Sequence record: PZ386967.1
Origin: a phage
DNA length: 64,000 nucleotides
Strand: one strand, 5' to 3'
Numbering within the stretch: the first letter of the stretch is position 1; every line of letters starts with the position of its first letter. Positions 1-64,000 of this stretch are shown one piece after another. The notes under the pieces were generated by a model. The model was not told the origin of the DNA, ran no database searches, and saw only the letters and a list, made by a program, of their open reading frames with translations. The translations under genes were made by a program, and so were the position numbers.

Positions 1-433
1 GACCGAGGGAGCATCGGATCATGCTGTCCTTATAGGCATCGGTGGTCACCATGTGCAACCAGAATGCTTTCTTGGACGAGCTGTTGGACTCATCAGCTAC
101 GCGCCCAACACGCGCTACGCGCAGGGAGAGAGTGGTGTATTCCGAGGCCGCCGGACTCTTGAATGACACCACAACTTCTTCACCACCCAAGATAGGCATT
201 GTGTCAAGAATGTCCCACCCTTCTTTTATCAAGACATTGGCTGTAAGTGATGGAGATGACTTCCCTTCAAGACCCAGATCCTGGAATACGTTGAACTCCT
301 CAAACAACGCCGTCAGGTCATATGGCGTTGGTGATCCGCCCTGGGGTGTATGAGGGAGTATCGCCATATACTTCAGGTCAAATGTTGTTGACGGTGTTAC
401 AATACCGTCTTGGGTCTCTCTGTTTTCGATCAT
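1..433 (-). CDS. hypothetical protein, partial (runs off window start)
   Basis: Minus-strand frame opens at ATG 433-431, overlapping the TGA of the upstream gene (ATGA junction); hand translation finds no stop down to about position 320, not checked further toward position 1. Absent from ORF track because it has no stop in the window. Confidence 0.35.
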   Translation of the reverse strand, partial: MIENRETQDGIVTPSTTFDLKYMAILPHTPQGGSPTPYDLTALFEEFNVFQDLGLEGKSSPSLTANVLIKEGWDILDTMPILGGEEVVVSFKSPAASEYTTLSLRVARVGRVADESNSSSKKAFWLHMVTTDAYKDSMIRCSLG

Positions 434-984
434 TTCGCCAACTCCTGCTCCAGCTGATTGACAAACGAAGACACATAATCTGGGTCGAGTACTTGGATGT
501 TCCGTTTGGCTTCATTCTTACTGATTGCATCATCATGGTATGAAACTGCCGTCAGACCATAGTTAGCAATTATGGACGGCTCATCTAGGTCTAGGTTATA
601 TGCAAATTTGATAGCACGGGCGTCGGTCACATTGTTGAACTGGTCGACATAATAGGCTGTATCCCACATACCATCGATGCCGTAATCTGCAGTCAGTTCT
701 TCAACAATACGGCGTTCCGGTTTCGGCCAGTCCTTATTGATGTCCATGATGCCGTTTATCAGACAAGGTATCCAAAACAACTCGAAGGATCCGTAAACGC
801 GTTCTGCGAAAGACCTTGGGGTTTCCCCATCTTGGATCGTATACGGCAGGAGAAGTCCTTCGATGTCCTTAATTTTCTGTAAGATCATCACCCGGCGCGT
901 TAAGTTCTGTAACAGCACCTGATCATTCTCTTGGACATCTTGCAATTGATGCCAAACAAGTGGAAACTTCTCAAAATATTTCAT
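430..984 (-). CDS. hypothetical protein, probably late-expressed with the upstream gene
   Basis: 184-aa ORF with ATG start and GAGG SD; lies 12 nt downstream of the 996..1964 gene, which has a late-promoter-like motif. Confidence 0.5.
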   Translation of the reverse strand: MKYFEKFPLVWHQLQDVQENDQVLLQNLTRRVMILQKIKDIEGLLLPYTIQDGETPRSFAERVYGSFELFWIPCLINGIMDINKDWPKPERRIVEELTADYGIDGMWDTAYYVDQFNNVTDARAIKFAYNLDLDEPSIIANYGLTAVSYHDDAISKNEAKRNIQVLDPDYVSSFVNQLEQELAK

Positions 985-995
985 GGCATCCTCTC

Positions 996-1964
996 TTAGA
1001 AGCTATCGCCTTCGGTTTCAAAGCGCCCTTTGTGTAGAGGCTCCAGTTCGATGAAGGTCATGTCAACCTGCGTGGACACGATACCATCATCTTTGTGAAC
1101 CGCGTATGAACTGTCCGGCGTCTCGTTGACGAACATGTTGGAAAGTACACAAGTGGAGATGCGGTGCAGCCACTGGTTACGCTCCCCATTGACCATGAAC
1201 GTAATGTCGAATGTTGAAGGATGCAAGTAAAACGCGCTGGAATTCTTGTTGTACTTGTACTCTGGGTACATATGCATCTTGAACATGCGGATGATCTCAC
1301 GGACCATCTTGGCTTCCTTCTGAGATCGCGGCGTGAATTTGAATGTAAATGGAATCTCACGGTTGCGAACACCCTGGAAGATCATCTCCACATATGGGTT
1401 GGTCATGGTGCCTGTGAACAACTCAAGGGTGTCATGAGCGTTAATGCTCGGCAGGAATGGAATAGCCTCCGACGCAGATTGGATAGCCTTGGTGGCAGCG
1501 AATCGCCCCATCTCCTTCCCGACGTTGAGCGCATCACCCAGTTTAAACTGAGTCATGTCTTGGGCGGCGCGGGAAAGGAACTGTGCCCCCATACCAGCCA
1601 GCCCCAGCTCGCTACCGTTCCAGCCAACACCATAGTTGGTTGTAATGGACTCCGGCATACACAGAACAATAGATTCGTTCGAACGAACGTGACGCGCCCA
1701 TGCATATTTGGTGATGGAACCAGACTTGGACCCATAGACCACAGGAGTATTCCCCAGAGGGTTCTGTATTGGGTTCTCGATAGTCTGAGTAGCCGTGTTG
1801 CCATAAGATGAACCGGAGATGCGGTTGATGTTGAATAGGACATAGTGTCCCAAGGTCTTACCCCCAGTAACGTCTAGGGGATAAGACAATTGCTTCTGAG
1901 CCTGGGACAATCCCTTCGTGTTCAGAACCTTGATCTTATCGATTGTCTTCTTGAAGTCGGCCAT
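996..1964 (-). CDS. hypothetical protein, possibly virion structural (late promoter upstream)
   Basis: 322-aa ORF, ATG start; CTAAATA motif on the minus strand about 34 nt upstream (plus coordinates 1998-2006). No family recognised. Confidence 0.5.
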   Translation of the reverse strand: MADFKKTIDKIKVLNTKGLSQAQKQLSYPLDVTGGKTLGHYVLFNINRISGSSYGNTATQTIENPIQNPLGNTPVVYGSKSGSITKYAWARHVRSNESIVLCMPESITTNYGVGWNGSELGLAGMGAQFLSRAAQDMTQFKLGDALNVGKEMGRFAATKAIQSASEAIPFLPSINAHDTLELFTGTMTNPYVEMIFQGVRNREIPFTFKFTPRSQKEAKMVREIIRMFKMHMYPEYKYNKNSSAFYLHPSTFDITFMVNGERNQWLHRISTCVLSNMFVNETPDSSYAVHKDDGIVSTQVDMTFIELEPLHKGRFETEGDSF

Positions 1965-1997
1965 GGTCTCAGCCCTTAAATAGATAGAGTGTTATGG

Positions 1998-2006
1998 CTA
2001 TTTAGG
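1998..2006 (-). promoter_or_regulatory. late-promoter-like motif CTAAATAGCC
   Basis: Same CTAAATA core as upstream of the structural genes at 40.4-62 kb; spacing to the ATG is about 34 nt. Confidence 0.4.
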
Positions 2007-2014
2007 ACTAGATT

Positions 2015-2629
2015 ATGAGCAACTATCTTCAGGGGAAGTACACCCCGGTTAATCCCAAGAAGTATCAGGGGAATGTGAATAACATCATCTTCCGCTCTTC
2101 GCTGGAGTTGGTGGCTTTCAAGTTCTGTGATATGAACTCCGCGATAGTGAAGTGGTCTAGTGAGGAGACCGTAATCCCTTACATTTCCCCAGTCGACGGG
2201 CGCACCCATCGTTACTTCATGGACCTCAAGGTCTGGACGCGCCGTGAAGGGCAAGAGGAACTACAGGTCACCCTCATTGAGATCAAGCCCAAAGACCAGA
2301 TCAAGCAGCCGAAGAAGACTCCGAACATGAAGGAGTCGACATTCAACAATGCGATGCGAACCTGGTTGGTCAATTCTGCCAAGTGGGAGGCCACCCGCGA
2401 ACTGTGTGCCAAGAAGAACTGGAAGTTCATTATCTGGACCGAAGAGCATCTTGTTCCAGGTGAAGATCCGGATGTTCGTAAACAGTTTGAGCTGAAGTCG
2501 AAAAAGAAACGGGATATGGAGATGCAAGATCGCCGACATGCCGAACGTGTCAGGGTGCTGAAGGAACAGATGCGGAAGGAGATTAAACCCGCCCCAACGG
2601 AGCGGGATGATGGACTTCTATTACCTTAA
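2015..2629 (+). CDS. hypothetical protein
   Basis: 204-aa ORF with ATG and AGGA SD 8 nt upstream; the only plus-strand gene inside this minus-strand block; lysine-rich C-terminus. Confidence 0.55.
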   Translation: MSNYLQGKYTPVNPKKYQGNVNNIIFRSSLELVAFKFCDMNSAIVKWSSEETVIPYISPVDGRTHRYFMDLKVWTRREGQEELQVTLIEIKPKDQIKQPKKTPNMKESTFNNAMRTWLVNSAKWEATRELCAKKNWKFIIWTEEHLVPGEDPDVRKQFELKSKKKRDMEMQDRRHAERVRVLKEQMRKEIKPAPTERDDGLLLP

Positions 2630-2634
2630 CTACC

Positions 2635-2847
2635 TTAACTTCTTTTGTGGCCAGGGGCGTAGCAGGTATGCCTGTCGCGCCCGATTTGCCAGCCGTCTGC
2701 TCGCGCCTGTTTGACACAATCACCCCAAGTCTCACCAGTGTATTGTTTGAACCCGCACTTGGGGTGATGCTCTTCCCAAGCCCAACTGCATGCCTTGCAA
2801 TCTGAGCATTCACAATAAAGATCGATGGTGTAACCTGAAATGATCAT
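2635..2847 (-). CDS. small Cys-rich (zinc-ribbon-like) protein
   Basis: 70-aa ORF, ATG start; CxCxxCxxC and further Cys/His residues. Confidence 0.4.
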   Translation of the reverse strand: MIISGYTIDLYCECSDCKACSWAWEEHHPKCGFKQYTGETWGDCVKQARADGWQIGRDRHTCYAPGHKRS

Positions 2848-2849
2848 AA

Positions 2850-3257
2850 TCAGTCTTCTAGGTGATCGTAGATCTTCTGACGGAACGCATTACCACCAGC
2901 ACAACCCTTGGCCAGCAGGTGGGTGCCGCCCGTACCGATCACGCTGATTGTTGAGAAGCCCAAGATACGGCCTGTGATGGACTGATCAACCTTCACTGTC
3001 TCCACCTTACCGATGCGCAACTCATCAGCATCACGACGGATGAAACCACGTTTGACGATGACACGCTTATTAGTCACAGCGAATTCAGTTGTCAATACAT
3101 TTAAAATTGTTGGTATCAGAAATAACAAGCTGAATCCAAATGTTGGGATAAACGTTAAAATAACCAGAACGTAAATCCAAAAACCGCTCCACCAGGTCGG
3201 GCGGGTGAAGGCAATAACGTGCTCGTCTTTGCCGAGCATACGATCTACATAACGCAT
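2850..3257 (-). CDS. membrane-anchored bacterial PH-domain (YdbS/YdbT-like) protein
   Basis: 135 aa; two hydrophobic helices followed by TTEFAVTNKRVIVKRGFIRRDADELRIGKVE...GRILGFSTI, matching the bPH_2 pattern. Confidence 0.55.
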   Translation of the reverse strand: MRYVDRMLGKDEHVIAFTRPTWWSGFWIYVLVILTFIPTFGFSLLFLIPTILNVLTTEFAVTNKRVIVKRGFIRRDADELRIGKVETVKVDQSITGRILGFSTISVIGTGGTHLLAKGCAGGNAFRQKIYDHLED

Positions 3258-3267
3258 GATAAATTCC

Positions 3268-3774
3268 TTATTTGTCAGGGTTCACTAAAACAGGGGTGGA
3301 TACCAGTTCGCCGTTCTTCACAGAATGCTGGACTACAACAAACTGATCGACCATGCGATATACTTCAATTCCAGCAGCCAGCATGTCAATAATGCCGTCT
3401 ATGATACGATATGGTCGGTCATAGAACACTTTAGCGATCTTGCCACTGTCGATAATACGACGGGTGCACTCTGGGCATGGACTATGAGTGACAAACATCA
3501 CTAGGCCACAACAGTCTTCAGTGTGCTGGGGGAGTTTGCTCAGAGCATTCTCCTCGGCGTGGATAACACCCACCGATACCAGTTGACCGTCTACTTCCTT
3601 CTCACAGACATTAGGAGCGCCAGGAGCAGTCCCGTTCCAACCGATAGACAGGGGCTGGTCAACACGCGGGTCAACGATAACACAGCCGACCTTCAGGCGC
3701 TGGGCATAGCTGGACAGGGCGTATGCATGAGCCGAGCGCATATGCGCAAATAACATACGGGGTTTGATAGCCAT
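3268..3774 (-). CDS. cd: dCMP deaminase
   Basis: Zinc-binding motifs HAEENA and PCPEC typical of cytidine/dCMP deaminases. ORF-track start is GTG; the ATG at 3774 overlaps the upstream TGA. Confidence 0.8.
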   Translation of the reverse strand: MAIKPRMLFAHMRSAHAYALSSYAQRLKVGCVIVDPRVDQPLSIGWNGTAPGAPNVCEKEVDGQLVSVGVIHAEENALSKLPQHTEDCCGLVMFVTHSPCPECTRRIIDSGKIAKVFYDRPYRIIDGIIDMLAAGIEVYRMVDQFVVVQHSVKNGELVSTPVLVNPDK

Positions 3775-4088
3775 CACATCACCAGTTTCTTTTCAAGGAG
3801 GAAGATCATGTCGTCTTGGTCTGCACGACCAAAGATCTGACCCATGGCGACCATCTGGTGGACTTCCCTGACAATGATTTCTTTACCAGGAGTAACTTCA
3901 TCCAGGTCCATGATAGTGCTGACGCGGTCTACCATGCGCGGCGGGTGATTAATGTAGCGCTGCAGGTACTTCTCGCGAGTGGCAATCAGGTTGTTCAGCT
4001 CGGAGATTTCAGACTCTTCTTCTGAGAAGCGCTTTTCCTTCGCCTGCAGTTCAGCCAGGCGCTCATACATTTCTTTTAATGGGGTCAT
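3774..4088 (-). CDS. hypothetical protein (predicted helical)
   Basis: 104-aa ORF, ATG start, charged sequence. Confidence 0.45.
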   Translation of the reverse strand: MTPLKEMYERLAELQAKEKRFSEEESEISELNNLIATREKYLQRYINHPPRMVDRVSTIMDLDEVTPGKEIIVREVHQMVAMGQIFGRADQDDMIFLLEKKLVM

Positions 4089-4157
4089 TTCCGGTTCCTC
4101 TTAATAAACGAAGGGAAGTATATACTCCCCCTTCTTCAATAACCGCTGAATCTTTAT

Positions 4158-4487
4158 TCAGAGATAAGATTTACCGAGTTCGGTCAGGCGATAGAACGTC
4201 ACCTCAGTGTTCGGCCAGTTCACGTAAGAACCGTCATGAACCATTGAGCCAGCTGGTTCGATCAACCCCTTGGCGAGCAGGGAAGCCCCAGTGCGGGGGT
4301 TGCCTTTGACGGAGGTGAAACCACCAGCGTTCGGGCATACCTGGAACGTCCAGACGGTGTTGCCCTTGTCATTGGTCCAGGATTTGGGATGAAAGTACCA
4401 TTCACCATAACGGTAATGACCTTTCTCAAAGTTCAACATTCCTAAAAGGACGCAGAGTTGATGTCCTGTGATGCGCGGCTTTTTCAT
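4158..4487 (-). CDS. hypothetical protein
   Basis: Start moved to the ATG at 4487, which has a strong AAGGAG SD and overlaps the upstream stop (ATGA); 109 aa. Confidence 0.5.
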   Translation of the reverse strand: MKKPRITGHQLCVLLGMLNFEKGHYRYGEWYFHPKSWTNDKGNTVWTFQVCPNAGGFTSVKGNPRTGASLLAKGLIEPAGSMVHDGSYVNWPNTEVTFYRLTELGKSYL

Positions 4488-4801
4488 GACAATACTCCTT
4501 TCAGAGCTAAAACGGAAAGCACACCAATAATCAACCATGTCGGGATAATTGGCTTGCAGTTCATGTGGGTTTCTCCACCTTCGATGTTCGGGCTTCCTTG
4601 TATAAGAACGTGTTCACAGGAAGCTCTGAACGTCATTACACAGCCCATCAACACAATTGGCCTGATATAATAACCCGTTTTAGTTTGCTTCACGATACAT
4701 GGAGAGGAGAAGCGCAGATATGGATCCCCTTTCCGGTAGCCTGTGATTGTGACCTTCTGCACTTCAGAAGGCACTTTTTGGCCAGGAAAATAAATTTTCA
4801 T
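4484..4801 (-). CDS. hypothetical protein with C-terminal transmembrane helix
   Basis: 105-aa ORF, ATG start, ATGA coupling on both sides; hydrophobic C-terminus. Confidence 0.45.
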
Positions 4802-5358
4802 ATTTCAATCCCCAGATTGGTGTATAACAACTCAGACAGGGTTACAGGACGCTTGAATTGTTCCCAGCTGCAGTTCAGGTATTCGCGCTCTTCACGCATT
4901 TCACCGTGAAGATGGCCATGGATATTATACGCCCAGCGGTCTAATTGATAAGGAACGTGAGTGGTCAGCACACGACCAACCGGAGTATCACGCTCATACA
5001 TCGCACCAAAGGAGCTAATCCATCCCTCTTGATACAGCTGCATCAACATCTTGAATTTGTCATGGTTGCCTTGCGCCACCCTGATGATAAAGTTCGGTCG
5101 CCAGTCATCAGGGACGGGGCGGCGCTTGAACTCATCAATATTCCGCTTGGCACCCTCGCGCATCAGGCGAATGAACCCCTCAGCCCCGATGAAGCAGATG
5201 TCCCCAGCCAGTTCAAGGACGTCTCGGGACTTCAGCCCCTGAAAGATACTGTCGATAACTGCAGCATCATGTGCCTCTTGGGTATCGAACCCACGGGGCT
5301 TGAAGATCTTCTTGTGTCCGAGGTGAGTGTCGCCCAGATACTTTACAATTCCTGCCAT
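4798..5358 (-). CDS. metallophosphoesterase (calcineurin-like phosphatase)
   Basis: Motifs GDTHLGH, GNHD and GHLH; start moved to ATG 5358 with GAGGAG SD. Confidence 0.7.
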
Positions 5359-5699
5359 TATGGTCTCCTCAACCATTCTAAAATCGGTACGTTCACAAAC
5401 CCTTTATGCCAGCGATGGGGTTTATGGCCTCTGTTGTGTTCGAGCAAACACGTATCCGGTGGGACACTGAAGTGGATGCCTTCGATGTCGTAGTAATGCC
5501 CATCAATCAGAGTATACACATGACCTTCGGTCTGACTGTAATGGATCTCTGCTTGGGGATACACGTGCTTCAGAAGTAGAGCAACCTGGTAACACTTCCC
5601 GTTCTTCCCCACGTACTCGACATCCACCTGTTGTGGAAACACATCTTTGATAAGGTTTATCAATCTCGTGATGTCATTTACGACAACCGAACGTTTCAT
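5358..5699 (-). CDS. hypothetical protein
   Basis: Start moved to ATG 5699 with GGAGAGG SD; 113 aa, His-rich. Confidence 0.45.
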
Positions 5700-5754
5700 A
5701 TCACCTCTCCCGAGGATTCGTTGGTGAACCAATGATACTCTATCCCGGATATAG

Positions 5755-5774
5755 AAAAGCCCCTCACGGGGCTT
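5755..5774 (-). terminator. rho-independent terminator hairpin
   Basis: GC hairpin AGCCCC-TCAC-GGGGCT followed by a U-run on the minus strand, just after the 5764..6066 gene. Confidence 0.45.
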
Positions 5775-6066
5775 GATCGTCTTCATCAGGGAATATACGC
5801 CATCGACCTATTCCATACCACTCACCGATAGAGTTCCATGTCCTTTCCCCAGGCCAGCCGCCGACCGAGTAGTAATGCGTCACCAGCCGCCAGTAAGGAA
5901 GAGAGGCCGTGTTCACGCCGCCGTCGGCCTTTAGGCAGGCCAAGTACCAATTCGTGAGACTGAACGCCTGAAATAACGGATGAAGGAACATGAAGTACAG
6001 GTAGCCCAATATGGCTGTGAATACCCCAGCTGTTACGATCACACCGATGACAGTGAATACAATCAT
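5764..6066 (-). CDS. small membrane protein
   Basis: 100-aa ORF; ATG overlaps the dexA-like stop (ATGA); long hydrophobic segments. Confidence 0.45.
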   Translation of the reverse strand: MIVFTVIGVIVTAGVFTAILGYLYFMFLHPLFQAFSLTNWYLACLKADGGVNTASLPYWRLVTHYYSVGGWPGERTWNSIGEWYGIGRWRIFPDEDDQAP

Positions 6067-6695
6067 CCCACAACCTCCAGACCCATCAGATCTTCCATGG
6101 TCTTCTGAATACGCAGCCAGTCAAGCGCAGCGTCATAACGAGGGTCATGATAGACCATACCTTCCAGTTCCCACGCCTTGATACCAGCATACCGATCCTG
6201 CTGTCCAACACCCTTCAGCCAACTCACGATGTCGAAGGTGTGGTGGTAGTCCCAAGGCTCGTTGGAGTCCTGCTTACATGTCACCTCAATGATGTGCTGA
6301 GCCTTGCGCAGATCAAACAGGTTGCGATCACACCAGTCGACCGAGCGCGGGTCTACCCCAAGACGATGACAACCCTTGCGGATTTCATCGGCCAATTGGA
6401 AGATAGAGATGTCATCTTCCTTGGGGTACAGACTGACTGCGCGAGCCGCATCACACGGGTTACGTTTACCCGCCCCCAACCACCATTCTACCGTCCCAGC
6501 GTCCTTCACGCGACCAAGTTCGAGCTGCTCTTTGACATTCAGCTTAATGAACGTCGTGCGCTCCTCAACCAGCTGCTGAAGAGTATAACGCTTGGTCAGG
6601 TCGGCGATGGTGTGCGCCCAAGACAGCATGACTGCATCATCCCAGCGCCCCAAGGTTTCACTGTCGGCCACAGCCAAAAAATTTGATTTATACAT
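6063..6695 (-). CDS. dexA: DnaQ-like 3'-5' exonuclease (DexA-like)
   Basis: N-terminal FLAVADSETLG (DxE exonuclease motif I); TVEWW and other segments resemble recalled T4 DexA. Confidence 0.6.
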   Translation of the reverse strand: MYKSNFLAVADSETLGRWDDAVMLSWAHTIADLTKRYTLQQLVEERTTFIKLNVKEQLELGRVKDAGTVEWWLGAGKRNPCDAARAVSLYPKEDDISIFQLADEIRKGCHRLGVDPRSVDWCDRNLFDLRKAQHIIEVTCKQDSNEPWDYHHTFDIVSWLKGVGQQDRYAGIKAWELEGMVYHDPRYDAALDWLRIQKTMEDLMGLEVVG

Positions 6696-6939
6696 GTTTA
6701 TTCTCCCAACACTTTATTTTGGCTTTTACTGTATAATAATTTTCATCAATGAACTTTTTGTTGACGCGCTTAATTTCTATCTCTGGGCAAAGTAACCCTA
6801 TAGTTTCCCTCAAAATCTGGCTCACCCTGGCCTGTGAAATACAATAAATTTCTGATACTTCTTTCGAACTAGTTCCAGACATGACAAGTTTTAGAATATT
6901 GACCTTTTTATAAAATTCTTGATCAAACGCACATATCAT
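6688..6939 (-). CDS. small HTH protein (sigma-70 region-4-like)
   Basis: 83 aa; SSKEVSEIYCISQARVSQILRETIGLL resembles sigma region 4 / LuxR HTH; sits in a strongly AT-rich stretch. Confidence 0.45.
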   Translation of the reverse strand: MICAFDQEFYKKVNILKLVMSGTSSKEVSEIYCISQARVSQILRETIGLLCPEIEIKRVNKKFIDENYYTVKAKIKCWENKHV

Positions 6940-6942
6940 TAT

Positions 6943-7542
6943 TCACCCCTCCTCGTCGATGATTTCTTGCTCATCTTCGACAATCATGATACCTTCTGCG
7001 TCCAGATGAGAAAGTTCCATCAGATCATTATCGAATCCGTCTCCTTCCCTGATATAGAAGACTGGGACGACACGACGGCGGGTCTCTTCATACACGCTTT
7101 CAGAGATTCGATTGATATGGCGTACTACACTGTAGAGGTTCAGGCCACCAATACCACAGCCGATAGCAGGCAGGCCGACATAGACAGTTTCGTCTTTAGT
7201 TGCTTCCACAATTTCATGCACCTGCTCAAACAGGGTCTGAACAGAACTGATGACAGACGGCATGCGAGCGTTCGGGCCTGGATAAAACTGAGTGTAGAGG
7301 TTCGCGCCCCAAACGCCCTTGCTGTGGTCAAATGCATAGGACATACCACCCAGGCGTTGCTCTGGACCACGAGGGTCGTTCGCATCGACTTCGCGCAGCG
7401 CTGGGAAGTTGTTGCCGATGTGCAGAGCAATGCCCGCACCCATGGTAGACCAGCAGTTGGCACCGTGGGCAAAGATGTCGATCAGATTGAAGCTACAGGC
7501 GGCTTTCAGTAGATCGCCGCCATTGATTACATATGTGGTCAT
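6943..7542 (-). CDS. macro-domain protein (ADP-ribose binding/processing)
   Basis: YVINGGDLLKA...FAHGANCWSTMGAGIAL resembles the macro-domain Gly-rich ADP-ribose-binding motif; start moved to ATG 7542 with GGAGA SD. Confidence 0.6.
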   Translation of the reverse strand: MTTYVINGGDLLKAACSFNLIDIFAHGANCWSTMGAGIALHIGNNFPALREVDANDPRGPEQRLGGMSYAFDHSKGVWGANLYTQFYPGPNARMPSVISSVQTLFEQVHEIVEATKDETVYVGLPAIGCGIGGLNLYSVVRHINRISESVYEETRRRVVPVFYIREGDGFDNDLMELSHLDAEGIMIVEDEQEIIDEEG

Positions 7543-7781
7543 GCGTACTGTCTCCATTCAATAATGCTGTTGTCAACACATGACACTTGGATGATGCCTG
7601 TGCGGTGGTGATAATCAGTCATCTGCATGATAAAGTTGTTCCCATTGCGGATAATGGTGTTGACAACGATACCCTTGGCAGCAAGGCGTATTACAATGGC
7701 AGTGCAAAGACGGTCCATGTAACCGGACACAGAACCTGGTTCGAAGCATCGCTCGAACAGATTTTCAAATTCTGGGCTCAT
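7539..7781 (-). CDS. hypothetical protein
   Basis: 80-aa ORF with ATG start; its stop overlaps the macro-domain gene start (ATGA). Confidence 0.45.
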   Translation of the reverse strand: MSPEFENLFERCFEPGSVSGYMDRLCTAIVIRLAAKGIVVNTIIRNGNNFIMQMTDYHHRTGIIQVSCVDNSIIEWRQYA

Positions 7782-7831
7782 TTGATGTTACCAAACAAGA
7801 GGTCGAGGCGGTAATAATACCGCCTTTTTCT

Positions 7832-8242
7832 TCAATAGAGGTCTTCGGAAAAGAGTTCGCGGAATGGGGTTGTCTTCAGGCGCACCTGATTGATCTGTCC
7901 AGCTTCACGGGCTACGATGCATGCCTCTTCACGAGTAAGGAAGTTGCCCTGGTTGTCGATGAATCCCTGTTCGCGGGTATGGGTGGATTTAATGACGCCT
8001 GCCTCTTTCAGGATCTTGAGCTGGTTGTTCATGAATCGGCTGTGGTGACGGTCAGCAACGACGATTACATCACCATATTTGTTGGCGGCAGCGACCACAC
8101 GACGCTCCCAGGCACCTTCGGCAGGAAGTTCACGAGTGTACAGGGGAATCATCGTATCACCGATGTCATCCCCCTTCACCTGTGAGAACAACTTGCCTTC
8201 AGTTCCCGTTGGGAGTTCACGAAAATATCCCAGTAATTTCAT
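7832..8242 (-). CDS. hypothetical protein
   Basis: 136-aa ORF, ATG start; no family assigned confidently. Confidence 0.45.
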   Translation of the reverse strand: MKLLGYFRELPTGTEGKLFSQVKGDDIGDTMIPLYTRELPAEGAWERRVVAAANKYGDVIVVADRHHSRFMNNQLKILKEAGVIKSTHTREQGFIDNQGNFLTREEACIVAREAGQINQVRLKTTPFRELFSEDLY

Positions 8243-8293
8243 AATCTATTCAATCCAAATTTCAGGTTCAGAGATGTCGACCATATCCACTGT

Positions 8294-8524
8294 CTAGTTC
8301 TTCAGATCATGGAAACAGTCGCCGAGGAATTGTATTTTGCCGTCGGTCAGGAATAGATGGCAAAATGATGCTGGATCAGTTGCATTCACCAGCAGGCTCG
8401 GTGTGAACGTAGGCTCAATAACATTGTTGTTCCACGACCACATCGGACCTTGGGTTTCGCCCTTAATGTGATATAGATGAAGCATATCACACCCAGGACA
8501 ATGAAAATACAAGGAATCATCCAT
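8294..8524 (-). CDS. small Cys-rich protein (CPGC motif)
   Basis: 76-aa ORF with CPGC plus further Cys/His residues. Confidence 0.4.
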   Translation of the reverse strand: MDDSLYFHCPGCDMLHLYHIKGETQGPMWSWNNNVIEPTFTPSLLVNATDPASFCHLFLTDGKIQFLGDCFHDLKN

Positions 8525-8559
8525 AGACAGAAGTTTAGGGCTCAGAAGCTATGTTATGA

Positions 8560-8847
8560 TCAACCATCTACAGTGGCTTCAGGATCGTAGGGGCGCAGTT
8601 CACCAACCAGTTTCGGAAAGAGTGCAATCCCGAACAGGTTGAAAGAACGCATAGTGCCGACCATTGCAACATCTTCCCCTTCCTCGATATCTTTCAGGGC
8701 GCACATTGGGTAATATTCATCGACCTCTGGGTCTTCCGTCTCACCATAGAGACCAAACGCTACCTCTTCTTTGATAAAGCGAGGAACCAAGATATCAAAT
8801 AGGATAATGATGAATACCATAGGTGCTGCAGAACGGAGATAGAACAT
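8560..8847 (-). CDS. hypothetical protein
   Basis: 95-aa ORF, hydrophobic N-terminus. Confidence 0.4.
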   Translation of the reverse strand: MFYLRSAAPMVFIIILFDILVPRFIKEEVAFGLYGETEDPEVDEYYPMCALKDIEEGEDVAMVGTMRSFNLFGIALFPKLVGELRPYDPEATVDG

Positions 8848-8888
8848 AGCACAACCCTCCAGGTGAGGAGGGGCGAACCCCTCCGATG

Positions 8889-10229
8889 TTATAGGCCAAG
8901 AGCCTTTTCAAGGTCATCAAGGTCTTCAGTGTAAAGATCGATGTCCTCTTTCTTACTTAATTCCTTGTGCTGTGCTTCAAGGTTCTCAATCTGCTTGAGT
9001 AGGCGCTCACGGGCATCCAGAGTAATAGACGACAGAGGCATCTTGAACAACTCGTCAAGATCACCACCAAAGTCCGGGTAGTCCTGCATGAACAGAGACT
9101 TCAGCACGTCAATCTTTTGGCGGAGATCAACACGCGTCGCCCATTCAATGAACACCGCCCGGTCACCCAGCTTGCGGATCCTGTCTGCCATGTCCTTCAA
9201 CAGATACTGGCGACGGTCTTCATACCGTGACAGGCGATAATTGAAGAACGGCAGCAACATGTCCCGCCAACCAGAATAACGATGAATGACCCCGTCTTCA
9301 TCCCAGGCCGTCCAAACAGGCTTGTTGGCTGAATACAACTTGAACATCTGCTCAACCTGATTATCATCCAGCTTGGACAGTTCGCCGCGCTTAAACACAA
9401 CCGTGATATCCCAGCCATCTTCCGTCGTGTCGTTGGCGTACTCGGTGAGGATACCTGCCTTGTACAGAGGCAGCAACACCTTGGTCTCATAGGTCTTGGC
9501 AAACCAACCCACTGGGACTTCGGTGATATGCAGGGTCGTGGCATTGACGCGACGGAAGATGCCGCGACTGTATGCTCTTCCTTCCTCAGTATAGCCTGTC
9601 TCTCCTTTGAAGCCGTTCCAGTACGGTTTTAAGTCTTTCGGGTCTTCGCCACGGAGAAGCGCTCTCAGGGCATTCAGCACGGACTTAACGCAATGACACG
9701 GGGTGTCGGTGGAATATCCGGTGCCGATACCATTGATCCCATTCACCAGGAACATGGGTAGGATGGGCAGAAAGAACTTCGGCTCCAGTCTTTCTTCACC
9801 AAGGTAGTTGTATTCCAAAATACCCTCATCCTCCTTGCGGAAGATCTTGCGGATAACGTCAGATACAGCGACGGATATGTATCGGGCAGATGAAGCATCA
9901 CGCCCCATGATAGAACCAAACTGGCCATCGCGGTCAAAGTACGGGATGTTGTTCGTGCCTGGGAACCCCTGAGCCATGTTCACGATAGTGCCGCTCATGT
10001 TCTCACCACCAGACTTGTAGTTGGTGCGAGCGGCGGCGAACATACCAAGGCGGTCAACAATCTCCTCCTTGTTGTACTCAAGAGCAGCGAAAAGGATCTT
10101 GCGCTGGCTTGGCTTGAGGCTGTCGATCAGCTGAGGGATTTGACGGATGCTGTTGACCACAGAAAACTGCTTATGGTCAGTGTTGACAAAGTCCGTTACA
10201 GTAATGCTCTTAGCAACCATCTTATTCAT
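8889..10229 (-). CDS. 52: DNA topoisomerase II medium subunit (GyrA-like, gp52-like)
   Basis: DSLKPSQRKILFAA matches the GyrA/ParC DNA-gate region; start moved to ATG 10229, overlapping the stop of the large-subunit gene. Confidence 0.8.
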   Translation of the reverse strand: MNKMVAKSITVTDFVNTDHKQFSVVNSIRQIPQLIDSLKPSQRKILFAALEYNKEEIVDRLGMFAAARTNYKSGGENMSGTIVNMAQGFPGTNNIPYFDRDGQFGSIMGRDASSARYISVAVSDVIRKIFRKEDEGILEYNYLGEERLEPKFFLPILPMFLVNGINGIGTGYSTDTPCHCVKSVLNALRALLRGEDPKDLKPYWNGFKGETGYTEEGRAYSRGIFRRVNATTLHITEVPVGWFAKTYETKVLLPLYKAGILTEYANDTTEDGWDITVVFKRGELSKLDDNQVEQMFKLYSANKPVWTAWDEDGVIHRYSGWRDMLLPFFNYRLSRYEDRRQYLLKDMADRIRKLGDRAVFIEWATRVDLRQKIDVLKSLFMQDYPDFGGDLDELFKMPLSSITLDARERLLKQIENLEAQHKELSKKEDIDLYTEDLDDLEKALGL

Positions 10230-12131
10230 CCTCAGTTTCAAACAGGCAAACATCGCTAAACCAGGTTTTACGGTAATCGGCAGCCTCATCACCGAAGCCA
10301 TTCTTCAGTGACTGTTGGTAGCCATCGTCCAGCGTGACCGTCGTAGTATACGCATCTAGGTTGTTTAGAATACGTTTGAAGTCTTCAGTGCTGTTACCAC
10401 CAAGACCTTTCAGATATTTCTTCTTCGTGATCTTCTTGGCATCAGGCGTCTTCAGGAACTCCTCATACTCGGCGTTGTTCATGAACTCATGCATCACCTT
10501 ACCACACCACACACGCATGTAAGGGGTGCGCAGGAGCTTCAGCCTGCCCTGACGGACATACTCCGGCCAGTAGGTGCAATACAGGGTGATCAACAACCCA
10601 CGGATGTGGATGCCGTCATCGTCCGCATCGGTAGCCACAACAGTCTGTGGGTAACGGGTGATATCAAGGGGCTGGCCTGGCACTGCGCCGCCATGGATCG
10701 TACACAGGTTCTTGAACTCTTCATTGTTCATCACCTTTGAGCGCGGGGCGTTCAGGCAGTTGATGAACTTACCACGAAGCGGGAACAACCCGATCTTCTT
10801 GGTGTCGCGGGCGTTCAGGATAGGATTGGAGGCACTATCACCCTCTGTCAGCAACAGGGAGCATCCGCTGCGGTCACCACGGGCGGTCGCCGGGTAATAC
10901 TTCTCAATCTCACGATAATCCCGCTTGCTGATGTCCTTCTTGGCCTTTTCAAACTCAGCATCATCCTGCTCATTGCGCAGGGAAGCCAGTTCTTTGCTCA
11001 GACCAGCTGTAACGAACTCAAGCGCCTTGCGGATCAGTTTATCACTGGGCTTGTACGACGTACCGAACTGGCTGACAGGAGTGGTCATGCGCTCCTTGGT
11101 CTGGCTGTCAAAGCGCGGGTTGTTGATGTCGGCAGCGATGAACAAGGACATGTGGTTCTTGATCATTGCTGGCTTCAGTTCGGTCTTGAACTTCTTCACC
11201 AGCTGGGGACGAATCGCTGCCACGATCTGGTCAGCAACATAATCAACGTGAGGACCACCGATGTGGGTGGCAATAGAGTTCACGTATGATGCGTGCATGA
11301 ACGTACCGGATGAAGGGGCTACAGCAACAGACCAATCCCCGGTTTCGTCAACAGCCGAACCAGCATGGAAGTAATCAACGAAGTGGCCAAAGCGGTCAAT
11401 CCGGATTTGCTTCCCGTTGAGAACAATCTTCAGGCGCGGGTTACACGCAGCCACTTCAAACGCGCGGCGATAGATCATCAGCAGGTTGTTCTGGTCAAGT
11501 CCTTTGACGCCCAGACGAGCATAGTCAGGGATCCAGGCGATGGATGTGCCAGGACTGTTCACGTTGCTGATGACTGGGTTAGATTTCTTGCTCATGTTGT
11601 CTTCAAACGTCTGAGTATAAGACTTCTTGCCGTCATTAGTCGTGACGCGGAACCATTTGGAGAACACGTTGACGAGGGACGCCCCTTCGCCATTCTGACC
11701 ACCGGACTTCTGGTTGTTGTACTCTTCGTCTTCGTCGTTGAAGTTCGATCCCGCATATAGAGAGCCGAACAACATTTCAGGAAGCCACTCGTTGGTGACG
11801 CCATGCTTGACCACAGGGATACCCCCGTTGTCAGCAACGATGATTTGACCGTTCATCGGGGAAACTGTGACGGTGATTTCCGTCAGGGATTTGCCCTCAG
11901 GGGTCTTGCTGTGTCAACACAGTTGGTGATGATTTCATCAAACTGTTTGATCAGCGCGGGGGAGTACTCAAAGTTGTCACGGAAGATGACTTTGTCCTTA
12001 GTTGGGTCATACACCCACACCGTCCCCACAGACGAACGAATACTGCCCAGATGACGCTCTGGGCGGAGTAGGATATGCTCAACGTGAGTGAGCTTCTTGT
12101 ACTTGCGTTCAATATCAATTTTGTTGGACAT
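10222..12131 (-). CDS. 39: DNA topoisomerase II large subunit (GyrB-like, gp39/gp60-like), interrupted by a frame change near 11886-11913
   Basis: N-terminal ORF 11883..12131 (EHILLRPERHLGS, DEIITNCVDTA = GHKL N-box) and ORF 10222..11856 (ADNGGIP, GEGASLVNVFS, LLTEGDSA Toprim) lie in different frames; the conserved strand KSLTEITVTVSP is readable only in the downstream frame upstream of its first Met. Confidence 0.8.
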
Positions 12132-12180
12132 CGGCCTATCCCGTCAATGGTAAACACACAAGATTATGTATGGGGTCGGC

Positions 12181-12762
12181 TTATAGACCAAATTTGCTAC
12201 GCCACTTTTCAACCTTGTGTTCAATAGCGTGCTCCACTTTAATGCGAGTGGCCATCAAAGAGGATCCATGGATCGCCCCTTCCCCACACCCCATGCGCGC
12301 AACATGCTTGATTAGGTCATTGACGAGTTGATCCAATCTGTCTTGACTGCGATAAGGCTGGTTGCACAACCGGATAATCCGGCCATGATAATGATGGATA
12401 AGATTCAGATGCTTTTGAGGATCACGATCAATCAGACGGAACCAGTCTTCTTCCAACAGATTAGAAGAAATATCGTTCACTGTCGCCATGTGGTTGATGA
12501 CAGAGTCGATCATTTCGGCCTTGTTCATAGAGCCGCGCATTTGGACGTCGTCATAATCCATGACGTACAGAAGGTCAATAGCAGAGATAATGACATCAGC
12601 AACTTCGCCATTCAACGGCTCAGAAGATACTATGCCATGAAACACATCAGACAGTTCACAGATCTCTTCACCTAGTTTGTTCAGAACAAACACAGGCGAG
12701 CGGTCTGGGGTATGAGCAGTGCAGTCATAAGAAGCGTCGACGATAGTGTGTAGAAATTTCAT
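12181..12762 (-). CDS. MazG-like nucleotide pyrophosphohydrolase
   Basis: LNKLGEEICEL...EVADVIISAIDL resembles the MazG EExxE/D motif; ATG with AAGGAA SD. Confidence 0.5.
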   Translation of the reverse strand: MKFLHTIVDASYDCTAHTPDRSPVFVLNKLGEEICELSDVFHGIVSSEPLNGEVADVIISAIDLLYVMDYDDVQMRGSMNKAEMIDSVINHMATVNDISSNLLEEDWFRLIDRDPQKHLNLIHHYHGRIIRLCNQPYRSQDRLDQLVNDLIKHVARMGCGEGAIHGSSLMATRIKVEHAIEHKVEKWRSKFGL

Positions 12763-13262
12763 TTCAAAGTTCCTTGTATGCGGAGACGATTAATGTGGGC
12801 AATGATATAGTCCATAGAGTTTTGAAAACTGTATTTCCCGTTCTGAACGTATGCATGGATCAGGGGTAGGCGACTGTACGCCAATCTGATCTTCAGACGT
12901 TCAGGCATTGTCTGGAGTTTCATACTAGTTGCAAATAGGATATCGCGCTTGAATTCTTCGGTAGACGGGTCCAGGACAATGACGCGGGAAGCCGCCAATC
13001 CCTGTCCATATTGCTTGGCCTCATAACCGTCGAGCAGGCGCAGGTTGTCATCCCTATACTTCAGCCAATACCAGTACCCCTCCATGGAGTTAAACACACC
13101 ATGTTCATGGGTAGTCATTGGATGATGGGTAAAATGCGAGAGGAAGCGCCCGAGTTCCGTCTGGCTCCGGCTGTAGATGTTGAAGTGATTCTTACCCTCT
13201 GTTGCAGGGGTCATCTTGTTCTGTGGAACGCTCATTAACAGCATCATGATGTAGTTTCTCAA
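12759..13262 (-). CDS. hypothetical protein
   Basis: 167-aa ORF (start uncertain); stop overlaps the MazG-like start (ATGA). Confidence 0.45.
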   Translation of the reverse strand: MRNYIMMLLMSVPQNKMTPATEGKNHFNIYSRSQTELGRFLSHFTHHPMTTHEHGVFNSMEGYWYWLKYRDDNLRLLDGYEAKQYGQGLAASRVIVLDPSTEEFKRDILFATSMKLQTMPERLKIRLAYSRLPLIHAYVQNGKYSFQNSMDYIIAHINRLRIQGTLK

Positions 13263-13289
13263 ATCAAAGTATTGCTGTGTGTAGCCAGT

Positions 13290-13487
13290 TTATTTCTTCA
13301 CACACCCCAAATAGGAGCAGAGTAAACCGACAACAGAAAATATAATGGCAAGAAGGTAACGAGTCACCTGCATTTGTGGTGTTGTAAGCAGGCCGATAAC
13401 GCTTTCGAGCGCCAGGAACAAACACACCCCAGCGATTACACCGAATTTGAACGAATTACGTTCTCTGTTAATTCTGAACTTGTACAT
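13290..13487 (-). CDS. small membrane protein
   Basis: 65-aa ORF with two hydrophobic helices; AGGAGG SD. Confidence 0.4.
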   Translation of the reverse strand: MYKFRINRERNSFKFGVIAGVCLFLALESVIGLLTTPQMQVTRYLLAIIFSVVGLLCSYLGCVKK

Positions 13488-13536
13488 TGCGCACCTCCTG
13501 TTAGGGAAATAGGGGAGTTTCCTCCCCTATAACTAT

Positions 13537-14037
13537 CTAGCCCAGAAACACTACTAAAGTCAAATTAGTGAGGGCGCTGCGGCCTTCCCGCAGCATTTCA
13601 TGCGCAGATGCAAGGCGCTTGGGGTCATGCAACGTATCAGAGAACACGATGATGTTTGCTTTATCGATGCCCGTGCCCATGTAATGGGAGATGGTTGTCG
13701 TGTGCTGTTTCTTGTCTACATCGGGCAATGATACATCCGCGCCTGCTCGGGAGCGGAAGAAAGAATCGCGTTCACTAACGCTATGGAAGACACCCATGAT
13801 GTTGAGGTTGTTCTCTGTCTGGAAATCATAGGACAGAATCTTCTTCAGCGCGGCGGTGTGCCCAGTCTGGCGCAGCATGCGATAGTACAGTATGTTTCCA
13901 GAACAGGTGGGGTCCGTCACACCTCCCCTCGATTGGCGATCTTTCTGGATTTCATACGCATCCAGGATAAGTTGTTGGACCATTTCAATATGGGCAGTCA
14001 GGGAGATTTCGACTTTACGTTTGACCATGGATTTCAT
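13537..14037 (-). CDS. hypothetical protein
   Basis: Start moved to ATG 14037 with GAGGA SD; 166 aa. Confidence 0.45.
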   Translation of the reverse strand: MKSMVKRKVEISLTAHIEMVQQLILDAYEIQKDRQSRGGVTDPTCSGNILYYRMLRQTGHTAALKKILSYDFQTENNLNIMGVFHSVSERDSFFRSRAGADVSLPDVDKKQHTTTISHYMGTGIDKANIIVFSDTLHDPKRLASAHEMLREGRSALTNLTLVVFLG

Positions 14038-14104
14038 TTGGTGTATCCTCAGATAGGTTCCGCTCATGGGGAACGGTTCCATTATACACCAAATGCTGGA
14101 AATG

Positions 14105-14130
14105 AAAAAGAGGCCGGAGCCTCTTTTGTT
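14105..14130. terminator. bidirectional terminator-like hairpin
   Basis: Hairpin AGAGGC-CGGA-GCCTCT flanked by an A-run and a T-run. Confidence 0.45.
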
Positions 14131-14155
14131 AACCCATGATCATCGCGTTCATGGC

Positions 14156-14389
14156 TCATTCCTCTTCATATTTGCCTGTCCTGAAGTTCCACTTTCGCGC
14201 ATTCTTCAGGTCGAGGTCTTTGAAGATGTTTCCAAAGATCTTTTGGAAGGAGGTCTGCTCTTGTTCTTCCTCAAGATCCTTGGGCTTCTTGACAGGCTCT
14301 TTCACCATACCGCCTTCGGGTTTCCCCACATCGGCGGTCGTGGTTCCAGGGGCTGCTGAGTCTTCAAGGAAGTCCTGGAAGCCTTTCAT
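14156..14389 (-). CDS. hypothetical acidic/lysine-rich small protein
   Basis: Start moved to ATG 14389, 3 nt after the stop of the Ig-like gene; 77 aa. Confidence 0.4.
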   Translation of the reverse strand: MKGFQDFLEDSAAPGTTTADVGKPEGGMVKEPVKKPKDLEEEQEQTSFQKIFGNIFKDLDLKNARKWNFRTGKYEEE

Positions 14390-14391
14390 GA

Positions 14392-15201
14392 TTAGACCGC
14401 AGCCATTTCGCAACGAGTAGAGGTCACAGAGTGGCCGTCAGCGTCTTCAACAACACACCAGTACTCACCCTCGTTTTCGGCAGCAACTGCAGTGATAACC
14501 AGGCTCGCAGTTGCAGCAGTGGGGTTAGTGCCAGCATCGATCACCTCACCTTCACCACCAGGGACATCAGAGAAGTACCAAGTATGTGTGTATGGGGTAG
14601 TGCCGCCTGTAGCAGCGATGGTGAAGGTTGCGGATTCACCTGTTGTTACATCCTGAGAAGCAGCCAGATCGGTAGACAGAGACAGAGCGCCAGCCACTGT
14701 GATGACGGTAGAGTCAGTGTGGTCACCTTCGATGGTTACACCGTAAACAGTCACTGAACCCGGTGCCAGCAGCTTGAATTTACCACCACCGATGTGCACA
14801 GCTTTGGTCAGATCGCCAGAGTACCAGTTGACACCCTGGTAGGTCGCGTTCTCCGGAGCGACGACCGCCTTCAGTTCAACAACCTGACCGACTTCACCAT
14901 TAGCAGTTTCAGGGGTGATGGTCAGGCCAGTGGTCAGCACAGCGCTTGGGTCGTGGATTTCATAAGACAGCTGGAAGCCAACGGGCTTGGTTGGATCCAC
15001 TTTGGTGACGCCATCGGCCTGCAAATTGCTCTTGGTCAGCAGTGCATCCAGACCTTTACACTCAGTCAGGATCTCGTCTGGGTCTTGGTTAAGACTGGTC
15101 TTTTCCCAACCACGAGCAGTACCTGTTACAGTGTGAAGACGCTCAGTTTCCGGTTTGTTGCGAACAACTTCCGGTGCTACTAATACAGTGATCGTTGGCA
15201 T
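14392..15201 (-). CDS. Ig-like domain protein (possible capsid decoration or adhesin, Hoc-like)
   Basis: Two beta-rich repeats with Ig-like signatures (GEYWCVVEDADG resembles the I-set Y-x-C motif); start moved to ATG 15201 with GGAGGAA SD. Confidence 0.5.
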   Translation of the reverse strand: MPTITVLVAPEVVRNKPETERLHTVTGTARGWEKTSLNQDPDEILTECKGLDALLTKSNLQADGVTKVDPTKPVGFQLSYEIHDPSAVLTTGLTITPETANGEVGQVVELKAVVAPENATYQGVNWYSGDLTKAVHIGGGKFKLLAPGSVTVYGVTIEGDHTDSTVITVAGALSLSTDLAASQDVTTGESATFTIAATGGTTPYTHTWYFSDVPGGEGEVIDAGTNPTAATASLVITAVAAENEGEYWCVVEDADGHSVTSTRCEMAAV

Positions 15202-15572
15202 GGTTTCCTCCACTCATCCAAATCGTTGTTCAGAGCCATCATCAGCTCATTATCTGGTTCGTATGAACCGGAACATAAATCATCGCGCCATACGCCTAAT
15301 GTCAACAAAGCAGCCTTGAGGCGTGGCAACTGGGGCTTATCCACCTTCAAAACGAGCATACGGCAAGCGGCCTCTGTTTCGAACGTATTGAAGACGGTAA
15401 TCAATTGATTGAGAATCAACCGAGGACTCTTACCAGGGACAAATCTCTTCAATGATTGATTAATTAGCGAAATCCGCTGAATGTCTACCAGCAGTTCATC
15501 CCACGAGACAGAATCTACAATATAATGCCTCAGTGCATAATCCATCAAGTTGCTTTCGTCAACGATAGGCAT
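15180..15572 (-). CDS. hypothetical protein
   Basis: 130-aa ORF, ATG start. Confidence 0.4.
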   Translation of the reverse strand: MPIVDESNLMDYALRHYIVDSVSWDELLVDIQRISLINQSLKRFVPGKSPRLILNQLITVFNTFETEAACRMLVLKVDKPQLPRLKAALLTLGVWRDDLCSGSYEPDNELMMALNNDLDEWRKPCQRSLY

Positions 15573-15602
15573 ATTGAATAAGTTCAGCTGTTGTACATCG
15601 GC

Positions 15603-16028
15603 TTATTTAATCTGCAATTTTTCGATCAGCTTCGCAATCAGCTGAATGCGATCTTCTTCTGTGATACCCAGCGGCGCAGCCAACAACTTGAGATCATCTT
15701 CACCCAGCAGGTTCAGAGTCTCGACTGTGATGTTGGTTTCAATCACAGCCCCGGTTTCAAACGGCTTGCCGAACTTGTCGCGACCATAACGCTTGAGGGT
15801 CGCAGCCAGCCCTGGAAGCTCCTGGAGGAGTTCCTTCGTGCCGTCTTGGTATTCGCACACCCAACCGTACCCGCCAGCGTAGACGACGCCTCCGTCTCCC
15901 CCTGGAGGGATGTTATCGATGGCGCGTTGTAGGTAGGTAGGCAACACACCTTCCTCCTTCGCCTGGATGTCATCGACTGGGGCTTCAGTTTTAATTTCAA
16001 CTTTCTTGACTTCAGGTTTCTTCGCCAT
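15603..16028 (-). CDS. hypothetical protein
   Basis: 141-aa ORF, ATG start; lysine-rich N-terminus, Gly-rich core. Confidence 0.45.
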   Translation of the reverse strand: MAKKPEVKKVEIKTEAPVDDIQAKEEGVLPTYLQRAIDNIPPGGDGGVVYAGGYGWVCEYQDGTKELLQELPGLAATLKRYGRDKFGKPFETGAVIETNITVETLNLLGEDDLKLLAAPLGITEEDRIQLIAKLIEKLQIK

Positions 16029-16214
16029 GTTTGGTTCTCCTATAGACTGTTACGTATTTACCACAGCAATTGCAGCAGTATACGTGCATCGCGTATCCTT
16101 CGTCTGTGAAGTCGCAACCACCACAGCGACAGAACAATTTCACGAACTGTTGGTCATGAACTTCACGGGGAGGGAATTGTTTGTGGGAGTATTCCCTGGT
16201 CTCGCCTTCGAACT

Positions 16215-16238
16215 GAAAAGGAGGCCGGAGCCTCCTTG
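16215..16238 (-). terminator. rho-independent terminator after rIIB
   Basis: Hairpin GGAGGC-CGGA-GCCTCC followed by a U-run on the minus strand, 16 nt after the rIIB stop. Confidence 0.5.
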
Positions 16239-16253
16239 GTGGATGGGGTTTGG

Positions 16254-17819
16254 TTACTTGTACAGGCCTGTCACGTCAATGGACTTGTGCTGGCGGTTGT
16301 ACTCGGCGGTGTAATCATCCAACACCAGGTATTCACAGCAGCGGATTTTGCTTGAACCAAAATCATCGGTGACCGACACGATGTCACGCGGGTTCAGCTT
16401 ACAGCGAACGACACGCTGTCCCACAGAACCGAAACACTCCTTCAGGTAGGCCAGGGAGCACACATGCAGACCATATGAACACAGTTCGGAGTTGTTGTCG
16501 TTCACGAATGAGCGAGCCATGCGCACGATAGTGCCTGGGGCGTTGCTGATCGTGTTGCTATGCTTGTCCATGTAGTTGCCGCGCACCGATTTGTAGAGGA
16601 TGATGTCACCATCTTCGTCAATTTCGATGTCAGAGTACGCCATGAACTCGTAGATGCGCCCAGACTGAACCAGAGAAGCTGACGGGTTCTGGAACATTTT
16701 GTCCATAAACTTCGCCATGCGGTCCAGGTTGTGGAAGTCACCCTTCAGCATCAGCGCCAGTACACGCTTGGCGATGGATGTGCCTGTGATGTCATGACCG
16801 GACCAGCGGACACGGTTGTCAGACACGTCTACCAGACCAGCAGCGTACTTCGCGATGGCTTCACGAGGACGCATCAGCGAGTATGCCAGCTTCACGTCTT
16901 TGTCTTTGATCGCCTGTACGATGCGGTCATAGGCCGGGTGTGAAGTGGTGATCGTTTCCGGCTTGCCGTCAATCGCGATAACAACGCTGTCAGGCAGAAT
17001 CAGGATCTGGTGTTCGTTCAGGAACACGTCCAGGTCTTTCGCGCCGAAGTCCTGCTTGGTCTTCTTATCATCAGCCACTTCTTCAACGTCTTTGACAGCG
17101 ACGGCGAATTCTACAGAAGACAGAGCCAGACGCAGGGTGCGACCGAGGATGCCATCAAAGTAACCAACACGGCGACGGGCATCCAAGGATCCACGGATAG
17201 GATAGGTTTCCCCGTCAACCACAACGCTGATTTCAACGTTGCTCGGAACTTTGTCCGCACCTTCTGACAGTGCCACAGAAATTTCTGCCATCTCGCCGAT
17301 AGCTTCAACATCGAAAGCGCAACTATCACCTTCCACAGGAGTCAATTCAGACTTTTCAAAGAAAGCCCCTTTGAAATTGCCGTCGTTAGTGAGACACAGA
17401 TACTTGTTGTGGTTCGGCAGATATGCCCCAACATACCATTCTGTGCCATCTTTGTCTTTGGCCGTGCCGCCCGGTTGGACCTCGAATACTTCTTGTTCTT
17501 CCGGCTTGATAGGAGAGATCACAGTTACCTTGTTTTTCTCCTCGGTAATCCGGACCAACAGAGCGCGAGCAATGGTCTTGGCGGACACACCGTACACCTT
17601 GGCCAAGAATGCATTGCTGACATTACCTGCCGCCGAATCCCTTTGGATATTGGCGATCTGATCTGTTGTCAGGGATTTCAGCGAAGTAGGGTCAACACCA
17701 ATTTCCGTGTCGGAAACACGTTGTACAGTCGAGCGGGGTATGCCCAACAGAGTAGCAATTGCGCTCTGGCTTTTGCCTTCCTTCAAATACTTCAGGATCT
17801 TTTCGTCAATCTTGTTCAT
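16254..17819 (-). CDS. rIIB: rIIB-like membrane-associated protein
   Basis: N-terminal HTH and C-terminal GLHVCS...RVVRCKLNPRDIVSV closely resemble recalled T4 rIIB (GLHVCSKSY...RVVKVKVHPRDVVSI); start moved to ATG 17819 (start uncertain). Confidence 0.85.
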   Translation of the reverse strand: MNKIDEKILKYLKEGKSQSAIATLLGIPRSTVQRVSDTEIGVDPTSLKSLTTDQIANIQRDSAAGNVSNAFLAKVYGVSAKTIARALLVRITEEKNKVTVISPIKPEEQEVFEVQPGGTAKDKDGTEWYVGAYLPNHNKYLCLTNDGNFKGAFFEKSELTPVEGDSCAFDVEAIGEMAEISVALSEGADKVPSNVEISVVVDGETYPIRGSLDARRRVGYFDGILGRTLRLALSSVEFAVAVKDVEEVADDKKTKQDFGAKDLDVFLNEHQILILPDSVVIAIDGKPETITTSHPAYDRIVQAIKDKDVKLAYSLMRPREAIAKYAAGLVDVSDNRVRWSGHDITGTSIAKRVLALMLKGDFHNLDRMAKFMDKMFQNPSASLVQSGRIYEFMAYSDIEIDEDGDIILYKSVRGNYMDKHSNTISNAPGTIVRMARSFVNDNNSELCSYGLHVCSLAYLKECFGSVGQRVVRCKLNPRDIVSVTDDFGSSKIRCCEYLVLDDYTAEYNRQHKSIDVTGLYK

Positions 17820-17850
17820 CTTGTAGTTCCCACGTTGGTTAACAGGACTA

Positions 17851-20607
17851 TTATGCCCTGATAATGGAATTTGAAATAACGTCCAAGTAATCCGAAGATT
17901 TTTCAATCGGGTTCAGGGCGCTTGGTTTGTAATTCTCTTTCAAGAACCGGACAACACGATGACGCTCGATGGTCAATCGGTTTTCCCGCCTTGCTTTCAA
18001 TGACGGAGTCCTCGATATATCAAACGGTGTAAATCCATGAAACCGCAACACATCCGAAGCGCATTCAAAGATCTGTAGCATCTGATGTTCTGAACGGAAT
18101 ATCTTTTCGTCACGCTCGTTGGCGTACAAATTCACGTTAAGAGAATGTATTGTGTCCTGGAAATGGCTAAATCGACGCTTGTCATTGATTGAAACCGGGG
18201 CTTTCGCCAGGCTTTGGTAATGACGTACAGTCTGCTCATCCAAGATATCGTCCACAACTTTCATTAACTTGTTGTAACGGCTGACCAATTTGCCATAACG
18301 ATCGTCTTCAACATCACCAAACGCCTGATGAACCAGATGGCTCCCGTATTTTAATCGATCCGCCCCAAGGCGCATGCGGCGGTATGATTCCAGTATGCGC
18401 TTGGCGCTATCGCGCTCCATCATAGGCTTCACGTTTTCCAACATGATCTTCAGGATTTCATCGATCGGTATGAAGACCTCTGGGAACTTCTTCATCATTG
18501 GCACGGATTTACGACGAGCCAAGAAGATTCGGTTGTGAACGTTCAACATATCGCTGATGTACACTGGCTTGCCTTCATCGTCGACACTGACTGCGTGCTC
18601 ATACAGAGATTTACGAATACCCCGCGCCGCCGCAGTCGTCAACGTTCTGTCCATCACCTGATGGATACACGCATGGCCAGACACCTCAATATAGACGATG
18701 CGCTCGCCCTTGTTGATGATATCTGAGATCTGGTCGCCCGTTAGTTCTTCATACTGGTATATGTCGAAGTTGCTGCGCGTGAACGGAAACAGGCCGGGGT
18801 CTTTGGTGACCGGGGGCGTGACATACGACAGTTCGTTCATGAACTTGACTTCAGCAGGCTCCAACACCGCACTCAGCCAATCGACGAACTTGTCGGCGAA
18901 GCACAGATAATCAACCGTCGTTTCTTCTTTACCAATCCAAGTTTCAAAGAAATCATAGAGAGCCTGAGAATTCTTGAACGCAGGGTTGTCCTTAGATTGG
19001 TTGCGCTTGGTGACATAGGATGTGTTCGGCTTGGCCACGATGACTATCGTCCCTGTATCTTTCAGCTGCTTGATCTTCAGGTTACGAGCACGAACACTAT
19101 CTTCGATCACCACAGTAACATGCTGGCCGCGATCAATCCACTTCTGGATTTCTGAAATGGTCAAATTACTGGACTCACCCCAGTCATAGAAGATCTCCAT
19201 AGAGAACGGTGATGACAGCTCATTGAACGGCGCGGTATGGTCATAATCGCGATCAATCTCAACAGGCAGCGGGTAACGGTAATATGAATCATGAAAGCGC
19301 TTGTCGGCCGGGTATTCCTTTTCAACCATCTTGCGGAACCCACTGCCGAACATTTCACTCAGTTTTACCTTCTCCATATACAGGGCAAGAGGACCACGCT
19401 TACACGCCAGCTCCAGGTCACGCATCTTTTCTGTCAAGATTGCATTGGCGGTGCCCTTAAACTCCTCAGAGAGCGTCTCACGCGTGAATTCGTCATATGA
19501 AAGGTCTTCACGCGACGGTGGTACGTTCAGCGATCCAAGTTCGAAGAACGTATAGGACGATGGAAACTTGCTCATGATGGAAGCAGTGTCCGGGTCCAGC
19601 TGGTCCAGGTCAATCGGGTACGACACGCCACCCATTACAGCATAATGGGTGTTCCCCTGGCCTTTCGGCTGGATGTACGTGTTGTTGACCTTGAAATCAT
19701 AACTGATATCTTCCCAGCTGAAGCGGTATGAAGCGTTCTCAACAATTGGACGTTGTTCAGGGCGCATAACACGACCAAGACGGACCAGTTCATCGGAGAA
19801 TGCAGAGAAACGAGCGTTCTTCACCGGGATCTTCACCGTCATACCGTTGAACTCATCGGTGTCTTCCGGTTTAGGATCACGGGTTTCAAGATCTTTGGTG
19901 ATCAGATCAACAGTCGGGATGCGCTTGGCATTCAGGTACATCAGGAAGCGATGGAGTTTACCGTCCATGCGGCTTTCCACAGTGAACGAATCCGATACCG
20001 CAAATGGTGATTTGGAGCCAAGACCGAATGCCCCAATCTGATCATCATCTTCTTCCTTCGTACTGTGGAAGAGAGTGGTATACAACCCAGGCGTACGAAT
20101 GATTTCACCATCTTCGCGACGGAACACTAGACCACCATTATAGAACGCAGGCACGCCGATGACCTCAGCTGAGTCAGGGATCTCGTCTTCCTTGACCACC
20201 ATGTTGCCTTCCAGCAGCACTTCATCTTCCTGCGCTGGGATAGGCTCGCCAATGATCTTCTCGAGTGGTAGACCGATGCCGTAATCACGGATTTCCAGCC
20301 ATGGCTCAAAGTCATCAGGCAGATGCACAACAACCTGCTTACCCTTCGGTGCAAGGTATTTGCTATGGCGGGCAGGAGGCGGAGTGAGAGGCGCGTAGTG
20401 GGATGCTACCATACGGTGCATACGATCACGCATGCCATGGGAGTCGATGGCGTTACAGACGGTTTCGCGCAGGGCTGCAGCCTCTTTGTAACGATACAAT
20501 GATGAGAACAGAGTCTCAAACATCTTATCGTTCATCTTCACGTTGAACGCCTGCCCCTGAATGGAAGACGACGAGCGGATAAAGTGCTCGGACTTGCGCA
20601 TTTTCAT
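17851..20607 (-). CDS. rIIA: rIIA-like protein (N-terminal GHKL ATPase fold)
   Basis: LRETVCNAIDSH and IGAFGLGSKSPF match recalled T4 rIIA (VRELITNMIDAH, IGGFGLGSKSPF); 918 aa. Confidence 0.85.
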   Translation of the reverse strand: MKMRKSEHFIRSSSSIQGQAFNVKMNDKMFETLFSSLYRYKEAAALRETVCNAIDSHGMRDRMHRMVASHYAPLTPPPARHSKYLAPKGKQVVVHLPDDFEPWLEIRDYGIGLPLEKIIGEPIPAQEDEVLLEGNMVVKEDEIPDSAEVIGVPAFYNGGLVFRREDGEIIRTPGLYTTLFHSTKEEDDDQIGAFGLGSKSPFAVSDSFTVESRMDGKLHRFLMYLNAKRIPTVDLITKDLETRDPKPEDTDEFNGMTVKIPVKNARFSAFSDELVRLGRVMRPEQRPIVENASYRFSWEDISYDFKVNNTYIQPKGQGNTHYAVMGGVSYPIDLDQLDPDTASIMSKFPSSYTFFELGSLNVPPSREDLSYDEFTRETLSEEFKGTANAILTEKMRDLELACKRGPLALYMEKVKLSEMFGSGFRKMVEKEYPADKRFHDSYYRYPLPVEIDRDYDHTAPFNELSSPFSMEIFYDWGESSNLTISEIQKWIDRGQHVTVVIEDSVRARNLKIKQLKDTGTIVIVAKPNTSYVTKRNQSKDNPAFKNSQALYDFFETWIGKEETTVDYLCFADKFVDWLSAVLEPAEVKFMNELSYVTPPVTKDPGLFPFTRSNFDIYQYEELTGDQISDIINKGERIVYIEVSGHACIHQVMDRTLTTAAARGIRKSLYEHAVSVDDEGKPVYISDMLNVHNRIFLARRKSVPMMKKFPEVFIPIDEILKIMLENVKPMMERDSAKRILESYRRMRLGADRLKYGSHLVHQAFGDVEDDRYGKLVSRYNKLMKVVDDILDEQTVRHYQSLAKAPVSINDKRRFSHFQDTIHSLNVNLYANERDEKIFRSEHQMLQIFECASDVLRFHGFTPFDISRTPSLKARRENRLTIERHRVVRFLKENYKPSALNPIEKSSDYLDVISNSIIRA

Positions 20608-20680
20608 AGTATAGAAATCCTATCAAGTCAAAGGGAAACATATTGGTTGAGTGGGTATAATACGGTGGGCGTCTTCAATT

Positions 20681-20704
20681 GAAAAAGCCCTCGGCTGAGG
20701 GCTT
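20681..20704 (-). terminator. rho-independent terminator
   Basis: Hairpin AGCCCTC-GGCT-GAGGGCT with U-run on the minus strand after the 20713 gene. Confidence 0.45.
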
Positions 20705-20712
20705 TGTTCAGA

Positions 20713-21060
20713 TCAATCTTCGGTGGCAAATCGCGCCTGGAAGTCGAATGTTGGGCGCTGGGCACCAGGTTCCAACTTCTCTTCCAGATAGCCGATGATG
20801 GTGCGGGTGACCGACACAGGCTCTTTGCGTGGGTTGACTGGAGTAGCCAGCGCGATGATAGAGGACTGCTGCTCTTCTACACGCGTGTATTCCACATTGA
20901 AGTGATAGCGAGAACCAAAGGCCGCCACTTCGACTTCAACGATTTGTAGATCTTTCAGGTCAGTGCTGCTCAGGGTTCCCACGTTCAACTGTGAGCGCAG
21001 GTGCTCAACAATGTTGGAGTACACATACTGTGGGGTGATCAGCTGTTCAATAGAACTCAT
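20713..21060 (-). CDS. hypothetical protein
   Basis: 115-aa ORF, ATG with AGAGGA SD. Confidence 0.45.
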   Translation of the reverse strand: MSSIEQLITPQYVYSNIVEHLRSQLNVGTLSSTDLKDLQIVEVEVAAFGSRYHFNVEYTRVEEQQSSIIALATPVNPRKEPVSVTRTIIGYLEEKLEPGAQRPTFDFQARFATED

Positions 21061-21201
21061 AACATATCCTCTACTTTTTGGGTTCGGTTTTACTTAATCG
21101 AGCGACCTCTGCTCGAAGGAAGATTATCTCGTCGGTCATCAAACATCACCCATGATCTGGCCAACTTTGGATTGCCTACAGAAAGATCCTTCAGGCGCTC
21201 C

Positions 21202-21402
21202 TCACTTACGTTTGCGCTTGTTCTTTCCATAGGTCTTCGCCTTCTTCTTGCGGGTTACAGATGGACGACCATGTCCCGGTTCGCCGGGTGTGCCACCCTG
21301 AGTGTAACGACGCCCCCACATATCATCACCACGATGCGCGGCGACGATTTCCATTTCTGACAGCGCTAGCATAGCAGCAACAGCCGCAGATGATTTCTTC
21401 AT
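21202..21402 (-). CDS. small protein with basic C-terminus
   Basis: 66-aa ORF, ATG with AGGGGGA SD; ends KKKAKTYGKNKRKRK. Confidence 0.4.
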   Translation of the reverse strand: MKKSSAAVAAMLALSEMEIVAAHRGDDMWGRRYTQGGTPGEPGHGRPSVTRKKKAKTYGKNKRKRK

Positions 21403-21854
21403 TTCGTTTCCCCCTTGGCAGCATAGGACAGTGCCTGAACAATCATTACAGCCAGATCGATCGGCGAGTAGGTGCTGTTCAGATCTTCTCGAACACTCTG
21501 CTCGATTTCTTCATCAGACTGGACCACAGGACAGTTCTTCCCCTGGCGACGGCGTTCTGTGTTGATCATATCACGCAGGAGCAGATCGGTGAAGGAGTAC
21601 TCGTCAAAGTTCTCCAGGTATTTCTGAATCCCAGTGGATACAGGGGTTGGCTCCGGTTCCTGTTCCCCAGGATCTTTCAGGGCAGCAACAGTGGCATCAA
21701 TATCCCACAGAGGGTTCAGCAGTAACAGAAGATTAACTGTTTCTCCTGACTCTGAAGTCGGGTTCTTTCCCAGCACCTTGTACAGATTCTTCAGGGTGCT
21801 GTCGAAGGTCAGAACGGTCTGCGCCAGTTCTTCATAAGTTGGTTTGGTAGTCAT
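21399..21854 (-). CDS. hypothetical protein
   Basis: 151-aa ORF, ATG start. Confidence 0.45.
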   Translation of the reverse strand: MTTKPTYEELAQTVLTFDSTLKNLYKVLGKNPTSESGETVNLLLLLNPLWDIDATVAALKDPGEQEPEPTPVSTGIQKYLENFDEYSFTDLLLRDMINTERRRQGKNCPVVQSDEEIEQSVREDLNSTYSPIDLAVMIVQALSYAAKGETK

Positions 21855-21916
21855 CAGCGTTTGCTCCGGCGTTTGTTCTTCATCTTTCTTGGCTTGTCTG
21901 TCATGTTCCTGTCCAC

Positions 21917-21950
21917 GAAAAAGGGATAGAGCAATAATACCCTATCCCCT
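21917..21950 (-). terminator. rho-independent terminator with conserved 5' flank
   Basis: Minus strand reads CGTTCTTCAATAAAAGGGGATAGGG...CTATCCCTTTTT: hairpin plus U-run. Confidence 0.5.
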
Positions 21951-21965
21951 TTTATTGAAGAACGA

Positions 21966-22379
21966 TTAGTCTTCAGATTCTACTTTGCCGCCTCGTAGAT
22001 CCCGAACTGGTTTACCGTCCGGTGCCATCACATAAATGGTGTTGATTGTCTCAAACCAAGACAGCTGGTCAACACCCTCGGTGTATGGAGTCACCGGAAC
22101 AGAAGTCTTGACCTCTTTGCCTTTCGTGTTCGGATGTTCAACCACATCCAAGAACGCACATTTCCCGCTCGGAAGGATAACACCATCAGTAAACAGCACG
22201 ATCTTCTTGCGAGGGTTGCTGGCCTCACCCAGGCACACCACCAGATGATGGATCATCTCGGGGCGGTCAATCAACAAGTCGTCTTTGATAATCCCTTGCT
22301 TGATAGCAGAGATCACCACTTCATCCAACAGAGCCTGCTGTTGGTCCAGTGTCAGGGATTCAGTGAGTTTCACGCTCAT
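21966..22379 (-). CDS. hypothetical protein
   Basis: 137-aa ORF, ATG start. Confidence 0.45.
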   Translation of the reverse strand: MSVKLTESLTLDQQQALLDEVVISAIKQGIIKDDLLIDRPEMIHHLVVCLGEASNPRKKIVLFTDGVILPSGKCAFLDVVEHPNTKGKEVKTSVPVTPYTEGVDQLSWFETINTIYVMAPDGKPVRDLRGGKVESED

Positions 22380-22383
22380 GACA

Positions 22384-22953
22384 TCAGCCTTTGAAGTTAA
22401 TCGGTTTCTGAATACCAGCGTCGAACGCGGCCTGGGTACGGGTATCGCTCACCACCTGGCAAGTCTTGTCAAGGTCGATGCGCGGGTAGCCGAACATGCC
22501 AGCAATCAACGAACCAGGGAACTGAGCCAGCTTGGTTTCGTATATTGTGCAGATATCCAGCTTCTTGGTCTGGCTGATGCGGAATTCATCACGCCCAGAA
22601 CTGATCACCACCTGGATCTCTTTGTACAGGCTGGAATCGAACTGAATATTCTGCTCCTGGATCCACTGCATGACGGCCTTGGAACCATCAGCGCCATAAC
22701 GCCCTTCGAACGTGCCTTTGATCACTTCCTTCAGACCGTCTTTATACATGTCAGGAATCTGCGCCGTCTCCTGAACTTTGAGCGTGTAGTTGCTCAGGTA
22801 GTTCTCGGAGTCTTTGTTGAACTTCCTAACCTGCTGCTCAGTGCGGTTGAAGTCGTTGAAGTAGCTGATGACTGTACCGATGCCGAGAATCACTACACCC
22901 AGCAAAGCCAAACCAATTATCCAACCTGTTGCAATACCCTTAGATTGAGACAT
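22384..22953 (-). CDS. LemA-like membrane protein
   Basis: 189 aa; one N-terminal transmembrane helix then a soluble helical domain, LemA-family architecture; ATG with AGAGGAAG SD. Confidence 0.45.
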   Translation of the reverse strand: MSQSKGIATGWIIGLALLGVVILGIGTVISYFNDFNRTEQQVRKFNKDSENYLSNYTLKVQETAQIPDMYKDGLKEVIKGTFEGRYGADGSKAVMQWIQEQNIQFDSSLYKEIQVVISSGRDEFRISQTKKLDICTIYETKLAQFPGSLIAGMFGYPRIDLDKTCQVVSDTRTQAAFDAGIQKPINFKG

Positions 22954-22971
22954 TCTTACTTCCTCTTTTGA

Positions 22972-24084
22972 TTAAAAATTAAACGGATAACGACGACCAC
23001 CATTGTACTCCATTCGCTGCAATATGAAAATTGCGGTGAATGGTAAGCAACCCAGCAGAACAATAACCACAACTTCCCAGGTCTTGAGTTCCCGCCACTT
23101 CAGGTACTCCATTTCCTTCATCTCAACGCGGTTGTAGCCTTTGGTGATGTTAGCGACAACATCAGCCATGACACCGACGCCCATGTCGTGGCCTGTGAGA
23201 GTCATGCCATTGCGAGAGTGTAGTTCACGGTTATACATACCATCAGCGAACGAAGTGCTCTTACCCCAGTTGATCTTCAGATCTTTGCTGATGTCGGTCA
23301 CGACGATAACGTCGTTCTTTTTACCACCATCCCAAGCATAGACCAAGCCCTGGAAGTATTCAACTGGCTGACCGGATGTCACAACCCAGACGATATTGAC
23401 CTGACGTGAAGCACCTAATGTTTTCAGAGTATTGTTCAGATAGTCGTTCCAGTATGTGGTCGGTAACGCCAGGCCGGACACATTCAACACACGAGTGACA
23501 CGATAGTAGTCATAGACCTCAGGGTACTTGGGAATCTTGTCTTTGAAGCGCTCAGCAAACTGCTGGTCCGAGCGAGAGAACAGAGAGTCCTTGTTACCCA
23601 GCACATAGTTCATGTAGGAATGCTCACGGGCTGCGGGTTCGCCGATCTGAACCTGCGCCCAGCGCGGCGGTTGACCAAGACCACGGCGATCAATACGGTC
23701 AATCGTCAGATTACCGACAGTAGTCAACACATCCCAGTCCACGTCATATGAATGCTCATAACATGTACTGCAATGGCGAGTGCGGGTACAGGACTTGCTA
23801 CTGCCGGAGCCAGAGCACGATGTGGTGTAGTAGCAGTTGCATTCATATGAATGCTCACAGCTCACCTTATTCCGCTCCTTTGCAGTGACGTACCCGTTCA
23901 GGATCTCAACATCCCCTGAACTGCCAAGGGAGAACGCAGCATAAGCCCCCGCCTGAATCAGACAGGATAGCACCACTACAATCGCGGTCGCTATCAGAGT
24001 CTCTTTCGGCTCATGGGTCTTGCGGTGGTAGGCCACAAACAGGATAGCCAGTACCAATGGCACACCAAACAGGAGGTAGATCAT
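22972..24084 (-). CDS. membrane protein with TPM-like domain and Cys-rich insert
   Basis: 370 aa; N- and C-terminal transmembrane helices; VNIVWVVTSG...GKKNDVIVVTDISKDLKINWGK resembles the TPM-domain core; Cys-rich segment CEHSYECNCYYTTSCSG...CSTC. Confidence 0.4.
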   Translation of the reverse strand: MIYLLFGVPLVLAILFVAYHRKTHEPKETLIATAIVVVLSCLIQAGAYAAFSLGSSGDVEILNGYVTAKERNKVSCEHSYECNCYYTTSCSGSGSSKSCTRTRHCSTCYEHSYDVDWDVLTTVGNLTIDRIDRRGLGQPPRWAQVQIGEPAAREHSYMNYVLGNKDSLFSRSDQQFAERFKDKIPKYPEVYDYYRVTRVLNVSGLALPTTYWNDYLNNTLKTLGASRQVNIVWVVTSGQPVEYFQGLVYAWDGGKKNDVIVVTDISKDLKINWGKSTSFADGMYNRELHSRNGMTLTGHDMGVGVMADVVANITKGYNRVEMKEMEYLKWRELKTWEVVVIVLLGCLPFTAIFILQRMEYNGGRRYPFNF

Positions 24085-24467
24085 TTGGATTCACCGACGA
24101 GCTGCGCCTTGGTCATCCCAAGGAGTTGATCTTTATGCTCAGGATTGGCACCGTTCTTTAACAACAAATCCCAACGCTCTTCATGGTACTGTGGGTCCAG
24201 TGCTTCATCAAATGTGATGTGGTGGCGGAACATAACAGTTGCCACTGAATGGACACAATGAGCGGTTGCACGCTTCAGAGTATGCTCTGATGTGATGTGC
24301 TTTTGGTATTCAATCCCCATCAAATCCAGTTCTCTGAAAAGACAAGATAATGACAGGACACCCTGCGAATGCAACGCGACGATAGTGTCTTTCTTAGGGT
24401 GCAGCATACCATCTGTTTCTTTCATGAACAGATCATACAGATACTGCTTGTATTCAGACTGTGTCAT
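24081..24467 (-). CDS. hypothetical protein (His-rich)
   Basis: 128-aa ORF; stop overlaps the start of the upstream-numbered gene (ATGA). Confidence 0.45.
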   Translation of the reverse strand: MTQSEYKQYLYDLFMKETDGMLHPKKDTIVALHSQGVLSLSCLFRELDLMGIEYQKHITSEHTLKRATAHCVHSVATVMFRHHITFDEALDPQYHEERWDLLLKNGANPEHKDQLLGMTKAQLVGESK

Positions 24468-24535
24468 TTAGATTCTCCCATGACGAGTAGAGACATATCT
24501 TCAATTCGTTGTATTGCCATGATGTAGATCCTTGC

Positions 24536-24578
24536 AAAAAGAAAGGGGAACGGGCTAATATTAACCCATTCCCCTTTA
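24536..24578 (-). terminator. rho-independent terminator with conserved 5' flank
   Basis: Minus strand reads GCGTTCTTCAATAAAGGGGAATGGG...CCCGTTCCCCTTTCTTTTT. Confidence 0.5.
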
Positions 24579-24603
24579 TTGAAGAACGCAATCCGCAGTC
24601 AGA

Positions 24604-24771
24604 TTACTTTTTCTTCAGCTCTTCCAGCTTGGCTTCAATTTGGTCCAGAATCTCTTTACCTTTCTGGACGATGGCTTCACCATCTTGCGCGTGTTTACGG
24701 AAGACCAAAGCACCAGCGATGAAGCCGACAACCGCGCCAGGAAGCGCATAAACCAGCAGATCTTGTAACAT
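24604..24771 (-). CDS. small membrane protein (55 aa, below the ORF-track size cutoff)
   Basis: Hand-translated ATG..TAA frame with hydrophobic segment YALPGAVVGFIAGALVF, sitting between the 411-aa gene and the terminator. Confidence 0.3.
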   Translation of the reverse strand: MLQDLLVYALPGAVVGFIAGALVFRKHAQDGEAIVQKGKEILDQIEAKLEELKKK

Positions 24772-24807
24772 GATAATATCCTCGCTTTATAGGCGAGGAT
24801 ATTTATA

Positions 24808-26043
24808 TCAGCGTTTCAAGAGTGCCATGAGGTTGACGCTGCTGGACTTCGGCTTGTCCTCAACCTTGCGCACAGGCATCTTCAGGTTCGTACATACCTC
24901 GGATGGCTCCCAGCGCGTACCCTTTTGCAGGTGCCAGATATGCAGAGGAACACCAGTCTCAAAGAACACAGGCATCTTCCACTTCTGGACGCCTGGAACG
25001 TGCCCTGCAGGAGCCTTTTCGCACAACAGGGTATCTGGCAGCCAGAGCGAACGGGCTTCCCAGAGCGCTGCGCAGGAGTATTCAGGCCAGACGCGTTCCA
25101 TGTAGTCTATTTCATCCCAGGTACGCTCTGCGTCCCACCCGATGTAACGGGTATTCTTCAGTCGGAAGAATTTCTTCAGCCAACAAGCACCGGAGGTTTC
25201 AAAGTTCAGACGGTTGATGAACGTCAGGTGTCCGAACTCAGCCACACAATCCTGGAACGCCTGCTCAAGGTCGGCCTCAAGGATGTCACACTCTTCATCC
25301 GTGATAGGGCAACCGTTGATCTTTTTCTTCCCGTGTTTAGTCACCCAATCGTCACGGTTGGACAAGAACGCCGCGCCATTACGGTTGGACTCGCTTCCAT
25401 CACGATCACGCAGCATGAAGCCAGGGACGTCAATGGTGTATTCGTTCCCGAAGACCATGTTCAGGGCTTCCAGGAAGTTCCAGGCGCTCAGGCGACCGAA
25501 GTATTTCCAGGACATCGCCGTGTCCCACAGCTGGGTGAATTGTTCTGTCTTATCGATGCACACCAACATCCCACGGAAAGCGTCATATTGAGTACGGCCA
25601 GCCAGCCAGTCAATATAGGACTGAACACACGGAATCATCTTGGACTTGCGGTAGCGGCAATCGGTATCGAATCGCATGCGATCAAAGTTCAGATTATACC
25701 AATCAGAGAAGCGCTGCATCTCTTCCTTAGACTGAGGCGGCACAGGGAACTCACTGTAGATCGTCCACGGCCCGACGGCGTTATAGCAACAACCCCACAG
25801 GAATGCCATCCAGATCTTGCGCTCGACTTTCTGTTCGAGGCTGATGCCTTCAGTGACTTCGATCGCATAGTCCATCAGACGCATCTGCTGGTTGTGCTCT
25901 TCTGTGTAGGACAGCGCCTCCACCCAAGCCTTGAGCAGGTACATGCGATTCTCAGGCTTGCGATAATCAACAGCCAGGTCAATCGGGTACTTCCATTCAG
26001 CCGGAGGTGTATAGCCCGTCGGCATTTTAGATAAATGATGCAT
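24808..26043 (-). CDS. hypothetical protein (candidate DNA-modification enzyme by context only)
   Basis: 411-aa ORF, ATG start, Trp/Cys-rich; no motif recognised. Confidence 0.5.
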   Translation of the reverse strand: MHHLSKMPTGYTPPAEWKYPIDLAVDYRKPENRMYLLKAWVEALSYTEEHNQQMRLMDYAIEVTEGISLEQKVERKIWMAFLWGCCYNAVGPWTIYSEFPVPPQSKEEMQRFSDWYNLNFDRMRFDTDCRYRKSKMIPCVQSYIDWLAGRTQYDAFRGMLVCIDKTEQFTQLWDTAMSWKYFGRLSAWNFLEALNMVFGNEYTIDVPGFMLRDRDGSESNRNGAAFLSNRDDWVTKHGKKKINGCPITDEECDILEADLEQAFQDCVAEFGHLTFINRLNFETSGACWLKKFFRLKNTRYIGWDAERTWDEIDYMERVWPEYSCAALWEARSLWLPDTLLCEKAPAGHVPGVQKWKMPVFFETGVPLHIWHLQKGTRWEPSEVCTNLKMPVRKVEDKPKSSSVNLMALLKR

Positions 26044-26404
26044 CTTTCGCTTCCTCTTCAGGAGCCACAGCTTCAGGCTCGGGAGCCAACTGAATGTCTT
26101 CTGGTTTCACAAACCCCATCGGACGTTCCCACATATCGATGAAGCGGCGGTCGGCGGTCACAAACCAAAGACGGGCTGCAGTGTGGGTCTTACCCGAGAT
26201 GAACATCTGGGCATTCGTCTGGGTACGGAACGGAGCCGCCTGCAACCACTTACCGAAGTCTTTGGACGACGGATTGGCATTCAGCTGGAACTGAGGGATG
26301 ACGCAGTTCTTTTCAGGAATAAGGCGCACGGCAGTAATGTGCTTGGCGTTTCCGGTGTAGTCAATCGCAACAGCCACAGCATCGCGAGGGATTTGAATTT
26401 TCAT
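26027..26404 (-). CDS. hypothetical protein
   Basis: 125-aa ORF overlapping its neighbours by a few codons. Confidence 0.45.
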   Translation of the reverse strand: MKIQIPRDAVAVAIDYTGNAKHITAVRLIPEKNCVIPQFQLNANPSSKDFGKWLQAAPFRTQTNAQMFISGKTHTAARLWFVTADRRFIDMWERPMGFVKPEDIQLAPEPEAVAPEEEAKDASFI

Positions 26405-26604
26405 TTTGGTTCCTTGAATATTTTATAGCCAGCAGCGCCGATAGCCATAATCGCGCCGATACAATACAACATGGTCAGGTTCATCTTCTCTGAGGTTGTT
26501 AAGTCCAGAGGGGTGAAATGATAGGCTAGGGCAGTACACATTGAAACGGCTGCCATAACCAGACCAATGAACAACAGATAATTAGACAACCGTTTCATGA
26601 TCAC
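26401..26604 (-). CDS. small membrane protein
   Basis: 67-aa ORF with two hydrophobic helices; ATGA coupling. Confidence 0.4.
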   Translation of the reverse strand: MIMKRLSNYLLFIGLVMAAVSMCTALAYHFTPLDLTTSEKMNLTMLYCIGAIMAIGAAGYKIFKEPK

Positions 26605-27518
26605 CCCTTCTTCATCAGGTCAAGGAGAGAGCGCGACGCTGCCTTCGTTGCTTCTGGCTGGGCGCTCGCCTTGGTTTTAGTTTTGGATGCCTTCTGCGGC
26701 TTCTCAGGGACTCTGTGCGCCAAAGGATCCTGGCCGCCGATTTCACGAGTCATCGGATTGGTTTCACAGTAGGCGTAGAAGTCTTTGGTGTCCATGTTAA
26801 CTTCACGCAGTTCGGACCGTATCTGATGACAAATCGCATTACCCACAACCCACAGCGGGGCGTCGTATGGGAGCACCGCCAACTCGGACTGCTGTTTGGT
26901 CGTGAACTCCTGGGTGTTGGTCTCTGGCGCTTTATACAGGATATCCTGTCCGCTGTAATCATCAACAGCCACAGTGAAGCCCAGCGCCAGCATTTCGGCC
27001 TTCGACTTCTCAAACTCCTTGGAGTAAGATTCGTTGCGTGACCAGCCGGAGTTCCCTGCTTCTTTACCAGATCGACCACGGATACGAGCATCGTACTGAT
27101 AGCGGTCGGGGTACGCAAAGTACAGCAGCGCCAATGATTCAATCGGATAGTTCTTGAACATCCATTCAGGACGCCATTTGTCCGACAGCATGAGGGGTTC
27201 ACCCTCACACACCAGAGTGTATCCCTGAACCAACCAGCACTTGATTAGATCACGAGCAATATCGCCTGAGCCTGTAGCAGCATGGATTGCATCCATTGAA
27301 GTCCAGGAAGCCAGGCCGGATTTGTTAGACACGGTGTACTGTCCAACGAAGATTAACTTCAGCTCTCCGAACTTCAGGCCAAACGGGCGAGTCTTGTCAC
27401 CAACGGTGTAGGTCAGTTCGGTAGGCTCCAGCTTCGTACGGAGCCATTCGATGAACTGGACCACTCTCGTACCCTTGCCCGTGGCCGAGGTGCCTTTCAC
27501 TACGATAATTTTTGCCAT
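26601..27518 (-). CDS. P-loop kinase (polynucleotide kinase-like; candidate DNA or nucleotide kinase)
   Basis: N-terminal Walker A KIIVVKGTSATGKGT, similar in layout to T4 Pnk N-terminus (KIILTIGCPGSGKST); 305 aa. Confidence 0.55.
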   Translation of the reverse strand: MAKIIVVKGTSATGKGTRVVQFIEWLRTKLEPTELTYTVGDKTRPFGLKFGELKLIFVGQYTVSNKSGLASWTSMDAIHAATGSGDIARDLIKCWLVQGYTLVCEGEPLMLSDKWRPEWMFKNYPIESLALLYFAYPDRYQYDARIRGRSGKEAGNSGWSRNESYSKEFEKSKAEMLALGFTVAVDDYSGQDILYKAPETNTQEFTTKQQSELAVLPYDAPLWVVGNAICHQIRSELREVNMDTKDFYAYCETNPMTREIGGQDPLAHRVPEKPQKASKTKTKASAQPEATKAASRSLLDLMKKG

Positions 27519-27823
27519 TACACAGCATCCTCAATACGCCAGCTCACGCCGCCCAGCCAAGGTGCCCAGAACACAGCAACCTGCGGACGACCGTTTTCTT
27601 CAAACTTAACTTTATACTGGTCGTCGAAGTTATAGAAGATTTCATCCGATTCAGAGCGCTGGCCGATCTTCACCAGTACATCATGAAGAGCCTTGGCTGC
27701 GCCGATAGGAGTTGGAGTCTCCTGCTGACGAATGAAGTTGTTCACATGGTTAATCACGCCATCCATGTCGCTGTCACCGGAACGCTTGTCTGGGGTTTCC
27801 CCGAACTTATTCTGATCTTGCAC
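27518..27823 (-). CDS. hypothetical protein
   Basis: 101-aa ORF; TAATG junction with the kinase gene. Confidence 0.45.
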   Translation of the reverse strand: MQDQNKFGETPDKRSGDSDMDGVINHVNNFIRQQETPTPIGAAKALHDVLVKIGQRSESDEIFYNFDDQYKVKFEENGRPQVAVFWAPWLGGVSWRIEDAV

Positions 27824-27832
27824 GATGTCCTC

Positions 27833-28612
27833 CTATCGGACGTATTGATAATGACTAATCAGGCGGTTCACCACTTCGAAGATATTGTGGTTCAGGAAGT
27901 CGAAGTGATTCTGGCCTTCTACTGGTTTAATATAAAGCATGTCTTCCGAATTCGAAAGATCCAGTTTTTCATAATTGCCCTGAGGAACAAAGATGACAAA
28001 GATGTTGTTCAGGCCGCACGGCTCGACATACTTCGGATTGTCATCAATCAGGACATCGCCAGCCAGCAGATGCTTTTCGTCGGTACTGACAAACCCGTTG
28101 AAGATACCAGGGAACTTATCATAGACAAACTGACGCTTGCTGCGCTCGTGTTCCGGCTCACACTTGGACACTGCGATGAATTCAACATTGTCGAAATCTT
28201 CAAGCAAGATCTCCTTCAGATTTACCAGGAACTCGTAAGCGCCGGGGAGCGGGTTCATCTTGGCGTACAAGTCAGGGCGACGCCACCAGTCCATAGGATC
28301 GTTACCGCTTGGCACACGTTGTTTGTGCATCCCCAATTGGACTTCATGGTATAGCCACGCCGGATGCGCACGTTCACGCATCAGAATAGCCAGGTCGCCA
28401 GCATGGGACATATAACACTCTTTGGTGATCGGCTGGAACTGGTATGACTTATGTTCCCCCGTAGCGATAGCAGCGGCGGCGATGTTCTCTTCGTTAAACC
28501 ACTGCACCCAAGGGGAGAGGCTGTCGACCAACGTCAGGTCAACATCCACGAGGACGCGATACAGGCCACCGACCTTTGATTTCATATCATAGATACAAAC
28601 CAGGTTGTTCAT
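27833..28612 (-). CDS. HAD-superfamily phosphatase
   Basis: N-terminal DVDLTL matches HAD motif I (DxDxT); ATG with GAGGAA SD. Confidence 0.55.
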   Translation of the reverse strand: MNNLVCIYDMKSKVGGLYRVLVDVDLTLVDSLSPWVQWFNEENIAAAAIATGEHKSYQFQPITKECYMSHAGDLAILMRERAHPAWLYHEVQLGMHKQRVPSGNDPMDWWRRPDLYAKMNPLPGAYEFLVNLKEILLEDFDNVEFIAVSKCEPEHERSKRQFVYDKFPGIFNGFVSTDEKHLLAGDVLIDDNPKYVEPCGLNNIFVIFVPQGNYEKLDLSNSEDMLYIKPVEGQNHFDFLNHNIFEVVNRLISHYQYVR

Positions 28613-28950
28613 TTGTCTTCCTCAACTTTATCGTAGCCTGTAGCAACACACTGTTCTTCGGTACAATCTGCATACAGAACGACGGAGGCCTGCTTCACGT
28701 AGGTGATGCAGTGGTAAGTTTCGTCTTCCTGGATGGAATCGTCATAGTTGCAGACAGTTTGGAGCGGACCCGGAGTAGTGTTGTCCAGTGCTGCATGCGC
28801 CTTGATGGTGTCTTCCATCTTGGACACGGCCTGCTCATTGGTGAACGTCGGCGTGTCAAGGTCTACAGTAGAAGCAACGTCCAGAAGGGTGGAACACGCA
28901 GTGGTAGAGAAAGCCAGAGCACACACCAGAAGAATCTTATTGAGTTTCAT
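28609..28950 (-). CDS. putative secreted protein or lipoprotein
   Basis: Start moved to ATG 28950; signal-peptide-like MKLNKILLVCALAFSTTAC with Cys after the hydrophobic core. Confidence 0.45.
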   Translation of the reverse strand: MKLNKILLVCALAFSTTACSTLLDVASTVDLDTPTFTNEQAVSKMEDTIKAHAALDNTTPGPLQTVCNYDDSIQEDETYHCITYVKQASVVLYADCTEEQCVATGYDKVEEDK

Positions 28951-29012
28951 TTCAATCACCTGTTTGTCAAAGGGTTAACAGGGGGAATTATATCCCCCTT
29001 TGGTTTATTGAA

Positions 29013-32012
29013 TCAACCTTTCTTCTTTTGCATCATGGCAAGAAGGTTCACACGGCGCTTGTGCGACCAGCCGACCACGTCAAGGATGGACTGAATCGGG
29101 TCAATGAAGGACTTCTCAAAGGCCGCCTGATAATCCACCCATTTGCCCAGACCAAGCTCCTCAGGGAAGAACTCAGGATATGCGAAGTAATTCTGGCCGA
29201 ATGGGTTGCCTGGCTTCAACAACACCATCTGTACCTTATCACCCGACTCGATCATCGGTAGACCCAGATCTTCGTTCTTCTCAACCAGACGGTTGTAGCC
29301 CACACACGCCTTGGCAGCAAAATGAGCACCAGAGATGAACGATCCGTCAGCAGCCACACACTTCTCTATGTCGGACACGCCGGAAGCCTTGGCGATATCG
29401 TCTACAGAGAGTTTCATGTACTCCTCTTTGTACTGGGAGATGAGCGCCTGTACTTCCTCTTCAGTGCCGAGTAGGATCTTCTCATAGCACTTGACAAGAC
29501 GCTCACGACACCATTCCGGCGTGGTGGACTTGCGGGCTTCCAGACCTTTGAACTTGATCTTCGGCTTCTCGTACTTGATACCCTCACTGTCGTACACGGC
29601 CATGGCATACATCTTCTTGGCTCGCCAGACAGCGGCTGACGCAATGACCTCACGCTCCCATACCATGCGCTGTTCAAATCCGTTCATGGTGTTACACAGA
29701 AGCTGTGCCCACTCATTGGTCTTCGGCTGGTAGTTGTCTTTGATCCATTGGTCGATATTATCAACCATAGCATGATGGTCAGTAACATCAGGCCACAACT
29801 GCTTGACAAGACGCTCAATGCAGATGTAGTTGGAGTCGGTATCACCTGCGATGACGAAGTCCTGGCCTGTTGTACCACACAGCTTGTTCAGATAGTCATC
29901 AGTGTAACGCTTGTTCCACTTGTTGATCAGCTGACCGGATGTGGTGATGGCTTCGGCAATGTTGAGGTTGAAGTACTCTTTGAACCAGACGTTCGAGATA
30001 GCGCCATAACCTGCGTTCATCAAGATCTTCAGACCTTGCTGTAGGGTGTCTTGAGCAACGCCCAGATCTTCCCACTTCTTCATCACTTCGGTCAGTGCAT
30101 CAAGATCAATGTTCTTGTGCTCTTCATACCACTCTGGGTCATAGTAGCGAGACTTCATGGCAGACTCAAGATGGAAGTCGCCCTTCGACATCTCTTTACA
30201 CCAGCCAGCCCACTGCTCATACTTCAGACCCTTGGCCTTCTCTACTTTACGGTCGCTGTAGATACCACGCATGATTTCAGACAGGAACGACATCTTCTCG
30301 TTGCTGAAGAATTGAACGTTCGGCGTGAACGACACGTTGTAGCGGCGCAGGGTTTCAAAGTGGAACTCACCCAGGGCAACCAACTCATCAACAACCTGCA
30401 GGCGTTCGTCAACCGCACGCAACAGCTTGTCGTGAAGGGCTTTCATCAACCGACGTTTGTGCATCGGCGTTGCCATGTTATTCATCTGAGCAGCCAGCTC
30501 TTCACACATAGCCTCAATAATCTCGCGGCGCTGGTGTTTGTCGCCAACGATAGTCTCTGGACCGAGGTTGTACTGCTGAATGATGTGAGGATACAGGGAA
30601 TTCAAATCTTCCGAGAAGACCCAGAAGTAGATTCCTGGTGTCACATCCATGACGTATGCACCCTCAAAGTCGGTCGGACCATCGTATACACGCTGGATCT
30701 TAGGCACTATCCCCTTCTCGTACAGGCGATAGTAGCACATGGCCAGCCACGGAGCCACAGTTCCCAGACCGTCTTCATAGTTGGACTTGGTGCGGTAGGC
30801 CAGGACGAACATCAGCTGGAGCAGGCGCAGCTTCTGTTCAAGTCGCCATACCAGCTTAACGTCTTTGATACCATATCGGGTGTGTTTGCAGTAGTCGTTG
30901 AAGTACAGATCAAAGAGCGACTTGCTCTCACTGTAGTCCATCTTCTTCTCACCCAGCTCACAATACGCAATCCAGTCAAGAGAGTAGCGTTCACGGGTGG
31001 TGTACGTGTGTTTCTTGTAGATCTGCATATAATCGAGCATAGGACAGCCCACGAACTGATACGTCGTGATATCGCCCTTCTTATCGCGAATGATACGCTT
31101 CTTAATGATACCCCAAGGACTGAGGCGCGACGTTTCAGCCTCACCCAGAACCTGATTCATGCGCTCAACAAGATACGGGCTATCGAACGTTTCAATGTTC
31201 CAGCCTGTCCAGCCGTCGAACTGACGCTCCGACCAGAAGTCAAGGAAAGATCGCAGCAGATCTTGTTCGGTGGTGAACTCCTGATAAACAACCTCAAGGC
31301 CGCCGATCTCTTTGTCTTCGGTGTCGTATGCGAATTTGTTACGATCTTTGGCACAGGGCATACCCCAGACCATGAACTTATTGGTCGCCATATCCTGAAG
31401 CTGGATCAGGGTAATGGGGAACGCCGCATTCATGTCTTGGGTGATCTTGCCGTTGCTGTCAATGATAGGGAACTGATCAGTGACGTTGTTGCTGATGAAA
31501 GAACCAGGGAAGTGCTCACGGACAAAGTCATGGTTGGCCAGCACTTGTTTATGGAAGCGGCGAATGCGCGCCTCATTCCCTTTGAACGTCTGCTGCTCAA
31601 TAGTTGGGTGAGGGAATGGACCTTTGGTCATCTTTCCGTCTTTCCACCCGGCGGAGAATACTTCGATATCGAGGTTAGCAATATGGATGTTGGAGTAATC
31701 CGGCTCAATCTTTCCAGGAAAGCTATGGGCGATGAACTGGTATGCATAATCGGTCTGCCCATAAATGGCAGCACCCTGGACTTCCTTGTACTCTTCAAGA
31801 TAGTTGTCAGCGTCACGCATGGAAGGGAACTGCTTGGCTACCAGGGGTTCATTGAGAAGGCCGACCTTTTCAACATTTGAATAGTCAGCCGTGGGTAAAT
31901 AGAGAGTGGGTTCGAATTTCTTTTTCAACAGACGGCGATTACCCATGTCATCTGCAATTCGAATCAACAGGTCATTGCCCCTGCGGGCAACGTTCGTATA
32001 GAAAACGGTCAT
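29013..32012 (-). CDS. 43: family-B DNA polymerase (T4 gp43-like)
   Basis: N-terminus matches recalled T4 gp43 (YLPT..., QKFPSM[KR]DA); YGDTDS-type polymerase motif AGDTDS; 999 aa; ATG with GGAG SD. Confidence 0.9.
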   Translation of the reverse strand: MTVFYTNVARRGNDLLIRIADDMGNRRLLKKKFEPTLYLPTADYSNVEKVGLLNEPLVAKQFPSMRDADNYLEEYKEVQGAAIYGQTDYAYQFIAHSFPGKIEPDYSNIHIANLDIEVFSAGWKDGKMTKGPFPHPTIEQQTFKGNEARIRRFHKQVLANHDFVREHFPGSFISNNVTDQFPIIDSNGKITQDMNAAFPITLIQLQDMATNKFMVWGMPCAKDRNKFAYDTEDKEIGGLEVVYQEFTTEQDLLRSFLDFWSERQFDGWTGWNIETFDSPYLVERMNQVLGEAETSRLSPWGIIKKRIIRDKKGDITTYQFVGCPMLDYMQIYKKHTYTTRERYSLDWIAYCELGEKKMDYSESKSLFDLYFNDYCKHTRYGIKDVKLVWRLEQKLRLLQLMFVLAYRTKSNYEDGLGTVAPWLAMCYYRLYEKGIVPKIQRVYDGPTDFEGAYVMDVTPGIYFWVFSEDLNSLYPHIIQQYNLGPETIVGDKHQRREIIEAMCEELAAQMNNMATPMHKRRLMKALHDKLLRAVDERLQVVDELVALGEFHFETLRRYNVSFTPNVQFFSNEKMSFLSEIMRGIYSDRKVEKAKGLKYEQWAGWCKEMSKGDFHLESAMKSRYYDPEWYEEHKNIDLDALTEVMKKWEDLGVAQDTLQQGLKILMNAGYGAISNVWFKEYFNLNIAEAITTSGQLINKWNKRYTDDYLNKLCGTTGQDFVIAGDTDSNYICIERLVKQLWPDVTDHHAMVDNIDQWIKDNYQPKTNEWAQLLCNTMNGFEQRMVWEREVIASAAVWRAKKMYAMAVYDSEGIKYEKPKIKFKGLEARKSTTPEWCRERLVKCYEKILLGTEEEVQALISQYKEEYMKLSVDDIAKASGVSDIEKCVAADGSFISGAHFAAKACVGYNRLVEKNEDLGLPMIESGDKVQMVLLKPGNPFGQNYFAYPEFFPEELGLGKWVDYQAAFEKSFIDPIQSILDVVGWSHKRRVNLLAMMQKKKG

Positions 32013-32091
32013 GTAATTCTCCAGGTTATCCGTGCCGTTAGCACGTGGGCATATTTAACCATAGAGCCATTCATTGACCAAGGAGTTTATT

Positions 32092-32664
32092 ATGGCAATC
32101 CCCCTCGTTGGTATGATCCCAGGGGCGCTCAAGCAACTCTGGAACCTCGGGACTGATTTGATCCAATATAAGCGGGAAGTTGTACAGGCCAAACACGACG
32201 TCAAGCTGGAGGCCATCAAGTCCTCCTCAGATTGGGAGCTGTCTAAGATTACCGAAGTCGGCGGGTCTTGGAAAGACGAATTCTGGACTATCGTGTTGGC
32301 CATACCCGCCATCCTCGTCATGACTGCTCCGGTTGTGGAACTGATTCTGTTCCCTGGTGAGTATCATAAAGGGGATTTCATCAAAGCAGTAATCGGTGGC
32401 CTTCAGGCACTAGATACCGCACCTGAATGGTATACCTATTCGTTATTGACAGCAATTAGTGCATCATTCGGTATCAAAGGCTACAACCACTACAAAAGCA
32501 ACAGGCGAAAAGCCCAAGCTATGGATGCTCTCAAGCAATTTGGGGTTCGGGTCGTACAGAAAGATCCCACTGTTGTTACTCAGTCGGGTGCTCCCGATCT
32601 TGAGTCTGCTCCCCCAGCTGGGTCTACTGCGACCTCTGGTGCGTGGCCTGATCTGAAGAAATAA
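32092..32664 (+). CDS. membrane protein
   Basis: ATG with strong AGGAG SD (ORF-track start at 32074 is not ATG); two or three hydrophobic helices. Confidence 0.5.
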   Translation: MAIPLVGMIPGALKQLWNLGTDLIQYKREVVQAKHDVKLEAIKSSSDWELSKITEVGGSWKDEFWTIVLAIPAILVMTAPVVELILFPGEYHKGDFIKAVIGGLQALDTAPEWYTYSLLTAISASFGIKGYNHYKSNRRKAQAMDALKQFGVRVVQKDPTVVTQSGAPDLESAPPAGSTATSGAWPDLKK

Positions 32665-32668
32665 GTTC

Positions 32669-32696
32669 AAGGGGAGGAAACTCCCCTTTCTTTTGG
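32669..32696 (+). terminator. rho-independent terminator
   Basis: Hairpin AAGGGGAG-GAAA-CTCCCCTT followed by a T-run. Confidence 0.55.
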
Positions 32697-32706
32697 TGTT
32701 TAGGGA

Positions 32707-32919
32707 ATGAATGTGGTAAACAAGAGATTGCTCGTCACCCAAGGCGGGGCGACGATAGTGCGCGGAAGGATCTATGAACAAACACAGCTGGGTGATCACA
32801 AGACACGCCTGACTATTAAGGCTCCCGATGGTGGTTGGCCAACAAAGGTGATTGTCCCAGACGGTCTCATAGAACGAGGGTCGGCGGTGTATAAAGGAGC
32901 AGAGTTCAAAATTTATTAA
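32707..32919 (+). CDS. small hypothetical protein
   Basis: About 70-aa ORF; start at ATG 32707 or GTG 32713. Confidence 0.35.
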   Translation: MNVVNKRLLVTQGGATIVRGRIYEQTQLGDHKTRLTIKAPDGGWPTKVIVPDGLIERGSAVYKGAEFKIY

Positions 32920-33015
32920 AATATTTATTGAATAAAGTTTACTTCTTCAATAACTGGCGTATACTTCTAATTGTAGTACGAACAAACAACAATCTGAAGA
33001 GAAGGAAATACATCA

Positions 33016-33572
33016 TGGCAATCGAAATTATCGCTCAATCCAAATCTGGTAAAACTGTAATGTACGGCACTGAAGAAGGCCGCGCAATCACCACTCTGGG
33101 CACAATTGACGGTTCCAACCCAGTGAAAGGCGGTCGCTACCTGGTTGAATACGGTTCACACCTGCTGATGGTAAGCAAAGTCGATGGTCGTGAAATCATG
33201 ATTCCCCGCAAAGAGTACTTCGACTCGCGCATTGAAGCCATGAACTTCTTCCTTTTCCAGGAACGTCACGAACTGTTCGTTGAAGCGAAAGACGCAGGCC
33301 TGGACGATGCGACTGCCGAACTGATCGCTGAAGGTAAAATGACTCTTGAGGCTGCTCTGGGTGACATGGATTGCGATGCTGAAGCCCATTACATCGAATA
33401 TTCCGCTTATCAGAATGAATGCGAAGACGATCCTGAAGATGACGGCTTCGACCCTGACCTTCACGGTGGCGAGGATGACAACACTCCTTCCCTGGAAGTG
33501 ATCATGGCAGGCGGTCAGGCCGCTTGGGAGTGGCAGAACGAAAAGAACGCCTGGCTGGATTCCCACCTTTAA
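33016..33572 (+). CDS. hypothetical acidic protein
   Basis: Start moved to ATG 33016 with GAAGGA SD; acidic C-terminal half. Confidence 0.45.
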
Positions 33573-33584
33573 TGTGAAGAAATA

Positions 33585-33612
33585 AAGAAAGGGGCTTAAC
33601 GCCCCTTTTCTT
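33585..33612. terminator. bidirectional terminator between convergent genes
   Basis: Hairpin AAAGGGGC-TTAA-CGCCCCTTT flanked by an A-run and a T-run. Confidence 0.55.
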
Positions 33613-34069
33613 ATTCTTCCCAGAAGTCTTCGTCGTCCCCGACAGCAGCCAGTTCCGTGTCCAGTTCTTCATCGGTAAACGGTGGCAGCACCCCGTTCTG
33701 AATCAGATAATCCATCTCATCATCTTCCAGCTGCAGGTCGGTGGCAATATACAGCGCTCCGCTGCCCTCTTCGTCCGTCTCGATACTGTACGAAGTGTAT
33801 GGCACCCCATTCACTGTAATGATGATAGACGTTGGATCCTTGGGATCTACGTGCGCCTCGAACGGCACACCATCAATCGGTGCATCTTCTAGGAAGGTAG
33901 CAAGTGCTACGGCGGCGCGGACAACATCAGTGCCTTCAACGCCCGCATAGATCTCTTCCGCGCCTGTCTCTTCACGATCAAACAGCTCAATCGTGATACC
34001 GTCTTGAACACCAGTCCATACAGGGATGTCATTGGTGTATTCTGATTCAAACAATTTGGAGGTTGGCAT
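33611..34069 (-). CDS. acidic hypothetical protein, late-expressed
   Basis: 152-aa very acidic ORF; late-promoter-like motif about 30 nt upstream; GAGGAA SD. Confidence 0.5.
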   Translation of the reverse strand: MPTSKLFESEYTNDIPVWTGVQDGITIELFDREETGAEEIYAGVEGTDVVRAAVALATFLEDAPIDGVPFEAHVDPKDPTSIIITVNGVPYTSYSIETDEEGSGALYIATDLQLEDDEMDYLIQNGVLPPFTDEELDTELAAVGDDEDFWEE

Positions 34070-34097
34070 GTTGGGTTCCTCAGTGGGTTAGCCATAT

Positions 34098-34109
34098 GGG
34101 GTATTTAGG
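34098..34109 (-). promoter_or_regulatory. late-promoter-like motif CCTAAATACCCC
   Basis: Same CTAAATACCCC as upstream of the tailspike genes, here on the minus strand ahead of the 33611..34069 gene. Confidence 0.4.
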
Positions 34110-34213
34110 CTTCCCGCTTGGCGAGGTCTGGTTTGTACAGGACGCCTCTCGGAAATATTGGAGGAAGGTTTTCATAGATACCCCACACGGATTGTATGGG
34201 GTATTCAGGAGGG

Positions 34214-35428
34214 TCAGGAAGGGGTGAATTCGTTTACAGGAACTGTTTCAGGGATAGCCAGCTCAGGGCATGCTGCCTTCATCGGCTCGATGTATGGCTT
34301 GCTACCCACAATCCAGAACAGAGTGTTCTCATTGAGCAACTCGGGCTTGTGTTGCTGAACCCAGGTCATGACCTTGCCTTCATAGCGAGGATGCAACTCA
34401 ATATCACCCCACTGATATTCCATCAGGTCATTATAACGAACCCAATTAGTGGTATGAAGATCCCAATGGTGTACCTCAAAGCGAGGAAGCACGACCTCTG
34501 GCTCTTCCTTCTGCCTGATACCACTTAGGAGGCCAGCCAGCGAAACGCTCTTAGAGGCATGCTGAAGCTCCTTCTTGCCGTGTACATAGTCTGGGTTGTC
34601 GTGATAGCGACGGGTAAAGTCGACAATGTGCGGTAGATTGGCATGTTTGCCGATGATGCGCAGACGACTCTCGATAAAGTCCAGGCGGTTCGGACCGATG
34701 CCAATCAGATACACACGCTTCAGATTAGGCTTCGGATGCATTGCCAGCCCGGTCAGGATGCTTGTGCAAGAGTTGCACGATCCGGCTGGGATGATCAGGT
34801 CAGTAATGTGATCAGGAATGTTGGCAACCTGCTCGCCACCCAACATATGGAACCCAGCAATGCGCTCAGGGGAGTGGGCTGTATGGTCGAGGGTGATACC
34901 ATACTCCAGATAATACGCCTTTGGATTCTGTTGTTCGATCAACTTCTTACAGCGCGGCTGGATGGTGCTGTTGTAACCCGAGCCGACGAAGTTGAACTCA
35001 CTACCAAACCAGGCTGACATTGCCACCATTTCATGGTTCATACAGGTGGTGGGTTTGGTCGCGCCGAGCACAGTAGTTGTCTTGCCGCCGAAGTGCCGAG
35101 AGACTGCCGTCGCCATAGGGGACTGCGGACTACCAACGACAGTACCATGGATGATGTCAGGGGAGCCTCCGGTCATGAGGTGCTCAACCATCAACCAGAT
35201 GGCCTGGCGGAGTTTGCTGCCGTTGATGCCCTGCTGGCCATTTGCATAATTGGACAGCGGCGCAAAATAATCTTCACGCTTGAACCAGACCTGCTGGTTG
35301 GTTTCGGGGTTGACGACAAGTTCGCACGGGGTGTGCTTGTAGAGATAATCTTCCCAATGGACCAGGTTGCGGTCGAGGGAAAGGATATCGAAGATGGTCT
35401 TGTTCATTCTATTTTCTCCTGTAGACAT
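34214..35428 (-). CDS. PLP-dependent enzyme, fold type II (ACC deaminase / D-cysteine desulfhydrase-like)
   Basis: WFKREDY...GINGSKLRQA...HGTVVGSPQSP...FGGKTTTVLG matches the KREDL / GGNKxRK / G-rich PLP-loop pattern of that family. Confidence 0.55.
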   Translation of the reverse strand: MSTGENRMNKTIFDILSLDRNLVHWEDYLYKHTPCELVVNPETNQQVWFKREDYFAPLSNYANGQQGINGSKLRQAIWLMVEHLMTGGSPDIIHGTVVGSPQSPMATAVSRHFGGKTTTVLGATKPTTCMNHEMVAMSAWFGSEFNFVGSGYNSTIQPRCKKLIEQQNPKAYYLEYGITLDHTAHSPERIAGFHMLGGEQVANIPDHITDLIIPAGSCNSCTSILTGLAMHPKPNLKRVYLIGIGPNRLDFIESRLRIIGKHANLPHIVDFTRRYHDNPDYVHGKKELQHASKSVSLAGLLSGIRQKEEPEVVLPRFEVHHWDLHTTNWVRYNDLMEYQWGDIELHPRYEGKVMTWVQQHKPELLNENTLFWIVGSKPYIEPMKAACPELAIPETVPVNEFTPS

Positions 35429-35477
35429 TGGCTTATCATAGTGTATCTACAGGAGTATAGAAAAGGAGAATCTCGGA

Positions 35478-36122
35478 TTACTTCTTGAACAGACGAAGGA
35501 ACTTCATCATGTTATCCATGAAAGTTGGCTTCTTGGCCTTTTGTTTTACTGGAGCACCCTGATCATTCAGAACACGACTGGCCGGAGGAGTTGGATTCAA
35601 AGATTTAATTGCCTGATTCAAATCGGAATTATCCACGACACCCACTTCTTCACCGACCGTAACGCATGGTTTGATTAGAACGGATTTCTTAGACTGCTCA
35701 TACTGATGAGCGATATCCAGATATTTCTTGCGCTCTGCGTAGAAATCAACAGACTTGACCTTGCGACGACGCCAATTGGCGCTTTCTTCGCCATAGAAAT
35801 CATATCCGTTTCTGATCAGCCAGTGTACGGCTTGTTCAAAAGAACCGAAGACCATAAGTGGAGCACCCTGGCCTTTCTCAGATTGTTCCAGGCTACCATA
35901 ACCCATCAATACAACCTGGCCTTTGATACTCAAATCAAACGTCATACCAAGGTTCGGGATGTTTTTATCGCGGCGGAAGAACCCGCCATCACGGTAGACG
36001 TAAACAGGCGACAGGAACTCATTCAGAGTACGCTTGACACCCTTGTATCGGAAGAGTCTGACAATTGGAGGGGTGTCACGGGAAATCACTTCGTTCAATT
36101 CCCAGATAGAAACATTACGCAT
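35478..36122 (-). CDS. hypothetical protein
   Basis: 214-aa ORF, ATG start, basic C-terminus. Confidence 0.45.
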   Translation of the reverse strand: MRNVSIWELNEVISRDTPPIVRLFRYKGVKRTLNEFLSPVYVYRDGGFFRRDKNIPNLGMTFDLSIKGQVVLMGYGSLEQSEKGQGAPLMVFGSFEQAVHWLIRNGYDFYGEESANWRRRKVKSVDFYAERKKYLDIAHQYEQSKKSVLIKPCVTVGEEVGVVDNSDLNQAIKSLNPTPPASRVLNDQGAPVKQKAKKPTFMDNMMKFLRLFKK

Positions 36123-36245
36123 CGGTGTATCCTCAAATCTATGACAGGGGGTTAACGGTTAAATTTTAAACCCCCTTTGTATCATTGAACAAACTATGAT
36201 AAAGGAGGACATGCTTGGGTCGATAAGAAGATAATAAGACAGGGA

Positions 36246-36274
36246 TAAAAAGAAAGCCGGATAGGATATCCGGC
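36246..36274 (-). terminator. rho-independent terminator closing the tRNA cluster
   Basis: Hairpin GCCGGATA-GGA-TATCCGGC followed by a U-run on the minus strand. Confidence 0.5.
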
Positions 36275-36492
36275 TATACCACATCGATGGGTTGGGTTGA
36301 AAGACTACACGCTTACACTGGTACTACCCTATGGGAGAGCGCGTCAGGAGTCGAACCTGAAGTCGTCGACGTAGAGAAAGCTATTTGCATTTCACTATCC
36401 TCGCCGCGATTTTCTTAACTTCCTAAACACCCCGATTACGAGAGAGTCGACATGCACATCTTCTAACTCTTCAGGAAGTCACGCCCGTAATT

Positions 36493-36581
36493 TGGCGGAA
36501 GGTGAAGGATTCGAACCTTCGGGGGCTAAAAGCCCCACTCGATTAGCAGTCGAGTCCCTTAAACCTCTCGGGCAACCTTCC
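36493..36581 (-). tRNA. tRNA-Ser (anticodon GCU)
   Basis: Hand-folded cloverleaf: acceptor GGAAGGT/ACCTTCC, anticodon loop CTGCTAA, long variable arm, T-loop GGTTCGAATCC, encoded CCA. Confidence 0.8.
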
Positions 36582-36801
36582 AATTTGGACGGGCTTCACA
36601 CCCGATTGAGCATTTGATCTGCTGTAGCCCAACTCCCCGCGCTTCTCAGCGCCGATTGGTTAACTGGCGACCAGTGCCTTCTGGTTCGATCTCCTGGAAC
36701 TTTACAGGCTTTGCGCCCGACCATTTCTGGAAGTTGGGGCATCGTTTCCGATGTGGAGTCACCCCATTTTATACACAGCTGGCTGCAACGCTTACTGTGT
36801 T

Positions 36802-36886
36802 TGGTGTGAGTGGATGGATTCGAACCACCGCGCTGTTACGGGGAGATTTACAGTCTCCTGCATTCGACCGCTCTGCCACACTCACA
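36802..36886 (-). tRNA. tRNA-Tyr (anticodon GUA)
   Basis: Acceptor GTGAGTG/CACTCAC, anticodon stem GGAGA/TCTCC with loop CTGTAAA, long variable arm, T-loop TTCGAAT, encoded CCA. Confidence 0.75.
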
Positions 36887-37142
36887 TTTGGTCTGCCGCT
36901 GCGTGCTGGGCCACGCTCGAGGACATCGGCCATCCTTCCTCAGCTAATCCACGCAGCGGTAGATTTGTATCAGAGTGTCCGGTGTAGCAACCCGTGAGGT
37001 GCGCACTACTGTAGCCTCTACACTCTGAATTTGGTGGGCGTTACTATCGTCGTCTTCGGATTCCGTTCGGCTATTGGACAGAGGCTTGGAGCTTGTCGGT
37101 CGCGTACTTTATGCCTATTCACTTTCGTTCACACCCATTGTC

Positions 37143-37218
37143 TGGCGACGATGGCAGGACTTGAACCTGCGACATACGGTTTAACAGACCGCCGTTCTAC
37201 CGACTGAACTACATCGTC
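37143..37218 (-). tRNA. tRNA-Asn (anticodon GUU)
   Basis: Acceptor GACGATG/CATCGTC, anticodon loop CTGTTAA, T-arm CAGG-TTCAAGT-CCTG, encoded CCA. Confidence 0.8.
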
Positions 37219-37389
37219 TTGCAAATCACTATACCATATAAAGTTTATTGAACAAACATTTATTTTACAACAAACTGTATTGGCGGGGTCTGAGGCTTTT
37301 CACCTCACCTGCTGGGTTTGGCCGCCCAGCCGTTCTCTATGAGGATTCACTGTCCGGACAGCTATCCATTAAACTATCGCCCCTCAATA

Positions 37390-37466
37390 TGGTGATCCTG
37401 ATTGGGTTTGAACCAATGACCAATGAATTATGAGTTCACTGCTCTAACCGACTGAGCTACAGGACC
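37390..37466 (-). tRNA. tRNA-Met (anticodon CAU; initiator, elongator or Ile2 not resolved)
   Basis: Acceptor GGTCCTG/CAGGATC, D-arm TAGCTCAGTCGGTTAGAGCA, anticodon loop CTCATAA, T-loop GGTTCAAACCC, encoded CCA. Confidence 0.8.
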
Positions 37467-37469
37467 AAA

Positions 37470-39285
37470 TTATTGTGTGACCAACCAAGGACTGTCAACC
37501 CTTTATCCCGTTTGTGCATGATCAGTTCATACAGGCCTCTTTGTGCTGCCTCACGGCATGCGCTTCTGTTGGTCATTGGCTTACACTGTGGCCTCACAAC
37601 AGGCGTTTATTTTTCCAGGGCTTTCCACTTACAAGTCTTAACCAGACCGGGATACGGGCTTGTAAGATCGGGTTGGACACAACTTTGAGGACACTGACGA
37701 CGTATACGAGTCACCCATAACAGATATTCGGATGCCAGTGTCCTCAAAGTTGCAACCAATGTCGCAACTCGCAGCTTCCATACAGAAGCAACTTGTCCTC
37801 TAACGCTCGGACCAAACGAGGCTGGCTGGTTGATTCAGAGCCGCTGGTTGCTCCAGCAAGCATGGGTTGATAGCCCGGCAACATAGAATCACCCAAAGAT
37901 GAAGAACATTCATGACTCACATCACACCACGAATGGCCTGAAAGAGAATCGAACTCTTTAAATGCTCTTCATTTTGTGAACTTGAGAATACTACGCCTGT
38001 CTCGGGTTTCCCCTTAGTTCGGCCTCCCAGTCCTCGCCGCGCCGGGTAGCTAACCCTGATGGCTCGTCTGCTACTGAGTTCTTCTTGGTGCCCACCAGTG
38101 TCCGGAATGTGTAGACATCGCAATCTGCAAGGCATGGTCTATTTCACCCAATGCTCTCTCAAGTTCACAAATCGAAGTGCCCTGACTCAACAGTATGGCC
38201 CAATATGCTGTTATCGTCCACCGGATTGGCCGCCCAATTTGTAGATCAACCTTTGGGTTTAAGATAAATTGTCAAGGCACTTCGATTTGTGTGCCCTTCA
38301 CCTGCCAGGGATCAGGGCTGATGGCAAGACTTCGCTCACATCTTTCAAGATACTCGTGAGAATATCCTCAAAGATGTGGAGCCGTTTTAGGGAGTCGAAC
38401 CCAAATGCTCGGCCAGCGCTGACCTTACATCCCATCTGACTTAGGCAACCCACCTCTGCTTACTCAGGAGCTTATCCCCTTTGGACAGTCAGATATAACG
38501 GCATTGTCGACGGGAGCTTATTAATCACACCCTCCCGTCTATTGTTAGTGCGCCGAATTTGTTGATGAGGAATCGGAAGACCTCACTGACTTATAGGCTA
38601 TTACGCCGCCATCAGAACTTCGGAATCATTAGCAGTTATTTGCTTGGTCAGTTTCTAAAACCCGCAAAGTCACGCACAACGAAAACGAAAACCTGTTTGA
38701 GTCCTAAACGTACCTGTCTTGGTCTCACAACACTATGAGTGGCCAGGACTCAAACAGCTTGCCGTTCAGTGGGTTAACTATACTTTGTAACCCGTTATTG
38801 ATAAAACCTTTTATTTTTGTTGGCGAGGGCGTCACCATCGATTTACCGGAACTTACGCATCCGGCCTCGCCTGTTGGTGCTCCTTCGAATCCGGGAAGAT
38901 TAGTAGGAACTATGAATCAAGTTAATTCGACCAACAGGAACCTTGTTGCCCTTTGACGCAACATTATGAACCCTCTGTGAAGACTCATAATGTTGTCGGC
39001 GTGATGGAGATTAGCGCCCCCGACCTCCCCTTATACGTTGGTGTCGACTTGCCAACAGGGTGCTCTCTGATTCTGAGCTAATCACGCTACAACAGGGAGT
39101 TTCGTTCTCCGACGGTCAGTGCGTCCACCGACACCAGCGAGGTTGATATTACGCCTCTATTCGTCACGGTGCCCTGAGACTGGGCTTTCCTGGTTTCGGG
39201 TTCCAACCCTACTCCCACCGCGCTATTCGCCTCGTGTTTAATACTTTACTACAGCCCAACTAATTTGAAAAGTCCTCTCCTCTTT
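37470..39285 (-). ncRNA. candidate structured non-coding RNA locus (unclassified)
   Basis: About 1.8 kb with no credible ORF in any frame, visibly more GC-rich than flanking genes, with several long-range perfect inverted repeats of 12-17 bp; directly downstream of a small ORF and upstream of the tRNAs on the same strand. Strand and boundaries are guesses. Confidence 0.3.
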
Positions 39286-39432
39286 GAGCTACACTGCCCA
39301 CAGCAGTGCGGACGAACCTGAACTCAAAACCGGATGCGCCGAAGTGGGCGTCTGTTTACCGGACTGATCGGGTCGACCCAGGAGAGAGCAGGTAATCCCG
39401 ATCAGAAGGATGAGGAGTAACATCATGTAAAA
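39286..39432 (-). CDS. small hydrophobic peptide (48 aa, below the ORF-track cutoff)
   Basis: Hand-translated MFYMMLLLILLIGITCSLLGRPDQSGKQTPTSAHPVLSSGSSALLWAV with GGAGGG SD 6-8 nt upstream. Confidence 0.3.
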
Positions 39433-39492
39433 CATAGTGTTCCCTCCCTTCCATGCAAATAACTTTACTGCAATTATTTATTGAATAAAGCG

Positions 39493-40062
39493 TTATTTTA
39501 ACACTTCTAACTTCACAACACGACGCAGAAGGTAAACATATTCGCCAGCAGCTTCATGCGTCATATAATGGGTAGAAGGTGTGGAATGAGTGTTCTGGGT
39601 TTCTTTTAATCCAACGCGTTCAGCCCAACCATTAATAGAGTTTCCATAGAAACCGATAATCGCGCCAAAATAAATGCGCCCGCTTTCTGGCTCTAAAACG
39701 TAGTTGACAGTGAAGCAAATGTCCGAACGAATAGACTCCAGTTTCATACCAACACGACCTTCAGAGAATTCGTTACGAACATATAAATGACGGAAACGAT
39801 TACGCCGCGCTTGTGATGATTCTTCCATTTCTTGTCGAAGCGAAGAAGTTATGTCAATATTAAATGAAAATGTTGGATTTCGTAAATCAGAACGGGCCAA
39901 CTCTAAGGCAGATTCAATAACGCGACGGAAATTGATACTTTTACCTGTCAGGCGTTTCACTTCTTCGGTGATTGTTCCAAAAGGGATTTTCGTGGCGCGT
40001 TCCCCTTCGTATTTTGCTAACAAAGGAATAATGTGTTTCATAATTGCTGTGTTAATGTGCAT
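39493..40062 (-). CDS. hypothetical protein in an AT-rich island
   Basis: 189-aa ORF; ATG with GAGG SD; flanks are AT-rich. Confidence 0.45.
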   Translation of the reverse strand: MHINTAIMKHIIPLLAKYEGERATKIPFGTITEEVKRLTGKSINFRRVIESALELARSDLRNPTFSFNIDITSSLRQEMEESSQARRNRFRHLYVRNEFSEGRVGMKLESIRSDICFTVNYVLEPESGRIYFGAIIGFYGNSINGWAERVGLKETQNTHSTPSTHYMTHEAAGEYVYLLRRVVKLEVLK

Positions 40063-40380
40063 TCCGGAGCCTCACTCGATTGATTAAATGTCTCCGTTAT
40101 TATATTGGGAGTATGTTTATTGAATATAAACACAGGAATGACCAACAAAATAGGAGCGCGGTTTATTAATAGGTAAAAACTACTTTTCTACAACATCAAG
40201 AAACTGTATCCTAACGCAGTGCCCTTCGAGTTGTGAGTGTCAACGAACAACGAGAAGCAGCCTCCATGGCTGTGGAATGGTGCTGCCCGCATAGGGCGGT
40301 GTTACGAGCGAGGGCGTCAGCCCCCTCGCGAGTTATATTCGAATAAATTAAACGCGCGCGAGAGTTTTGATTCCCGTTGG

Positions 40381-40388
40381 CTAAATAT
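40381..40388 (+). promoter_or_regulatory. late-promoter-like motif CTAAATAT
   Basis: Located 40 nt upstream of the GGAG SD and ATG of the gp6-like gene. Confidence 0.4.
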
Positions 40389-40427
40389 CTTCAACACCAT
40401 ATTCAAACTCAGGTGATGGAGATTATC

Positions 40428-42206
40428 ATGGCCACGCAAACAGTCCCTTCACTCGATGTCAGGGCTTTCGAGTATCTTATCAAGAAGCGCATGAAAGCTG
40501 ATCCAACTTTCAAGGATTATGACTTTGAAGGTTCTGGTCTCAGTGCAATCGTGCGTATCTTGGCCTCGGATGCCAACTCTATCGGGTTCATGCAGAACAT
40601 GCTGAATGGCGAAAGCCATCTTCACTCTGCTCAACAGCGTTCTAATGTCGGTCTTGCGGCCGGGTTCTTGTCGTACACCCCTCACAACTACCAGGCGGCG
40701 TACCTGTACGCAAACGTCACAGTCACTCCATATGACGCCAGCACGGCTCCGGACACGATTATAATGGATCGCCGCGCGATGTTCATTGGGGCGAAGGATG
40801 GCAAATCCTACAACTTCACGGTTGACCAACCTGTGAGTGCCTCTCTTGTAGACGGCTCTTACAAGTTCGAGAACATCAAACTCGTACAGGGCAACTGGCT
40901 ATACAAGTCCTATGACGTGGAAGGCAGCGCGATCTCTACCTATGTGATCCCATCTTCTTCCGTGGACATCGACCATATGGTGGTGCAGGTGCAGGAATCT
41001 GAGACATCTGACGTGCGGTCTACCTTCTCACGATATGTCAGCCCGTTCGATTTGAGCCAGTATGCGCAACTCTACTTCGTTGAGCTGGGGTTGGACGGGA
41101 TGTATACGTTCGAATTCGGTGATGGGTATATCTGTAAGCGAGTAGAAGACGGGAACGTCGTGTACCTCCAGTATCTGGAGACAGCTGGTGCGGACGGCAA
41201 TGACATCACTGCCTTGTCCTCCGCGTCTTCCATCGGGGGATTCAACCTTGTAGATGTTGAGCTGGTGTCAGAACGTTCTTCCGGTGGTGCGGACCCGGAG
41301 AGCATTGAGGACATCAAGCGCCTTGCTCCGCTGGCTTATCAGGCTGAGGGTGCGGCGGTAGCTGAAGTCGATTATGCTGTGTTGACCGAGCGTCTGTTCT
41401 CCAACGTCTCCCGCGCCAAAGCATATGGCGGAGACACGCTCTCTCCGCCCGACTCCGGATACGTTTACATTGCTGTGGTGCCTTCTGTTGGTGAGACGCT
41501 CTCGGACGCCGAGAAGGCAGATATCGTGGCGAAGTTGGACAAGTACAATGTGGGCACGATCACACCCAAGATTGTCGACGCTGAACTGACTTATGTTGAT
41601 GTCACCACCCGCGTGTTCTGGGATCCGACTTCCACGACTTACACCGAAGAGCAGTTGAAGACAGTCGTGAAGAACGGTGTTGTCAACTGGGGCTTGGGGA
41701 ACCTAGAAGGATTCGACGAACTGTTCGATAAAGAGCAGTTGCAGTCGGCCATCACCGACATGGACAGATCGATAGTGTCAAACATCACTTCTGTGAAGTA
41801 TAAGCGCCATTTCAAGCCAGACTATGGGGTACTGGACAGCTTCACATTCGATTATGGGCGCTCGATTGCGTCTGGTTCTGTGCGTATCAGTGGGTTTAAG
41901 CCGCTTCCGGCCGAGGTCGAATTCACTTACTACATACGCGACGTCAGTGGTGTCCTGAATATGTACAAGGTGAGTACAACAGACACGACCAAGGAATATC
42001 TGGTACAAGCTGTTGGAATGGTTGATTATGTGACTGGCGTTGTTGAACTCCAGCGTATCATAGTATCCAACTACAACACTGAGGGTGTGACAATAATTGT
42101 GTCTCCAGACGGTCTTGACCAGAACATACAGGCCACACAGAATCAGGTGCTCCGCATCGGTGCTGTAACTGTGGAGCCGGAGGTGCGTTATGTCCAAAGA
42201 TCTTAA
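40428..42206 (+). CDS. 6: baseplate wedge protein (T4 gp6-like, Baseplate_J family)
   Basis: N-terminal DYDFEGSGLSAIVRILA matches recalled T4 gp6 (DYDFEGSRLNVLCDLLA); start moved to ATG 40428 with GGAG SD (ORF-track start is TTG). Confidence 0.7.
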   Translation: MATQTVPSLDVRAFEYLIKKRMKADPTFKDYDFEGSGLSAIVRILASDANSIGFMQNMLNGESHLHSAQQRSNVGLAAGFLSYTPHNYQAAYLYANVTVTPYDASTAPDTIIMDRRAMFIGAKDGKSYNFTVDQPVSASLVDGSYKFENIKLVQGNWLYKSYDVEGSAISTYVIPSSSVDIDHMVVQVQESETSDVRSTFSRYVSPFDLSQYAQLYFVELGLDGMYTFEFGDGYICKRVEDGNVVYLQYLETAGADGNDITALSSASSIGGFNLVDVELVSERSSGGADPESIEDIKRLAPLAYQAEGAAVAEVDYAVLTERLFSNVSRAKAYGGDTLSPPDSGYVYIAVVPSVGETLSDAEKADIVAKLDKYNVGTITPKIVDAELTYVDVTTRVFWDPTSTTYTEEQLKTVVKNGVVNWGLGNLEGFDELFDKEQLQSAITDMDRSIVSNITSVKYKRHFKPDYGVLDSFTFDYGRSIASGSVRISGFKPLPAEVEFTYYIRDVSGVLNMYKVSTTDTTKEYLVQAVGMVDYVTGVVELQRIIVSNYNTEGVTIIVSPDGLDQNIQATQNQVLRIGAVTVEPEVRYVQRS

Positions 42207-43044
42207 TAACGGACACAATGGGGTGAAATATGAAACCCCATTGTTTTACCAGAATGAATTCCCAGTATTCATCGAGTTTATGGATACGTTCTTCAACTGG
42301 TTGTATCGCCAGCAGGGATTCACCGAAGAGGAGATCTTGGCGTATCTGGCAGACACTGGTGGCTGGGTGAACCCAAATACGGATCAGTCTCCTATTGAGC
42401 AGTTGATTGACATCAAGAAGCGCAAGACGCCAGGTACTGAGGCCAAAGACTTCTTGGAAGACAAGTTCCTGACGCGCACGTTTGAGAACATGATGGCGCT
42501 AGACTTCGAAGATTTGCTGGACGTGGACGGTCGGCCATTAATCTCAATGGAAGACAAGAACGAACGCATCGACGATTGGTATGCTGATTTTGGATTCCAG
42601 AGAACGGTTGATAAGTCCTTCCTGGAGTTCGGGAAGTTTGTGCCAGTTGGTTCGGACAGTTTGGTGACTTCAGACGGAGACACTCTCTCTGTGTATGTCG
42701 AGGGAACTGAACGCCGGACACTGGACCATGTACGCTGGTTGAAGTTACTTAAACACATTTATCGCATTCGCGGGACGAAGAAAGCGATTGAATTGTTCTT
42801 CTGGATTTACTTTGGTTGCCCAGTGAGTGTGTATTATCCCAAGGAAGAAATTGGTGGCCTGGATGACAACTTTGAATGTGACGGCGCGACAGGAATGCGT
42901 GACGATTACTACTATGATGAATTCACGTATGTGATAAGAGTTCCTGGCAACGTATCTGATTTTGAAGGTGTGTTTGATCGCGTCTTCCGTCAGCATTTCC
43001 ATCCTGCTGGGTTTACTGTATTCCTAGAAAGTTCAAGGAGTTAA
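42190..43044 (+). CDS. putative baseplate protein
   Basis: 284-aa ORF translationally coupled to the gp6-like gene; GGAGGTG SD; function from synteny only. Confidence 0.4.
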   Translation: MSKDLNNGHNGVKYETPLFYQNEFPVFIEFMDTFFNWLYRQQGFTEEEILAYLADTGGWVNPNTDQSPIEQLIDIKKRKTPGTEAKDFLEDKFLTRTFENMMALDFEDLLDVDGRPLISMEDKNERIDDWYADFGFQRTVDKSFLEFGKFVPVGSDSLVTSDGDTLSVYVEGTERRTLDHVRWLKLLKHIYRIRGTKKAIELFFWIYFGCPVSVYYPKEEIGGLDDNFECDGATGMRDDYYYDEFTYVIRVPGNVSDFEGVFDRVFRQHFHPAGFTVFLESSRS

Positions 43045-43045
43045 A

Positions 43046-44236
43046 ATGGCCGATTTTCTGAGTCGATACACAGGTCAGCAGATTGATGCAATCCTTTCTT
43101 CTGTTGACGATAAAATAAGCAAGACTGATGTTGTCAACGATTTCGCTGTTGATGATCCGTTGTTCCCTCCTTCAGCTCATTTGACATACGAGCTGAAGCG
43201 TTCTGTGGATAAAATCTACGACACACTGGAAAACAAAGTGATCCGCACCGACGGTGGTGAACAAACGATCAACGGGAACAAGACCTTTGCTGCGTTATTG
43301 ACAGCCAACGGCGGCCTGACTGTTCCGGCTGGGAAGAAACTGTCTATCGCGGATGAGCCTATAGTAGCGACAGATGGTGTTAACCTGAGCATGTTGAGAA
43401 AGCATGGTGTCAGTGAAGACACTACCCCGCCTGGTTCTGGTTTGGCTGGGGAGTTGTTGACATCCGGATATTACAAATTCAATTTGGATTTCACCAGATT
43501 GTCTGCGTATACCGGATCAACGTTGCCGACTTCAATTCCAGTACAAACAGATTCTGGAGCGCGTTATTGGACAATGACTGCATTTTTTGATGCGTTGTTC
43601 GCAGACAACCGATTTAATGGATATGTGACAACGACAGCGTATGACGCAGATATGCTGAGTCTAGAGTCCCAGATTAATAACATCAACACATCGTTGAACG
43701 GGAAAGTCAACACATCGACTTACAACACTAAGATGGCGTCGTTGGATTTGAGTATCTCCAATATCAATACGTCTCTGGGTAATAAAGTCGAGGTCAGCAC
43801 GTACAACACGAAGATGACATCTCTGGATAACAGCATCAGTTCTCTTTCCAGTGATAAAGTTAATGTATCAACGTATAATGCCAAGATGACCTCTGTCGAC
43901 AATAGTTTAGGGAACGCCGTTTATCGTACCAAAACGAATTTGTCTTCTTACACGGTTTCGGCTTCTGGGACGACGGCTCTTCCAGATTTTGATTTGGTGA
44001 ACCTTTGTCAAATACTGGTGACCGCGCAATGGGGAACAGGTAACGTTGTTGATACATATCGAGTAACCATAACTCGCGACGGAACTATCAAATCGGAGTT
44101 GTTGGTTCAGAAAAGTACGAGCGGTACAGTGACGTTCACAGGGGCTGTGGTGGGTGGTAAATTGAGAATTTCCGTTGTTAATGCGAATACAACAACTGCT
44201 TGTTCGGTCGATTATTCTATTGTAGCTTCTTTCTAA
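43046..44236 (+). CDS. tail-fibre-like protein with tandem ~25-aa repeats
   Basis: Three to four tandem repeats of the form VxxSTYNTKMxSLDxSIS...; start 2 nt after the previous stop. Confidence 0.5.
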   Translation: MADFLSRYTGQQIDAILSSVDDKISKTDVVNDFAVDDPLFPPSAHLTYELKRSVDKIYDTLENKVIRTDGGEQTINGNKTFAALLTANGGLTVPAGKKLSIADEPIVATDGVNLSMLRKHGVSEDTTPPGSGLAGELLTSGYYKFNLDFTRLSAYTGSTLPTSIPVQTDSGARYWTMTAFFDALFADNRFNGYVTTTAYDADMLSLESQINNINTSLNGKVNTSTYNTKMASLDLSISNINTSLGNKVEVSTYNTKMTSLDNSISSLSSDKVNVSTYNAKMTSVDNSLGNAVYRTKTNLSSYTVSASGTTALPDFDLVNLCQILVTAQWGTGNVVDTYRVTITRDGTIKSELLVQKSTSGTVTFTGAVVGGKLRISVVNANTTTACSVDYSIVASF

Positions 44237-44243
44237 AGTGAAA

Positions 44244-44283
44244 ACTAAATACCCCTAGATGAAACGAACACATTTAGGGGTAT
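44244..44283 (+). promoter_or_regulatory. late-promoter-like motif ACTAAATAC plus 5' leader hairpin
   Basis: CTAAATA core, then inverted repeat ATACCCCTA / TAGGGGTAT whose 3' arm holds the only G-rich SD-like sequence before ATG 44289. Confidence 0.45.
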
Positions 44284-44288
44284 TTGAA

Positions 44289-47200
44289 ATGGCTAATAAA
44301 CCAACACAGCCTGTTTTCCCTCTCGGTCTGGTGGCTGAAGAGCAGTCTACTTTGGCTGGTGTCGTCAACACGGGTACGATTGAGCATGGACCAGATGCTG
44401 TCCTGACTTTACCCGAGGGTAATGCCAGCGCAGGACTCCCGTCTTCCGTTCGCTACAATGCCGACTCCGACGAATTTGAGGGCTTCTATGAAAATGGTGG
44501 ATGGTTGCCGCTGGGTGGCGGTGGTATCCGCTGGGAAGTCCTTCCGCATGCCTCTACGGTAATGCTCACTGAAGGGCGAGGCTATCTCATTAATAATACC
44601 ACAGGGGCATCTACAGTGGTTCTCCCTTCCCCTACGCGTATTGGGGATTCCGTTACTATTTGTGATGCTTATGGGAAATTTGCCACTTACCCATTGACCG
44701 TGTCTCCTTCTGGAAATAATTTGTATGGCTCCACTGAAGACATGGCTATAACAACTGATAACGTATCAGCAACGTTCACTTGGTCTGGACCTGAACAAGG
44801 TTGGATTATTACATCCGGCGTCGGTCTTGGCCAAGGCCGTGTCTACAGTCGTGAAATCTTTACAAAAATTTTGGCGTCTGAAACAAGTACTGTCACTCTC
44901 AATACTCCACCAACAATCGTGGACGTGTATGCTGACGGAAAACGCCTTGCGGAATCCAAATATTCACTAGATGGGAATGTAATCACTTTCAGTCCTTCTT
45001 TGCCAGCCAGCACAGAACTTCAGGTGATTGAATATACTCCTATTCAATTGGGTAATGGCGGTGGTTCTAGTTCTTCTACGATTACTTGGGTCTATAATGG
45101 GGGTTCAGCGATTGGCGGTGAAACCGAAATCACGTTGGACGTCGTTGTTGATGATGTTCCGGCCATTGATATAAACGGAAGTCGTCAGTATAAAAATCTG
45201 GGATTCACATTCGATCCATTAACCAGTAAAATCACTCTGGCGCAAGAACTGGAACCAGAAGATGAAGTTGTTGTAATCATCAATGGAACACCAAACATCT
45301 ATAATCAAATTGATCATACTTTGCGGGAAGTGGCTCGTGTAACCAATGTTAAAGATACAGAGGTCGTTTATTTTAGTGTTGGTGCTGTGCTAAGCGGGTA
45401 TAAAGTTATCTATGATAAAGTAACACAGAGATCATATTTTATTCCAGAGCTACCGACTGGAACCACGGCAGTCAGCCTTAGTTCTTCGGCTGTACTTGTG
45501 CATTCTGCTGGTAGTGTTGATCTGGGCGCATTAGCCGTATCTCGTGAGGAGTATGTGACCTTACCTGGTTCATTCGATACAGGTGTAACTGTTAATACCA
45601 AGAATGAGTTGGTTGTGAGTAACGATATTAAATATCGTTGGGATGGTTCTGTACCCAAAGTAGTCCCTCCAGAATCTACCCCATTGGGTACAGGAGGTGT
45701 TGGTCCAGGGGCATGGCTTGTAGTTGGTGTTGTTGGATTAGAGCAACGTTTAGCCTCCTGGAAAGGTTCTTCTCTTATTGATTCCGGTAGTCTGTCTCTT
45801 TACAAAAAGAGCGGTGTATTCGGTGATGGTGGGAATGTATCCGATAAATATCAGGTTGTTCTACATTCAGATGGGTTCTGGTACAAGTACAATGGGACAC
45901 TACCTGTTAGTTATGGTGCTGCCCCAGACTCTTCTTGGACTAACGTTGGTAAGCTAACAGGGTTTAATGAACACTCACCTGAGAATTTTGGTGCAATCCC
46001 CAATGACCCTAGTTTTGACTGTTTACCTGCTATAAAACTAGCTATAGCCACAGGTACATTAAATCTGAATGGGAATTCTACCTACCACGTAACGGATGAG
46101 GTTGTTATACCTTCTTACTTACGTGGGAATCTAAACGGGGCAACAATTAAAGCAATTGGCTCCGTATGGCCTACGTTAAAAGCTGTTGTACGCGTTAGTA
46201 AATTTCCTGTCGGTACAGCAACAGTGGATGTGGCTAATACAGAGAATCAAGTGCGAGGATTACGCTTAATCGGTAGCTTAAACGTAGACTGTGCAGATAT
46301 TGCATCATATGGTTTTTATGCACGTCTTCTGTGTGCAGAATCTGAGATGGGTAGCATCTATGCATATAATGCTAATAGATATGGCATTGTAATGTTTGCT
46401 TGCTGGTATTTTCAAATGGGCACTCTCCATGCAAACAACTGTGCAAGGGGTATGGCATTAGGTTATTCAACAGAAGGTGAGCAAGGGGATACCTATGTGA
46501 ATGCTACACACTTCCCTCACATTAGTGCATGGGGTACTGATAAGTCTACGGGACTAGGTTATGACCCAATCACGGATGATGCGAGTAAATATACAATAGG
46601 TGCTGGTATTATCTTAGGTCGTGGTTTGTCTACCAGTGTTGGTGTGATTTGCTCTGAGAATACGGCAGGTGCTGGGGTAGTAACAATGGACCCTGCTGCG
46701 TGGGACATTGGGGTCATGTACTGTGAGGGTAATAGTAAAGACTTTACTCAAGAGGGTGAACCCAAGGTGTCATTGCTGTCATCCAAGGCCAACAGTGAAA
46801 GTCATACGCTTACCATCTCCACACTCCACCTTTCCGCAGGTTGTGGCATTTTAACCAGAAGCAATCAAGAGCGTGTGCTAATCAGAAGTCTATATCGCTT
46901 TGATAACGCAAAAACCTTCCACTCTTACTGCACAGCAGACACAGTAGAGGTTGGTAGCAGCAACTACTATGTACTTAACGGGCATAATTACAATGCACCT
47001 GCTGCACTTATTAAGGAACCGCTCAATGTAGACTTTGTGCGTTCAGGGTTGACTTTAAGTGAGTGGACATCTACAGTTATCGGTCATTTTGCTGGTAGTA
47101 CAGCAGAACAACAGCTTTATGTTAAGCTCCCAGCAAGTCCCAGCGGCCTAGATTTACAGATAGATAGTGAGGATGGGACGGAATATATCACTGTAACTGG

Positions 47201-47342
47201 TACAGATTTTAAAGTCTCTCTAACTAAGAAAAGATTGCCTAGTAAACTGTATGAGATAAGGATTGGTGGGGTGTCTACAGTAGCTGTTACCGATTGTTCT
47301 ATTCTAGTCAGAAGTAAAAAAGGTGATTGGTATTACTGGTAG
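44289..47342 (+). CDS. tailspike protein with N-terminal adaptor region and internal conserved anchor module (TSP4-like)
   Basis: 1017 aa from ATG 44289; internal about 150-aa module (VVYFSVGAVLSGYKVIYDK...HSAGSVDLGALAVSREEYVTLPGSFDTGVTVNTKNELVV...) shared with three downstream genes; Asn/Gly-rich C-terminal half consistent with a beta-helix. Confidence 0.65.
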   Translation: MANKPTQPVFPLGLVAEEQSTLAGVVNTGTIEHGPDAVLTLPEGNASAGLPSSVRYNADSDEFEGFYENGGWLPLGGGGIRWEVLPHASTVMLTEGRGYLINNTTGASTVVLPSPTRIGDSVTICDAYGKFATYPLTVSPSGNNLYGSTEDMAITTDNVSATFTWSGPEQGWIITSGVGLGQGRVYSREIFTKILASETSTVTLNTPPTIVDVYADGKRLAESKYSLDGNVITFSPSLPASTELQVIEYTPIQLGNGGGSSSSTITWVYNGGSAIGGETEITLDVVVDDVPAIDINGSRQYKNLGFTFDPLTSKITLAQELEPEDEVVVIINGTPNIYNQIDHTLREVARVTNVKDTEVVYFSVGAVLSGYKVIYDKVTQRSYFIPELPTGTTAVSLSSSAVLVHSAGSVDLGALAVSREEYVTLPGSFDTGVTVNTKNELVVSNDIKYRWDGSVPKVVPPESTPLGTGGVGPGAWLVVGVVGLEQRLASWKGSSLIDSGSLSLYKKSGVFGDGGNVSDKYQVVLHSDGFWYKYNGTLPVSYGAAPDSSWTNVGKLTGFNEHSPENFGAIPNDPSFDCLPAIKLAIATGTLNLNGNSTYHVTDEVVIPSYLRGNLNGATIKAIGSVWPTLKAVVRVSKFPVGTATVDVANTENQVRGLRLIGSLNVDCADIASYGFYARLLCAESEMGSIYAYNANRYGIVMFACWYFQMGTLHANNCARGMALGYSTEGEQGDTYVNATHFPHISAWGTDKSTGLGYDPITDDASKYTIGAGIILGRGLSTSVGVICSENTAGAGVVTMDPAAWDIGVMYCEGNSKDFTQEGEPKVSLLSSKANSESHTLTISTLHLSAGCGILTRSNQERVLIRSLYRFDNAKTFHSYCTADTVEVGSSNYYVLNGHNYNAPAALIKEPLNVDFVRSGLTLSEWTSTVIGHFAGSTAEQQLYVKLPASPSGLDLQIDSEDGTEYITVTGTDFKVSLTKKRLPSKLYEIRIGGVSTVAVTDCSILVRSKKGDWYYW

Positions 47343-47350
47343 TATAATAA

Positions 47351-47380
47351 AAAGCCCCCAATTTTGGGGGCTTTTATTAT
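47351..47380 (+). terminator. rho-independent terminator
   Basis: Hairpin AAAGCCCCC-AATTTT-GGGGGCTTT followed by a T-run. Confidence 0.6.
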
Positions 47381-47414
47381 ATAGAGTTTACTGTTTTCAT
47401 TACCCTGATTGATA
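47374..47414 (+). repeat. about 40-nt intergenic repeat, copy 1
   Basis: TATATAGAGTTTACTGTTTTCATTACCCTGATTGATA; near-identical copy at 55206..55246. Confidence 0.6.
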
Positions 47415-47597
47415 ATGCTGTTGGCTCTCTCGGGTTGTCATCAAACGGGTATAAGAACTTTATAGGTGATATCAATGATGGGTCAGCGTATTTTTATTTC
47501 ACCAACATAGATGGATCAAGAATATCGGGGTCGTCTGTTTATGATGGGTGGGGTGATGTTGGTATACATTTTGAAATGTGTCTGGAATAGGAGTGTC

Positions 47598-47696
47598 AAA
47601 CCCCGCTTTGGCGGGGTTCTTATTATACCTTTGTTCATAAATTTGATTAGTTCAGACTAAATACTCCATATTGGTCATCCTTTATGGGGTATTATC
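47598..47696 (+). repeat. duplicated tailspike upstream cassette, copy 1 (hairpin, late-promoter-like motif, leader hairpin)
   Basis: About 85% identical by eye to 50575..50675; includes GACTAAATAC at 47655-47664 and leader hairpin ATACTCCATA / TATGGGGTAT at 47661-47692. Confidence 0.6.
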
Positions 47697-50126
47697 ATGA
47701 TTTCTCAATTCAATCAACCACGCGGCTCCACTTCCATAGAAGTTAACAAACAATCTATCGCTCGAAATTTCGGTGTCAAAGAAGACGAAGTCGTTTATTT
47801 CACTGCTGGTATTGATCTCAGTGGATTTAAAGTAATTTATAATGAGTCTACCCAACGGGCTTATTCTCTTCCTTCAGGTATTGTTTCAGGAACGACTGCG
47901 ATAAGTCTGGATAAAAGAGCTATCCTCACTCATTCAGCGGGTTCTGTTGATCTTGGGGAATTAGCAGTAAGCCGCGAAGAATACGTAACCTTACCTGGTT
48001 CATTTGATACTGGTGTAACTGTTAATACTAAGAATGAATTAGTTGTCTTTACCGATGGTAAGTATCGCTGGGATGGGGCACTGCCTAAAGAAGTGCCTGC
48101 TGGTTCAACCCCTACATCAACCGGTGGTGTTGGAACAGGTGCATGGGTTAGTGTTGGTGATGCGAGTTTGAGGTCAATAGCTCAATACAGAGCCAATACC
48201 ATTGAAGATTTAAAATCATTGCCATTTGCGGTTGGAGATATTGTTAATGTCGCTGGGTATTATGATGTTTTTGATGGGGCACAGCATTACCGAGTGATTA
48301 GTGGTACAGATGATGGAACAGGGGTTCAGCTCAATAATGGTTTGTGGGCAAATATTATCATTAATGGCGATGCTTGTGTAGATTGGTTTGGCGCTAAAGG
48401 TGATGGTGTTGCAGATGACTGGTGGGCAATCAATAAAGCTATTAACGCCTCGCTCTCTACCGATTATCAGGGTGGTTGGTGGGAGACGTCAAGTAGAAAC
48501 CCTAAATTTAAAGTTAGACTTAGTAGACGCTCTTACAGAATCACTAAACAGATTTTACTACCCCCTTACATAGAGTTTTATGGTATGGGTTCGCGCTGGT
48601 ATTTTTCGGGTGATAATAATTCTCGCTTAATCCCTGATTTTGATAATCCGTTGCAATTCGCTGTGAAATCTGCTAGCTATATTGTTGAAACCGGTGAACT
48701 AGCACCTGAGGGGTGGTATTCTGGGGTGGTTTGGGTTGACCCAAAAAAACTAACGACTTGTCATGGTATTAAAACTTATGGATATAGCATCGAACCAACA
48801 AAACAAATTTTAGGCGGTATAAGACTGATAGCGAGTCCAATTTCTCATGTATACGATATATTCATAACAAATGTTGATTTTGGAGTTTTACTGAATTGTT
48901 CATGGGTGAGTAAGGTTGACGTTAAAACTCATCATAATAAATGCGGGGTTATGTCTAGTCATGATGGTAATAACACTCACGTGGATGGTTATTTTACAGG
49001 GACAGAAATCAAACCGCTTGATGGTAATCCTTACCTCAACCCAATAGAGTCTTTAGACTCTACAACAGGGCTCCAAGACCAATCTATATCTGACCCAGAC
49101 AGTAAAATAGGTGTGATTTTTTATTGGTCACAGGGGTCAACAAGTACGAATATGACGTGTGAGGGTAACACTATTTCGTTGGCTGTGGCTAAGGGTGGTG
49201 CTGATGTAAGGTGTTTATACTCAGAACGTAATTCAGATTGTACATTTACTGGGTACAGTTCACTAGTTACAATTGGTGAAATAACTGGCATTGGTGACGG
49301 TGGAACTTTTGAGCTTGGTGTAAATAATACTATTTCGTTAGACAAAGACACTCAGTATGGTGTCGCTAAACGATTTAAGTACGTGAGCGAGTGGGGTAAT
49401 AAGCTGTTTATGCCCTCTAGCTGGAAAGAATACACCAAAGGTTGTTTAGTTGAAGGGTTTGATTATAGCGAAATTTTTGTAGATGCGATAAATGGAGATG
49501 ACACCAATGTTGGCTCCAGTCTTCACCCTGTGAAAACTTTGGAGAGAGCTCTAACGCTTGTGAATTCAGTGTATACTACATCTGACTTGCTAAGCTCAGT
49601 GCCGAGGGATAGAGTAATAAAGTTAGTAGGCTCAGCAACATACTACCCAGACGGACAGCATAGGTTCGTGGGCGGCTCGTTAAAAATTACAAAAGCTGAT
49701 AACTCACGACCGACTGTTAATTTATCAAAACCAATCCGATTTAACGACACATCCCTAGTATTTGAGGAAGTAAATTTAGTGCGACCAACAGATGACCACG
49801 GGAATAATGAGAATGGCGCAATTTTCCTTGAGGATGGGTGTAATGAAGTCAGATTGAAAAACTGCGATCTAAGTCTACAAAAATTCAGCTTCTTATATCC
49901 TACTTGGGGCTTTGCTGGAATATGTACCTTGGTGTTAAACGGGGTTAGTGTTACTGGTGATTCAACAACAAGAATGATACAAACAGCTGATGGATATCAT
50001 GATTTGCACTTGTTTAATGTAATTAGCTACGAGACAACTTACACTGGAGGAATAGAGTCAAGACCAGATAAAGGCTATGATATACCAGCAGATAGACGTG
50101 GTCATATATTGGGTGTATCAATATAA
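47697..50126 (+). CDS. tailspike protein with N-terminal anchor module (TSP1-like)
   Basis: 809 aa; the conserved module sits at the N-terminus; a 50-nt stretch (48114-48163) is identical to 51597-51646; Asn/Gly-rich C-terminal region. Confidence 0.65.
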   Translation: MISQFNQPRGSTSIEVNKQSIARNFGVKEDEVVYFTAGIDLSGFKVIYNESTQRAYSLPSGIVSGTTAISLDKRAILTHSAGSVDLGELAVSREEYVTLPGSFDTGVTVNTKNELVVFTDGKYRWDGALPKEVPAGSTPTSTGGVGTGAWVSVGDASLRSIAQYRANTIEDLKSLPFAVGDIVNVAGYYDVFDGAQHYRVISGTDDGTGVQLNNGLWANIIINGDACVDWFGAKGDGVADDWWAINKAINASLSTDYQGGWWETSSRNPKFKVRLSRRSYRITKQILLPPYIEFYGMGSRWYFSGDNNSRLIPDFDNPLQFAVKSASYIVETGELAPEGWYSGVVWVDPKKLTTCHGIKTYGYSIEPTKQILGGIRLIASPISHVYDIFITNVDFGVLLNCSWVSKVDVKTHHNKCGVMSSHDGNNTHVDGYFTGTEIKPLDGNPYLNPIESLDSTTGLQDQSISDPDSKIGVIFYWSQGSTSTNMTCEGNTISLAVAKGGADVRCLYSERNSDCTFTGYSSLVTIGEITGIGDGGTFELGVNNTISLDKDTQYGVAKRFKYVSEWGNKLFMPSSWKEYTKGCLVEGFDYSEIFVDAINGDDTNVGSSLHPVKTLERALTLVNSVYTTSDLLSSVPRDRVIKLVGSATYYPDGQHRFVGGSLKITKADNSRPTVNLSKPIRFNDTSLVFEEVNLVRPTDDHGNNENGAIFLEDGCNEVRLKNCDLSLQKFSFLYPTWGFAGICTLVLNGVSVTGDSTTRMIQTADGYHDLHLFNVISYETTYTGGIESRPDKGYDIPADRRGHILGVSI

Positions 50127-50574
50127 ATAATTGATATTATGCTTCATGGTGATTGTGGGTGATTCACCCACGATTACTTTTAGGTACTACAGTTGATAAT
50201 TCAGATTGATACATTGGATTGGCAGGTGCGTGTAATACTGCACTTGAATTTTGATACATAAATCCGGCACCCTCCCTCACCCTCAACGCGCCCAATTGCC
50301 CCCATAGGAGGCTCATTACCTCCTTGTGGGCTTTGTTGTTTTTGTGGCTGCTGTTGCTGACTACATTCTATGTATGGATGTATCTCATCATACTAAGCAT
50401 TATCTAAGAGCCATCCTATGATACGACCCCATTGGGATTCCTAACTTCACAACTACGGTAATATTATGAATTAATCAGGTGAACTGCTCCTAGTCAGACT
50501 GGAGGAACGATTGAAGACTCTGTTTGATAATCAGGCAAGGGATAGATAGGATCGTGGTTTTGGAGAGTAAAATC

Positions 50575-50675
50575 AAAACCCCTCTTCGGCGGGTTCTTGT
50601 TATACCTTTGTTCATAAATTTATTAGTTCAGACTAAATACCCCATATTGGCAAATCCTCTATGGGGTATCTTCAA
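50575..50675 (+). repeat. duplicated tailspike upstream cassette, copy 2
   Basis: Contains GACTAAATAC at 50631-50640 and perfect 10-bp leader hairpin ATACCCCATA / TATGGGGTAT at 50637-50669; the ORF-track ATG at 50661 lies inside the hairpin arm. Confidence 0.6.
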
Positions 50676-53180
50676 ATGACCAGAAACGTCGAGAGCATCT
50701 TTGGAGCGGTCGTAACAGCTCCGCACCAGATTCCATACACTTACACAGCAACGGGTGGAGAGAAGTTTATCTCCCTCCCTTTCTACCCTGTCACTGGTAT
50801 AGTCACAATCAACGGTGGCATGCAAGTTCCGTTAGACAACTTTGAAATCGATGGAAATACGTTGAATCTCGGACGCGCATTATCCAAAGGTGACGTTGTG
50901 TTCTGTCTGTTTGATAAGATTCTGTCTCCAGAAGATTATAAAACCGGGGTTCGAATCTATAAGTTTCAGGCTATAGGAGGTGAAACCGAGTTCACTCCTG
51001 ATTACACATATTATGGAGTCCAATCTCTTTATATCGGTGGTGAGTACAAAACACCCGAAATTGAATATTCCTATGACAGCACGACAGGGAAAGTGTCTTT
51101 ACAAACTGCGCTGACTGCAGGCGTTTGGGTAGTCGCTGAAATGTCTGTTAAACAACCGAATATCAGTCCGTTGTTTGACCGAAGTATTCAAGAAATCGCT
51201 CGTGCAACTAACGTTAAGGACAGTGAAGTAATTCTTAGCACTGACACTACGCAATTATTGAATGGTAAAAAGATTGTCTACTCTGTTAGTGAGCAGAAGT
51301 CATATGGGTTACCTTCATTACCCTCTAACATATACATCTCATCCGTTAGTAATGGGCAGTTAACGTACAATCCAGGTAATATTACTGTTACTTTGTTACC
51401 TACTCATCAAGAGTCGAATACCAGAGAATTGTGGAGACGTTTACTTGCAGAAGCAGGTTTATCTCTCGTTGCTGGTAGCTTTGAAGAAGGTGCAACAGTT
51501 AATAGTGAAACGGATGCTGTTTGGCACATCGCTGGTGGTCAGTGCTATACGTGGGAGGGTGCACTACCTAAAGTTGTCCCCGCTGACTCAACCACTACAT
51601 CAACCGGTGGTGTTGGAACAGGTGCATGGGTTAGTGTTGGTGATGCTTCATTGAAGTCAGAATTGGCTAAACCTACAGGAGCAGGTTTTTCAGGTTTTGA
51701 TAAGTCAATTGATTACGAAACTGGTACTGTTGGCAATGCGCTTAAGAAAATTATAAATGTCAACCCGGATATGTATCCATCATTACAGGATGCGATTGAT
51801 GCTGCGGCAGCTTTAACAGGTTTAGAACATGCACCAAGTAGTGCTGCTAACCATCCTGACTGGCTACAACCTAACACTGTAAGCAAAGTTATCAGGCTGA
51901 ATGGGAAGAAATATCCTATCAGTACGACACTACACATTCACGGAGATGTTAGCATTGATGCTGGTTTCGGTGGGGTATACCTGACAGATGACTTCATAGC
52001 AGACTCATCTGGTTATGCTGTAAAGTGTGATAAAGGTACAGGTAATCAATACGCTGGGCACATTAGCAATCTTTTAATTGATGCCCGTGCAAAAACTGTT
52101 AATGGATTTAAAATATCTGATGGTTATGCCAACAAGTTAGATGGCATTTACGTAGCCAATATTGATGGTCATGGCATCCATATTGCTGGCGGTATGGGTG
52201 TGCACCTATTGAAGTTTTATGCTGTTGGTGTATTAAAACCAACTAATCCACTCAGCACAGCCCACATTGTTGAAGGTAGCGATCATCAGGTTAGTATGGG
52301 TGAAGGTCGTTATTTCCGATTTGGTACCTGGGTTCGTGGTGGTGGCAATAACAGAATTAGTAAGGTGCACAACTGGGGCATGTATGACGATACAGTCACT
52401 GACCAGAACTCAAGGATGAAATGCTGCTTTGTTGTACAGAACTCAATAAACAATTCCTTCAATCAATGTTTTGCAGATTCTCCATCAAAATGGGACTACG
52501 CGAAAGCTAATTTAGATCCTGTAGATGGTTATATTAACGGCGGGATTGGCTTTTTTATTGATGGTGGAGCCACCGGTAATACGTTCTCTCAATGCCAGAC
52601 GTTTGTGAATATGAATGCGTTTAATGACGCAGGGCTATCTTCATATACGGCATCACTAATGCCATTCGCCGTTGGTAGTATCAACTGTTCATTCATTGAG
52701 TGTGAAAACTCAAACTCACCAGCATGGGTGGCAAGGCTGATAACTCATATTTACTCTGCGGACCAGACATTTACTAACATACTTGCAGCTAAGAATTTTG
52801 TTGGTATAGAGTATGATATGGTTTGCAATAGTACAATTTTCAGGAAAAATGTTGGAGTTCCTGTATTGGTAAGAAATCCAAAGTTCGAGACGCCAACAGC
52901 AAGTTATGCGCCTGACTTTTCAGACGCATCTTACATCGCAGCTACAGTTACAGGAGATGTAACAATAACTCCAGCAGTATTAACAAATACACTAATTGGT
53001 TATGTTGAGGTTCTTTTGGCTGTCTATTCAACAACATCTAAAACAATAACATTTGGTGCAAATGTTAAATTAGCAAGCAATACCCCATCTTTGACAGCAG
53101 CTGGAACACAAGTTTTTAGGTTGTCAACAACTGATGAAGGAGCAACCTGGTTTTGTAAGTTCGAGAGTGCTTACTCGTAA
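50676..53180 (+). CDS. tailspike protein with N-terminal adaptor region and internal anchor module (TSP2-like)
   Basis: Start moved to ATG 50676; conserved module at about residues 170-330, including TSTGGVGTGAWVSVGDASL identical to the 47697 gene. Confidence 0.6.
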   Translation: MTRNVESIFGAVVTAPHQIPYTYTATGGEKFISLPFYPVTGIVTINGGMQVPLDNFEIDGNTLNLGRALSKGDVVFCLFDKILSPEDYKTGVRIYKFQAIGGETEFTPDYTYYGVQSLYIGGEYKTPEIEYSYDSTTGKVSLQTALTAGVWVVAEMSVKQPNISPLFDRSIQEIARATNVKDSEVILSTDTTQLLNGKKIVYSVSEQKSYGLPSLPSNIYISSVSNGQLTYNPGNITVTLLPTHQESNTRELWRRLLAEAGLSLVAGSFEEGATVNSETDAVWHIAGGQCYTWEGALPKVVPADSTTTSTGGVGTGAWVSVGDASLKSELAKPTGAGFSGFDKSIDYETGTVGNALKKIINVNPDMYPSLQDAIDAAAALTGLEHAPSSAANHPDWLQPNTVSKVIRLNGKKYPISTTLHIHGDVSIDAGFGGVYLTDDFIADSSGYAVKCDKGTGNQYAGHISNLLIDARAKTVNGFKISDGYANKLDGIYVANIDGHGIHIAGGMGVHLLKFYAVGVLKPTNPLSTAHIVEGSDHQVSMGEGRYFRFGTWVRGGGNNRISKVHNWGMYDDTVTDQNSRMKCCFVVQNSINNSFNQCFADSPSKWDYAKANLDPVDGYINGGIGFFIDGGATGNTFSQCQTFVNMNAFNDAGLSSYTASLMPFAVGSINCSFIECENSNSPAWVARLITHIYSADQTFTNILAAKNFVGIEYDMVCNSTIFRKNVGVPVLVRNPKFETPTASYAPDFSDASYIAATVTGDVTITPAVLTNTLIGYVEVLLAVYSTTSKTITFGANVKLASNTPSLTAAGTQVFRLSTTDEGATWFCKFESAYS

Positions 53181-53184
53181 AACT

Positions 53185-53210
53185 AACCCCGCTTCGGCGG
53201 GGTTTCTTAG
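53185..53210 (+). terminator. terminator-like hairpin
   Basis: Hairpin AACCCCGC-TTCG-GCGGGGTT followed by TTCTTAG. Confidence 0.45.
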
Positions 53211-53228
53211 AAAAACAAAGAGGTCGTT

Positions 53229-55145
53229 ATGAACGAAATGTTCTCACAAGGTGGTAAAGGCTCTACTGGTATTCTTACCAATAAGCAAGCCATTGCCCGT
53301 AAGTTTGGTGTTAAACAGAATGAGGTAGTCTACTTTGCTGTAGGTGTAGACTTAGGTGGTTACAAAGTAATTTATGATAAGGCTACTCAGCGTGCCTATT
53401 CCTTGCCTGCTGACATTGGTTCAGGGGTGACTGCTGTAAGTCTTGGTACTAATGCCGTACTTGTACATTCAGCTGGTTCCGTAGATCTTGGGGAATTAGC
53501 CGTATCTCGTGAAGAATACGTTACATTGTCTGGGTCGTTTGACAATGGTGCTACACTTAATGTTAAAAATGAATTGCTTACCCATACAACAGGTAAGTAT
53601 CGCTGGGATGGTGAGTTACCTAAAACCGTTTCTTCTGGCTCAACTCCTGAAAGTGCTGGAGGTACTGGGTTAGACAAGTGGGTTAGTGTTGGTGATGCAG
53701 CCTTGAGAATCAATCTTGCATCTGATGATGGCGCTGGTCTGGTCGGATTTAAGTCACCTCTGGCCAACTCCATTAAGCGAACACTACATGATAAAAATAA
53801 AGACCTGGTGTCAGTCAAGGACTTCGGGGCTGTTGGCGACGGTGTGACCGATGATACCGCCGCGTTTCAGGCAGCAATAGATTCGAAAAAGAGTTTATAC
53901 ATACCGGATGGTATTTATCTTATAAGCTCTACTTTAATCATAACTGCCACTGATAGTCTATGTATTGTTGGTAATAGTTTTGGACATGTTAATGACCAAA
54001 CAACAGGTTCAGTAATTAAGTTTACCGGGTTAGCGTCACCCGCCATTCGGGTTCAAGGTGGTGCGATAGGAGCTAAGATTTCTGGACTTTTCTTGGATAT
54101 TCAGGACTCATCGTCTGATGGTTTTGATTTCGGAGGGGCTTGGTACCTAAAACTTCAAGATTGCGTTGTCAGAAACGCCCGGTACGGTGTTTATTTACAT
54201 TACGACGCCCCAGACTATTTTTCCGGGGTGGCTGAGCTAACTTCATGCTATTTCGCTAAATGTGCAAATGGTGTAAAAACGTCAAAAGTAGATATCAACG
54301 TAGTTAAAGTTGATAATTGTACTTTCTTTGATGGTGTTAACGGTGTTCTTATCGGAGACTCAGGTACTGCAAGTAGTGTACGAAATTTCATAGTCAGAGA
54401 CTCTCTATTTGAAGCAAACACGGGCTATGACGTAGGTGTTGTCGCCGGGGGTGCACAGCAGTTACTGGTAGATGGTAACTACTTTGAAGAGAATACTGCT
54501 TCTTCTTTAGCCAGGGTATATGTTGCAGATGATAGTCACTCACCGCGTTCTTCTTCTGTTTCAATAACCAACAACACGTTTAGCAAAGATACGACAGGCG
54601 ATCTTATTTTCCTGTCCGGTATTTCCGGTGTTCTTGTTAAACAAAACTGGTCAGCATTTGGGGGTATAGGTTTTGTAAGGGCTATTAATATCGACAATTA
54701 TGAGATAGATAGATGCTCTACCGTATCTGGAGCAACAGCCTGTAATGTTGTTATAGATAACGTCTTACAAGTACCTGACACTTCTGTTAATAAGATTTAT
54801 ATTAACAAGGCCCAAGAATACGCATTTATTGGGTCTACCGTCGCAAAAAGGTCGAGTGCATGTACACGGGCAATGATCAATTTTAATGGAATTTCGGGGT
54901 CGTCAGTGTATGCGGATGGAGCAACTGTAACTAAAACCGGGACCGGTAAATATACCGTCAACCTATCTAATACTATGCCCTCCTCTGCTTATGCTGTTTT
55001 ATGCAGTGTTGGCAATACCACTAGCGGAGGGAAATTAGTAATTAATGTCGTAAGTACATCCCCTGACTCTTTTAACTTAGAAGTTTTTGACCTTTCTGGA
55101 TCGTATCAAGATTCAGGATACATATCTGCCGCAGTTGTTATGTAA
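53229..55145 (+). CDS. tailspike protein with N-terminal anchor module and beta-helix-like C-terminus (TSP3-like)
   Basis: 638 aa; N-terminal module about 65% identical to that of the 47697 gene; C-terminal repeats typical of right-handed beta-helix (pectate-lyase-like) folds. Confidence 0.65.
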   Translation: MNEMFSQGGKGSTGILTNKQAIARKFGVKQNEVVYFAVGVDLGGYKVIYDKATQRAYSLPADIGSGVTAVSLGTNAVLVHSAGSVDLGELAVSREEYVTLSGSFDNGATLNVKNELLTHTTGKYRWDGELPKTVSSGSTPESAGGTGLDKWVSVGDAALRINLASDDGAGLVGFKSPLANSIKRTLHDKNKDLVSVKDFGAVGDGVTDDTAAFQAAIDSKKSLYIPDGIYLISSTLIITATDSLCIVGNSFGHVNDQTTGSVIKFTGLASPAIRVQGGAIGAKISGLFLDIQDSSSDGFDFGGAWYLKLQDCVVRNARYGVYLHYDAPDYFSGVAELTSCYFAKCANGVKTSKVDINVVKVDNCTFFDGVNGVLIGDSGTASSVRNFIVRDSLFEANTGYDVGVVAGGAQQLLVDGNYFEENTASSLARVYVADDSHSPRSSSVSITNNTFSKDTTGDLIFLSGISGVLVKQNWSAFGGIGFVRAINIDNYEIDRCSTVSGATACNVVIDNVLQVPDTSVNKIYINKAQEYAFIGSTVAKRSSACTRAMINFNGISGSSVYADGATVTKTGTGKYTVNLSNTMPSSAYAVLCSVGNTTSGGKLVINVVSTSPDSFNLEVFDLSGSYQDSGYISAAVVM

Positions 55146-55162
55146 GTAATAATCACTTAAAA

Positions 55163-55191
55163 ACAACCCCACTTCTATGGGGTTGTTTTTA
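55163..55191 (+). terminator. rho-independent terminator
   Basis: Hairpin AACAACCCCA-CTTCTA-TGGGGTTGTT followed by TTTTT. Confidence 0.55.
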
Positions 55192-55205
55192 CTTATTAAT
55201 AATAC

Positions 55206-55246
55206 TTTTTATATAGAGTTTACTGTTTGCATTACCCTAATCGATA
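55206..55246 (+). repeat. about 40-nt intergenic repeat, copy 2
   Basis: TATATAGAGTTTACTGTTTGCATTACCCTAATCGATA; about 36 of 39 positions identical to 47374..47414. Confidence 0.6.
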
Positions 55247-55404
55247 CAGCAGTTAAGGTAATAGTCTGACCTGATATATTAAACATACCTAATTGAATAC
55301 CATCTACCATGAATGGCAGAGGTCTCGAATCCATGACCATAACCACAGAAAGATAATCAAAGCCCCTTCGGGCTTATTTCTTTCTATTCCTCGGTTGGTT
55401 GTAT

Positions 55405-55413
55405 ACTAAATAT
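55405..55413 (+). promoter_or_regulatory. late-promoter-like motif ACTAAATAT
   Basis: 42 nt upstream of ATG 55447, which has a GGAG SD. Confidence 0.4.
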
Positions 55414-55446
55414 CTCTATAATGGCACCTATCGATGGAGCATCAAA

Positions 55447-58400
55447 ATGCAAGAAATGAACCTCAACCGCCGCCCATATTGGGATGACTGGAATCCAGAG
55501 AAGCGTTTTTCGCGCATCCTATTCCGTCCGGCACCTATCAAAGTTCAGACGCGTGAACTGAACCAGATGCAGACCATCTTCCAGGATCAACTGGAGAAAC
55601 TTGGCAACCATCTGTTCAAAGACGGTTCAATGGTTATCCCCGGCGGCCTAACGATCACCAACACTGCTGTGTCCATGAAGTTCACTCTGGCTGGTGGTAG
55701 TGAGTTCACTGATCTGGAAGGTATCTCCGAACTCTATGTTCTGGGCAAGGACAACAATGCGAAAGCACGCGTCCTGTCCTTGGAACGTTATCCAGCTGAG
55801 CCGGATACAATGTATGCCATCTTAGAGATGACTGAGAGTGGTAGTTCAGACGGTTTCGAAGCTGGTGACAATCTATACTTCAACACCTATGACGTGAACG
55901 ATAACTTCATCCGTGTCGGCTATGGTGTGGCCGATACTGTTGGCGGTTCGATTGTCGCTCGCATGACAAAGGGTGTTTATTTCGTTCGTGGTATGTTCCT
56001 GGATGTTGAACCAACCACTTTGATCGTAGACAACGCATCGAACTCTACATCTCACCGCATTGGCTTCAAAGTTACAGAAACAATCGTGACTGAAGCAGAA
56101 GATGAAAGTCTGTTCTCCAATACTCAGGGTACTCCGAACTCTAAAGCCCCTGGTGCGCATCGCCTGCGCGTCGACCTCGTGTTGTCTCGCTACGGTTATG
56201 ATGAAGAAGTGGCCGACTTCGTCGAACTGGCGAAGGTGAAAGACGGTCGCATTCAGTCCATGGTCACCCAGTCAACATACAACATCCTCGAAGACGCCAT
56301 GGCTCAGCGTACCTATGAGACCAATGGTGACTACAACGTCTCTACTCACCAGATCGACCTACGCGAACATCTGAAACAGAACAACAACGGTGGCGTATAC
56401 ACTCCGGCTGAAGGTGGTGATGAAAGCAAATTCGTGGCTGTTATGAAGCCAGGCATTTCCTACGTTCGTGGTCGTCGTATCGAAAACCTCGGCGAAGAGC
56501 TGGTCATAATTGACAAAGCCCGTGACACTGATATCCTGAACAACAACCCTGTGGCTGTTTCGACTGGCAACTATCTGGTGTCCAAGAACTCCAAAGGGGT
56601 TCCGGTTGTCTCCCGCACAATCCGCTACAAGTTCCTGAACGCATCCAGCGATGTGCAGGCCACCGCCCTGCTGATTTCGGCAGAGCGCTCCGGTACTGAA
56701 TTCCGTCTGTATATGCGCGACCTGGTTGTGACTGGGGACATGGGTACTGTTACCAAAGTTGCATACGAAGAAAGCGGCACAACCATGTTCTCCTGCGAAC
56801 TGGAGTCCAATCAGTTCAGCCAGAGTTCAGCAATTGACCTGATCTTCCCTCTGCCTGTATTTGGTGTGAAGACTCTAGCACCTACAGGCACCATCGACAT
56901 CAACTACACCGTCCTGCGGTCAAACAAGATCACGTTGAACGCCGCTGGTGCAGGCTCAATCTCTGCTCCTCTGGGTTACAGCTTCAGCCCTGAGTTTTCA
57001 CTGTACTCCGCAGCGAAGGCAGATGGCACTGCAGCTCAGTTTGATATCTCTTCGGGACTGTCCCTGGCTGGTACTCCGGTTGGTTCAGCACTGCAGATTT
57101 CCCTGGGCGCGGGGTATGCCAACCAGTCTATCAACCTGTTGGCATTGATGGTCCGCACCACAGCGACGATCAAGACCAAGACTGTTACCGAAGCCACCGA
57201 GACTGTGACGTTTACTGCGGCGGCCAGCGCACAACTTGGGAACCATGATGGTTACAAGCTGATCAGCGTGAAGAACGCAAATGGCGCTGACGTCACCTCG
57301 AACTTCACTCTGGACGGTGGTCAACGCGATGCGGCATACTACCTTTCTAACCTCATATCGTCCACAGGAGCCATTTCAGGGACGTTCACGGTGGTGTATC
57401 AGTATTTCGCTCACAGCTCTGGTGATTTCTTCACAGCGGACTCCTATTCGTCCATCAACTACCCAGACATCCCGAACTATGTTTCATCCAGTTCTGGTAC
57501 TGTGTATGGATTGGCCGACAGTCTGGATTTCCGTCCCAAGATCACCAGCGGAGCGTCTGACACGGACATGGTTCGTCCGAACACCGCGATCATCCTAGAT
57601 GCAGAGTACTATCTGCCTCGTATTGATGCTGTGTATCTGGCAGACAACGGCGTGTTCAACGTTGCTCGTGGTGTGAGTTCCAACAACCTGGCTTCCCCTG
57701 CGATCCCAGACAACGGCATGCGCCTGTATGAATTGATGATCCCACCATACACGGCCAACATTGACGACATCCAGATTCGTACTATCGACAACCGCCGCTA
57801 CACGATGCGCGATATCGGTAAACTGGAGACCCGTATCTCCAATGTCGAATATTACACCTCACTGTCTCAGCTGGAATCCTCGGCGATGTCACAACAGGTG
57901 TTCGATCCAATTACTGGTAACCCGCGCTTCAAGAACGGTATCGCAGCAGACCCGTTCAAAGACTTCCGTCTGATCGACGATTTGTCTGCAGACTGGGTGG
58001 GTTCAATCGACACTGACAATGGTCGCCTACGCCCGTTTGTTCAGCAGAACGCGATTGACCTGACGCCAGTCGGTTGGAACAACGTTCAGGATGGCATGGT
58101 TGTATGCAACTACACCCGTGAGATCTCTGTCCGCCAGGACTATGCAACCACGACCATCAACGTGAACCCGTATGCGGTGTTCAACTGGGAAGGCTTCTTG
58201 AAGCTGAACCCGACTACTGATTACTGGTTTGAGAACTACTATGTCACCCCACGTGTGATCAACGAAACGATCAACACCCGTGGTGCGATCAAAGAAGGTT
58301 CTGTGTATGGCACATGGCGTACTGTGTCTGTGTCTGAGCGTGTGTGGGAACCGCATGGTGCAGGTGGTGTATGGTGGGGCTATCGCTACCGCACGACTGT

Positions 58401-60285
58401 GTCTACCCGTGACGTCACCACGTACACGTACACCGACAAGACGACCACTACCCTGACTGGCGAGCAGATCGTTGAAACGCAGGTAATCCCATACATGCGC
58501 AAAACGAATATCAACTTCGAAGCCACAGGTCTACGTCCGTTCACTCGTGTGTATCCGTTCTTCTCTGGACGTGATGTGAGCGCGTACTGTACCCCAAACG
58601 GTGGTGTACTGGGTGGTGCGTTGAACACTGATGCCAACGGCAACATCAAAGGTGTGTTTGCGGTTCCTCAGAACGAGACTATCAAGTTTAACACGGGCGA
58701 CAACGTCTTCCGTCTGACTGACAGTCCTGTGGATAGCAAGTCTGCTGATGATACCCTGACCAATGCCGAGGCTGTTCATAAGTCCTTCGGCAAGAAACAG
58801 GGCATCCAGAAGACTTATGTCAACACTCGCGTCCTGGGATACACTGCGACCAAGTCTACGGAAAACAAAACAGAGACGGTTGAAGTCGCGAAGTGGAAAG
58901 ATCCTATCGCCCAGTCCTTCATGGTTGCCACCAATATCGGCGGCGAATACATCGAAGGTATTGAAGTGTTCTTCTCTACCAAGTCCCGTGATATCCCGAT
59001 CACTCTGGAAATCCGTGAGATGAGCAATGGTCTGCCAGCGACGACTGTCGTCACTCGTAAGACTCTGAATCCATCAGAAGTTTCCATCTCCACAGACTCT
59101 TCTGTGCCGACGATGTTCAAGTTTGATTATCCTGTGTATCTGCAGGCGCAGACTGAGTTCGCGATTGTTCTCTTGGCCAACACTCAGGACTACAACGCAT
59201 ACATCGCAGAGATGGGTAAGAAGAACTTGCTGACCAACGAGTTCATTGCCAAACAGCCGTACACTGGCGTGTTCTTCACATCTTCAAATGGTACGACCTG
59301 GACTCCAAACCAGACTGCCGATATGAAGTTCCGTGTGTATCGCTGTAACTTCTCCGCTGGTTCAAACATCGTGACCTTCGATGCTAAAGTCGGTCCGAAG
59401 ATCCGCCCTCTGGGTCTGAACACCGTGAAATGTGTCAACGGTTCTTCAACTGTTACTGTGTACGCTCCGGGGCATGGCCTGACTGCGGGTGAAAGTGTTA
59501 CTCTGTCTGGATTGACGGGTGGTTGCGGTTTCACTCCTGAGCAGCTGAACGCTCAACACACTGTGACTGATGCGACGTTCACGACGTTCAAATTCGTTCT
59601 GAGTTCCAACGCCGACTCCGACGGTCAGATTGGTGGTGAAGCAGCTTCTTTCCTGGGCAACTACTTGGTAGACATGTTCTACGCAAGCGTCACCAATTCA
59701 GCCCTAGAAGGATCTGTATTGAAACTGGAATACCGCTATCGCGATGCGACCTCCAACTCATTCTCTGATTGGGTTGAGTTCGAATCCGATACGGATGTGT
59801 CTCTACCGACGGAAGGTATCTATCGTCAGGTGGGTGACTTCCAGGTTCGTGCAACCATGACTCGCAACGAGAGTAATGTCTACACGGCTCCAATGATTGA
59901 TGGGGATGATTTCACTATCATCTTCAACACCTACGGTGTGGATCCGTTTGAAGACGTGTTCAGCTACGTGACCAAGGATATCGGATTCGATAACCCTTGC
60001 ACCACTCTGAAACAATACTTCGGCGCGATGCTACCTTCTCAGTCTTCAATGACTGTACAGGTTAAACTGCTGCGCGCAGGTCAGGAGATGGATAATGTGG
60101 CATGGGAAACTGTGACACCGACATCCCCTCTGGTCAATGACGGTTCTACATTCTTCGAATATGAGTATGACAAGACTGTAGACAGCACCAATCCTTTCGT
60201 TGGTCTGAAGATCCGCCTGCTGGTCAGAGGCAACCGCACAGCACCGCCGTCATTCAAAGATTTCCGTTTGATTGCTCTGGCATAA
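55447..60285 (+). CDS. large virion structural protein (baseplate or fibre-associated; family not assigned)
   Basis: Start moved to ATG 55447 (ORF-track start is TTG and contains the promoter motif); 1612 aa; sits between the tailspike genes and the neck genes. Confidence 0.55.
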   Translation: MQEMNLNRRPYWDDWNPEKRFSRILFRPAPIKVQTRELNQMQTIFQDQLEKLGNHLFKDGSMVIPGGLTITNTAVSMKFTLAGGSEFTDLEGISELYVLGKDNNAKARVLSLERYPAEPDTMYAILEMTESGSSDGFEAGDNLYFNTYDVNDNFIRVGYGVADTVGGSIVARMTKGVYFVRGMFLDVEPTTLIVDNASNSTSHRIGFKVTETIVTEAEDESLFSNTQGTPNSKAPGAHRLRVDLVLSRYGYDEEVADFVELAKVKDGRIQSMVTQSTYNILEDAMAQRTYETNGDYNVSTHQIDLREHLKQNNNGGVYTPAEGGDESKFVAVMKPGISYVRGRRIENLGEELVIIDKARDTDILNNNPVAVSTGNYLVSKNSKGVPVVSRTIRYKFLNASSDVQATALLISAERSGTEFRLYMRDLVVTGDMGTVTKVAYEESGTTMFSCELESNQFSQSSAIDLIFPLPVFGVKTLAPTGTIDINYTVLRSNKITLNAAGAGSISAPLGYSFSPEFSLYSAAKADGTAAQFDISSGLSLAGTPVGSALQISLGAGYANQSINLLALMVRTTATIKTKTVTEATETVTFTAAASAQLGNHDGYKLISVKNANGADVTSNFTLDGGQRDAAYYLSNLISSTGAISGTFTVVYQYFAHSSGDFFTADSYSSINYPDIPNYVSSSSGTVYGLADSLDFRPKITSGASDTDMVRPNTAIILDAEYYLPRIDAVYLADNGVFNVARGVSSNNLASPAIPDNGMRLYELMIPPYTANIDDIQIRTIDNRRYTMRDIGKLETRISNVEYYTSLSQLESSAMSQQVFDPITGNPRFKNGIAADPFKDFRLIDDLSADWVGSIDTDNGRLRPFVQQNAIDLTPVGWNNVQDGMVVCNYTREISVRQDYATTTINVNPYAVFNWEGFLKLNPTTDYWFENYYVTPRVINETINTRGAIKEGSVYGTWRTVSVSERVWEPHGAGGVWWGYRYRTTVSTRDVTTYTYTDKTTTTLTGEQIVETQVIPYMRKTNINFEATGLRPFTRVYPFFSGRDVSAYCTPNGGVLGGALNTDANGNIKGVFAVPQNETIKFNTGDNVFRLTDSPVDSKSADDTLTNAEAVHKSFGKKQGIQKTYVNTRVLGYTATKSTENKTETVEVAKWKDPIAQSFMVATNIGGEYIEGIEVFFSTKSRDIPITLEIREMSNGLPATTVVTRKTLNPSEVSISTDSSVPTMFKFDYPVYLQAQTEFAIVLLANTQDYNAYIAEMGKKNLLTNEFIAKQPYTGVFFTSSNGTTWTPNQTADMKFRVYRCNFSAGSNIVTFDAKVGPKIRPLGLNTVKCVNGSSTVTVYAPGHGLTAGESVTLSGLTGGCGFTPEQLNAQHTVTDATFTTFKFVLSSNADSDGQIGGEAASFLGNYLVDMFYASVTNSALEGSVLKLEYRYRDATSNSFSDWVEFESDTDVSLPTEGIYRQVGDFQVRATMTRNESNVYTAPMIDGDDFTIIFNTYGVDPFEDVFSYVTKDIGFDNPCTTLKQYFGAMLPSQSSMTVQVKLLRAGQEMDNVAWETVTPTSPLVNDGSTFFEYEYDKTVDSTNPFVGLKIRLLVRGNRTAPPSFKDFRLIALA

Positions 60286-60334
60286 GTAGTATTAACAAGG
60301 CGGGGTTGCCCCGCCATTAACAGAGGATATTATC

Positions 60335-60583
60335 ATGCGTGGTGTAAAAGTACAAGGGCATGCATCGATGATGAGAAGTAGCTCTTGCCCTGGGGCTATC
60401 ATCTGCACAGACAATGCTGCCGGTTTGGCAGCACTGAACGCTCGTCGAAATCAGGAAGAAAAGGACAAAACTATTGCAGCGCAGGCAGCGCAAATAGATC
60501 AACTGACAGCGATGGTACAACTCATGGCGGAACACCTCGGGATTGAACTCCCTTCAGGAGGCCAAGATGGCAACCCAAACTGA
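60335..60583 (+). CDS. hypothetical protein
   Basis: 82-aa ORF, ATG with AGAGGA SD. Confidence 0.4.
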   Translation: MRGVKVQGHASMMRSSSCPGAIICTDNAAGLAALNARRNQEEKDKTIAAQAAQIDQLTAMVQLMAEHLGIELPSGGQDGNPN

Positions 60584-60905
60584 CACTGTGATCGATGTGA
60601 AAGCGATCCTCACCGGGGTGCTGACGGCGACGATAGTCTCTGTTGGCTCGGTTGTTTGGATGATGGGTAAATTTGAGAATCGCCTTGATGTGGTTGAGCG
60701 TGACTCCAACAAGGTCGACCTAATCCTCACCAAGGTGAACGATATGAATGAGAAGATTGCTGTGTTAAACACAGACGTCAACTACGTTAAGCAGAACGTT
60801 GCTGAGTTGAAACTCAATAGCAACAGTCTATCTGACGACGTTCGCACTTTACGTATCACCGTCGCTGATATCCAGAGCAACAAGGGGAATGGCAATGGCC
60901 GTTAA
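60567..60905 (+). CDS. membrane protein with N-terminal transmembrane helix and coiled-coil
   Basis: Start moved to ATG 60567 with AGGAGG SD; hydrophobic helix ILTGVLTATIVSVGSVVWMM followed by heptad-like sequence. Confidence 0.45.
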   Translation: MATQTDTVIDVKAILTGVLTATIVSVGSVVWMMGKFENRLDVVERDSNKVDLILTKVNDMNEKIAVLNTDVNYVKQNVAELKLNSNSLSDDVRTLRITVADIQSNKGNGNGR

Positions 60906-61647
60906 TTCTATTGTTGATCGTAAAGGATTTATGAATTACATTCTCAAGAAATTGGGGGCACCTGTAATTCAGATCAACCTTGACCCAACGCAAGTTTCGG
61001 ATGCTGTAGACGATGCTCTACAGAAGTTTTGGGAGTATCATCGTGATGGCAGTCAGGACGCATTCTTTGTTCACCAGGTGACTGAAGAAACTATCACCAA
61101 CGGTTACATCGAATTCCCCAAAGACATCGACGACGTGGTTGAAGTCATCGTTGGCCCTCCGATTGAATCGATCGGTAACTGGGCAACCCCTCAATGGCAG
61201 ATGGCCCAAGCCATGTTGGTACCAAAGGCCGCCCTCGTTTCCATCCGCTTGGTCGACTATGTTTCAATGCAACAGCGTTTGTCTGACATAACCAGTGTGC
61301 TGAACGTGAAGCGCACCTTCGTTTACAAGAAATTCCAGCGCAAACTCTACCCACAATTCGCCCTGATAAAGGACGAGGTGTTGGCGTTCAAATGCTTCCA
61401 GAACATCGACCCAGAGGTTGAGGGTAATGAAGAAGCATGGAATGATATGTGGCTGAAGGCATATGCAACTGCGTTGGTCAAGCGCCGCTGGGCAGAAGTG
61501 CTCAAGAAGGCAAGAGGCATCCGTCTCCCTGGCGGTATCGAGCTGGATGGCGATAGTATGTTCAGTGAGGCTGAAGCGGAGATCGAGCGTTTAGAGGAAG
61601 AATTGCGTACTGGTCAGCAGTACCCTATCGACTTCTACATGGGATAA
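60889..61647 (+). CDS. neck protein (gp13-like, by synteny)
   Basis: 252-aa ORF immediately upstream of clear gp14- and gp15-like genes; no direct motif match. Confidence 0.45.
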   Translation: MAMAVNSIVDRKGFMNYILKKLGAPVIQINLDPTQVSDAVDDALQKFWEYHRDGSQDAFFVHQVTEETITNGYIEFPKDIDDVVEVIVGPPIESIGNWATPQWQMAQAMLVPKAALVSIRLVDYVSMQQRLSDITSVLNVKRTFVYKKFQRKLYPQFALIKDEVLAFKCFQNIDPEVEGNEEAWNDMWLKAYATALVKRRWAEVLKKARGIRLPGGIELDGDSMFSEAEAEIERLEEELRTGQQYPIDFYMG

Positions 61648-61649
61648 GG

Positions 61650-61678
61650 AAAGGCGGGATTACCCGCCCTTCTTTTAG
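61650..61678. terminator. bidirectional terminator hairpin
   Basis: Hairpin GGCGGG-ATTA-CCCGCC followed by a T-run; lies between convergent genes. Confidence 0.5.
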
Positions 61679-61887
61679 ATTTTCAAATCCAGGTTTCCGT
61701 TGCCACTACCACGCAGCAGACCGTCTTCTGTCTTGTCTTTGGAGTTCCACCACTCAATGAAGTCTGTGCCATCTACTTCTTTCACCAGACCGACGATGTC
61801 GTAATCACCACCTCCAATCTTGGCGTCTACACAGATGATTCGGACGCGACGACCGCTGCGAACTTCTTTGATGTCTTCCACTTGCAT
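61675..61887 (-). CDS. small hypothetical protein
   Basis: 70-aa ORF, ATG with GAGGAA SD; Gly-rich. Confidence 0.4.
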   Translation of the reverse strand: MQVEDIKEVRSGRRVRIICVDAKIGGGDYDIVGLVKEVDGTDFIEWWNSKDKTEDGLLRGSGNGNLDLKI

Positions 61888-61914
61888 GAGCTATTCCTCA
61901 AAAGAATAAACTTC

Positions 61915-61942
61915 GACTAAATACCTTCAAAATTGAGGGTAT
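61915..61942 (+). promoter_or_regulatory. late-promoter-like motif GACTAAATAC plus leader hairpin
   Basis: CTAAATA core followed by inverted repeat ATACCTTCAA / TTGAGGGTAT ending 5 nt before ATG 61947. Confidence 0.45.
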
Positions 61943-61946
61943 CGAT

Positions 61947-62597
61947 ATGGCCACTTCTAAATATTTCAACGCCACCAATCACCAAGGCACACAGAAGCTG
62001 ATTGAAGATTTGGTACAGGAAATGATTGAGTTGCGCGGGATAGACATCAAGTATATACCCCGTTCCATCGTTGAAAAATTTCCTATCACCAACGATGCTA
62101 ACCACAGATTCGACCAGGCGTTCGACATCGAAGCATACATGCAGGATTACCAGGGCTTCAACACCCAGATGTGGGAGAAGTTTGGGGGTATCCAATTGCA
62201 AGACGAAGTGACGTTCTCTATCTCGCGCCGCCGATTTGCTGAGGTGATAGGCAACGGTGTTGGGTTTGAACAACAACCTCAGGAAGGTGACCTGATCTAT
62301 CTACCACTGGCGAACAAGATCTTCAAGGTCAACAACCCGAACAACGATGAAGACTTCATGCAATTTGGCAAATGGTATACGTTCTCTCTACCGTGCACGT
62401 TGTTCCAGTACGGCAACGAAAACTTCGATACGGGCGTTCCGGAGATCGACGATATCGACAAACGTCTGTCCATCTTGGACGAAGAGAACGAACCGGACGT
62501 GTACAAGGATTCTTCTCTACAGACCGACAATGCTTTAGCAGATGTTCTTGAGAAGGGACTTGCAACAGACAAGATGAAGATCGACTTTGGAGAATAA
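61947..62597 (+). CDS. 14: neck protein (T4 gp14-like)
   Basis: LVQEMIELRGIDIKYIPRSIV, FGGIQLQDEVTFSI and QEGDLIYLPLANKIFKVN resemble recalled T4 gp14 ([52 protein letters not shown]). Confidence 0.65.
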   Translation: MATSKYFNATNHQGTQKLIEDLVQEMIELRGIDIKYIPRSIVEKFPITNDANHRFDQAFDIEAYMQDYQGFNTQMWEKFGGIQLQDEVTFSISRRRFAEVIGNGVGFEQQPQEGDLIYLPLANKIFKVNNPNNDEDFMQFGKWYTFSLPCTLFQYGNENFDTGVPEIDDIDKRLSILDEENEPDVYKDSSLQTDNALADVLEKGLATDKMKIDFGE

Positions 62598-62599
62598 TC

Positions 62600-63295
62600 A
62601 TGGCCAGACCATTTGAAAATTACTTCTACCATGATTCATTGATGAAATACATCAATCTGTTTGCCACCATTATGTCTGACCTGAAGGTGAACACAGAGCG
62701 TGGACTTATGGAAGTCCCATTACACATGGCCATCGGGAGACGCAATGACCTCAACAGGAACGTGCCGTCCAACATGCTTCCATTTGCGACTTTCTCTTTT
62801 GGTCAGTTTGAGATCAACAAACAGGTGACGAAGACGTACCACAATCGACAATCGACACCAACAGCAGGGGCGAAGCAGCGAATCCCCCTGATTATCGATT
62901 TTGAGTACAATATCCGAACCAAGAAATTGGTTGAGATGTTACAGGTGCTAGAGCAGGTTTATTCGGTATTCACTCCCTCTCTAGACTGTGGTATCAAGGA
63001 CAACGATACACTACAGCAAGACCAGAAGATCAAGATCCAACTGGTTAGCCACCAGATGTCCGATAACTGGGAAGGGGATGCTTCTGATTCACCACACGTC
63101 GACTGCTCCTTCATGTTCCAGCTGAGTGGCTTCATCTACGGGTATGACTATTGGGTGGACAACGGTGGAGGTGGGGATCCTAACGGGATCAAAGAGATAA
63201 TTATCGAAATGTCTAATGATTTGAAAACACCGTGGACGGAACTGCCAGAGTGGTTCCGTGTTGACAAAGACGGTGTACATCATCCTGGAGATTGA
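62600..63295 (+). CDS. 15: tail sheath stabiliser / tail completion protein (T4 gp15-like)
   Basis: N-terminal FENYFYHDSLMKYINLFATIMSDL resembles recalled T4 gp15 (FGYFYNSSFRRYATLMGDLFSNI); GGAG SD. Confidence 0.65.
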   Translation: MARPFENYFYHDSLMKYINLFATIMSDLKVNTERGLMEVPLHMAIGRRNDLNRNVPSNMLPFATFSFGQFEINKQVTKTYHNRQSTPTAGAKQRIPLIIDFEYNIRTKKLVEMLQVLEQVYSVFTPSLDCGIKDNDTLQQDQKIKIQLVSHQMSDNWEGDASDSPHVDCSFMFQLSGFIYGYDYWVDNGGGGDPNGIKEIIIEMSNDLKTPWTELPEWFRVDKDGVHHPGD

Positions 63296-63297
63296 TT

Positions 63298-64000
63298 ATG
63301 AGTGCTATGTCAGAACGCCTATTATCCACCCTCAGTGCTATCCAAGCGCGAGATGAGGTCGCTCAAGAAGTCATGGAGAAGACCTCGCCTGTGGCTGGAA
63401 AAGATTACGATCCGGATACAGGTGAATGGTTGGGTGAAAAGCCTGCGGGGTATGAGTCTGCGGGGTATGAGCCTGTGGTGTTTCCTCCTTCATTGGACCC
63501 AGAAGAGCTGAAGCCCAAGGAGTCTAAGGTTCCAGACTTCGAAGACACTGATGCCACCACCGACTACAAACGCATCCGTGACACGACTTATGCCATGCAG
63601 GAAGCCACGATGTTCATGATGGGACAGGCAGCCAAACTTGCGACGACGACTGAAGCACCCCGTGCCTTCACAGTCTTTAAAGAGTTGGGTGAACTCATGC
63701 GCGGTCTGAACAAAGACCTGATGGAGAACCAGAAAACTATCAAGGCAGTCACGGGCGACAGAGAGCCACCTCCTGGAGATGAAACAACCGTCGAGGTCAC
63801 CACGTCCCCTGATGGCACAACCACGGTCAACGTCGGTAAACAGGCCAGGTCTTCCCGTGATCTACTGAAGACCATCGAAGACGCCCGTAAACGTGCTGAA
63901 GAACGTGCTGCAGCGAAAGCTGCGTCCAAAGGACCTGATCCCGAAGAAGATGTAATCGACGTTCAGGCCGAGCCGCAGCCGAAGGAAGAAGGTGAAGACA
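63298..64000 (+). CDS. 16: terminase small subunit (T4 gp16-like), 3'-partial
   Basis: Hand-translated frame from ATG 63298 (GGAG SD) stays open to the window end; DYKRIRDTTYAMQEATMFMMGQAAKLA...PRAFTVFKELGELMRGLNKDLMENQK resembles recalled T4 gp16. Not in the ORF track because it has no stop. Confidence 0.6.
   Translation, partial: MSAMSERLLSTLSAIQARDEVAQEVMEKTSPVAGKDYDPDTGEWLGEKPAGYESAGYEPVVFPPSLDPEELKPKESKVPDFEDTDATTDYKRIRDTTYAMQEATMFMMGQAAKLATTTEAPRAFTVFKELGELMRGLNKDLMENQKTIKAVTGDREPPPGDETTVEVTTSPDGTTTVNVGKQARSSRDLLKTIEDARKRAEERAAAKAASKGPDPEEDVIDVQAEPQPKEEGED

What the first reader, a model, noticed from the sequence alone, without database searches (positions are those of the whole stretch)
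44244..44291. Late genes share a CTAAATA motif followed by a leader hairpin that holds the ribosome-binding site
Upstream of the genes at 44289, 47697, 50676 and 61947 the same arrangement recurs: (G/A)ACTAAATAC (compare the T4 late promoter TATAAATA), then an inverted repeat ATACCCC...GGGGTAT of 8-10 bp starting inside the motif, whose 3' arm GGGG is the only SD-like sequence 9-12 nt before the ATG. The motif without this hairpin also precedes the genes at 40428 and 55447. The transcript would begin with a 5' stem-loop that partly sequesters the SD, suggesting coupled mRNA stabilisation and translational control. A hairpin with the same arms also lies at 34171-34198, downstream of the PLP-enzyme gene.
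Basis: partly seen in the sequence, partly recalled or inferred. Interest (0 to 1): 0.55.

Follow-up and report, generated by a model that had tools for sequence, protein, structure and literature searches.

The report
Late promoters embedded in ribosome-site-masking hairpins
In this ViI-like (Ackermannviridae) phage, a known late-promoter-like box sits inside a hairpin that masks each gene's ribosome-binding site, the layout phage T4 uses for its lysozyme gene; RNA started at the box should lack the hairpin and be translatable, while read-through RNA should be masked.

Summary
The window is an Agtrevirus genome segment. CTAAATA occurs nine times, and eight copies lie 30-47 nt upstream of a same-strand ATG, mostly of virion genes. 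Seven leaders carry a stable hairpin (-10 to -21 kcal/mol). Its 5' arm starts inside the box, and its 3' arm holds the only Shine-Dalgarno sequence.

Two sub-claims need correction:
- The gene at 40428 also has such a hairpin, with different arms.
- The 'orphan' hairpin lies at 34178-34204. On the minus strand it is the leader of a gene lost by internal deletion.

CTAAATAcCcc is already published as an Ackermannviridae regulatory motif. A T4-type late box spans -13 to -6, so transcription should start about 6 nt after it, at the loop end of the 5' arm. Late RNA would therefore lack the hairpin and have a free ribosome site. Only read-through RNA would fold.

This matches T4 genes e, soc, 49 and I-TevI. 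The T4 e leader (TATAAATACCTTC...GGAGGTAT) pairs in the same register. No start-site data exist for this family, so the mechanism is inferred. I rate it a new member of a known kind, of modest interest.

The parts
44245..44251 (+). CTAAATA late-promoter-like box upstream of tailspike 1 (ATG 44289). It lies 8 nt after the stop codon of the upstream gene (44234-44236), with no terminator between. Predicted start near A44257.
44246..44286 (+). 16-bp hairpin, UAAAUACCCCUAGAUG / CAUUUAGGGGUAUUUG. The 3' arm holds the SD GGGG.
   Evidence: -21 kcal/mol, z = -7.1. The same leader from the predicted start folds at only -0.9. Across genera the arms are invariant and the loop varies.
47657..47693 (+). 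CTAAATA box (47657-47663) plus hairpin 47660-47693 (AUACUCCAUA/UAUGGGGUAU) upstream of tailspike 2 (ATG 47697). A canonical terminator lies upstream at 47599-47618.
50633..50669 (+). CTAAATA box (50633-50639) plus hairpin 50637-50669 (AUACCCCAUA/UAUGGGGUAU) upstream of tailspike 3 (ATG 50676). A terminator-like hairpin lies upstream at 50575-50595.
   Evidence: In 15 distinct orthologues the arms are invariant and the loop varies.
61917..61942 (+). CTAAATA box (61917-61923) plus 9-bp hairpin 61921-61942 (AUACCUUCA/UGAGGGUAU) upstream of the neck / head-closure gene (ATG 61947). The stretch TAAATACCTTC is identical to the T4 gene e late promoter P1.
40381..40423 (+). CTAAATA box (40381-40387) plus hairpin 40387-40423 (AUCUUCA.CACC/GGUG.UGGAGAU; SD GGAG in the 3' arm) upstream of the gp6-like baseplate wedge gene (ATG 40428). 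A terminator lies upstream at 40308-40329.
55406..55412 (+). CTAAATA box upstream of the 1612-aa fibre-like gene (ATG 55447). Only a weak 6-bp pairing with the SD.
   Evidence: (z = -0.1)
34102..34108 (-). CTAAATACCCC box upstream of a 152-aa gene of unknown function (ATG 34069). No hairpin.
34178..34208 (-). Degenerate box CTGAATA (34208-34202; CTAAATA in relatives) plus 11-bp hairpin 34204-34178, then an ATG at 34175. This is the leader of a roughly 150-aa gene that is intact in Kuttervirus and Taipeivirus and reduced here to a frameshifted remnant (34175-34105).
24776..24807 (-). Perfect T4 consensus TATAAATA (24807-24800), directly after the stop codon of the upstream gene, plus 10-bp hairpin 24802-24776 (AUAUCCUCGC/GCGAGGAUAU) upstream of a 55-aa ORF whose N-terminal segment looks hydrophobic on reading the sequence (24771-24604).
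1999..2005 (-). CTAAATA box upstream of the gp48-like baseplate tail-tube-cap gene (ATG 1964), inside a 50-bp divergent intergenic region. No clear SD hairpin.

Best explanation
(A/G)CTAAATA, and once TATAAATA, is the -10-type box of the phage's gp55-like late sigma factor. By analogy with T4, and from the sequence signature after the box, transcription starts about 6 nt downstream of it.

At a subset of late genes the box and the pyrimidine-rich stretch after it form the 5' arm of a hairpin. The 3' arm of that hairpin is the gene's own Shine-Dalgarno sequence plus the following UAU. In this window the subset comprises three tailspikes, the gp6-like wedge, the neck gene, a 55-aa ORF and one relic leader.

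The start site falls at the loop end of the 5' arm. RNA made from the gene's own late promoter therefore lacks that arm and has a free ribosome-binding site. RNA that reads through from upstream contains both arms, folds, and masks the ribosome-binding site.

The result is that translation of these genes depends on firing of their own late promoter. This is the mechanism shown experimentally for T4 genes e, soc, 49 and I-TevI.

Shown here: the box, its placement, the hairpins, their register and their conservation. Inferred: the start site, the existence of read-through RNA, and the effect on translation.
For: 1. **Box placement and gene classes.** Eight of nine CTAAATA copies lie 30-47 nt upstream of same-strand ATGs. 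The genes are the gp6 wedge, three tailspikes, a fibre, a neck gene, gp48 and one unknown.
2. **Census in a close relative.** The same box precedes the sheath and scaffold genes, and TATAAATA precedes a tail-tube gene and a virion structural protein gene, there without hairpins. It also precedes structural-region genes of a distant Vibrio phage whose gp6 is 38% identical. The box is therefore independent of the hairpin.
3. **No second promoter element.** Sequence upstream of the box diverges completely between genera.
4. **Late transcription machinery.** A near-identical relative is annotated with a late sigma factor, a late promoter transcriptional regulator (gp33-like) and a DNA polymerase processivity factor (clamp). 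Published work reports gp55/33/45 homologues in AG3, CBA120 and ViI.
5. **Geometry.** The T4 box spans -13 to -6. In 24 sites the positions +1 to +4 after the box are purine in only 3-7 of 24, while +5 to +7 are purine in 14-19 of 24. The 5' arms run from about -8 to +2.
6. **Loss of structure.** Leader folding energy drops from -10 to -21 kcal/mol to -1 to -6 when the leader begins at the predicted start.
7. **Specific pairing.** The cognate arm/SD duplex ranks first among about 90 leaders at 6 of 10 sites. Arm sequences differ between sites (ATACCCC, ATCTTCA, ATATCCTCGC, ATACCTTCA), each matching its own SD variant (GGGG, GGAG, GAGGA, GAGGG).
8. **Conservation.** Across Agtrevirus, Limestonevirus, Kuttervirus and Taipeivirus the arms are invariant while loops and upstream flanks vary.
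9. **Strand specificity.** From my reading of the stems, non-Watson-Crick positions are G.U in the mRNA sense in 5-6 cases and A.C in 1. This fits sense-strand RNA pairing.
10. **Direct comparison with T4.** The T4 gene e leader folds with the same register, UAUAAAUACCUUCU/AGGAGGUAUUAU, at -14.9 kcal/mol. The literature states that its late RNAs lack the 5' strand and are well translated, whereas longer RNAs are not.
11. **Read-through is built in.** At 44245, 24807 and 34208 the box follows the upstream stop codon within 0-8 nt, with no terminator.
Against: - No transcription start site has been mapped for any Ackermannviridae phage in the searched literature. The whole argument depends on T4-like box-to-start spacing.
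- The stretch after the box is C/T-rich, whereas T4 late promoters are A/T-rich there. Promoter mechanics may therefore differ.
- Several hairpin-bearing genes follow other late genes (tailspike 1 follows the gp6 operon) or follow terminators (tailspikes 2 and 3, gp6). The T4 rationale of silencing a late gene on early RNA is therefore not obviously needed.
- Orthologues show conservation and one-sided changes only. No double compensatory substitutions were seen. Covariation evidence comes only from paralogous sites.
- About half of the box-bearing genes have no hairpin.
Confidence: 0.55

Rival explanations
1. Late transcripts start upstream of, or at the base of, the hairpin and so carry a 5'-terminal stem-loop. 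This protects the mRNA from decay and partly throttles translation.
For: The hairpins are stable and close to the expected 5' end. Protection of mRNA by 5' stem-loops is an established mechanism (general knowledge). No start-site data exclude it.
Against: - The 5' arm includes 1-5 nt of the box itself, and a -10-type element lies upstream of its start.
- Nothing upstream of the box is conserved that could act as an alternative promoter.
- The pyrimidine-to-purine switch at +5 to +7 after the box marks the likely start inside the arm.
- The T4 gene e hairpin, in the same register, is experimentally absent from late RNA.
Confidence: 0.1
2. The hairpins act mainly as weak intrinsic terminators or 3'-end stabilisers for RNA arriving from upstream. 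They overlap the next promoter, so each gene becomes its own transcription unit. SD masking would then be a by-product.
For: - The pattern CTAAATACCCC...GGGGTAT also picks up obvious A-tract / GC-stem / U-tract terminators in unrelated viral contigs.
- In Kuttervirus and Taipeivirus the stem is followed by TATTTTCAAATG.
- This function too would act only on read-through RNA, so it can coexist with the main explanation.
Against: - None of these hairpins was among the terminator-like sites listed for 33000-52900, which covers five of the seven hairpins. Reading the sequences, only 3-4 of the 8 nt after each stem are T.
- Canonical GC-rich terminators already sit 40-60 nt upstream of three sites.
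- The invariant features are the SD in the 3' arm at proper spacing and the UAU that pairs with the box. A terminator needs neither.
Confidence: 0.15
3. Incidental complementarity. The late promoter prefers a pyrimidine-rich stretch between box and start, the SD is purine-rich, and so they pair by accident with no selected function.
For: Positions +1 to +4 after the box are pyrimidine-rich even at several sites without a hairpin.
Against: - Pairing extends beyond the pyrimidine stretch, into the box (ATA with UAU) and past the start, up to 16 bp.
- Cognate pairs beat about 90 non-cognate SD regions.
- Arms are invariant across genera while loops drift.
- Sites in distant relatives are not pyrimidine-rich after the box.
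Confidence: 0.1
4. A DNA-level palindrome: either the binding site of a dimeric regulator, or a cruciform that modulates late promoter opening.
For: The inverted repeats overlap the promoter. I-TevI is a precedent for a protein binding over a T4 late promoter.
Against: - Arm sequences differ between sites, so there is no common operator.
- Each arm matches only its own SD.
- G.U pairs are tolerated in the sense orientation, as read from the stems. In DNA these would be mismatches.
- Loops of 4-13 nt are variable.
Confidence: 0.05

Closest known systems
T4 gene e (lysozyme) leader, and the analogous leaders of T4 soc, 49, I-TevI/II/III, segB and Aeh1 mobE
   Same: - A late promoter box lies in the 5' strand of a helix whose 3' strand is the SD.
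- The register is identical: pairing begins at the ATA of the box and ends at the UAU just after the SD (T4 e: TATAAATACCTTC...GGAGGTAT; here: CTAAATACCTTC...GAGGGTAT).
- The mechanism is documented: long RNAs are masked, while late RNAs lack the 5' strand and are translated.
   Different: - The box is CTAAATA rather than TATAAATA at all sites but one.
- In T4 the device is used for late genes embedded in early or middle transcription units and for homing endonucleases. Here it sits at core late structural genes (tailspikes, gp6, neck), some of them behind terminators or behind other late genes.
- Nothing here has been tested experimentally.
The Viunalikevirus/Ackermannviridae conserved motif 'CTAAATAcCcc'
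   Same: The exact motif is present at 44245, 50633 and 34108(-). It is quoted as one of two 'unique regulatory motifs' of these phages in PMC7283392. From memory, it was first described by Adriaenssens et al. 2012 (Arch Virol), which I could not read.
   Different: The held literature treats it as a linear motif. I found no mention that the 'cCcc' extension is the anti-SD arm of a hairpin.
T4 late promoters (gp55/gp33/gp45-dependent)
   Same: An 8-bp A/T box about one helical turn upstream of the start, no -35 element, upstream of virion genes on either strand.
   Different: - C replaces A at the second position of the box.
- The stretch between box and start is C/T-rich rather than A/T-rich.

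Membership tests
T4-type late promoter (gp55-dependent) | 8-bp box matching TATAAATA | tested here: met
   Seven of eight positions match at all CTAAATA sites. A perfect TATAAATA lies at 24807-24800(-).
T4-type late promoter (gp55-dependent) | No conserved -35 or other upstream element | tested here: met
   The upstream flank diverges fully between genera while the box is invariant.
T4-type late promoter (gp55-dependent) | Phage encodes gp55, gp33 and gp45 homologues | tested here: met
   Not inside the window. A 96%-identical relative (PQ306799) is annotated with a late sigma factor, a late promoter regulator and a clamp. Literature for AG3, CBA120 and ViI agrees.
T4-type late promoter (gp55-dependent) | Located upstream of late (virion) genes | tested here: met
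   gp6, gp48, three tailspikes, a fibre and a neck gene. Sheath, scaffold and tail tube in the relative.
T4-type late promoter (gp55-dependent) | A/T-rich segment between box and start | tested here: not met
   C/T-rich at +1 to +4 after the box, against the T4 description.
T4-type late promoter (gp55-dependent) | gp55-dependent initiation about 6 nt downstream of the box | not testable with these tools
   Only indirect evidence: a purine (A) peak at +5 to +7 preceded by pyrimidines in 24 sites.
T4 gene e-type RBS-masking hairpin with embedded late promoter | SD and/or AUG sequestered in a stable helix | tested here: met
   Seven leaders fold at -10 to -21 kcal/mol. P(SD paired) is 0.78-1.0.
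T4 gene e-type RBS-masking hairpin with embedded late promoter | [quoted passage not shown] | tested here: met
   5' arms start 1-5 nt inside the box. The register is the same as in the T4 e leader folded here.
T4 gene e-type RBS-masking hairpin with embedded late promoter | Longer transcripts from upstream promoters cross the site | tested here: inconclusive
   The gene layout implies read-through at 44245, 24807 and 34208 (no terminator; the box follows the stop codon). Terminators precede 40381, 47657 and 50633. No RNA data exist.
T4 gene e-type RBS-masking hairpin with embedded late promoter | Translation only from the late-promoter RNA | not testable with these tools
   Needs reporter, toeprint or ribosome-profiling data.
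Intrinsic (rho-independent) terminator | GC-rich stem followed by a U-tract | tested here: not met
   No listed terminator-like site in 33000-52900 overlaps these hairpins. Reading the sequences, 3-4 of the 8 nt after each stem are T. Canonical terminators are present nearby.
Any Rfam RNA family | Match at the gathering threshold | tested here: not met
   Only four tRNAs in the window.

The most novel reading that the evidence does not exclude
Ackermannviridae may have generalised the T4 gene e trick into a family-wide insulator for late structural genes. On this reading the 'cCcc' tail of the family signature motif is an anti-Shine-Dalgarno arm rather than a promoter determinant. Each tailspike cassette (box, leader hairpin, conserved N-terminal anchor) would then be translated only from its own promoter. 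Tailspike output would be independent of genomic context, and cassettes could be swapped between phages without expression artefacts.
Probability: 0.3. Interest if true: 0.45.

Novelty: new member of a known kind. Interest (0 to 1): 0.3.

Why it matters
- **A testable model.** Transcription in Ackermannviridae is essentially unstudied. A 2024 review of the family contains no occurrence of 'promoter' or 'transcript'. This analysis gives start-site predictions to the nucleotide for how the late genes, including the host-range-determining tailspikes, are switched on.
- **A reinterpreted motif.** It offers an explanation for part of a motif that has been quoted as a taxonomic signature.
- **Practical consequence.** Engineered or chimeric tailspike cassettes should keep the native box and leader. 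A tailspike gene driven by read-through from a foreign promoter may be poorly translated unless the 5' arm is removed.
- **Limits.** The principle has been known from T4 since the 1980s, so this extends a known device and adds no new mechanism.

Tried and rejected
- **Literature on start sites.** Searches for mapped start sites or RNA-seq in Ackermannviridae found nothing usable.
- **Papers not held.** The original 2012 Viunalikevirus paper and McPheeters 1986 were unavailable. The motif's first description, and exact T4 e 5'-end positions, come from secondary sources and memory.
- **Terminator hypothesis.** Tested with the consensus scan; none of the listed terminator-like sites overlaps these hairpins.
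- **RNase III site.** Considered and set aside. All stems but one are 9-11 bp, too short for a typical RNase III substrate (general knowledge).
- **RNase E site (AU-rich box followed by a stem).** Considered and rejected, for two reasons. The box occurs without hairpins, after terminators and in a 50-bp divergent intergenic region where new initiation is required. It also matches the T4 late consensus.
- **Covariation among orthologues.** The leaders are almost invariant across four genera, so only one-sided changes were seen. No covariance model was built.
- **Collection-wide pattern scan.** It returned Ackermannviridae genomes with several matches each. It also returned unrelated contigs whose matches are ordinary terminators. 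The bare pattern is therefore not diagnostic.
- **Rfam.** No family matched.
Full report
**What the window is.**
- The 64-kb window is a segment of an Agtrevirus (Ackermannviridae, ViI-like) genome.
- It is 96-97% identical over 24 kb to Escherichia phage A221, Enterobacter phage fGh-Ecl02 and Salmonella phage vB_CECAV_050. The last is classified Ackermannviridae; Aglimvirinae; Agtrevirus.
- The finding lies at the start of the tailspike cluster (tailspike and tail-protein genes at 44289-55145, followed by a large fibre-like gene at 55447-60285). By PHROG matches and the relative's annotation, the genes downstream of the motif copies are a gp6-like baseplate wedge subunit (40428), three tailspikes (44289, 47697, 50676), a 1612-aa fibre-like protein (55447), a neck / head-closure protein (61947), a gp48-like tail-tube cap (1964, minus strand) and a 152-aa protein of unknown function (34069, minus strand).

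**Checking the observation.**
- CTAAATA occurs nine times, against 4.9 expected from shuffles. The count alone is unremarkable.
- Eight of the nine copies lie 30-47 nt upstream of an ATG on the same strand. The chance of that is about 1e-13.
- The hairpins at the four named genes are real:
  - 44246-44286: 16 bp, -21 kcal/mol, z = -7.1.
  - 47660-47693: -16.6 kcal/mol.
  - 50637-50669: -16.3 kcal/mol.
  - 61921-61942: -10.2 kcal/mol.
- In each, the 3' arm carries the only SD-like sequence, 7-9 nt before the ATG.
- Three corrections:
  1. The gene at 40428 also has this architecture with different arms (40387-40423; AUCUUCA.CACC/GGUG.UGGAGAU; about -17 to -20 kcal/mol, z = -4.6). Only 55447 is nearly hairpin-free.
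  2. The 'same-arm' hairpin lies at 34178-34204.
  3. A further member lies on the minus strand at 24807-24776: a perfect TATAAATA plus a 10-bp stem, upstream of a 55-aa ORF.
- The association is specific:
  - The segment that starts inside each box pairs better with its own SD region than with any of about 90 other leaders at six of ten sites. At a seventh site only its paralogue does better.
  - Motif-bearing leaders are more structured, and their SD more often paired, than the other 81 leaders (p = 0.002 and 9e-5).

**What the motif is.**
- CTAAATAcCcc is already in the literature. It is quoted as one of two 'unique regulatory motifs' of these phages (PMC7283392). From memory, it goes back to the 2012 Viunalikevirus proposal, which I could not read.
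- Four lines of evidence support reading it as a T4-type late promoter box:
  1. It matches TATAAATA at seven of eight positions, and at all eight once.
  2. Nothing upstream of it is conserved between genera, whereas the box and leader are nearly invariant.
  3. It precedes virion genes on both strands, including inside a 50-bp divergent intergenic region (1965-2014), where read-through cannot supply both genes.
  4. The near-identical relative is annotated with a late sigma factor, a gp33-like regulator and the sliding clamp. This agrees with published statements for AG3, CBA120 and ViI.
- In the rest of the relative's genome, CTAAATA precedes the sheath and scaffold genes, and TATAAATA precedes a tail-tube gene and a virion structural protein gene. 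None of these has an SD hairpin.
- CTAAATA also precedes three structural-region genes, without such a hairpin, in a distant Vibrio phage whose gp6 is only 38% identical.
- So the box stands on its own, and the hairpin is an optional addition.

- In every hairpin the 5' arm begins at the last one to five nucleotides of the box and ends 6-9 nt after it.
- T4 late boxes occupy -13 to -6, about one helical turn upstream of the start.
- In 24 distinct sites from this window, its relatives and the Vibrio phage:
  - positions +1 to +4 after the box are purine in only 3-7 of 24;
  - positions +5, +6 and +7 are purine, mostly A, in 14, 16 and 19 of 24.
- This pyrimidine-then-purine step is the usual mark of a start site, and it holds at sites without hairpins.
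- A start there removes almost the whole 5' arm. Leaders fold at -10 to -21 kcal/mol when they include the box, and at only -1 to -6 when they begin at the predicted start.
- The late transcript would therefore not begin with the stem-loop. It would be the one RNA species that cannot form it. Only RNA arriving from upstream would fold and hide the SD.

**Comparison with T4.**
- This is the arrangement described for T4 genes e, soc, 49, I-TevI/II/III and segB, and for Aeh1 mobE. The late promoter lies in the DNA encoding the 5' strand of an SD-sequestering helix. Long early or middle RNAs are masked, and late RNAs lack the 5' strand and are well translated.
- I fetched and folded the T4 gene e leader.
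  - UUAUAAAUACCUUCU pairs with AGGAGGUAUUAU at -14.9 kcal/mol.
  - The register is the same as here: the ATA of the box pairs with the UAU just after the SD.
  - The stretch TAAATACCTTC is shared with the neck-gene site at 61917.

**Evidence that the pairing is selected, and acts in sense-strand RNA.**
- Arm sequences differ among paralogous sites, and each matches its own SD variant:

| 5' arm | 3' arm with SD |
|---|---|
| ATACCCC | GGGGTAT |
| ATCTTCA | TGGAGAT |
| ATATCCTCGC | GCGAGGATAT |
| ATACCTTCA | TGAGGGTAT |

- Among orthologues from Agtrevirus, Limestonevirus, Kuttervirus and Taipeivirus, the arms are invariant while loops, upstream flanks and coding sequence vary. Examples are five loop variants at the 34208-type site and several at the tailspike 3 site.
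- Changes within arms are one-sided (U.G to C-G, or G-C to G.U). From my reading of the stems, non-canonical positions are G.U in the mRNA sense five or six times and A.C once.
- No double compensatory change was seen. Orthologue covariation is therefore absent and the case rests on conservation plus paralogue comparison.
- No Rfam family matches.

**Rivals.**
- *Terminator or 3'-stabiliser.* This is the most serious rival.
  - For it: the bare pattern CTAAATACCCC...GGGGTAT also retrieves ordinary terminators from unrelated viral contigs, and some relatives have TATTTTC after the stem.
  - Against it: none of these hairpins appears among the scan's terminator-like sites for 33000-52900. Canonical terminators already lie 40-60 nt upstream of the gp6, tailspike 2 and tailspike 3 sites (40308-40329, 47599-47618, 50575-50595, plus 47349-47375). 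The conserved features are those needed for SD masking.
  - It would in any case act only on read-through RNA and could coexist with masking.
- *Shared DNA operator.* Unlikely, because the arms differ between sites.
- *Incidental pairing.* A pyrimidine-rich spacer meeting a purine-rich SD does not explain pairing that extends into the box and up to 16 bp, nor the cognate specificity.

**What remains odd.**
- In T4 the device silences late genes that sit in early or middle units. That fits the 55-aa ORF at 24771, which is embedded in a long minus-strand gene array. It also fits the leader at 34208, directly after a PLP-enzyme gene.
- Tailspike 1, however, follows the late gp6 operon without a terminator, and tailspikes 2 and 3 follow terminators.
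- Why translation of these genes should be tied to their own promoters is not explained by the data. One possibility is insulation of exchangeable tailspike cassettes.
- About half of the box-bearing genes have no hairpin.

**The 'orphan' hairpin.**
- On the minus strand, 34208-34175 reads CTGAATA (CTAAATA in L010, L011, L015 and Klebsiella phage May), then an 11-bp hairpin, then ATG.
- In Kuttervirus and Taipeivirus that ATG opens a 149-152-aa gene (MKTFLEF...VLYKPGLAKR).
- The window retains only the first roughly ten codons in one frame and the last roughly twelve in another. This is an internal deletion.
- The hairpin is thus the leader of a lost gene, and its box has since picked up a mutation.

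**Verdict.**
- The late-promoter reading is supported and already published as a motif.
- The proposed role of the hairpin is inverted relative to what the geometry implies.
- The best explanation is a T4 gene e-type, promoter-embedded, SD-masking hairpin (confidence about 0.55, limited by the absence of any start-site data). It is a new member of a known kind.

Noticed in passing
window 34105-34175 (-): Remnant of a roughly 150-aa gene (MKTFLEF...VLYKPGLAKR) that is intact in Kuttervirus and Taipeivirus relatives. Only the N-terminal codons (one frame) and the C-terminal codons (another frame) survive. The promoter box upstream reads CTGAATA here but CTAAATA in relatives.
   Followed up: yes
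window 24604-24771 (-): A 55-aa ORF whose N-terminal segment looks hydrophobic and whose C-terminal part looks charged on reading the sequence (MLQDLLVYALPGAVVGFIAGALVF...; PHROG 3879, unknown function). It has a perfect T4-consensus TATAAATA and a 10-bp SD-masking hairpin, and sits inside a long minus-strand gene array. By position and size it could be lysis-related, as in the T4 e analogy. Not tested.
   Followed up: partly
window 35412-35455 (-): The PLP-enzyme (threonine-dehydratase-like) gene also has a strong SD-masking hairpin (CUCCUGUAGA...UCUACAGGAG; -16.8 kcal/mol here, -24.7 in Klebsiella phage May). It has no CTAAATA box; a TATACT hexamer overlaps the start of the 5' arm. This may be the same device built on a different promoter type.
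   Followed up: partly
window 40099-40124 (-) and 28987-29012 (-): Two copies of the other published family motif, TTCAAT-N14-TATAAT (sigma-70-like, presumed early), upstream of the minus-strand genes that start at 40062 and 28950.
   Followed up: no
window 1965-2014: A 50-bp divergent intergenic region with CTAAATAG on the minus strand (2005) and TTAAATAG on the plus strand (1976). The two boxes form an inverted repeat (CCUAAAUAG...CUAUUUAAGG), suggesting back-to-back late promoters for gp48 and a 204-aa gene.
   Followed up: no
window 47599-47656 and 50575-50632: Tailspikes 2 and 3 share a duplicated upstream module of about 60 nt (terminator, then CTTATTATACCTTTGTTCATAAATTT.ATTAGTTCAGA) ahead of the box. 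The module is conserved in Kuttervirus but not in Limestonevirus or Taipeivirus.
   Followed up: partly
window 42000-56000: The tailspike region has 41-46% G+C and positive GC skew, against about 50% G+C elsewhere. This fits horizontally exchanged receptor-binding modules.
   Followed up: no
loci L036, L037, L039, L057, L074, L083, L086, L100, L106, L111, L112, L114, L124, L131 (IMG/VR): Viral contigs (50-82 kb for those shown in the table) carry near-identical CTAAATACCCC(C/T)GA(G/T)...GGGGGTATTTTTATTAT elements that look like ordinary bidirectional terminators. They were retrieved only because the search pattern resembles an A-tract / GC-stem / U-tract.
   Followed up: no
L140 32019-32054 (-) (relative vB_CECAV_050, outside the window): Another strong member of the class (CTAAATACCCCCATCATCCATGGGGGTAT, -17.2 kcal/mol) upstream of a GTP-binding-domain protein. 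The annotated start codon there (32061) lies upstream of the box and is probably wrong; ATG 32019 is preceded by an SD-like G-run at normal spacing.
   Followed up: partly

What the first reader, a model, noticed from the sequence alone, without database searches (positions are those of the whole stretch)
44289..55145. Four tailspike genes share one anchor module, including a 50-nt identical DNA stretch
The genes at 44289, 47697, 50676 and 53229 all contain a module of about 150 aa (...VVYF..G..L.G.KVIYD..TQR.Y.LP...SG.TA.SL...A.L.HSAGSVDLG.LAVSREEYVTL.GSFD.G.T.N.KNEL....KYRWDG.LPK.V...STP...GG.G...W...). It sits at the N-terminus in two genes and after an adaptor region in the other two, followed by unrelated Asn/Gly-rich C-terminal halves. 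At DNA level, 48114-48163 and 51597-51646 are identical over 50 nt, and 47950-48030 versus 45500-45600 look about 85% identical by eye. These shared blocks mark the anchor-to-receptor-binding junction and are ready substrates for recombination that would swap receptor specificity. The layout resembles the branched four-tailspike complex of ViI/CBA120-like phages.
Basis: partly seen in the sequence, partly recalled or inferred. Interest (0 to 1): 0.6.

Follow-up and report, generated by a model that had tools for sequence, protein, structure and literature searches.

The report
Four phage tailspikes sharing one head module
This is the four-tailspike host-recognition gene cluster of an Agtrevirus (Ackermannviridae) phage, whose shared "head" module and short conserved DNA stretches are the already published joints at which such phages swap receptor-binding domains, so it is a clear new example of known biology rather than a discovery.

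Summary
The window is an Agtrevirus-type Ackermannviridae phage, about 97% identical in DNA to A221, fGh-Ecl02 and YX22. The four genes are TSP4, TSP3, TSP2 and TSP1 of a CBA120-type branched tailspike complex. The shared module is the D1-D2 (TD1-TD2) head; D2 is Pfam PF18668. TSP2 has a divergent D1 and a clear D2. The identical run is 52 nt (48112-48163 = 51595-51646).

Relatives are strongly mosaic at exactly these joints. The TSP2 D1-D2-RBD block, plus the intergenic spacer and the 5' end of tsp1 (51218-53428), is 95% identical to the gp66-like tailspike region of an N4-like, Gamaleyavirus-type contig. The TSP4 cassette matches that contig's second tailspike. The TSP3 cassette matches Phapecoctavirus ukendt. 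The TSP2 receptor-binding domain sits on TSP4 in YX22, CECAV_050 and ps4. Breakpoints fall in IARxxNVK, GTTAVSL and WVSVGDA.

All of this is published in principle (Sørensen 2021 and 2023, Pas 2023, Sørensen 2024). The only new point is that TSP2 here carries a D2 domain, whereas canonical TSP2 has a single D1. This is a new member of a known kind, of low to moderate interest.

The parts
44289..47342 (+). tsp4, 1017 aa (alternative upstream ATG at 44259). Anchor domain plus XD1-XD3 cover about 44289-45302. The D1-D2 head covers about 45330-45740: GTTAVSL at 45459-45479, PF18668 at 45534-45728. The receptor-binding cassette runs to the stop codon.
   Evidence: PDB 7rej_A E 9.8e-197 over ORF residues 11-348, and 5w6h/4oj5 over the head. 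Pfam. Motif coordinates.
47697..50126 (+). tsp3, 809 aa. D1-D2 head at 47697-48163. Receptor-binding domain at 48164-50126, with a pectate-lyase-like N-terminal part.
   Evidence: PDB 5w6f/6nw9 residues 1-166, E 1e-84. Pfam PF18668 and PF12708.
50676..53180 (+). tsp2, 834 aa (alternative ATG at 50661). XD2-XD3 at 50676-51194. gp66-type D1 from IARATNVK (51195). D2/PF18668 at about 51431-51646. Receptor-binding domain at 51647-53180.
   Evidence: PDB 6w4q residues 1-245, E 1.5e-127. PF18668 E 1.1e-20. Residues 1-180 are 97-100% identical to AV101 TSP2, and residues 181-834 are about 97-100% identical to the N4-like phage protein P0001.
53229..55145 (+). tsp1, 638 aa. D1-D2 head at 53229-53698 (GVTAVSL at 53424-53444). 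Receptor-binding domain at 53699-55145.
   Evidence: PDB 4oj5 residues 1-209, E 2.3e-86. Pfam. 97.6% nt identity to YX22 tsp1.
48112..48163 (+). The 52-nt run identical to 51595-51646. It encodes ...TSTGGVGTGAWVSVGDA at the end of D2. Its last 20 nt (48144-48163, TGGGTTAGTGTTGGTGATGC) are the near-invariant cross-family core.
51595..51646 (+). The tsp2 copy of the 52-nt identical run.
   Evidence: The close relative L010 differs from it at 2 positions.
45639..45746 (+). tsp4 copy of the 108-nt D2-end repeat family (WDG.LPK ... AW..VG). The other copies are at 48069-48176, 51552-51659 and 53604-53711.
   Evidence: Family D2. The family start coincides with the left limit of similarity to ukendt (48069), YX22 tsp4 (51552) and dw-ec (53604).
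51218..53428 (+). Block shared with the N4-like phage contig L010 (its gp66-like gene, spacer and the 5' end of its gp63.1-like gene). Identity is 95.2% overall and 98.7% over 51218-51960. The left joint lies at 51198-51217 (IARATNVK). The right joint lies at 53429-53444 (GVTAVSL of tsp1).
45570..47422 (+). tsp4 cassette (D2, receptor-binding domain and 80 nt of 3' flank), about 92% identical to the second (gp63.1-like) tailspike gene of L010. From 45922 it is also 90% identical to the Kayfunavirus EFA-1 tail-fibre gene. The crossover zone is 45504-45570.
48069..50339 (+). tsp3 cassette (D2 end, receptor-binding domain and 213 nt beyond the stop codon), 95.2% identical to Phapecoctavirus ukendt gene 238 and its 3' flank.
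47599..47618 (+). Terminator-like hairpin AACCCCGCTTTGGCGGGGTT downstream of tsp4. Homologous copies lie at 50577-50596, 53185-53204 and 55165-55184, one after each tsp gene.
   Evidence: Family D3. Two of the four pass the terminator scan. Sequences shown. They occupy the position of the published 20-nt 'motif three' (PMC10408124).
50573..50674 (+). Conserved terminator-plus-leader block upstream of tsp2, 84-91% identical to 47596-47697 upstream of tsp3. It is also conserved in Kuttervirus and Agtrevirus relatives, so it could serve as a 3' homology arm.
   Evidence: Families D5, D6 and D13. Matches in S117, ps4, CECAV_050, YX22, A221 and AV101.

Best explanation
The region is the tailspike gene cluster (tsp4-tsp3-tsp2-tsp1) of an Agtrevirus-type Ackermannviridae phage. 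It encodes a CBA120-like branched receptor-binding complex.

**Assembly (inferred by homology to CBA120).** TSP4 attaches to the baseplate through its anchor domain and carries XD1-XD3. TSP2 docks on TSP4 through XD2. TSP1 and TSP3 dock through their N-terminal D1 heads on XD3 surfaces.

**The module.** The repeated roughly 150-aa module is the paralogous D1-D2 (TD1-TD2) head that precedes each receptor-binding beta-helix domain.

**How exchange works (inferred).** The head contains short stretches that are conserved at the DNA level across several phage families. These lie at the D1 start (IARxxNVK), the D1 end (GTTAVSL) and the D2 end (W.G.LPK...AWVSVGDA, with a near-invariant 20-nt core). 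Each gene is followed by a conserved terminator and leader block. Co-infecting phages could therefore exchange D2/RBD cassettes by homologous recombination using these stretches as arms, which re-targets individual spikes to new O- or K-antigens without disturbing complex assembly.

**What is shown here.** Domain identities, DNA repeats, and mosaic breakpoints that coincide with the motifs.

**What is inferred.** That homologous recombination at these motifs produced the mosaics, and that the complex assembles as in CBA120.

**TSP2.** In this phage TSP2 is itself a product of such exchange. It keeps its native XD2-XD3 but has a D1-D2-RBD of the Gamaleyavirus gp66 type.
For: **Domain identity.**
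- PDB matches to CBA120 TSP4-N, TSP3, TSP2 and TSP1.
- PF18668 in all four genes.

**Backbone and synteny.**
- Agtrevirus backbone at about 97%.
- Gene order matches YX22, S117, CECAV_050, ps4, A221 and AV101.

**Repeats.**
- The 108-nt family, the 20-nt hairpin family and the leader blocks.
- The 52-nt exact run, against at most 16 nt in shuffles.

**Mosaicism.**
- No phage record covers 80% or more of the cluster.
- Each receptor-binding domain has a different nearest source: Kayfunavirus or N4-like, Phapecoctavirus, the TSP4 of YX22/CECAV_050/ps4 or Justusliebigvirus, and YX22 TSP1 or Phapecoctavirus dw-ec.

**Breakpoints from three-way informative sites.**
- 51198-51217 lies in IARATNVK, with 114 scaffold-type sites on one side and 229 donor-type sites on the other.
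- 53429-53444 lies in GVTAVSL.
- 45504-45570 lies just after GTTAVSL.
- 48104-48163 and 51631-51643 lie at the D2-end core.

**Nucleotide-level conservation of the core.**
- Third-codon-position conservation is 0.85 in the core, against 0.67 upstream and 0.53 downstream, in 24 sequences selected without using the core.
- The exact 20-mer occurs in 32 IMG/VR stretches on contigs of 39-161 kb.

**Literature.**
- D1 of TSP1 binds TSP4 XD3, and the TSP3 head is needed for assembly (PMC8825819).
- Conserved motifs have been proposed as recombination sites (PMC8432352; PMC10408124; PMC10791037).
- Engineered, Cas9-selected tsp exchange, and an unplanned tsp4/tsp5 recombination in S117 (PMC11414711).
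Against: - No experiment on this phage. Assembly of a TSP2 that carries an extra D2 domain is untested.
- The direction and number of transfer events cannot be fixed from a handful of relatives.
- The tsp4 crossover is a fuzzy zone of about 140 nt with interleaved informative sites, not a clean joint.
- Conservation of the DNA core could partly reflect codon preference plus strong protein constraint.
- I could not compare my motifs base by base with the published logos, because figures are not held.
Confidence: 0.87

Rival explanations
1. The 52-nt identity between tsp2 and tsp3 comes from intragenomic gene conversion (concerted evolution of paralogous D2 ends within this genome). On this view it is not two independently imported cassettes that each carried the conserved motif. 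This rival concerns only the identical run and is compatible with the main explanation.
For: Within the 52 nt, the two window copies are closer to each other than either is to its nearest relative. L010, otherwise 98.7% identical to tsp2, differs at 2 positions. ukendt, otherwise 95% identical to tsp3, differs at 5 clustered positions where tsp3 matches tsp2. The exact 52-mer occurs nowhere else in the 42 loci held at that point or in IMG/VR.
Against: The true donors are not sampled, and a donor with the same 52-mer could exist. Eleven further variants of the L010 protein family exist (P0002-P0012), but their DNA was not examined. Identity stops sharply at the D2/RBD junction, as it does in every inter-phage comparison, so the pattern is also what shared descent of a conserved motif predicts.
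Confidence: 0.3
2. The shared module is conserved only because the protein fold is constrained. The DNA similarity is a by-product and plays no part in recombination, and the receptor-binding domains diverged in place.
For: The module is a structural domain with conserved residues. Most pairwise DNA identity within the genome is only 68-77%.
Against: The receptor-binding domains are unrelated to each other. Yet each is 89-98% identical in DNA to genes in other phage families, with similarity switching on and off inside the module. The same RBD sits on TSP2 here and on TSP4 in three isolates. Synonymous sites in the core are unusually conserved.
Confidence: 0.03
3. The mosaic is an assembly chimera. 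A mixed sample containing an Agtrevirus and an N4-like phage was mis-joined through the shared repeats.
For: The 51218-51960 stretch is 98.7% identical to an N4-like contig. Repeats of 50-100 nt can mislead short-read assemblers. The exact proteins are absent from a collection of 15 billion proteins.
Against: Each foreign block is flanked on both sides by Agtrevirus sequence and is in frame, which would need several paired switches. No block is 100% identical to any source. All four ORFs, spacers and terminators are intact and syntenic. Isolate genomes (YX22, CECAV_050, ps4) show the same kind of mosaic with the same RBD.
Confidence: 0.03

Closest known systems
CBA120 (Kuttervirus) TSP1-TSP4 branched tailspike complex (Plattner 2019; Chao 2022, PMC8825819)
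   Same: The four-gene set is the same, read here as tsp4-tsp3-tsp2-tsp1. TSP4 has AD+XD1-3, TSP2 has XD2-XD3, and TSP1, TSP3 and TSP4 have D1-D2 heads. PDB matches run from E 1e-84 to 1e-196. GTTAVSL starts at aa 391 in TSP4, and at aa 65 in TSP3 and aa 66 in TSP1; the literature gives 391 for TSP4 and 65 for TSP1.
   Different: The genus differs (Agtrevirus backbone). All four receptor-binding domains differ. TSP2 here has D1 plus a PF18668 D2, whereas CBA120 TSP2 has a 'single D1 head domain'. TSP2 of YX22, S117, A221 and CECAV_050 give no PF18668 hit.
Agtrevirus AV101 and relatives (Sørensen 2023, PMC10791037)
   Same: Same genus-level backbone. The N-terminal parts of tsp4, tsp3 and tsp2 are 91-93% identical in DNA. 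[quoted passage not shown]
   Different: None of the four receptor-binding domains is shared with AV101. Here the conserved stretch is also present in tsp2.
Conserved DNA motifs flanking RBDs across lytic phage genera (Pas et al. 2023, Virol J 20:174, PMC10408124)
   Same: [quoted passage not shown] The same genera are involved: Kayfuna-, Justusliebig-, Gamaleya- and Ackermannviridae phages.
   Different: They report the upstream motif in all Kuttervirus RBPs except CBA120 RBP2, and only in the second RBP of Gamaleyaviruses. Here it is in TSP2 and in the gp66-like first RBP of the N4-like contig L010. I did not check sequence identity to their logos.
Phage G7C (Gamaleyavirus) gp66/gp63.1 two-tailspike branch
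   Same: The gp66-like protein P0001 has gp10-like domains followed by D1-D2-RBD, and it is followed by a gp63.1-like spike that starts with D1-D2. These scaffolds are homologous to TSP2 and to TSP1/3/4 respectively. Both RBDs of the N4-like contig L010 occur in the window.
   Different: A podovirus with two spikes rather than a myovirus with four. The N-terminal virion attachment differs. The window keeps the Agtrevirus XD2-XD3 (residues 1-180 are 97-100% identical to AV101).
T-even tail-fibre adhesin swapping at conserved motifs (Tétart 1998, cited in PMC11414711)
   Same: Short conserved sequence motifs that bracket the hypervariable specificity segments are proposed as recombination joints.
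   Different: The proteins differ (gp37/gp38 fibres, not tailspikes), and so do the motifs.

Membership tests
Ackermannviridae CBA120-type branched four-tailspike complex | TSP4 with an N-terminal baseplate anchor domain followed by gp10-like XD1, XD2 and XD3 | tested here: met
   7rej_A/7rfo_A (CBA120 TSP4-N) align to ORF residues 11-348 with E 9.8e-197.
Ackermannviridae CBA120-type branched four-tailspike complex | TSP2 beginning with XD2-XD3 | tested here: met
   6w4q_A residues 1-245 align to ORF residues 6-249, E 1.5e-127. Residues 1-180 are 97-100% identical to AV101 TSP2.
Ackermannviridae CBA120-type branched four-tailspike complex | TSP1 and TSP3 begin directly with the D1-D2 head that docks on XD3 | tested here: met
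   4oj5_A 1-209 (E 2.3e-86) and 5w6f_A 1-166 (E 1e-84) align from residue 1. The docking role is taken from PMC8825819 and was not tested here.
Ackermannviridae CBA120-type branched four-tailspike complex | Canonical TSP2 head consists of a single D1 domain, with no D2/PF18668 | tested here: not met
   Window TSP2 has PF18668 with E 1.1e-20. TSP2 of YX22, S117, A221 and CECAV_050 have none. 9 of 77 TSP2-architecture homologues carry a D2-like segment. This is a variation within the family, not an exclusion.
Ackermannviridae CBA120-type branched four-tailspike complex | Cluster lies between baseplate-wedge genes and the VriC gene on an Ackermannviridae backbone | tested here: met
   Window 20000-44200 is 96-97% identical to Agtrevirus genomes. 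The flanks are collinear with YX22, S117, CECAV_050, A221 and AV101.
Ackermannviridae CBA120-type branched four-tailspike complex | The four proteins physically assemble into one branched complex on the baseplate | not testable with these tools
   Needs analytical ultracentrifugation, cryo-EM or electron microscopy of virions.
Pfam PF18668 Tail_spike_N (D2/TD2 domain) | Score above the Pfam gathering threshold (25 bits) | tested here: met
   79.6, 92.4, 74.0 and 72.4 bits for TSP4, TSP3, TSP2 and TSP1.
Cross-genus RBD recombination motifs (Pas 2023; Sørensen 2021) | [quoted passage not shown] | tested here: met
   The 108-nt family has four copies. The 20-nt core is near invariant in relatives from four families and occurs in 32 IMG/VR stretches.
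Cross-genus RBD recombination motifs (Pas 2023; Sørensen 2021) | A 20-nt terminator-like motif downstream of each RBD gene | tested here: met
   Hairpin family at 47599, 50577, 53185 and 55165. Two of the four pass the terminator scan. Sequences.
Cross-genus RBD recombination motifs (Pas 2023; Sørensen 2021) | Similarity to heterologous phages begins or ends at the motifs (mosaic breakpoints) | tested here: met
   Breakpoints at 51198-51217, 53429-53444, 45504-45570, 48104-48163 and 51631-51643, and at 53604, all coincide with IARxxNVK, GTTAVSL or the D2 end.
Cross-genus RBD recombination motifs (Pas 2023; Sørensen 2021) | Base-by-base agreement with the published motif logos | not tested
   The logos are in figures and supplements that are not held. 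Only position, length and genera were compared.

The most novel reading that the evidence does not exclude
This genome would record a recent two-cassette exchange between an Agtrevirus and an N4-like Gamaleyavirus-type podophage. The donor-type block runs from the first motif of D1 in tsp2, through the RBD and spacer, to the GTTAVSL motif of tsp1. The second tailspike of the same podophage type appears split between the 5' end of tsp1 and the 3' end of tsp4 at the same motif. The exchange gave TSP2 a D2 domain carrying the universal junction motif. TSP2 is the one position reported to lack that motif and to stay out of RBD swapping. All four positions of the complex would then be interchangeable, and the same RBD already sits on TSP4 in other isolates.
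Probability: 0.5. Interest if true: 0.4.

Novelty: new member of a known kind. Interest (0 to 1): 0.25.

Why it matters
Tailspike cassettes decide which O- or K-antigen types a phage can infect. The rules of natural cassette exchange therefore guide host-range prediction and the engineering of diagnostic and therapeutic phages.

This window adds no new principle, but it is a clean natural example.

- Breakpoints in all four genes fall on three short motifs.
- The exchange partners span four other phage groups: Schitoviridae, Autographiviridae, two genera of Stephanstirmvirinae, and Kuttervirus within the same family.
- The TSP2 position, which published analyses treat as an exception, can acquire the D2 junction and carry an RBD otherwise seen on TSP4.

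This is useful for people designing chimeric TSP2 spikes. The natural joint at IARxxNVK keeps XD2-XD3 intact.

Tried and rejected
1. **Relic of a displaced RBD.** I suspected that the 51-aa ORF at 47435-47590, which has a short similarity to the 3' end of tsp1 (family D9), was such a relic. I dropped this. 47506-47598 is conserved intergenic sequence also present upstream of AV101 tsp3, and tblastx found nothing else. The stretch 47442-47505 remains unmatched.

2. **Exact 52-mer elsewhere.** I searched for it to decide between gene conversion and shared descent. It is absent from the 42 loci fetched up to that point and from IMG/VR. The nearest copy is L010 with 2 mismatches. The question stays open.

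3. **Exact protein look-up.** None of the four proteins is in the collection, so the source genome could not be named.

4. **YX22 tsp4 as donor of the TSP2 cassette.** I first read it this way, because blastn aligns from 51552. The site-by-site comparison shows that YX22 similarity really starts at 51631-51643. The D1-D2 part is of the gp66 type instead.

5. **Structure prediction.** Not run. Crystal structures of close homologues already cover every N-terminal domain, so a model would add nothing to the question asked. The folds of the TSP4 and TSP2 receptor-binding domains, which have no Pfam or PDB sequence hit, therefore remain unverified.

6. **Assembly chimera.** Considered and judged unlikely (see rival explanations).

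Full report
**1. The observation**

Four long ORFs lie head to tail on the + strand: 44259/44289-47342, 47697-50126, 50661/50676-53180 and 53229-55145.

- Three of them share a module of about 150 aa at 54-58% identity.
- The gene at 50676 is only 36% identical over the module. It shares only the first motif (IARxxNVK) and the second half (GSFE...WEGALPK...GGVGTGAWVSVGDA).
- The claimed identical DNA stretch is real and slightly longer than stated: 52 nt, 48112-48163 = 51595-51646. Codon-shuffled controls never exceeded 16 nt.
- The stretch judged '85% by eye' is 81.5% identical. Elsewhere the modules are 68-77% identical in DNA.
- The C-terminal halves are unrelated to one another (blastp E >= 0.004) and contain about 16% Asn+Gly.

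**2. What the genes are**

The backbone upstream (20000-44200) is 96-97% identical to the Agtrevirus-type phages A221, fGh-Ecl02, vB_CECAV_050 and YX22. The window is therefore from an Aglimvirinae (Ackermannviridae) phage. None of the four proteins occurs as an exact sequence in the 15-billion-protein collection.

Sequence searches against solved structures assign each gene.

| Gene | Best solved match | E-value |
|---|---|---|
| 44289 = TSP4 | CBA120 TSP4-N, anchor + XD1-XD3 (7rej), ORF residues 11-348 | 9.8e-197 |
| 47697 = TSP3 | 5w6f residues 1-166 | 1e-84 |
| 50676 = TSP2 | 6w4q residues 1-245 (XD2-XD3-D1) | 1.5e-127 |
| 53229 = TSP1 | 4oj5 residues 1-209 | 2.3e-86 |

- Gene order and flanks (gp6-like wedge genes upstream, VriC downstream) match S117, YX22, CECAV_050, ps4, A221 and AV101.
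- The shared module is the D1-D2 (TD1-TD2) 'head'. D2 is Pfam PF18668, which all four proteins match above threshold.

Chao et al. (PMC8825819) report the following for CBA120.

- D1 of the TSP1 head binds XD3 of TSP4.
- The TSP3 head is needed to join the TSP2:TSP4 complex.
- TSP2 binds through XD2.
- The TSP4 head is dispensable for partner binding.

So 'anchor module' is accurate for TSP1 and TSP3. In TSP4 and TSP2 the same module is a neck between the real anchor domains (AD/XD) and the receptor-binding domain (RBD).

**3.

No phage record covers 80% or more of the cluster. Each RBD has a different nearest relative.

- **TSP4.** The RBD is 90% identical in DNA to the tail-fibre gene of Kayfunavirus EFA-1 and TM1.
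- **TSP3.** The RBD is 95.7% identical to gene 238 of Phapecoctavirus ukendt. The match runs from 48069 to 50339, which is 213 nt beyond the stop codon.
- **TSP2.** The RBD is 96-97% identical to the RBD carried on TSP4 of the Agtrevirus-type phages YX22 and CECAV_050 and of Kuttervirus ps4. It also matches the tailspike of Justusliebigvirus BME3.
- **TSP1.** The gene is 97.6% identical to YX22 tsp1 (its RBD 98.3%). From 53604 onward it is 89% identical to Phapecoctavirus dw-ec.

A protein search with TSP2 found 968-aa proteins that cover 98% of it. Residues 1-180 of the window protein are 97-100% identical to AV101 TSP2. Residues 181-834 are about 97-100% identical to P0001.

P0001 lies on a 71-kb contig that carries N4 gp1 and gp2 genes and a SU10-type portal. 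It is followed by a second PF18668 tailspike. Its N-terminus matches the solved 'tail fiber protein' 9d80 with E 2e-175. The most similar isolate DNA over this stretch is Gamaleyavirus U1G.

At the DNA level:

- Window 51218-53428 is 95.2% identical to this contig, and 98.7% identical over 51218-51960. The block spans D1, D2, the RBD, the terminator and spacer, and the first 200 nt of tsp1.
- Window 45570-47422 (the tsp4 D2, RBD and 3' flank) is about 92% identical to the contig's second tailspike gene.

That second gene therefore equals the 5' end of window tsp1 plus the 3' end of window tsp4, joined at the GTTAVSL position.

**4. Where the joints fall**

Three-way informative-site maps, compared with the motif coordinates, give these positions.

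| Joint | Position | Motif |
|---|---|---|
| tsp2, left | 51198-51217 | inside IARATNVK (51195-51218); 114 consecutive scaffold-type sites, then 229 donor-type sites with one exception |
| right end of the same block | 53429-53444 | inside GVTAVSL of tsp1 (53424-53444) |
| tsp4 | fuzzy zone 45504-45570 | just after GTTAVSL (45459-45479) |
| tsp3 | 48104-48163 | D2 end |
| YX22 tsp4-type RBD joining window tsp2 | 51631-51643 | inside the AWVSVG core |
| dw-ec similarity to tsp1 begins | 53604 | WDGELPK |

The 108-nt repeat family found blindly (45639, 48069, 51552, 53604) starts at the same codon at which three of these heterologous similarities begin.

Its last 20 nt (TGGGTTAGTGTTGGTGATGC) are nearly invariant across copies from Ackermannviridae, Stephanstirmvirinae and the N4-like contig.

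- Third-codon positions are more conserved in the core (0.85) than upstream (0.67) or downstream (0.53). This was measured in a set selected without using the core.
- The exact 20-mer occurs in 32 IMG/VR stretches, on contigs of 39-53 kb, about 72 kb and 157-161 kb.

Downstream of every tsp gene lies a homologous GC-rich hairpin: 47599, 50577, 53185 and 55165. Upstream of tsp3 and tsp2 there is a roughly 100-nt conserved leader that is shared with Kuttervirus and Agtrevirus relatives. These are plausible 3' homology arms. In the L010 block, the D1 of the next gene served as the right arm.

**5. Mechanism**

*Shown here:* paralogous D1-D2 heads, conserved DNA stretches, and mosaic breakpoints that coincide with those stretches in all four genes.

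*Inferred:* homologous recombination between co-infecting phages, using these stretches as arms, moves D2/RBD or D1-D2-RBD cassettes between spike positions and between phage families. The XD/AD assembly domains are left untouched.

Sørensen et al. 2024 provide experimental precedent (PMC11414711). They exchanged tsp genes by plasmid-templated, Cas9-selected recombination. They also observed an unplanned recombination between tsp4 and a synthetic tsp5 in phage S117.

**6. Comparison with what is known**

- Sørensen 2021 (PMC8432352): the GTTAVSL motif at aa 65 and 391 in Kuttervirus TSP1/3/4, RBD swapping among TSP1, TSP3 and TSP4, and a TSP2 TD1 that is not similar to the others.
- Pas 2023 (PMC10408124): 44-nt and 95-nt motifs at the anchor end and a 20-nt terminator motif downstream. 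They are conserved across Kayfuna-, Kaguna-, Nouzilly-, Justusliebig-, Gamaleya- and Kutterviruses, 'except CBA120 RBP2', and occur only in the second RBP of Gamaleyaviruses.

The one departure here is TSP2.

- CBA120 TSP2 has a 'single D1 head domain'.
- TSP2 of YX22, S117, A221 and CECAV_050 give no PF18668 hit.
- The window TSP2 has D1+D2 with the junction motif.
- This is uncommon but not unique. 9 of 77 TSP2-architecture homologues in the hit list have a D2-like segment, and only one of those (P0041) is a close Agtrevirus-type relative.

**7. The 52-nt run**

It lies in the most conserved part of the D2 end. Its tsp2 copy came with the gp66-type cassette (L010 differs at 2 of the 52 positions). 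Its tsp3 copy is ukendt-like, except for a 10-nt patch in which it matches tsp2 rather than ukendt.

The exact 52-mer is absent from IMG/VR and from the 42 loci fetched up to that point. Local gene conversion between tsp2 and tsp3 is therefore possible. It cannot be separated from unsampled donors.

**8. Verdict**

The window is a new, unusually clear member of a known kind, with a TSP2 chimera as a modest extension. Interest is 0.25.

Noticed in passing
L006:10553-10861 (BME3) and L004:11528-11836 (ukendt_239): Directly downstream of their tailspike genes, both Stephanstirmvirinae phages keep an ORF of about 103 aa. In BME3 this ORF is collinear with the first ~280 nt (the D1 fragment) of window tsp1, within a 92.5%-identical match that runs on from the RBD (window 51678-53512). 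It looks like a footprint of a cassette imported together with its right-hand homology arm from a phage with a branched tailspike complex. ukendt_239 is annotated as similar to a Kuttervirus GG32 tail-fibre protein.
   Followed up: partly
window 50127-50339 and 50302-50359: The first 213 nt after the tsp3 stop codon are 96% identical to the 3' flank of ukendt gene 238, so the imported block extends past the gene. A 58-nt piece (50302-50359) also matches six IMG/VR contigs of 40-47 kb at 87-93%, which suggests another conserved element downstream of RBD genes.
   Followed up: partly
window 50368-50556, 47349-47422 and 55206-55312: Pieces of the sequence that follows the second tailspike gene of the N4-like contig L010 (13044-13378) are scattered after tsp4, tsp3 and tsp1 in the window. 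They also occur in AV101, A221 and YX22. Conserved 3' flanks are therefore shared between Agtrevirus and Gamaleyavirus-type phages.
   Followed up: partly
window 47442-47505: About 64 nt between the L010/AV101-like flank of tsp4 and the AV101-like tsp3 leader match nothing in the phage collection or the fetched loci. The overlapping 51-aa ORF (47435-47590) has only a 24-nt similarity to the 3' end of tsp1 (family D9).
   Followed up: partly
L003 (MT350292.1, 'Enterococcus phage EFA-1'): This record is flagged UNVERIFIED_ORG and classified as a Kayfunavirus. Its tail-fibre RBD is 90% identical to the window's TSP4 RBD and close to that of Escherichia phage TM1. The Enterococcus host label is probably wrong.
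   Followed up: no
window 36493-37466 (- strand): A cluster of four tRNA genes (Ser-GCT, Tyr-GTA, Asn-GTT, Met-CAT). Similar tRNA clusters are annotated upstream of the baseplate-wedge genes in YX22 and CECAV_050.
   Followed up: no
window 20000-44200: Relatives annotate the DNA polymerase in two parts with a homing endonuclease nearby. Coverage of this stretch by the closest genomes is 87-93% in 6-10 pieces, so there are insertions and deletions relative to all known Agtrevirus genomes.
   Followed up: no
window 44259 versus 44289, and 50661 versus 50676: TSP4 and TSP2 each have two in-frame ATG codons. Relatives are annotated inconsistently: the CECAV_050 start corresponds to 44259 and the YX22 start to 44289. 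The CBA120 crystal constructs begin at the downstream ATG.
   Followed up: partly

What the first reader, a model, noticed from the sequence alone, without database searches (positions are those of the whole stretch)
47598..47696. Duplicated regulatory cassette of about 100 nt ahead of two tailspike genes
47598-47696 and 50575-50675 are about 85% identical. Each contains a GC hairpin, TTATACCTTTGTTCATAAATTT(G)ATTAGTTCAGACTAAATAC, a leader hairpin and the start codon. The cassette supplies each tailspike gene with its own terminator-promoter-leader unit and, being repeated, gives flanking homology for cassette exchange or deletion.
Basis: seen in the sequence. Interest (0 to 1): 0.5.

Follow-up and report, generated by a model that had tools for sequence, protein, structure and literature searches.

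The report
Repeated late-promoter leader before tailspike genes
The two roughly 100-base repeats are copies of the control region that Ackermannviridae phages place in front of their tailspike genes: a terminator-like hairpin, a T4-style late promoter, and a second hairpin that hides the ribosome-binding site. This is a new example of a known phage design, and it also acts as a recombination site that has deleted a tailspike gene in nature.

Summary
Window 47596-47699 and 50573-50678 match in 93 of 108 aligned columns (blastn E 1.7e-29). The window comes from an Ackermannviridae phage (Agtrevirus/Kuttervirus-like), and the repeats precede the TSP3-like and TSP2-like tailspike genes.

The unit is a composite of two modules.
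- **Optional 5' module.** It is a GC hairpin plus a 38-nt AT-rich spacer, found only in Kuttervirus and Agtrevirus. In copy B of this window the hairpin is eroded.
- **Near-invariant 3' module (42-46 nt).** It is present in every genus examined. It holds CTAAATA(C/T), the family's version of the T4 late promoter TATAAATA, followed by a hairpin. The 5' arm of that hairpin starts inside the promoter, and its 3' arm is the Shine-Dalgarno sequence GGGG(U).

The same design, with different stem sequences, precedes TSP4, gp6, VriC and a neck gene. Covariation supports the helix.

By T4 geometry, late transcripts should start inside the 5' arm and leave the ribosome site free. Read-through transcripts would be translationally silent, as at T4 genes e, soc, 49 and I-TevI. 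This step is inferred; no transcription start-site data exist.

The recombination idea is supported. Phage PhaxI carries one hybrid A/B cassette and lacks TSP3 relative to CBA120, and the homology blocks shared with relatives start at the cassette edge.

This is a new member of a known kind and of moderate interest.

The parts
47599..47618 (+). GC hairpin A (AACCCCGC-TTTG-GCGGGGTT) followed by CTTATTAT. It is terminator-like and could also act as a 3'-end stabiliser.
   Evidence: Listed by the terminator scan. Folds at -15.3 kcal/mol, z -3.85. The stem is kept through compensatory changes in relatives, for example CCCCTC/GAGGGG.
47619..47656 (+). AT-rich 38-nt spacer A (CTTATTATACCTTTGTTCATAAATTTGATTAGTTCAGA). 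Its function is unknown. It contains a TATAAATA-like CATAAATT.
   Evidence: Conserved in Kuttervirus and Agtrevirus but diverged in S117 copy A, shortened in CBA120 copy A, and absent in KEP4, sal1 copy A and three other genera. No sigma-70 match at the scan's threshold.
47657..47664 (+). Putative gp55-type late promoter box A (CTAAATAC).
   Evidence: CTAAATAY occurs 8 times in the window against 2.47 expected, and no shuffle of 100 reached 8. It lies 30-45 nt upstream of the ATG of gp6, TSP4, TSP3, TSP2, VriC and a neck gene here, and at the matching genes in the relatives examined.
47660..47693 (+). Leader hairpin A. The 5' arm 47660-47670 overlaps the promoter box. The 3' arm 47683-47693 contains the Shine-Dalgarno GGGG (47686-47689). 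The ATG is at 47697.
   Evidence: Folds at -16.6 kcal/mol, z -3.5. Probability that the Shine-Dalgarno region is paired: 1.0.
47697..50126 (+). TSP3-like tailspike gene (809 aa). Its receptor-binding part from 48069 is 95% identical to the tail spike of Phapecoctavirus ukendt.
50574..50599 (+). GC hairpin B, eroded (AACCCCTCTTCGGCGGGTT).
   Evidence: Folds at -6.6 kcal/mol, z -1.05. Not listed by the terminator scan.
50600..50632 (+). Spacer B, the AT-rich stretch between the eroded hairpin and the promoter box.
   Evidence: Alignment A1.
50633..50640 (+). Putative late promoter box B (CTAAATAC).
50637..50669 (+). Leader hairpin B. The 5' arm is 50637-50646 and the 3' arm 50660-50669, with Shine-Dalgarno GGGG at 50663-50666. 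The likely start codon is ATG 50676. An in-frame ATG at 50661 lies inside the stem.
   Evidence: Folds at -16.3 kcal/mol, z -3.1.
50676..53180 (+). TSP2-like tailspike gene.
44245..44291 (+). The same architecture before TSP4: CTAAATAC box at 44245-44252, a 16-bp hairpin (44246-44261 with 44271-44286) with a different inner stem (CCCCTAGATG/CATTTAGGGG), and ATG at 44289.
   Evidence: Folds at -22.2 kcal/mol, z -7.1.
53185..53204 (+). A third copy of the GC hairpin alone, between TSP2 and TSP1. It is followed by an ordinary Shine-Dalgarno sequence (AGAGG) and no late box.
   Evidence: blastn E 5.5e-4 against copy A. Folds at -15.1 kcal/mol. Sequence.
47349..47377 (.). Canonical bidirectional terminator directly after the TSP4 stop codon (AAAAAGCCCCCAATTTTGGGGGCTTTTAT). 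It makes hairpin A redundant in this genome.
   Evidence: Sub-threshold Rfam attenuator-type hits on both strands.

Best explanation
Each repeat is the expression unit that Ackermannviridae phages put in front of a tailspike gene. It reads, 5' to 3', as four parts.

1. **GC stem-loop with a U-rich tail.** It ends or stabilises the upstream tailspike transcript. It is optional, and in copy B here it has decayed.
2. **AT-rich spacer.** Its role is unknown.
3. **The box CTAAATA(C/T).** This is the family's form of the T4 late promoter TATAAATA. It would be read by host RNA polymerase carrying the phage gp55-like sigma factor, with no -35 element.
4. **A 10-16-bp hairpin.** Its 5' arm (ATACCCC...) begins inside the box, and its 3' arm (...GGGGTAT) is the ribosome-binding site, 7-9 nt before the ATG.

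T4-type late transcripts start about 6-7 nt after the box. They should therefore begin inside the 5' arm (about 47668-47671 and 50644-50647) and carry a free ribosome-binding site. Any transcript arriving from upstream contains the whole hairpin and is poorly translated. Each of TSP4, TSP3 and TSP2 would then be translated only from its own, nearly identical promoter and leader. That would insulate their dosage from gene order and from whatever receptor-binding module lies upstream.

Because the unit is repeated and conserved, it also serves as a homology arm. It marks the right-hand boundary of exchangeable receptor-binding modules, and recombination between the two copies deletes the gene between them.

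**Shown:** the repeat, the structures, the covariation, the family-wide conservation, the motif enrichment, the PhaxI deletion and the mosaic boundaries. **Inferred:** the promoter identity, the start-site position, the translational effect and the dosage-insulation rationale.
For: **The repeat is real.**

**It is family-wide.** The 111-nt query hits 248 phage records, most with two places each. The full length is found in Kuttervirus and Agtrevirus. Only query positions 67-108 (box plus hairpin plus Shine-Dalgarno sequence) are found in Limestonevirus, Taipeivirus, Nezavisimistyvirus and Serratia phages. The exact 18-mer CTAAATACCCCATATTGG occurs in IMG/VR on 20 contigs, all 152-164 kb, the genome size of the Ackermannviridae records above.

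**The box behaves like a late promoter.**
- CTAAATAY occurs 8 times against 2.47 expected (0 of 100 shuffles reach 8). Seven of the eight lie 30-45 nt before a start codon; six of those genes are annotated structural genes (gp6, TSP4, TSP3, TSP2, VriC, neck Hc2) and the seventh has no known function.
- No sequence is conserved upstream of the box, and no sigma-70 match lies in either cassette.
- The family encodes gp55, gp33 and gp45 homologues (PMC3184105; PMC3121705). T4 late promoters are an 8-bp box about one helical turn upstream of the start site, with no -35 element (PMC2988020).

**The hairpin is real.**
- Fold z-scores run from -3.1 to -7.1.
- On 18 distinct leaders, 97% of cells are paired, 4 of 11 pairs change on both sides, and the covariation score is 0.306 against 0.121 in shuffles (0 of 500 reach it). 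Slid controls give about 0.
- Six different stem sequences share the same register: TSP4, TSP3/TSP2, gp6, VriC, neck, and the gene at 24808-26043.
- The Shine-Dalgarno pairing probability has a median of 0.87 in 8 box-bearing leaders against 0.52 in 66 others (Mann-Whitney p 0.0066).
- The bases after CTAAATA(C/T) vary between genes and track the Shine-Dalgarno sequence: CCCC with GGGG, CTTC with GAGG/GGAG, CTCT with GGAG.

**There is a T4 precedent.** Genes e, soc, 49 and I-TevI use this design (PMC3014915; PMC2988022).

**Recombination is documented.**
- PhaxI 2979-10058 matches CBA120 locus positions 1-7102, and PhaxI 10001-13364 matches CBA120 9039-12401. The two matches overlap by 58 nt inside the cassette, and TSP3 is absent.
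- The literature confirms that PhaxI shares TSP2 and TSP4 subtypes with CBA120 and that some kutterviruses have only three TSP genes.
- Homology between the window and kutterviruses starts at 47598-47601 and at 50572-50577.
Against: - No transcription start-site, Term-seq or ribosome-profiling data for any Ackermannviridae phage were found, so the key step, a start inside the 5' arm, is inferred from T4 geometry alone.
- In T4 the segment just downstream of the box is AT-rich. Here it is CCCC, which may shift or weaken initiation.
- One box-bearing leader (34108, minus strand) has CCCCATA but no pairing with its Shine-Dalgarno sequence, so CCCC could be partly a promoter feature.
- Most upstream transcription in this cluster probably also comes from late promoters, so the T4 rationale of blocking early translation may not apply. 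The dosage-insulation idea is untested.
- The covariation rests on a few independent events among related sequences.
- gp55 was not found among the 10 window ORFs scanned. Its presence rests on the literature for relatives.
- Hairpin B is eroded, and hairpin A is redundant with the terminator at 47349-47377.
Confidence: 0.6

Rival explanations
1. The hairpin is part of the late mRNA itself. Transcription starts at or before the first paired base, and the stem-loop is a 5'-terminal stabiliser against RNase E or 5'-end-dependent decay. Alternatively it is a constitutive attenuator that keeps tailspike translation low.
For: The hairpins are strong (-16 to -22 kcal/mol) and sit at the very 5' end of any transcript that starts near the box. 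The GC-rich CCCC after the box is unlike the AT-rich T4 initiation region, so the start-site geometry may differ.
Against: The 5' arm begins inside the box itself (ATA of CTAAATA), which cannot be transcribed from that same promoter under any sigma-type geometry. The 3' arm always covers the Shine-Dalgarno sequence rather than lying upstream of it. The spacer, the only alternative promoter location, is absent in many genomes that keep the hairpin.
Confidence: 0.2
2. The unit is a generic terminator plus host-type (sigma-70) promoter plus leader, and the whole 45-nt conserved string is the promoter.
For: Hairpin A passes a terminator-like scan. The spacer is conserved between the copies and contains weak hexamers, TTCATA-N17/18-TAAATA, seen by eye.
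Against: No sigma-70 match lies in either copy at the scan's threshold, and the region as a whole has no excess of such sites (30 found against 32 expected). The spacer is missing or diverged in many relatives, while the tailspike genes and CTAAATAC remain. The box recurs before other structural genes with no common upstream sequence.
Confidence: 0.07
3. The similarity of the two copies is maintained mainly for recombination. The cassette would be a selected 'portable homology' element, or a mobile element, rather than an expression signal.
For: PhaxI shows a deletion between the copies. Mosaic boundaries fall at the cassette edge. Foreign DNA scars abut the cassettes.
Against: There are no terminal inverted repeats, target duplications or associated enzyme. 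The position is fixed in front of the same orthologous genes in every genus. The most conserved part is the promoter, Shine-Dalgarno sequence and hairpin, not the ends. The A and B copies keep orthologous differences across genomes (TTTGATT against TTTTATT; loop GGTCATCC against GGCAAATCC), so there is no strong sign of ongoing gene conversion. Recombination use is most simply a by-product of a conserved expression signal.
Confidence: 0.08

Closest known systems
Phage T4 leaders of genes e (lysozyme), soc, 49 and I-TevI (also segB, and mobE of Aeh1): a hairpin that sequesters the ribosome-binding site, with a late promoter in the DNA encoding its 5' arm
   Same: A late-promoter box lies immediately upstream of, or inside, the 5' arm. 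The 3' arm covers the Shine-Dalgarno sequence. Genes sit downstream of other co-oriented genes, so read-through transcripts exist. The predicted outcome is that only transcripts from the gene's own late promoter are translated (PMC3014915; PMC2988022).
   Different: Here the design is applied to a tandem set of structural tailspike genes, and to gp6, VriC and neck genes. It is repeated with a near-identical sequence and conserved across at least five genera. The AUG is not paired. The upstream transcripts are probably also late, so the role may be dosage insulation rather than temporal control. No start site or translation effect has been measured.
T4-type late promoter (TATAAATA; gp55 sigma, gp33 co-activator, gp45 clamp)
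   Same: An 8-bp A/T box with no conserved -35 element, found before late structural genes. The family encodes gp55, gp33 and gp45 homologues.
   Different: The consensus is CTAAATA(C/T), with C at the second position of the 8-mer. In the tailspike leaders the box is followed by GC-rich CCCC instead of AT-rich sequence. Late promoters in this family have so far only been predicted in silico: TATAAATA with one mismatch in AG3 and 33 sites in LIMEstone1. I recall a 'CTAAATAcCcc' consensus from the 2012 Viunalikevirus genus proposal, but could not retrieve that paper.
Intrinsic (Rho-independent) terminators and intercistronic UUCG/UUUG stem-loops
   Same: An 8-bp GC stem, a tetraloop and a U-rich tail in copy A. 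The stem is kept through compensatory changes in relatives.
   Different: The tail is only moderately U-rich (CUUAUUAU). Copy B is eroded. The same hairpin before TSP1 is followed by a promoterless gene, so it cannot terminate efficiently there.
Homologous-recombination hot spots of Ackermannviridae tailspike clusters (conserved N-terminal XD/TD domains, GTTAVSL motif)
   Same: Conserved segments flank variable receptor-binding modules. Exchange and deletion of tsp genes have been seen in silico and in engineered S117 (PMC8432352; PMC11414711).
   Different: Published work places the homology in the 5' coding regions and flanking genes. Here the intergenic cassette is shown to be part of the conserved block, and to be the junction of a natural TSP3 deletion in PhaxI. 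SE14, by contrast, lost a gene through the intragenic TD1 route.

Membership tests
T4-type gp55-dependent late promoter | TATAAATA-like 8-bp box, with no conserved -35 element | tested here: met
   (A)CTAAATA matches 7 of 8 positions of TATAAATA. The flanks upstream of the box differ at every site. No sigma-70 match was found.
T4-type gp55-dependent late promoter | Enriched in front of late (virion structural) genes | tested here: met
   8 found against 2.47 expected. Seven of the 8 lie 30-45 nt before a start codon: gp6, TSP4, TSP3, TSP2, VriC, neck Hc2 and a gene of unknown function (phrog_3852). The same positions hold in the Ackermannviridae loci fetched for comparison.
T4-type gp55-dependent late promoter | Phage encodes gp55, gp33 and gp45 homologues | not tested
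   Not found among the 10 window ORFs scanned. Reported for CBA120, ViI, AG3 and SH19.
T4-type gp55-dependent late promoter | Transcripts start about 6-7 nt downstream of the box, late in infection and dependent on replication | not testable with these tools
   No start-site data in the literature searched.
T4-style translational control (ribosome-binding-site hairpin with embedded late promoter) | A stable helix contains the Shine-Dalgarno sequence and/or the AUG | tested here: met
   The Shine-Dalgarno GGGG is paired with probability 0.88-1.0. The AUG is unpaired.
T4-style translational control (ribosome-binding-site hairpin with embedded late promoter) | The late promoter is placed so that its own transcripts lack the 5' arm | tested here: inconclusive
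   The sequence geometry fits: the box overlaps the first 4-5 nt of the 5' arm, and the predicted +1 falls 9 nt into an 11-nt arm. The start site itself has not been measured.
T4-style translational control (ribosome-binding-site hairpin with embedded late promoter) | Longer upstream transcripts exist and are poorly translated | not testable with these tools
   The genes are co-oriented and tandem. There is no terminator at all between TSP genes in KEP4, phiD3, Magnus and Bue1, so read-through is expected.
Intrinsic terminator | GC-rich stem-loop directly followed by a U-tract | tested here: inconclusive
   Copy A has an 8-bp stem with 6 GC pairs, and its tail has 5 U in 8. Copy B is not different from shuffles. 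The hairpin before the promoterless TSP1 gene must allow read-through.
Mobile element (MITE-like) or homing site | Terminal inverted repeats, target-site duplication, variable genomic positions | tested here: not met
   The position before orthologous genes is fixed in all genomes, and the repeats are direct, not terminal inverted.
Rfam RNA families | Match at the gathering score | tested here: not met
   No family reaches its gathering score in 44000-56000. Only sub-threshold attenuator-like hits occur at the terminator 47311-47462.

The most novel reading that the evidence does not exclude
The anti-Shine-Dalgarno sequence embedded in the promoter may be a general insulation device for Ackermannviridae late genes. 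Every late structural gene that carries it would be translated only from its own promoter's transcripts. The three tandem tailspike genes would then be made in fixed, equal amounts whatever their order, whatever terminators are present, and whatever foreign receptor-binding module has been swapped in upstream. On this reading the 'CCCC' that looks like part of the late-promoter consensus is really the anti-Shine-Dalgarno sequence. The near-invariant 42-46-nt unit would be what makes tailspike genes plug-and-play across the genera examined.
Probability: 0.3. Interest if true: 0.55.

Novelty: new member of a known kind. Interest (0 to 1): 0.35.

Why it matters
Ackermannviridae phages are being engineered by swapping tailspike genes to retarget them against Salmonella, E. 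coli and Klebsiella. Three practical points follow.
- The 42-46 nt before each gene is a self-contained late promoter with a translational gate that must be kept intact.
- The hairpin and spacer upstream of it are dispensable.
- The two copies recombine and can delete TSP3. This helps explain unexpected deletions in engineered phages and gives a design rule for stable constructs.

The finding also extends a classic T4 regulatory trick to a distant family and gives testable start-site predictions for a family whose late promoters have never been mapped.

Tried and rejected
- **Sigma-70 promoter in the cassette.** No match at the scan threshold, and no excess of such sites in the region.
- **Known RNA family.** Nothing at gathering score.
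- **Mobile element.** No terminal inverted repeats, and the position is fixed.
- **Recent gene conversion between copies A and B.** Copy-specific differences are shared by orthologous copies in other genomes (SeE, AV101 and the window for A; most kutterviruses for B). There is therefore no clear concerted evolution, although SJ2 copy A has a B-like spacer.
- **Published start-site or RNA-seq data for the family.** None found.
- **The 2012 Viunalikevirus paper.** I believe it gives the late-promoter consensus, but it is not held in the library.
- **gp55 in the window.** Not among the 10 ORFs scanned.
- **IMG/VR scan for rearranged variants.** It returned 25 stretches on 20 contigs of 152-164 kb, with one or two copies seen per stretch, and I did not examine them further.
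- **SE14 as a second cassette-mediated deletion.** Rejected. Its junction lies inside the coding regions, between the TSP4 N-terminal part and TSP3.

Full report
**1. Observation**

The two segments are real repeats.
- A global alignment of 47596-47699 with 50573-50678 gives 93 identical columns of 108, with 6 gap columns.
- blastn of copy A against the window finds copy B at E 1.7e-29. It also finds a third, partial copy (the hairpin only) at 53185-53209, E 5.5e-4.
- One correction: the GC hairpin of copy B is eroded (-6.6 kcal/mol, z -1.05), whereas copy A's is sound (-15.3 kcal/mol, z -3.85).

**2. Context**

The window is from an Ackermannviridae phage.
- The flanks are about 93% identical to Agtrevirus AV101 and about 89% identical to kutterviruses.
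- The plus strand carries gp6, Hc2 and an unnamed gene. These are followed by TSP4 (likely start 44289), TSP3 (47697), TSP2 (50676), TSP1 (53229) and VriC (55447). This is the same order as CBA120 orf213 to orf209.
- The repeats precede TSP3 and TSP2.

**3. The cassette is family-wide and made of two modules**

- The 111-nt query finds 248 phage records, most with two places each.
- The whole unit is present in Kuttervirus and Agtrevirus.
- In Limestonevirus, Taipeivirus, Nezavisimistyvirus (Bue1) and Serratia phages, only the last 42 nt or so match.
- Reading the upstream regions directly shows that the GC hairpin plus 38-nt spacer is absent in phiD3, Magnus, IME250, Bue1, KEP4 (both copies) and sal1 copy A. 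It is shortened in CBA120 copy A and diverged in S117 and phage 38 copy A.
- The 42-46 nt from CTAAATAC to the ATG is almost invariant. The TSP3 leader is identical in AV101, sal1, SeE, S117, SJ2, KEP4 and phage 38. The window differs from it by one C-to-T change, which makes a G-U pair.

**4. The promoter**

- CTAAATA(C/T) occurs 8 times in the window against 2.47 expected, and no shuffle of 100 reaches 8.
- Seven copies lie 30-45 nt before the start codons of gp6, TSP4, TSP3, TSP2, VriC, a neck gene (phrog Hc2) and a gene of unknown function.
- The same positions hold in the Ackermannviridae loci fetched for comparison.
- Nothing is conserved upstream of the box, and no sigma-70 match lies in either cassette.
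- The family encodes gp55, gp33 and gp45 homologues.
- T4 late promoters are an 8-bp box about one helical turn upstream of the start site, with no -35 element.
- The box is therefore best read as a gp55-type late promoter. It had only been predicted in silico for relatives.

**5. The leader hairpin**

- In all three large tailspike leaders, the 5' arm starts within the box (ATACCCC...). The 3' arm (...GGGGTAT) is the only purine-rich stretch at Shine-Dalgarno distance, 7-9 nt before the ATG.
- Folding energies are -16 to -22 kcal/mol, with z-scores from -3.1 to -7.1.
- The same register with different stem sequences is found at several other genes:

| Gene | 5' arm / 3' arm |
|---|---|
| gp6 | ATCTTCA / TGGAGAT (ATCTCC / GGAGAT in Taipeivirus) |
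| VriC | CTCTAT / ATGGAG |
| neck gene | ATACCTTCA / TGAGGGTAT |
| 34208, minus strand | CCCCATAC / GTGTGGGG |
| gene at 24808-26043, minus strand (box TATAAATA) | ATATCCTCGC / GCGAGGATAT |

- On 18 distinct leaders the 11-bp helix is paired in 97% of cells, and four pairs change on both sides. The covariation score is 0.306 against 0.121 in shuffles (0 of 500 reach it), and slid controls are near zero.
- Across the window, the Shine-Dalgarno region is more often paired in box-bearing leaders (median 0.87, n=8) than in the others (0.52, n=66; p 0.0066).
- The bases after the box vary between genes and match each gene's Shine-Dalgarno sequence. This argues that 'CCCC' is an anti-Shine-Dalgarno sequence rather than part of the promoter.

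**6. Mechanism**

- With T4 geometry the late transcript starts about 6-7 nt after the box, roughly 9 nt into the 11-nt 5' arm. It therefore cannot form the helix, and its ribosome site is free.
- Transcripts from upstream contain the helix.
- This is the documented T4 arrangement at e, soc, 49 and I-TevI.
- Terminators between the tailspike genes are weak, eroded or absent, as in KEP4, phiD3, Magnus and Bue1. I infer that the device restricts translation of each tailspike to transcripts from its own near-identical promoter, which would insulate dosage.
- The start site and the translational effect are not measured.
- One point against: the GC-rich segment after the box is unlike T4.

**7. Terminator module**

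- Hairpin A looks like a moderate intrinsic terminator.
- In this genome TSP4 already ends with a canonical bidirectional terminator at 47349-47377.
- Hairpin B has decayed.
- The same hairpin before the promoterless TSP1 gene must be read through.
- It is therefore optional, possibly serving as a 3'-end stabiliser.

**8. Recombination**

- Homology between the window and kutterviruses begins at 47598-47601 and at 50572-50577, exactly at the cassette edge. It ends inside the N-terminal anchor domains, at about 48165 and 51280.
- The conserved block is therefore the cassette plus the N-terminal domain. The variable block is the receptor-binding module plus its trailer.
- PhaxI gives direct evidence of recombination between the copies. 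It is collinear with CBA120 through TSP4 and cassette A (96.8% identity), and from cassette B onward (95.5%). The two matches overlap by 58 nt inside the cassette.
- PhaxI's single cassette is A-like on the left and B-like on the right, and TSP3 is missing. This agrees with published TSP typing.
- SE14 lost a gene by a different route, through intragenic TD1 homology.

**9. Novelty**

All the components belong to known kinds. The papers I could search do not describe three things:
- the application of the T4-style gate to the tailspike genes of this family;
- the near-invariance of the 42-46-nt unit across genera;
- the cassette junction of the PhaxI deletion.

The finding is of moderate interest.

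Noticed in passing
window 48069-50339: The receptor-binding part of the TSP3-like gene, plus 213 nt of trailer after its stop codon, is 95-96% identical to the tail spike gene region of Escherichia phage ukendt (Phapecoctavirus, Stephanstirmvirinae). This is a recent cross-family transfer of a tailspike module. The match starts at the conserved linker (repeat D2).
   Followed up: partly
window 47343-47422 and 50368-50556: Both intergenic trailers are 83-90% identical to Gamaleyavirus (G7C-like N4 podophages such as ZQ2, ECBP1 and St11Ph5). In ZQ2 the two pieces lie about 70 nt apart, directly downstream of its tailspike gene (17058-17132 and 17205-17393). The second piece runs into the start of the next ZQ2 gene. 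They look like scars of an imported tailspike module, now split between two sites and ending just before the cassettes.
   Followed up: partly
window 47374-47422 and 55206-55254: A 49-nt direct repeat, 86% identical, lies in the trailer after TSP4 and in the trailer after TSP1. Each follows a strong terminator hairpin (47349-47377 and 55158-55191).
   Followed up: no
window 50270-50311 and 50302-50345: Short pieces of 42-44 nt in the TSP3 trailer match other phages at 93-98% identity. One matches the direct terminal repeats of KP34-like Klebsiella podophages. The other matches the single-stranded DNA-binding protein genes of Jersey-like Salmonella phages. In all, 357 records are hit. This patchwork is unexplained.
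   Followed up: partly
window 34108-34208, minus strand: Two late-box motifs lie 100 nt apart. The upstream one (CTGAATACCCC) has a full hairpin covering the Shine-Dalgarno sequence but precedes only a mini-ORF of about 30 codons. The downstream one (CTAAATACCCCATATGG) precedes the 152-aa gene and has no such hairpin.
   Followed up: no
window 24770-24811, minus strand: A perfect T4 consensus TATAAATA is followed by the hairpin ATATCCTCGC/GCGAGGATAT, which covers the Shine-Dalgarno sequence of the 411-aa gene of unknown function (phrog_3271). This is the same design with the canonical T4 box.
   Followed up: partly
window 50661: An ATG inside the 3' arm of leader hairpin B is in frame with the TSP2 gene and is the longest-ORF start. 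PhaxI's annotation uses the equivalent codon (MGYFQMTRN...). It has no Shine-Dalgarno sequence of its own. The likely true start is 50676.
   Followed up: partly
L009 (PhaxI) 9960-9985 compared with L002 (CBA120) 7020-7040: The GC hairpin of PhaxI's cassette looks like an inverted version of the CBA120 hairpin (CGCCAAAAGCG against CGCTTTTGGCG). This suggests that the palindrome has flipped.
   Followed up: no
L008 (SE14) 6912-9986 compared with L007 (sal1): The 'TSP4' of SE14 is a fusion of the TSP4 N-terminal domains with the TSP3 receptor-binding module. About 2.4 kb is deleted by recombination between the homologous TD1 regions (repeat D1 in the window: 45501-45682, 47931-48112 and 53466-53647).
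   Followed up: partly
window 47632-47645 and 50609-50621: The spacer contains (T)TCATAAATTT. This resembles the T4 late box (CATAAATT matches 6 of 8; TATAAATT in CBA120 copy A and PhaxI matches 7 of 8). It lies about 22 nt upstream of CTAAATAC and could be a second, upstream late promoter whose transcripts would contain the whole hairpin.
   Followed up: no
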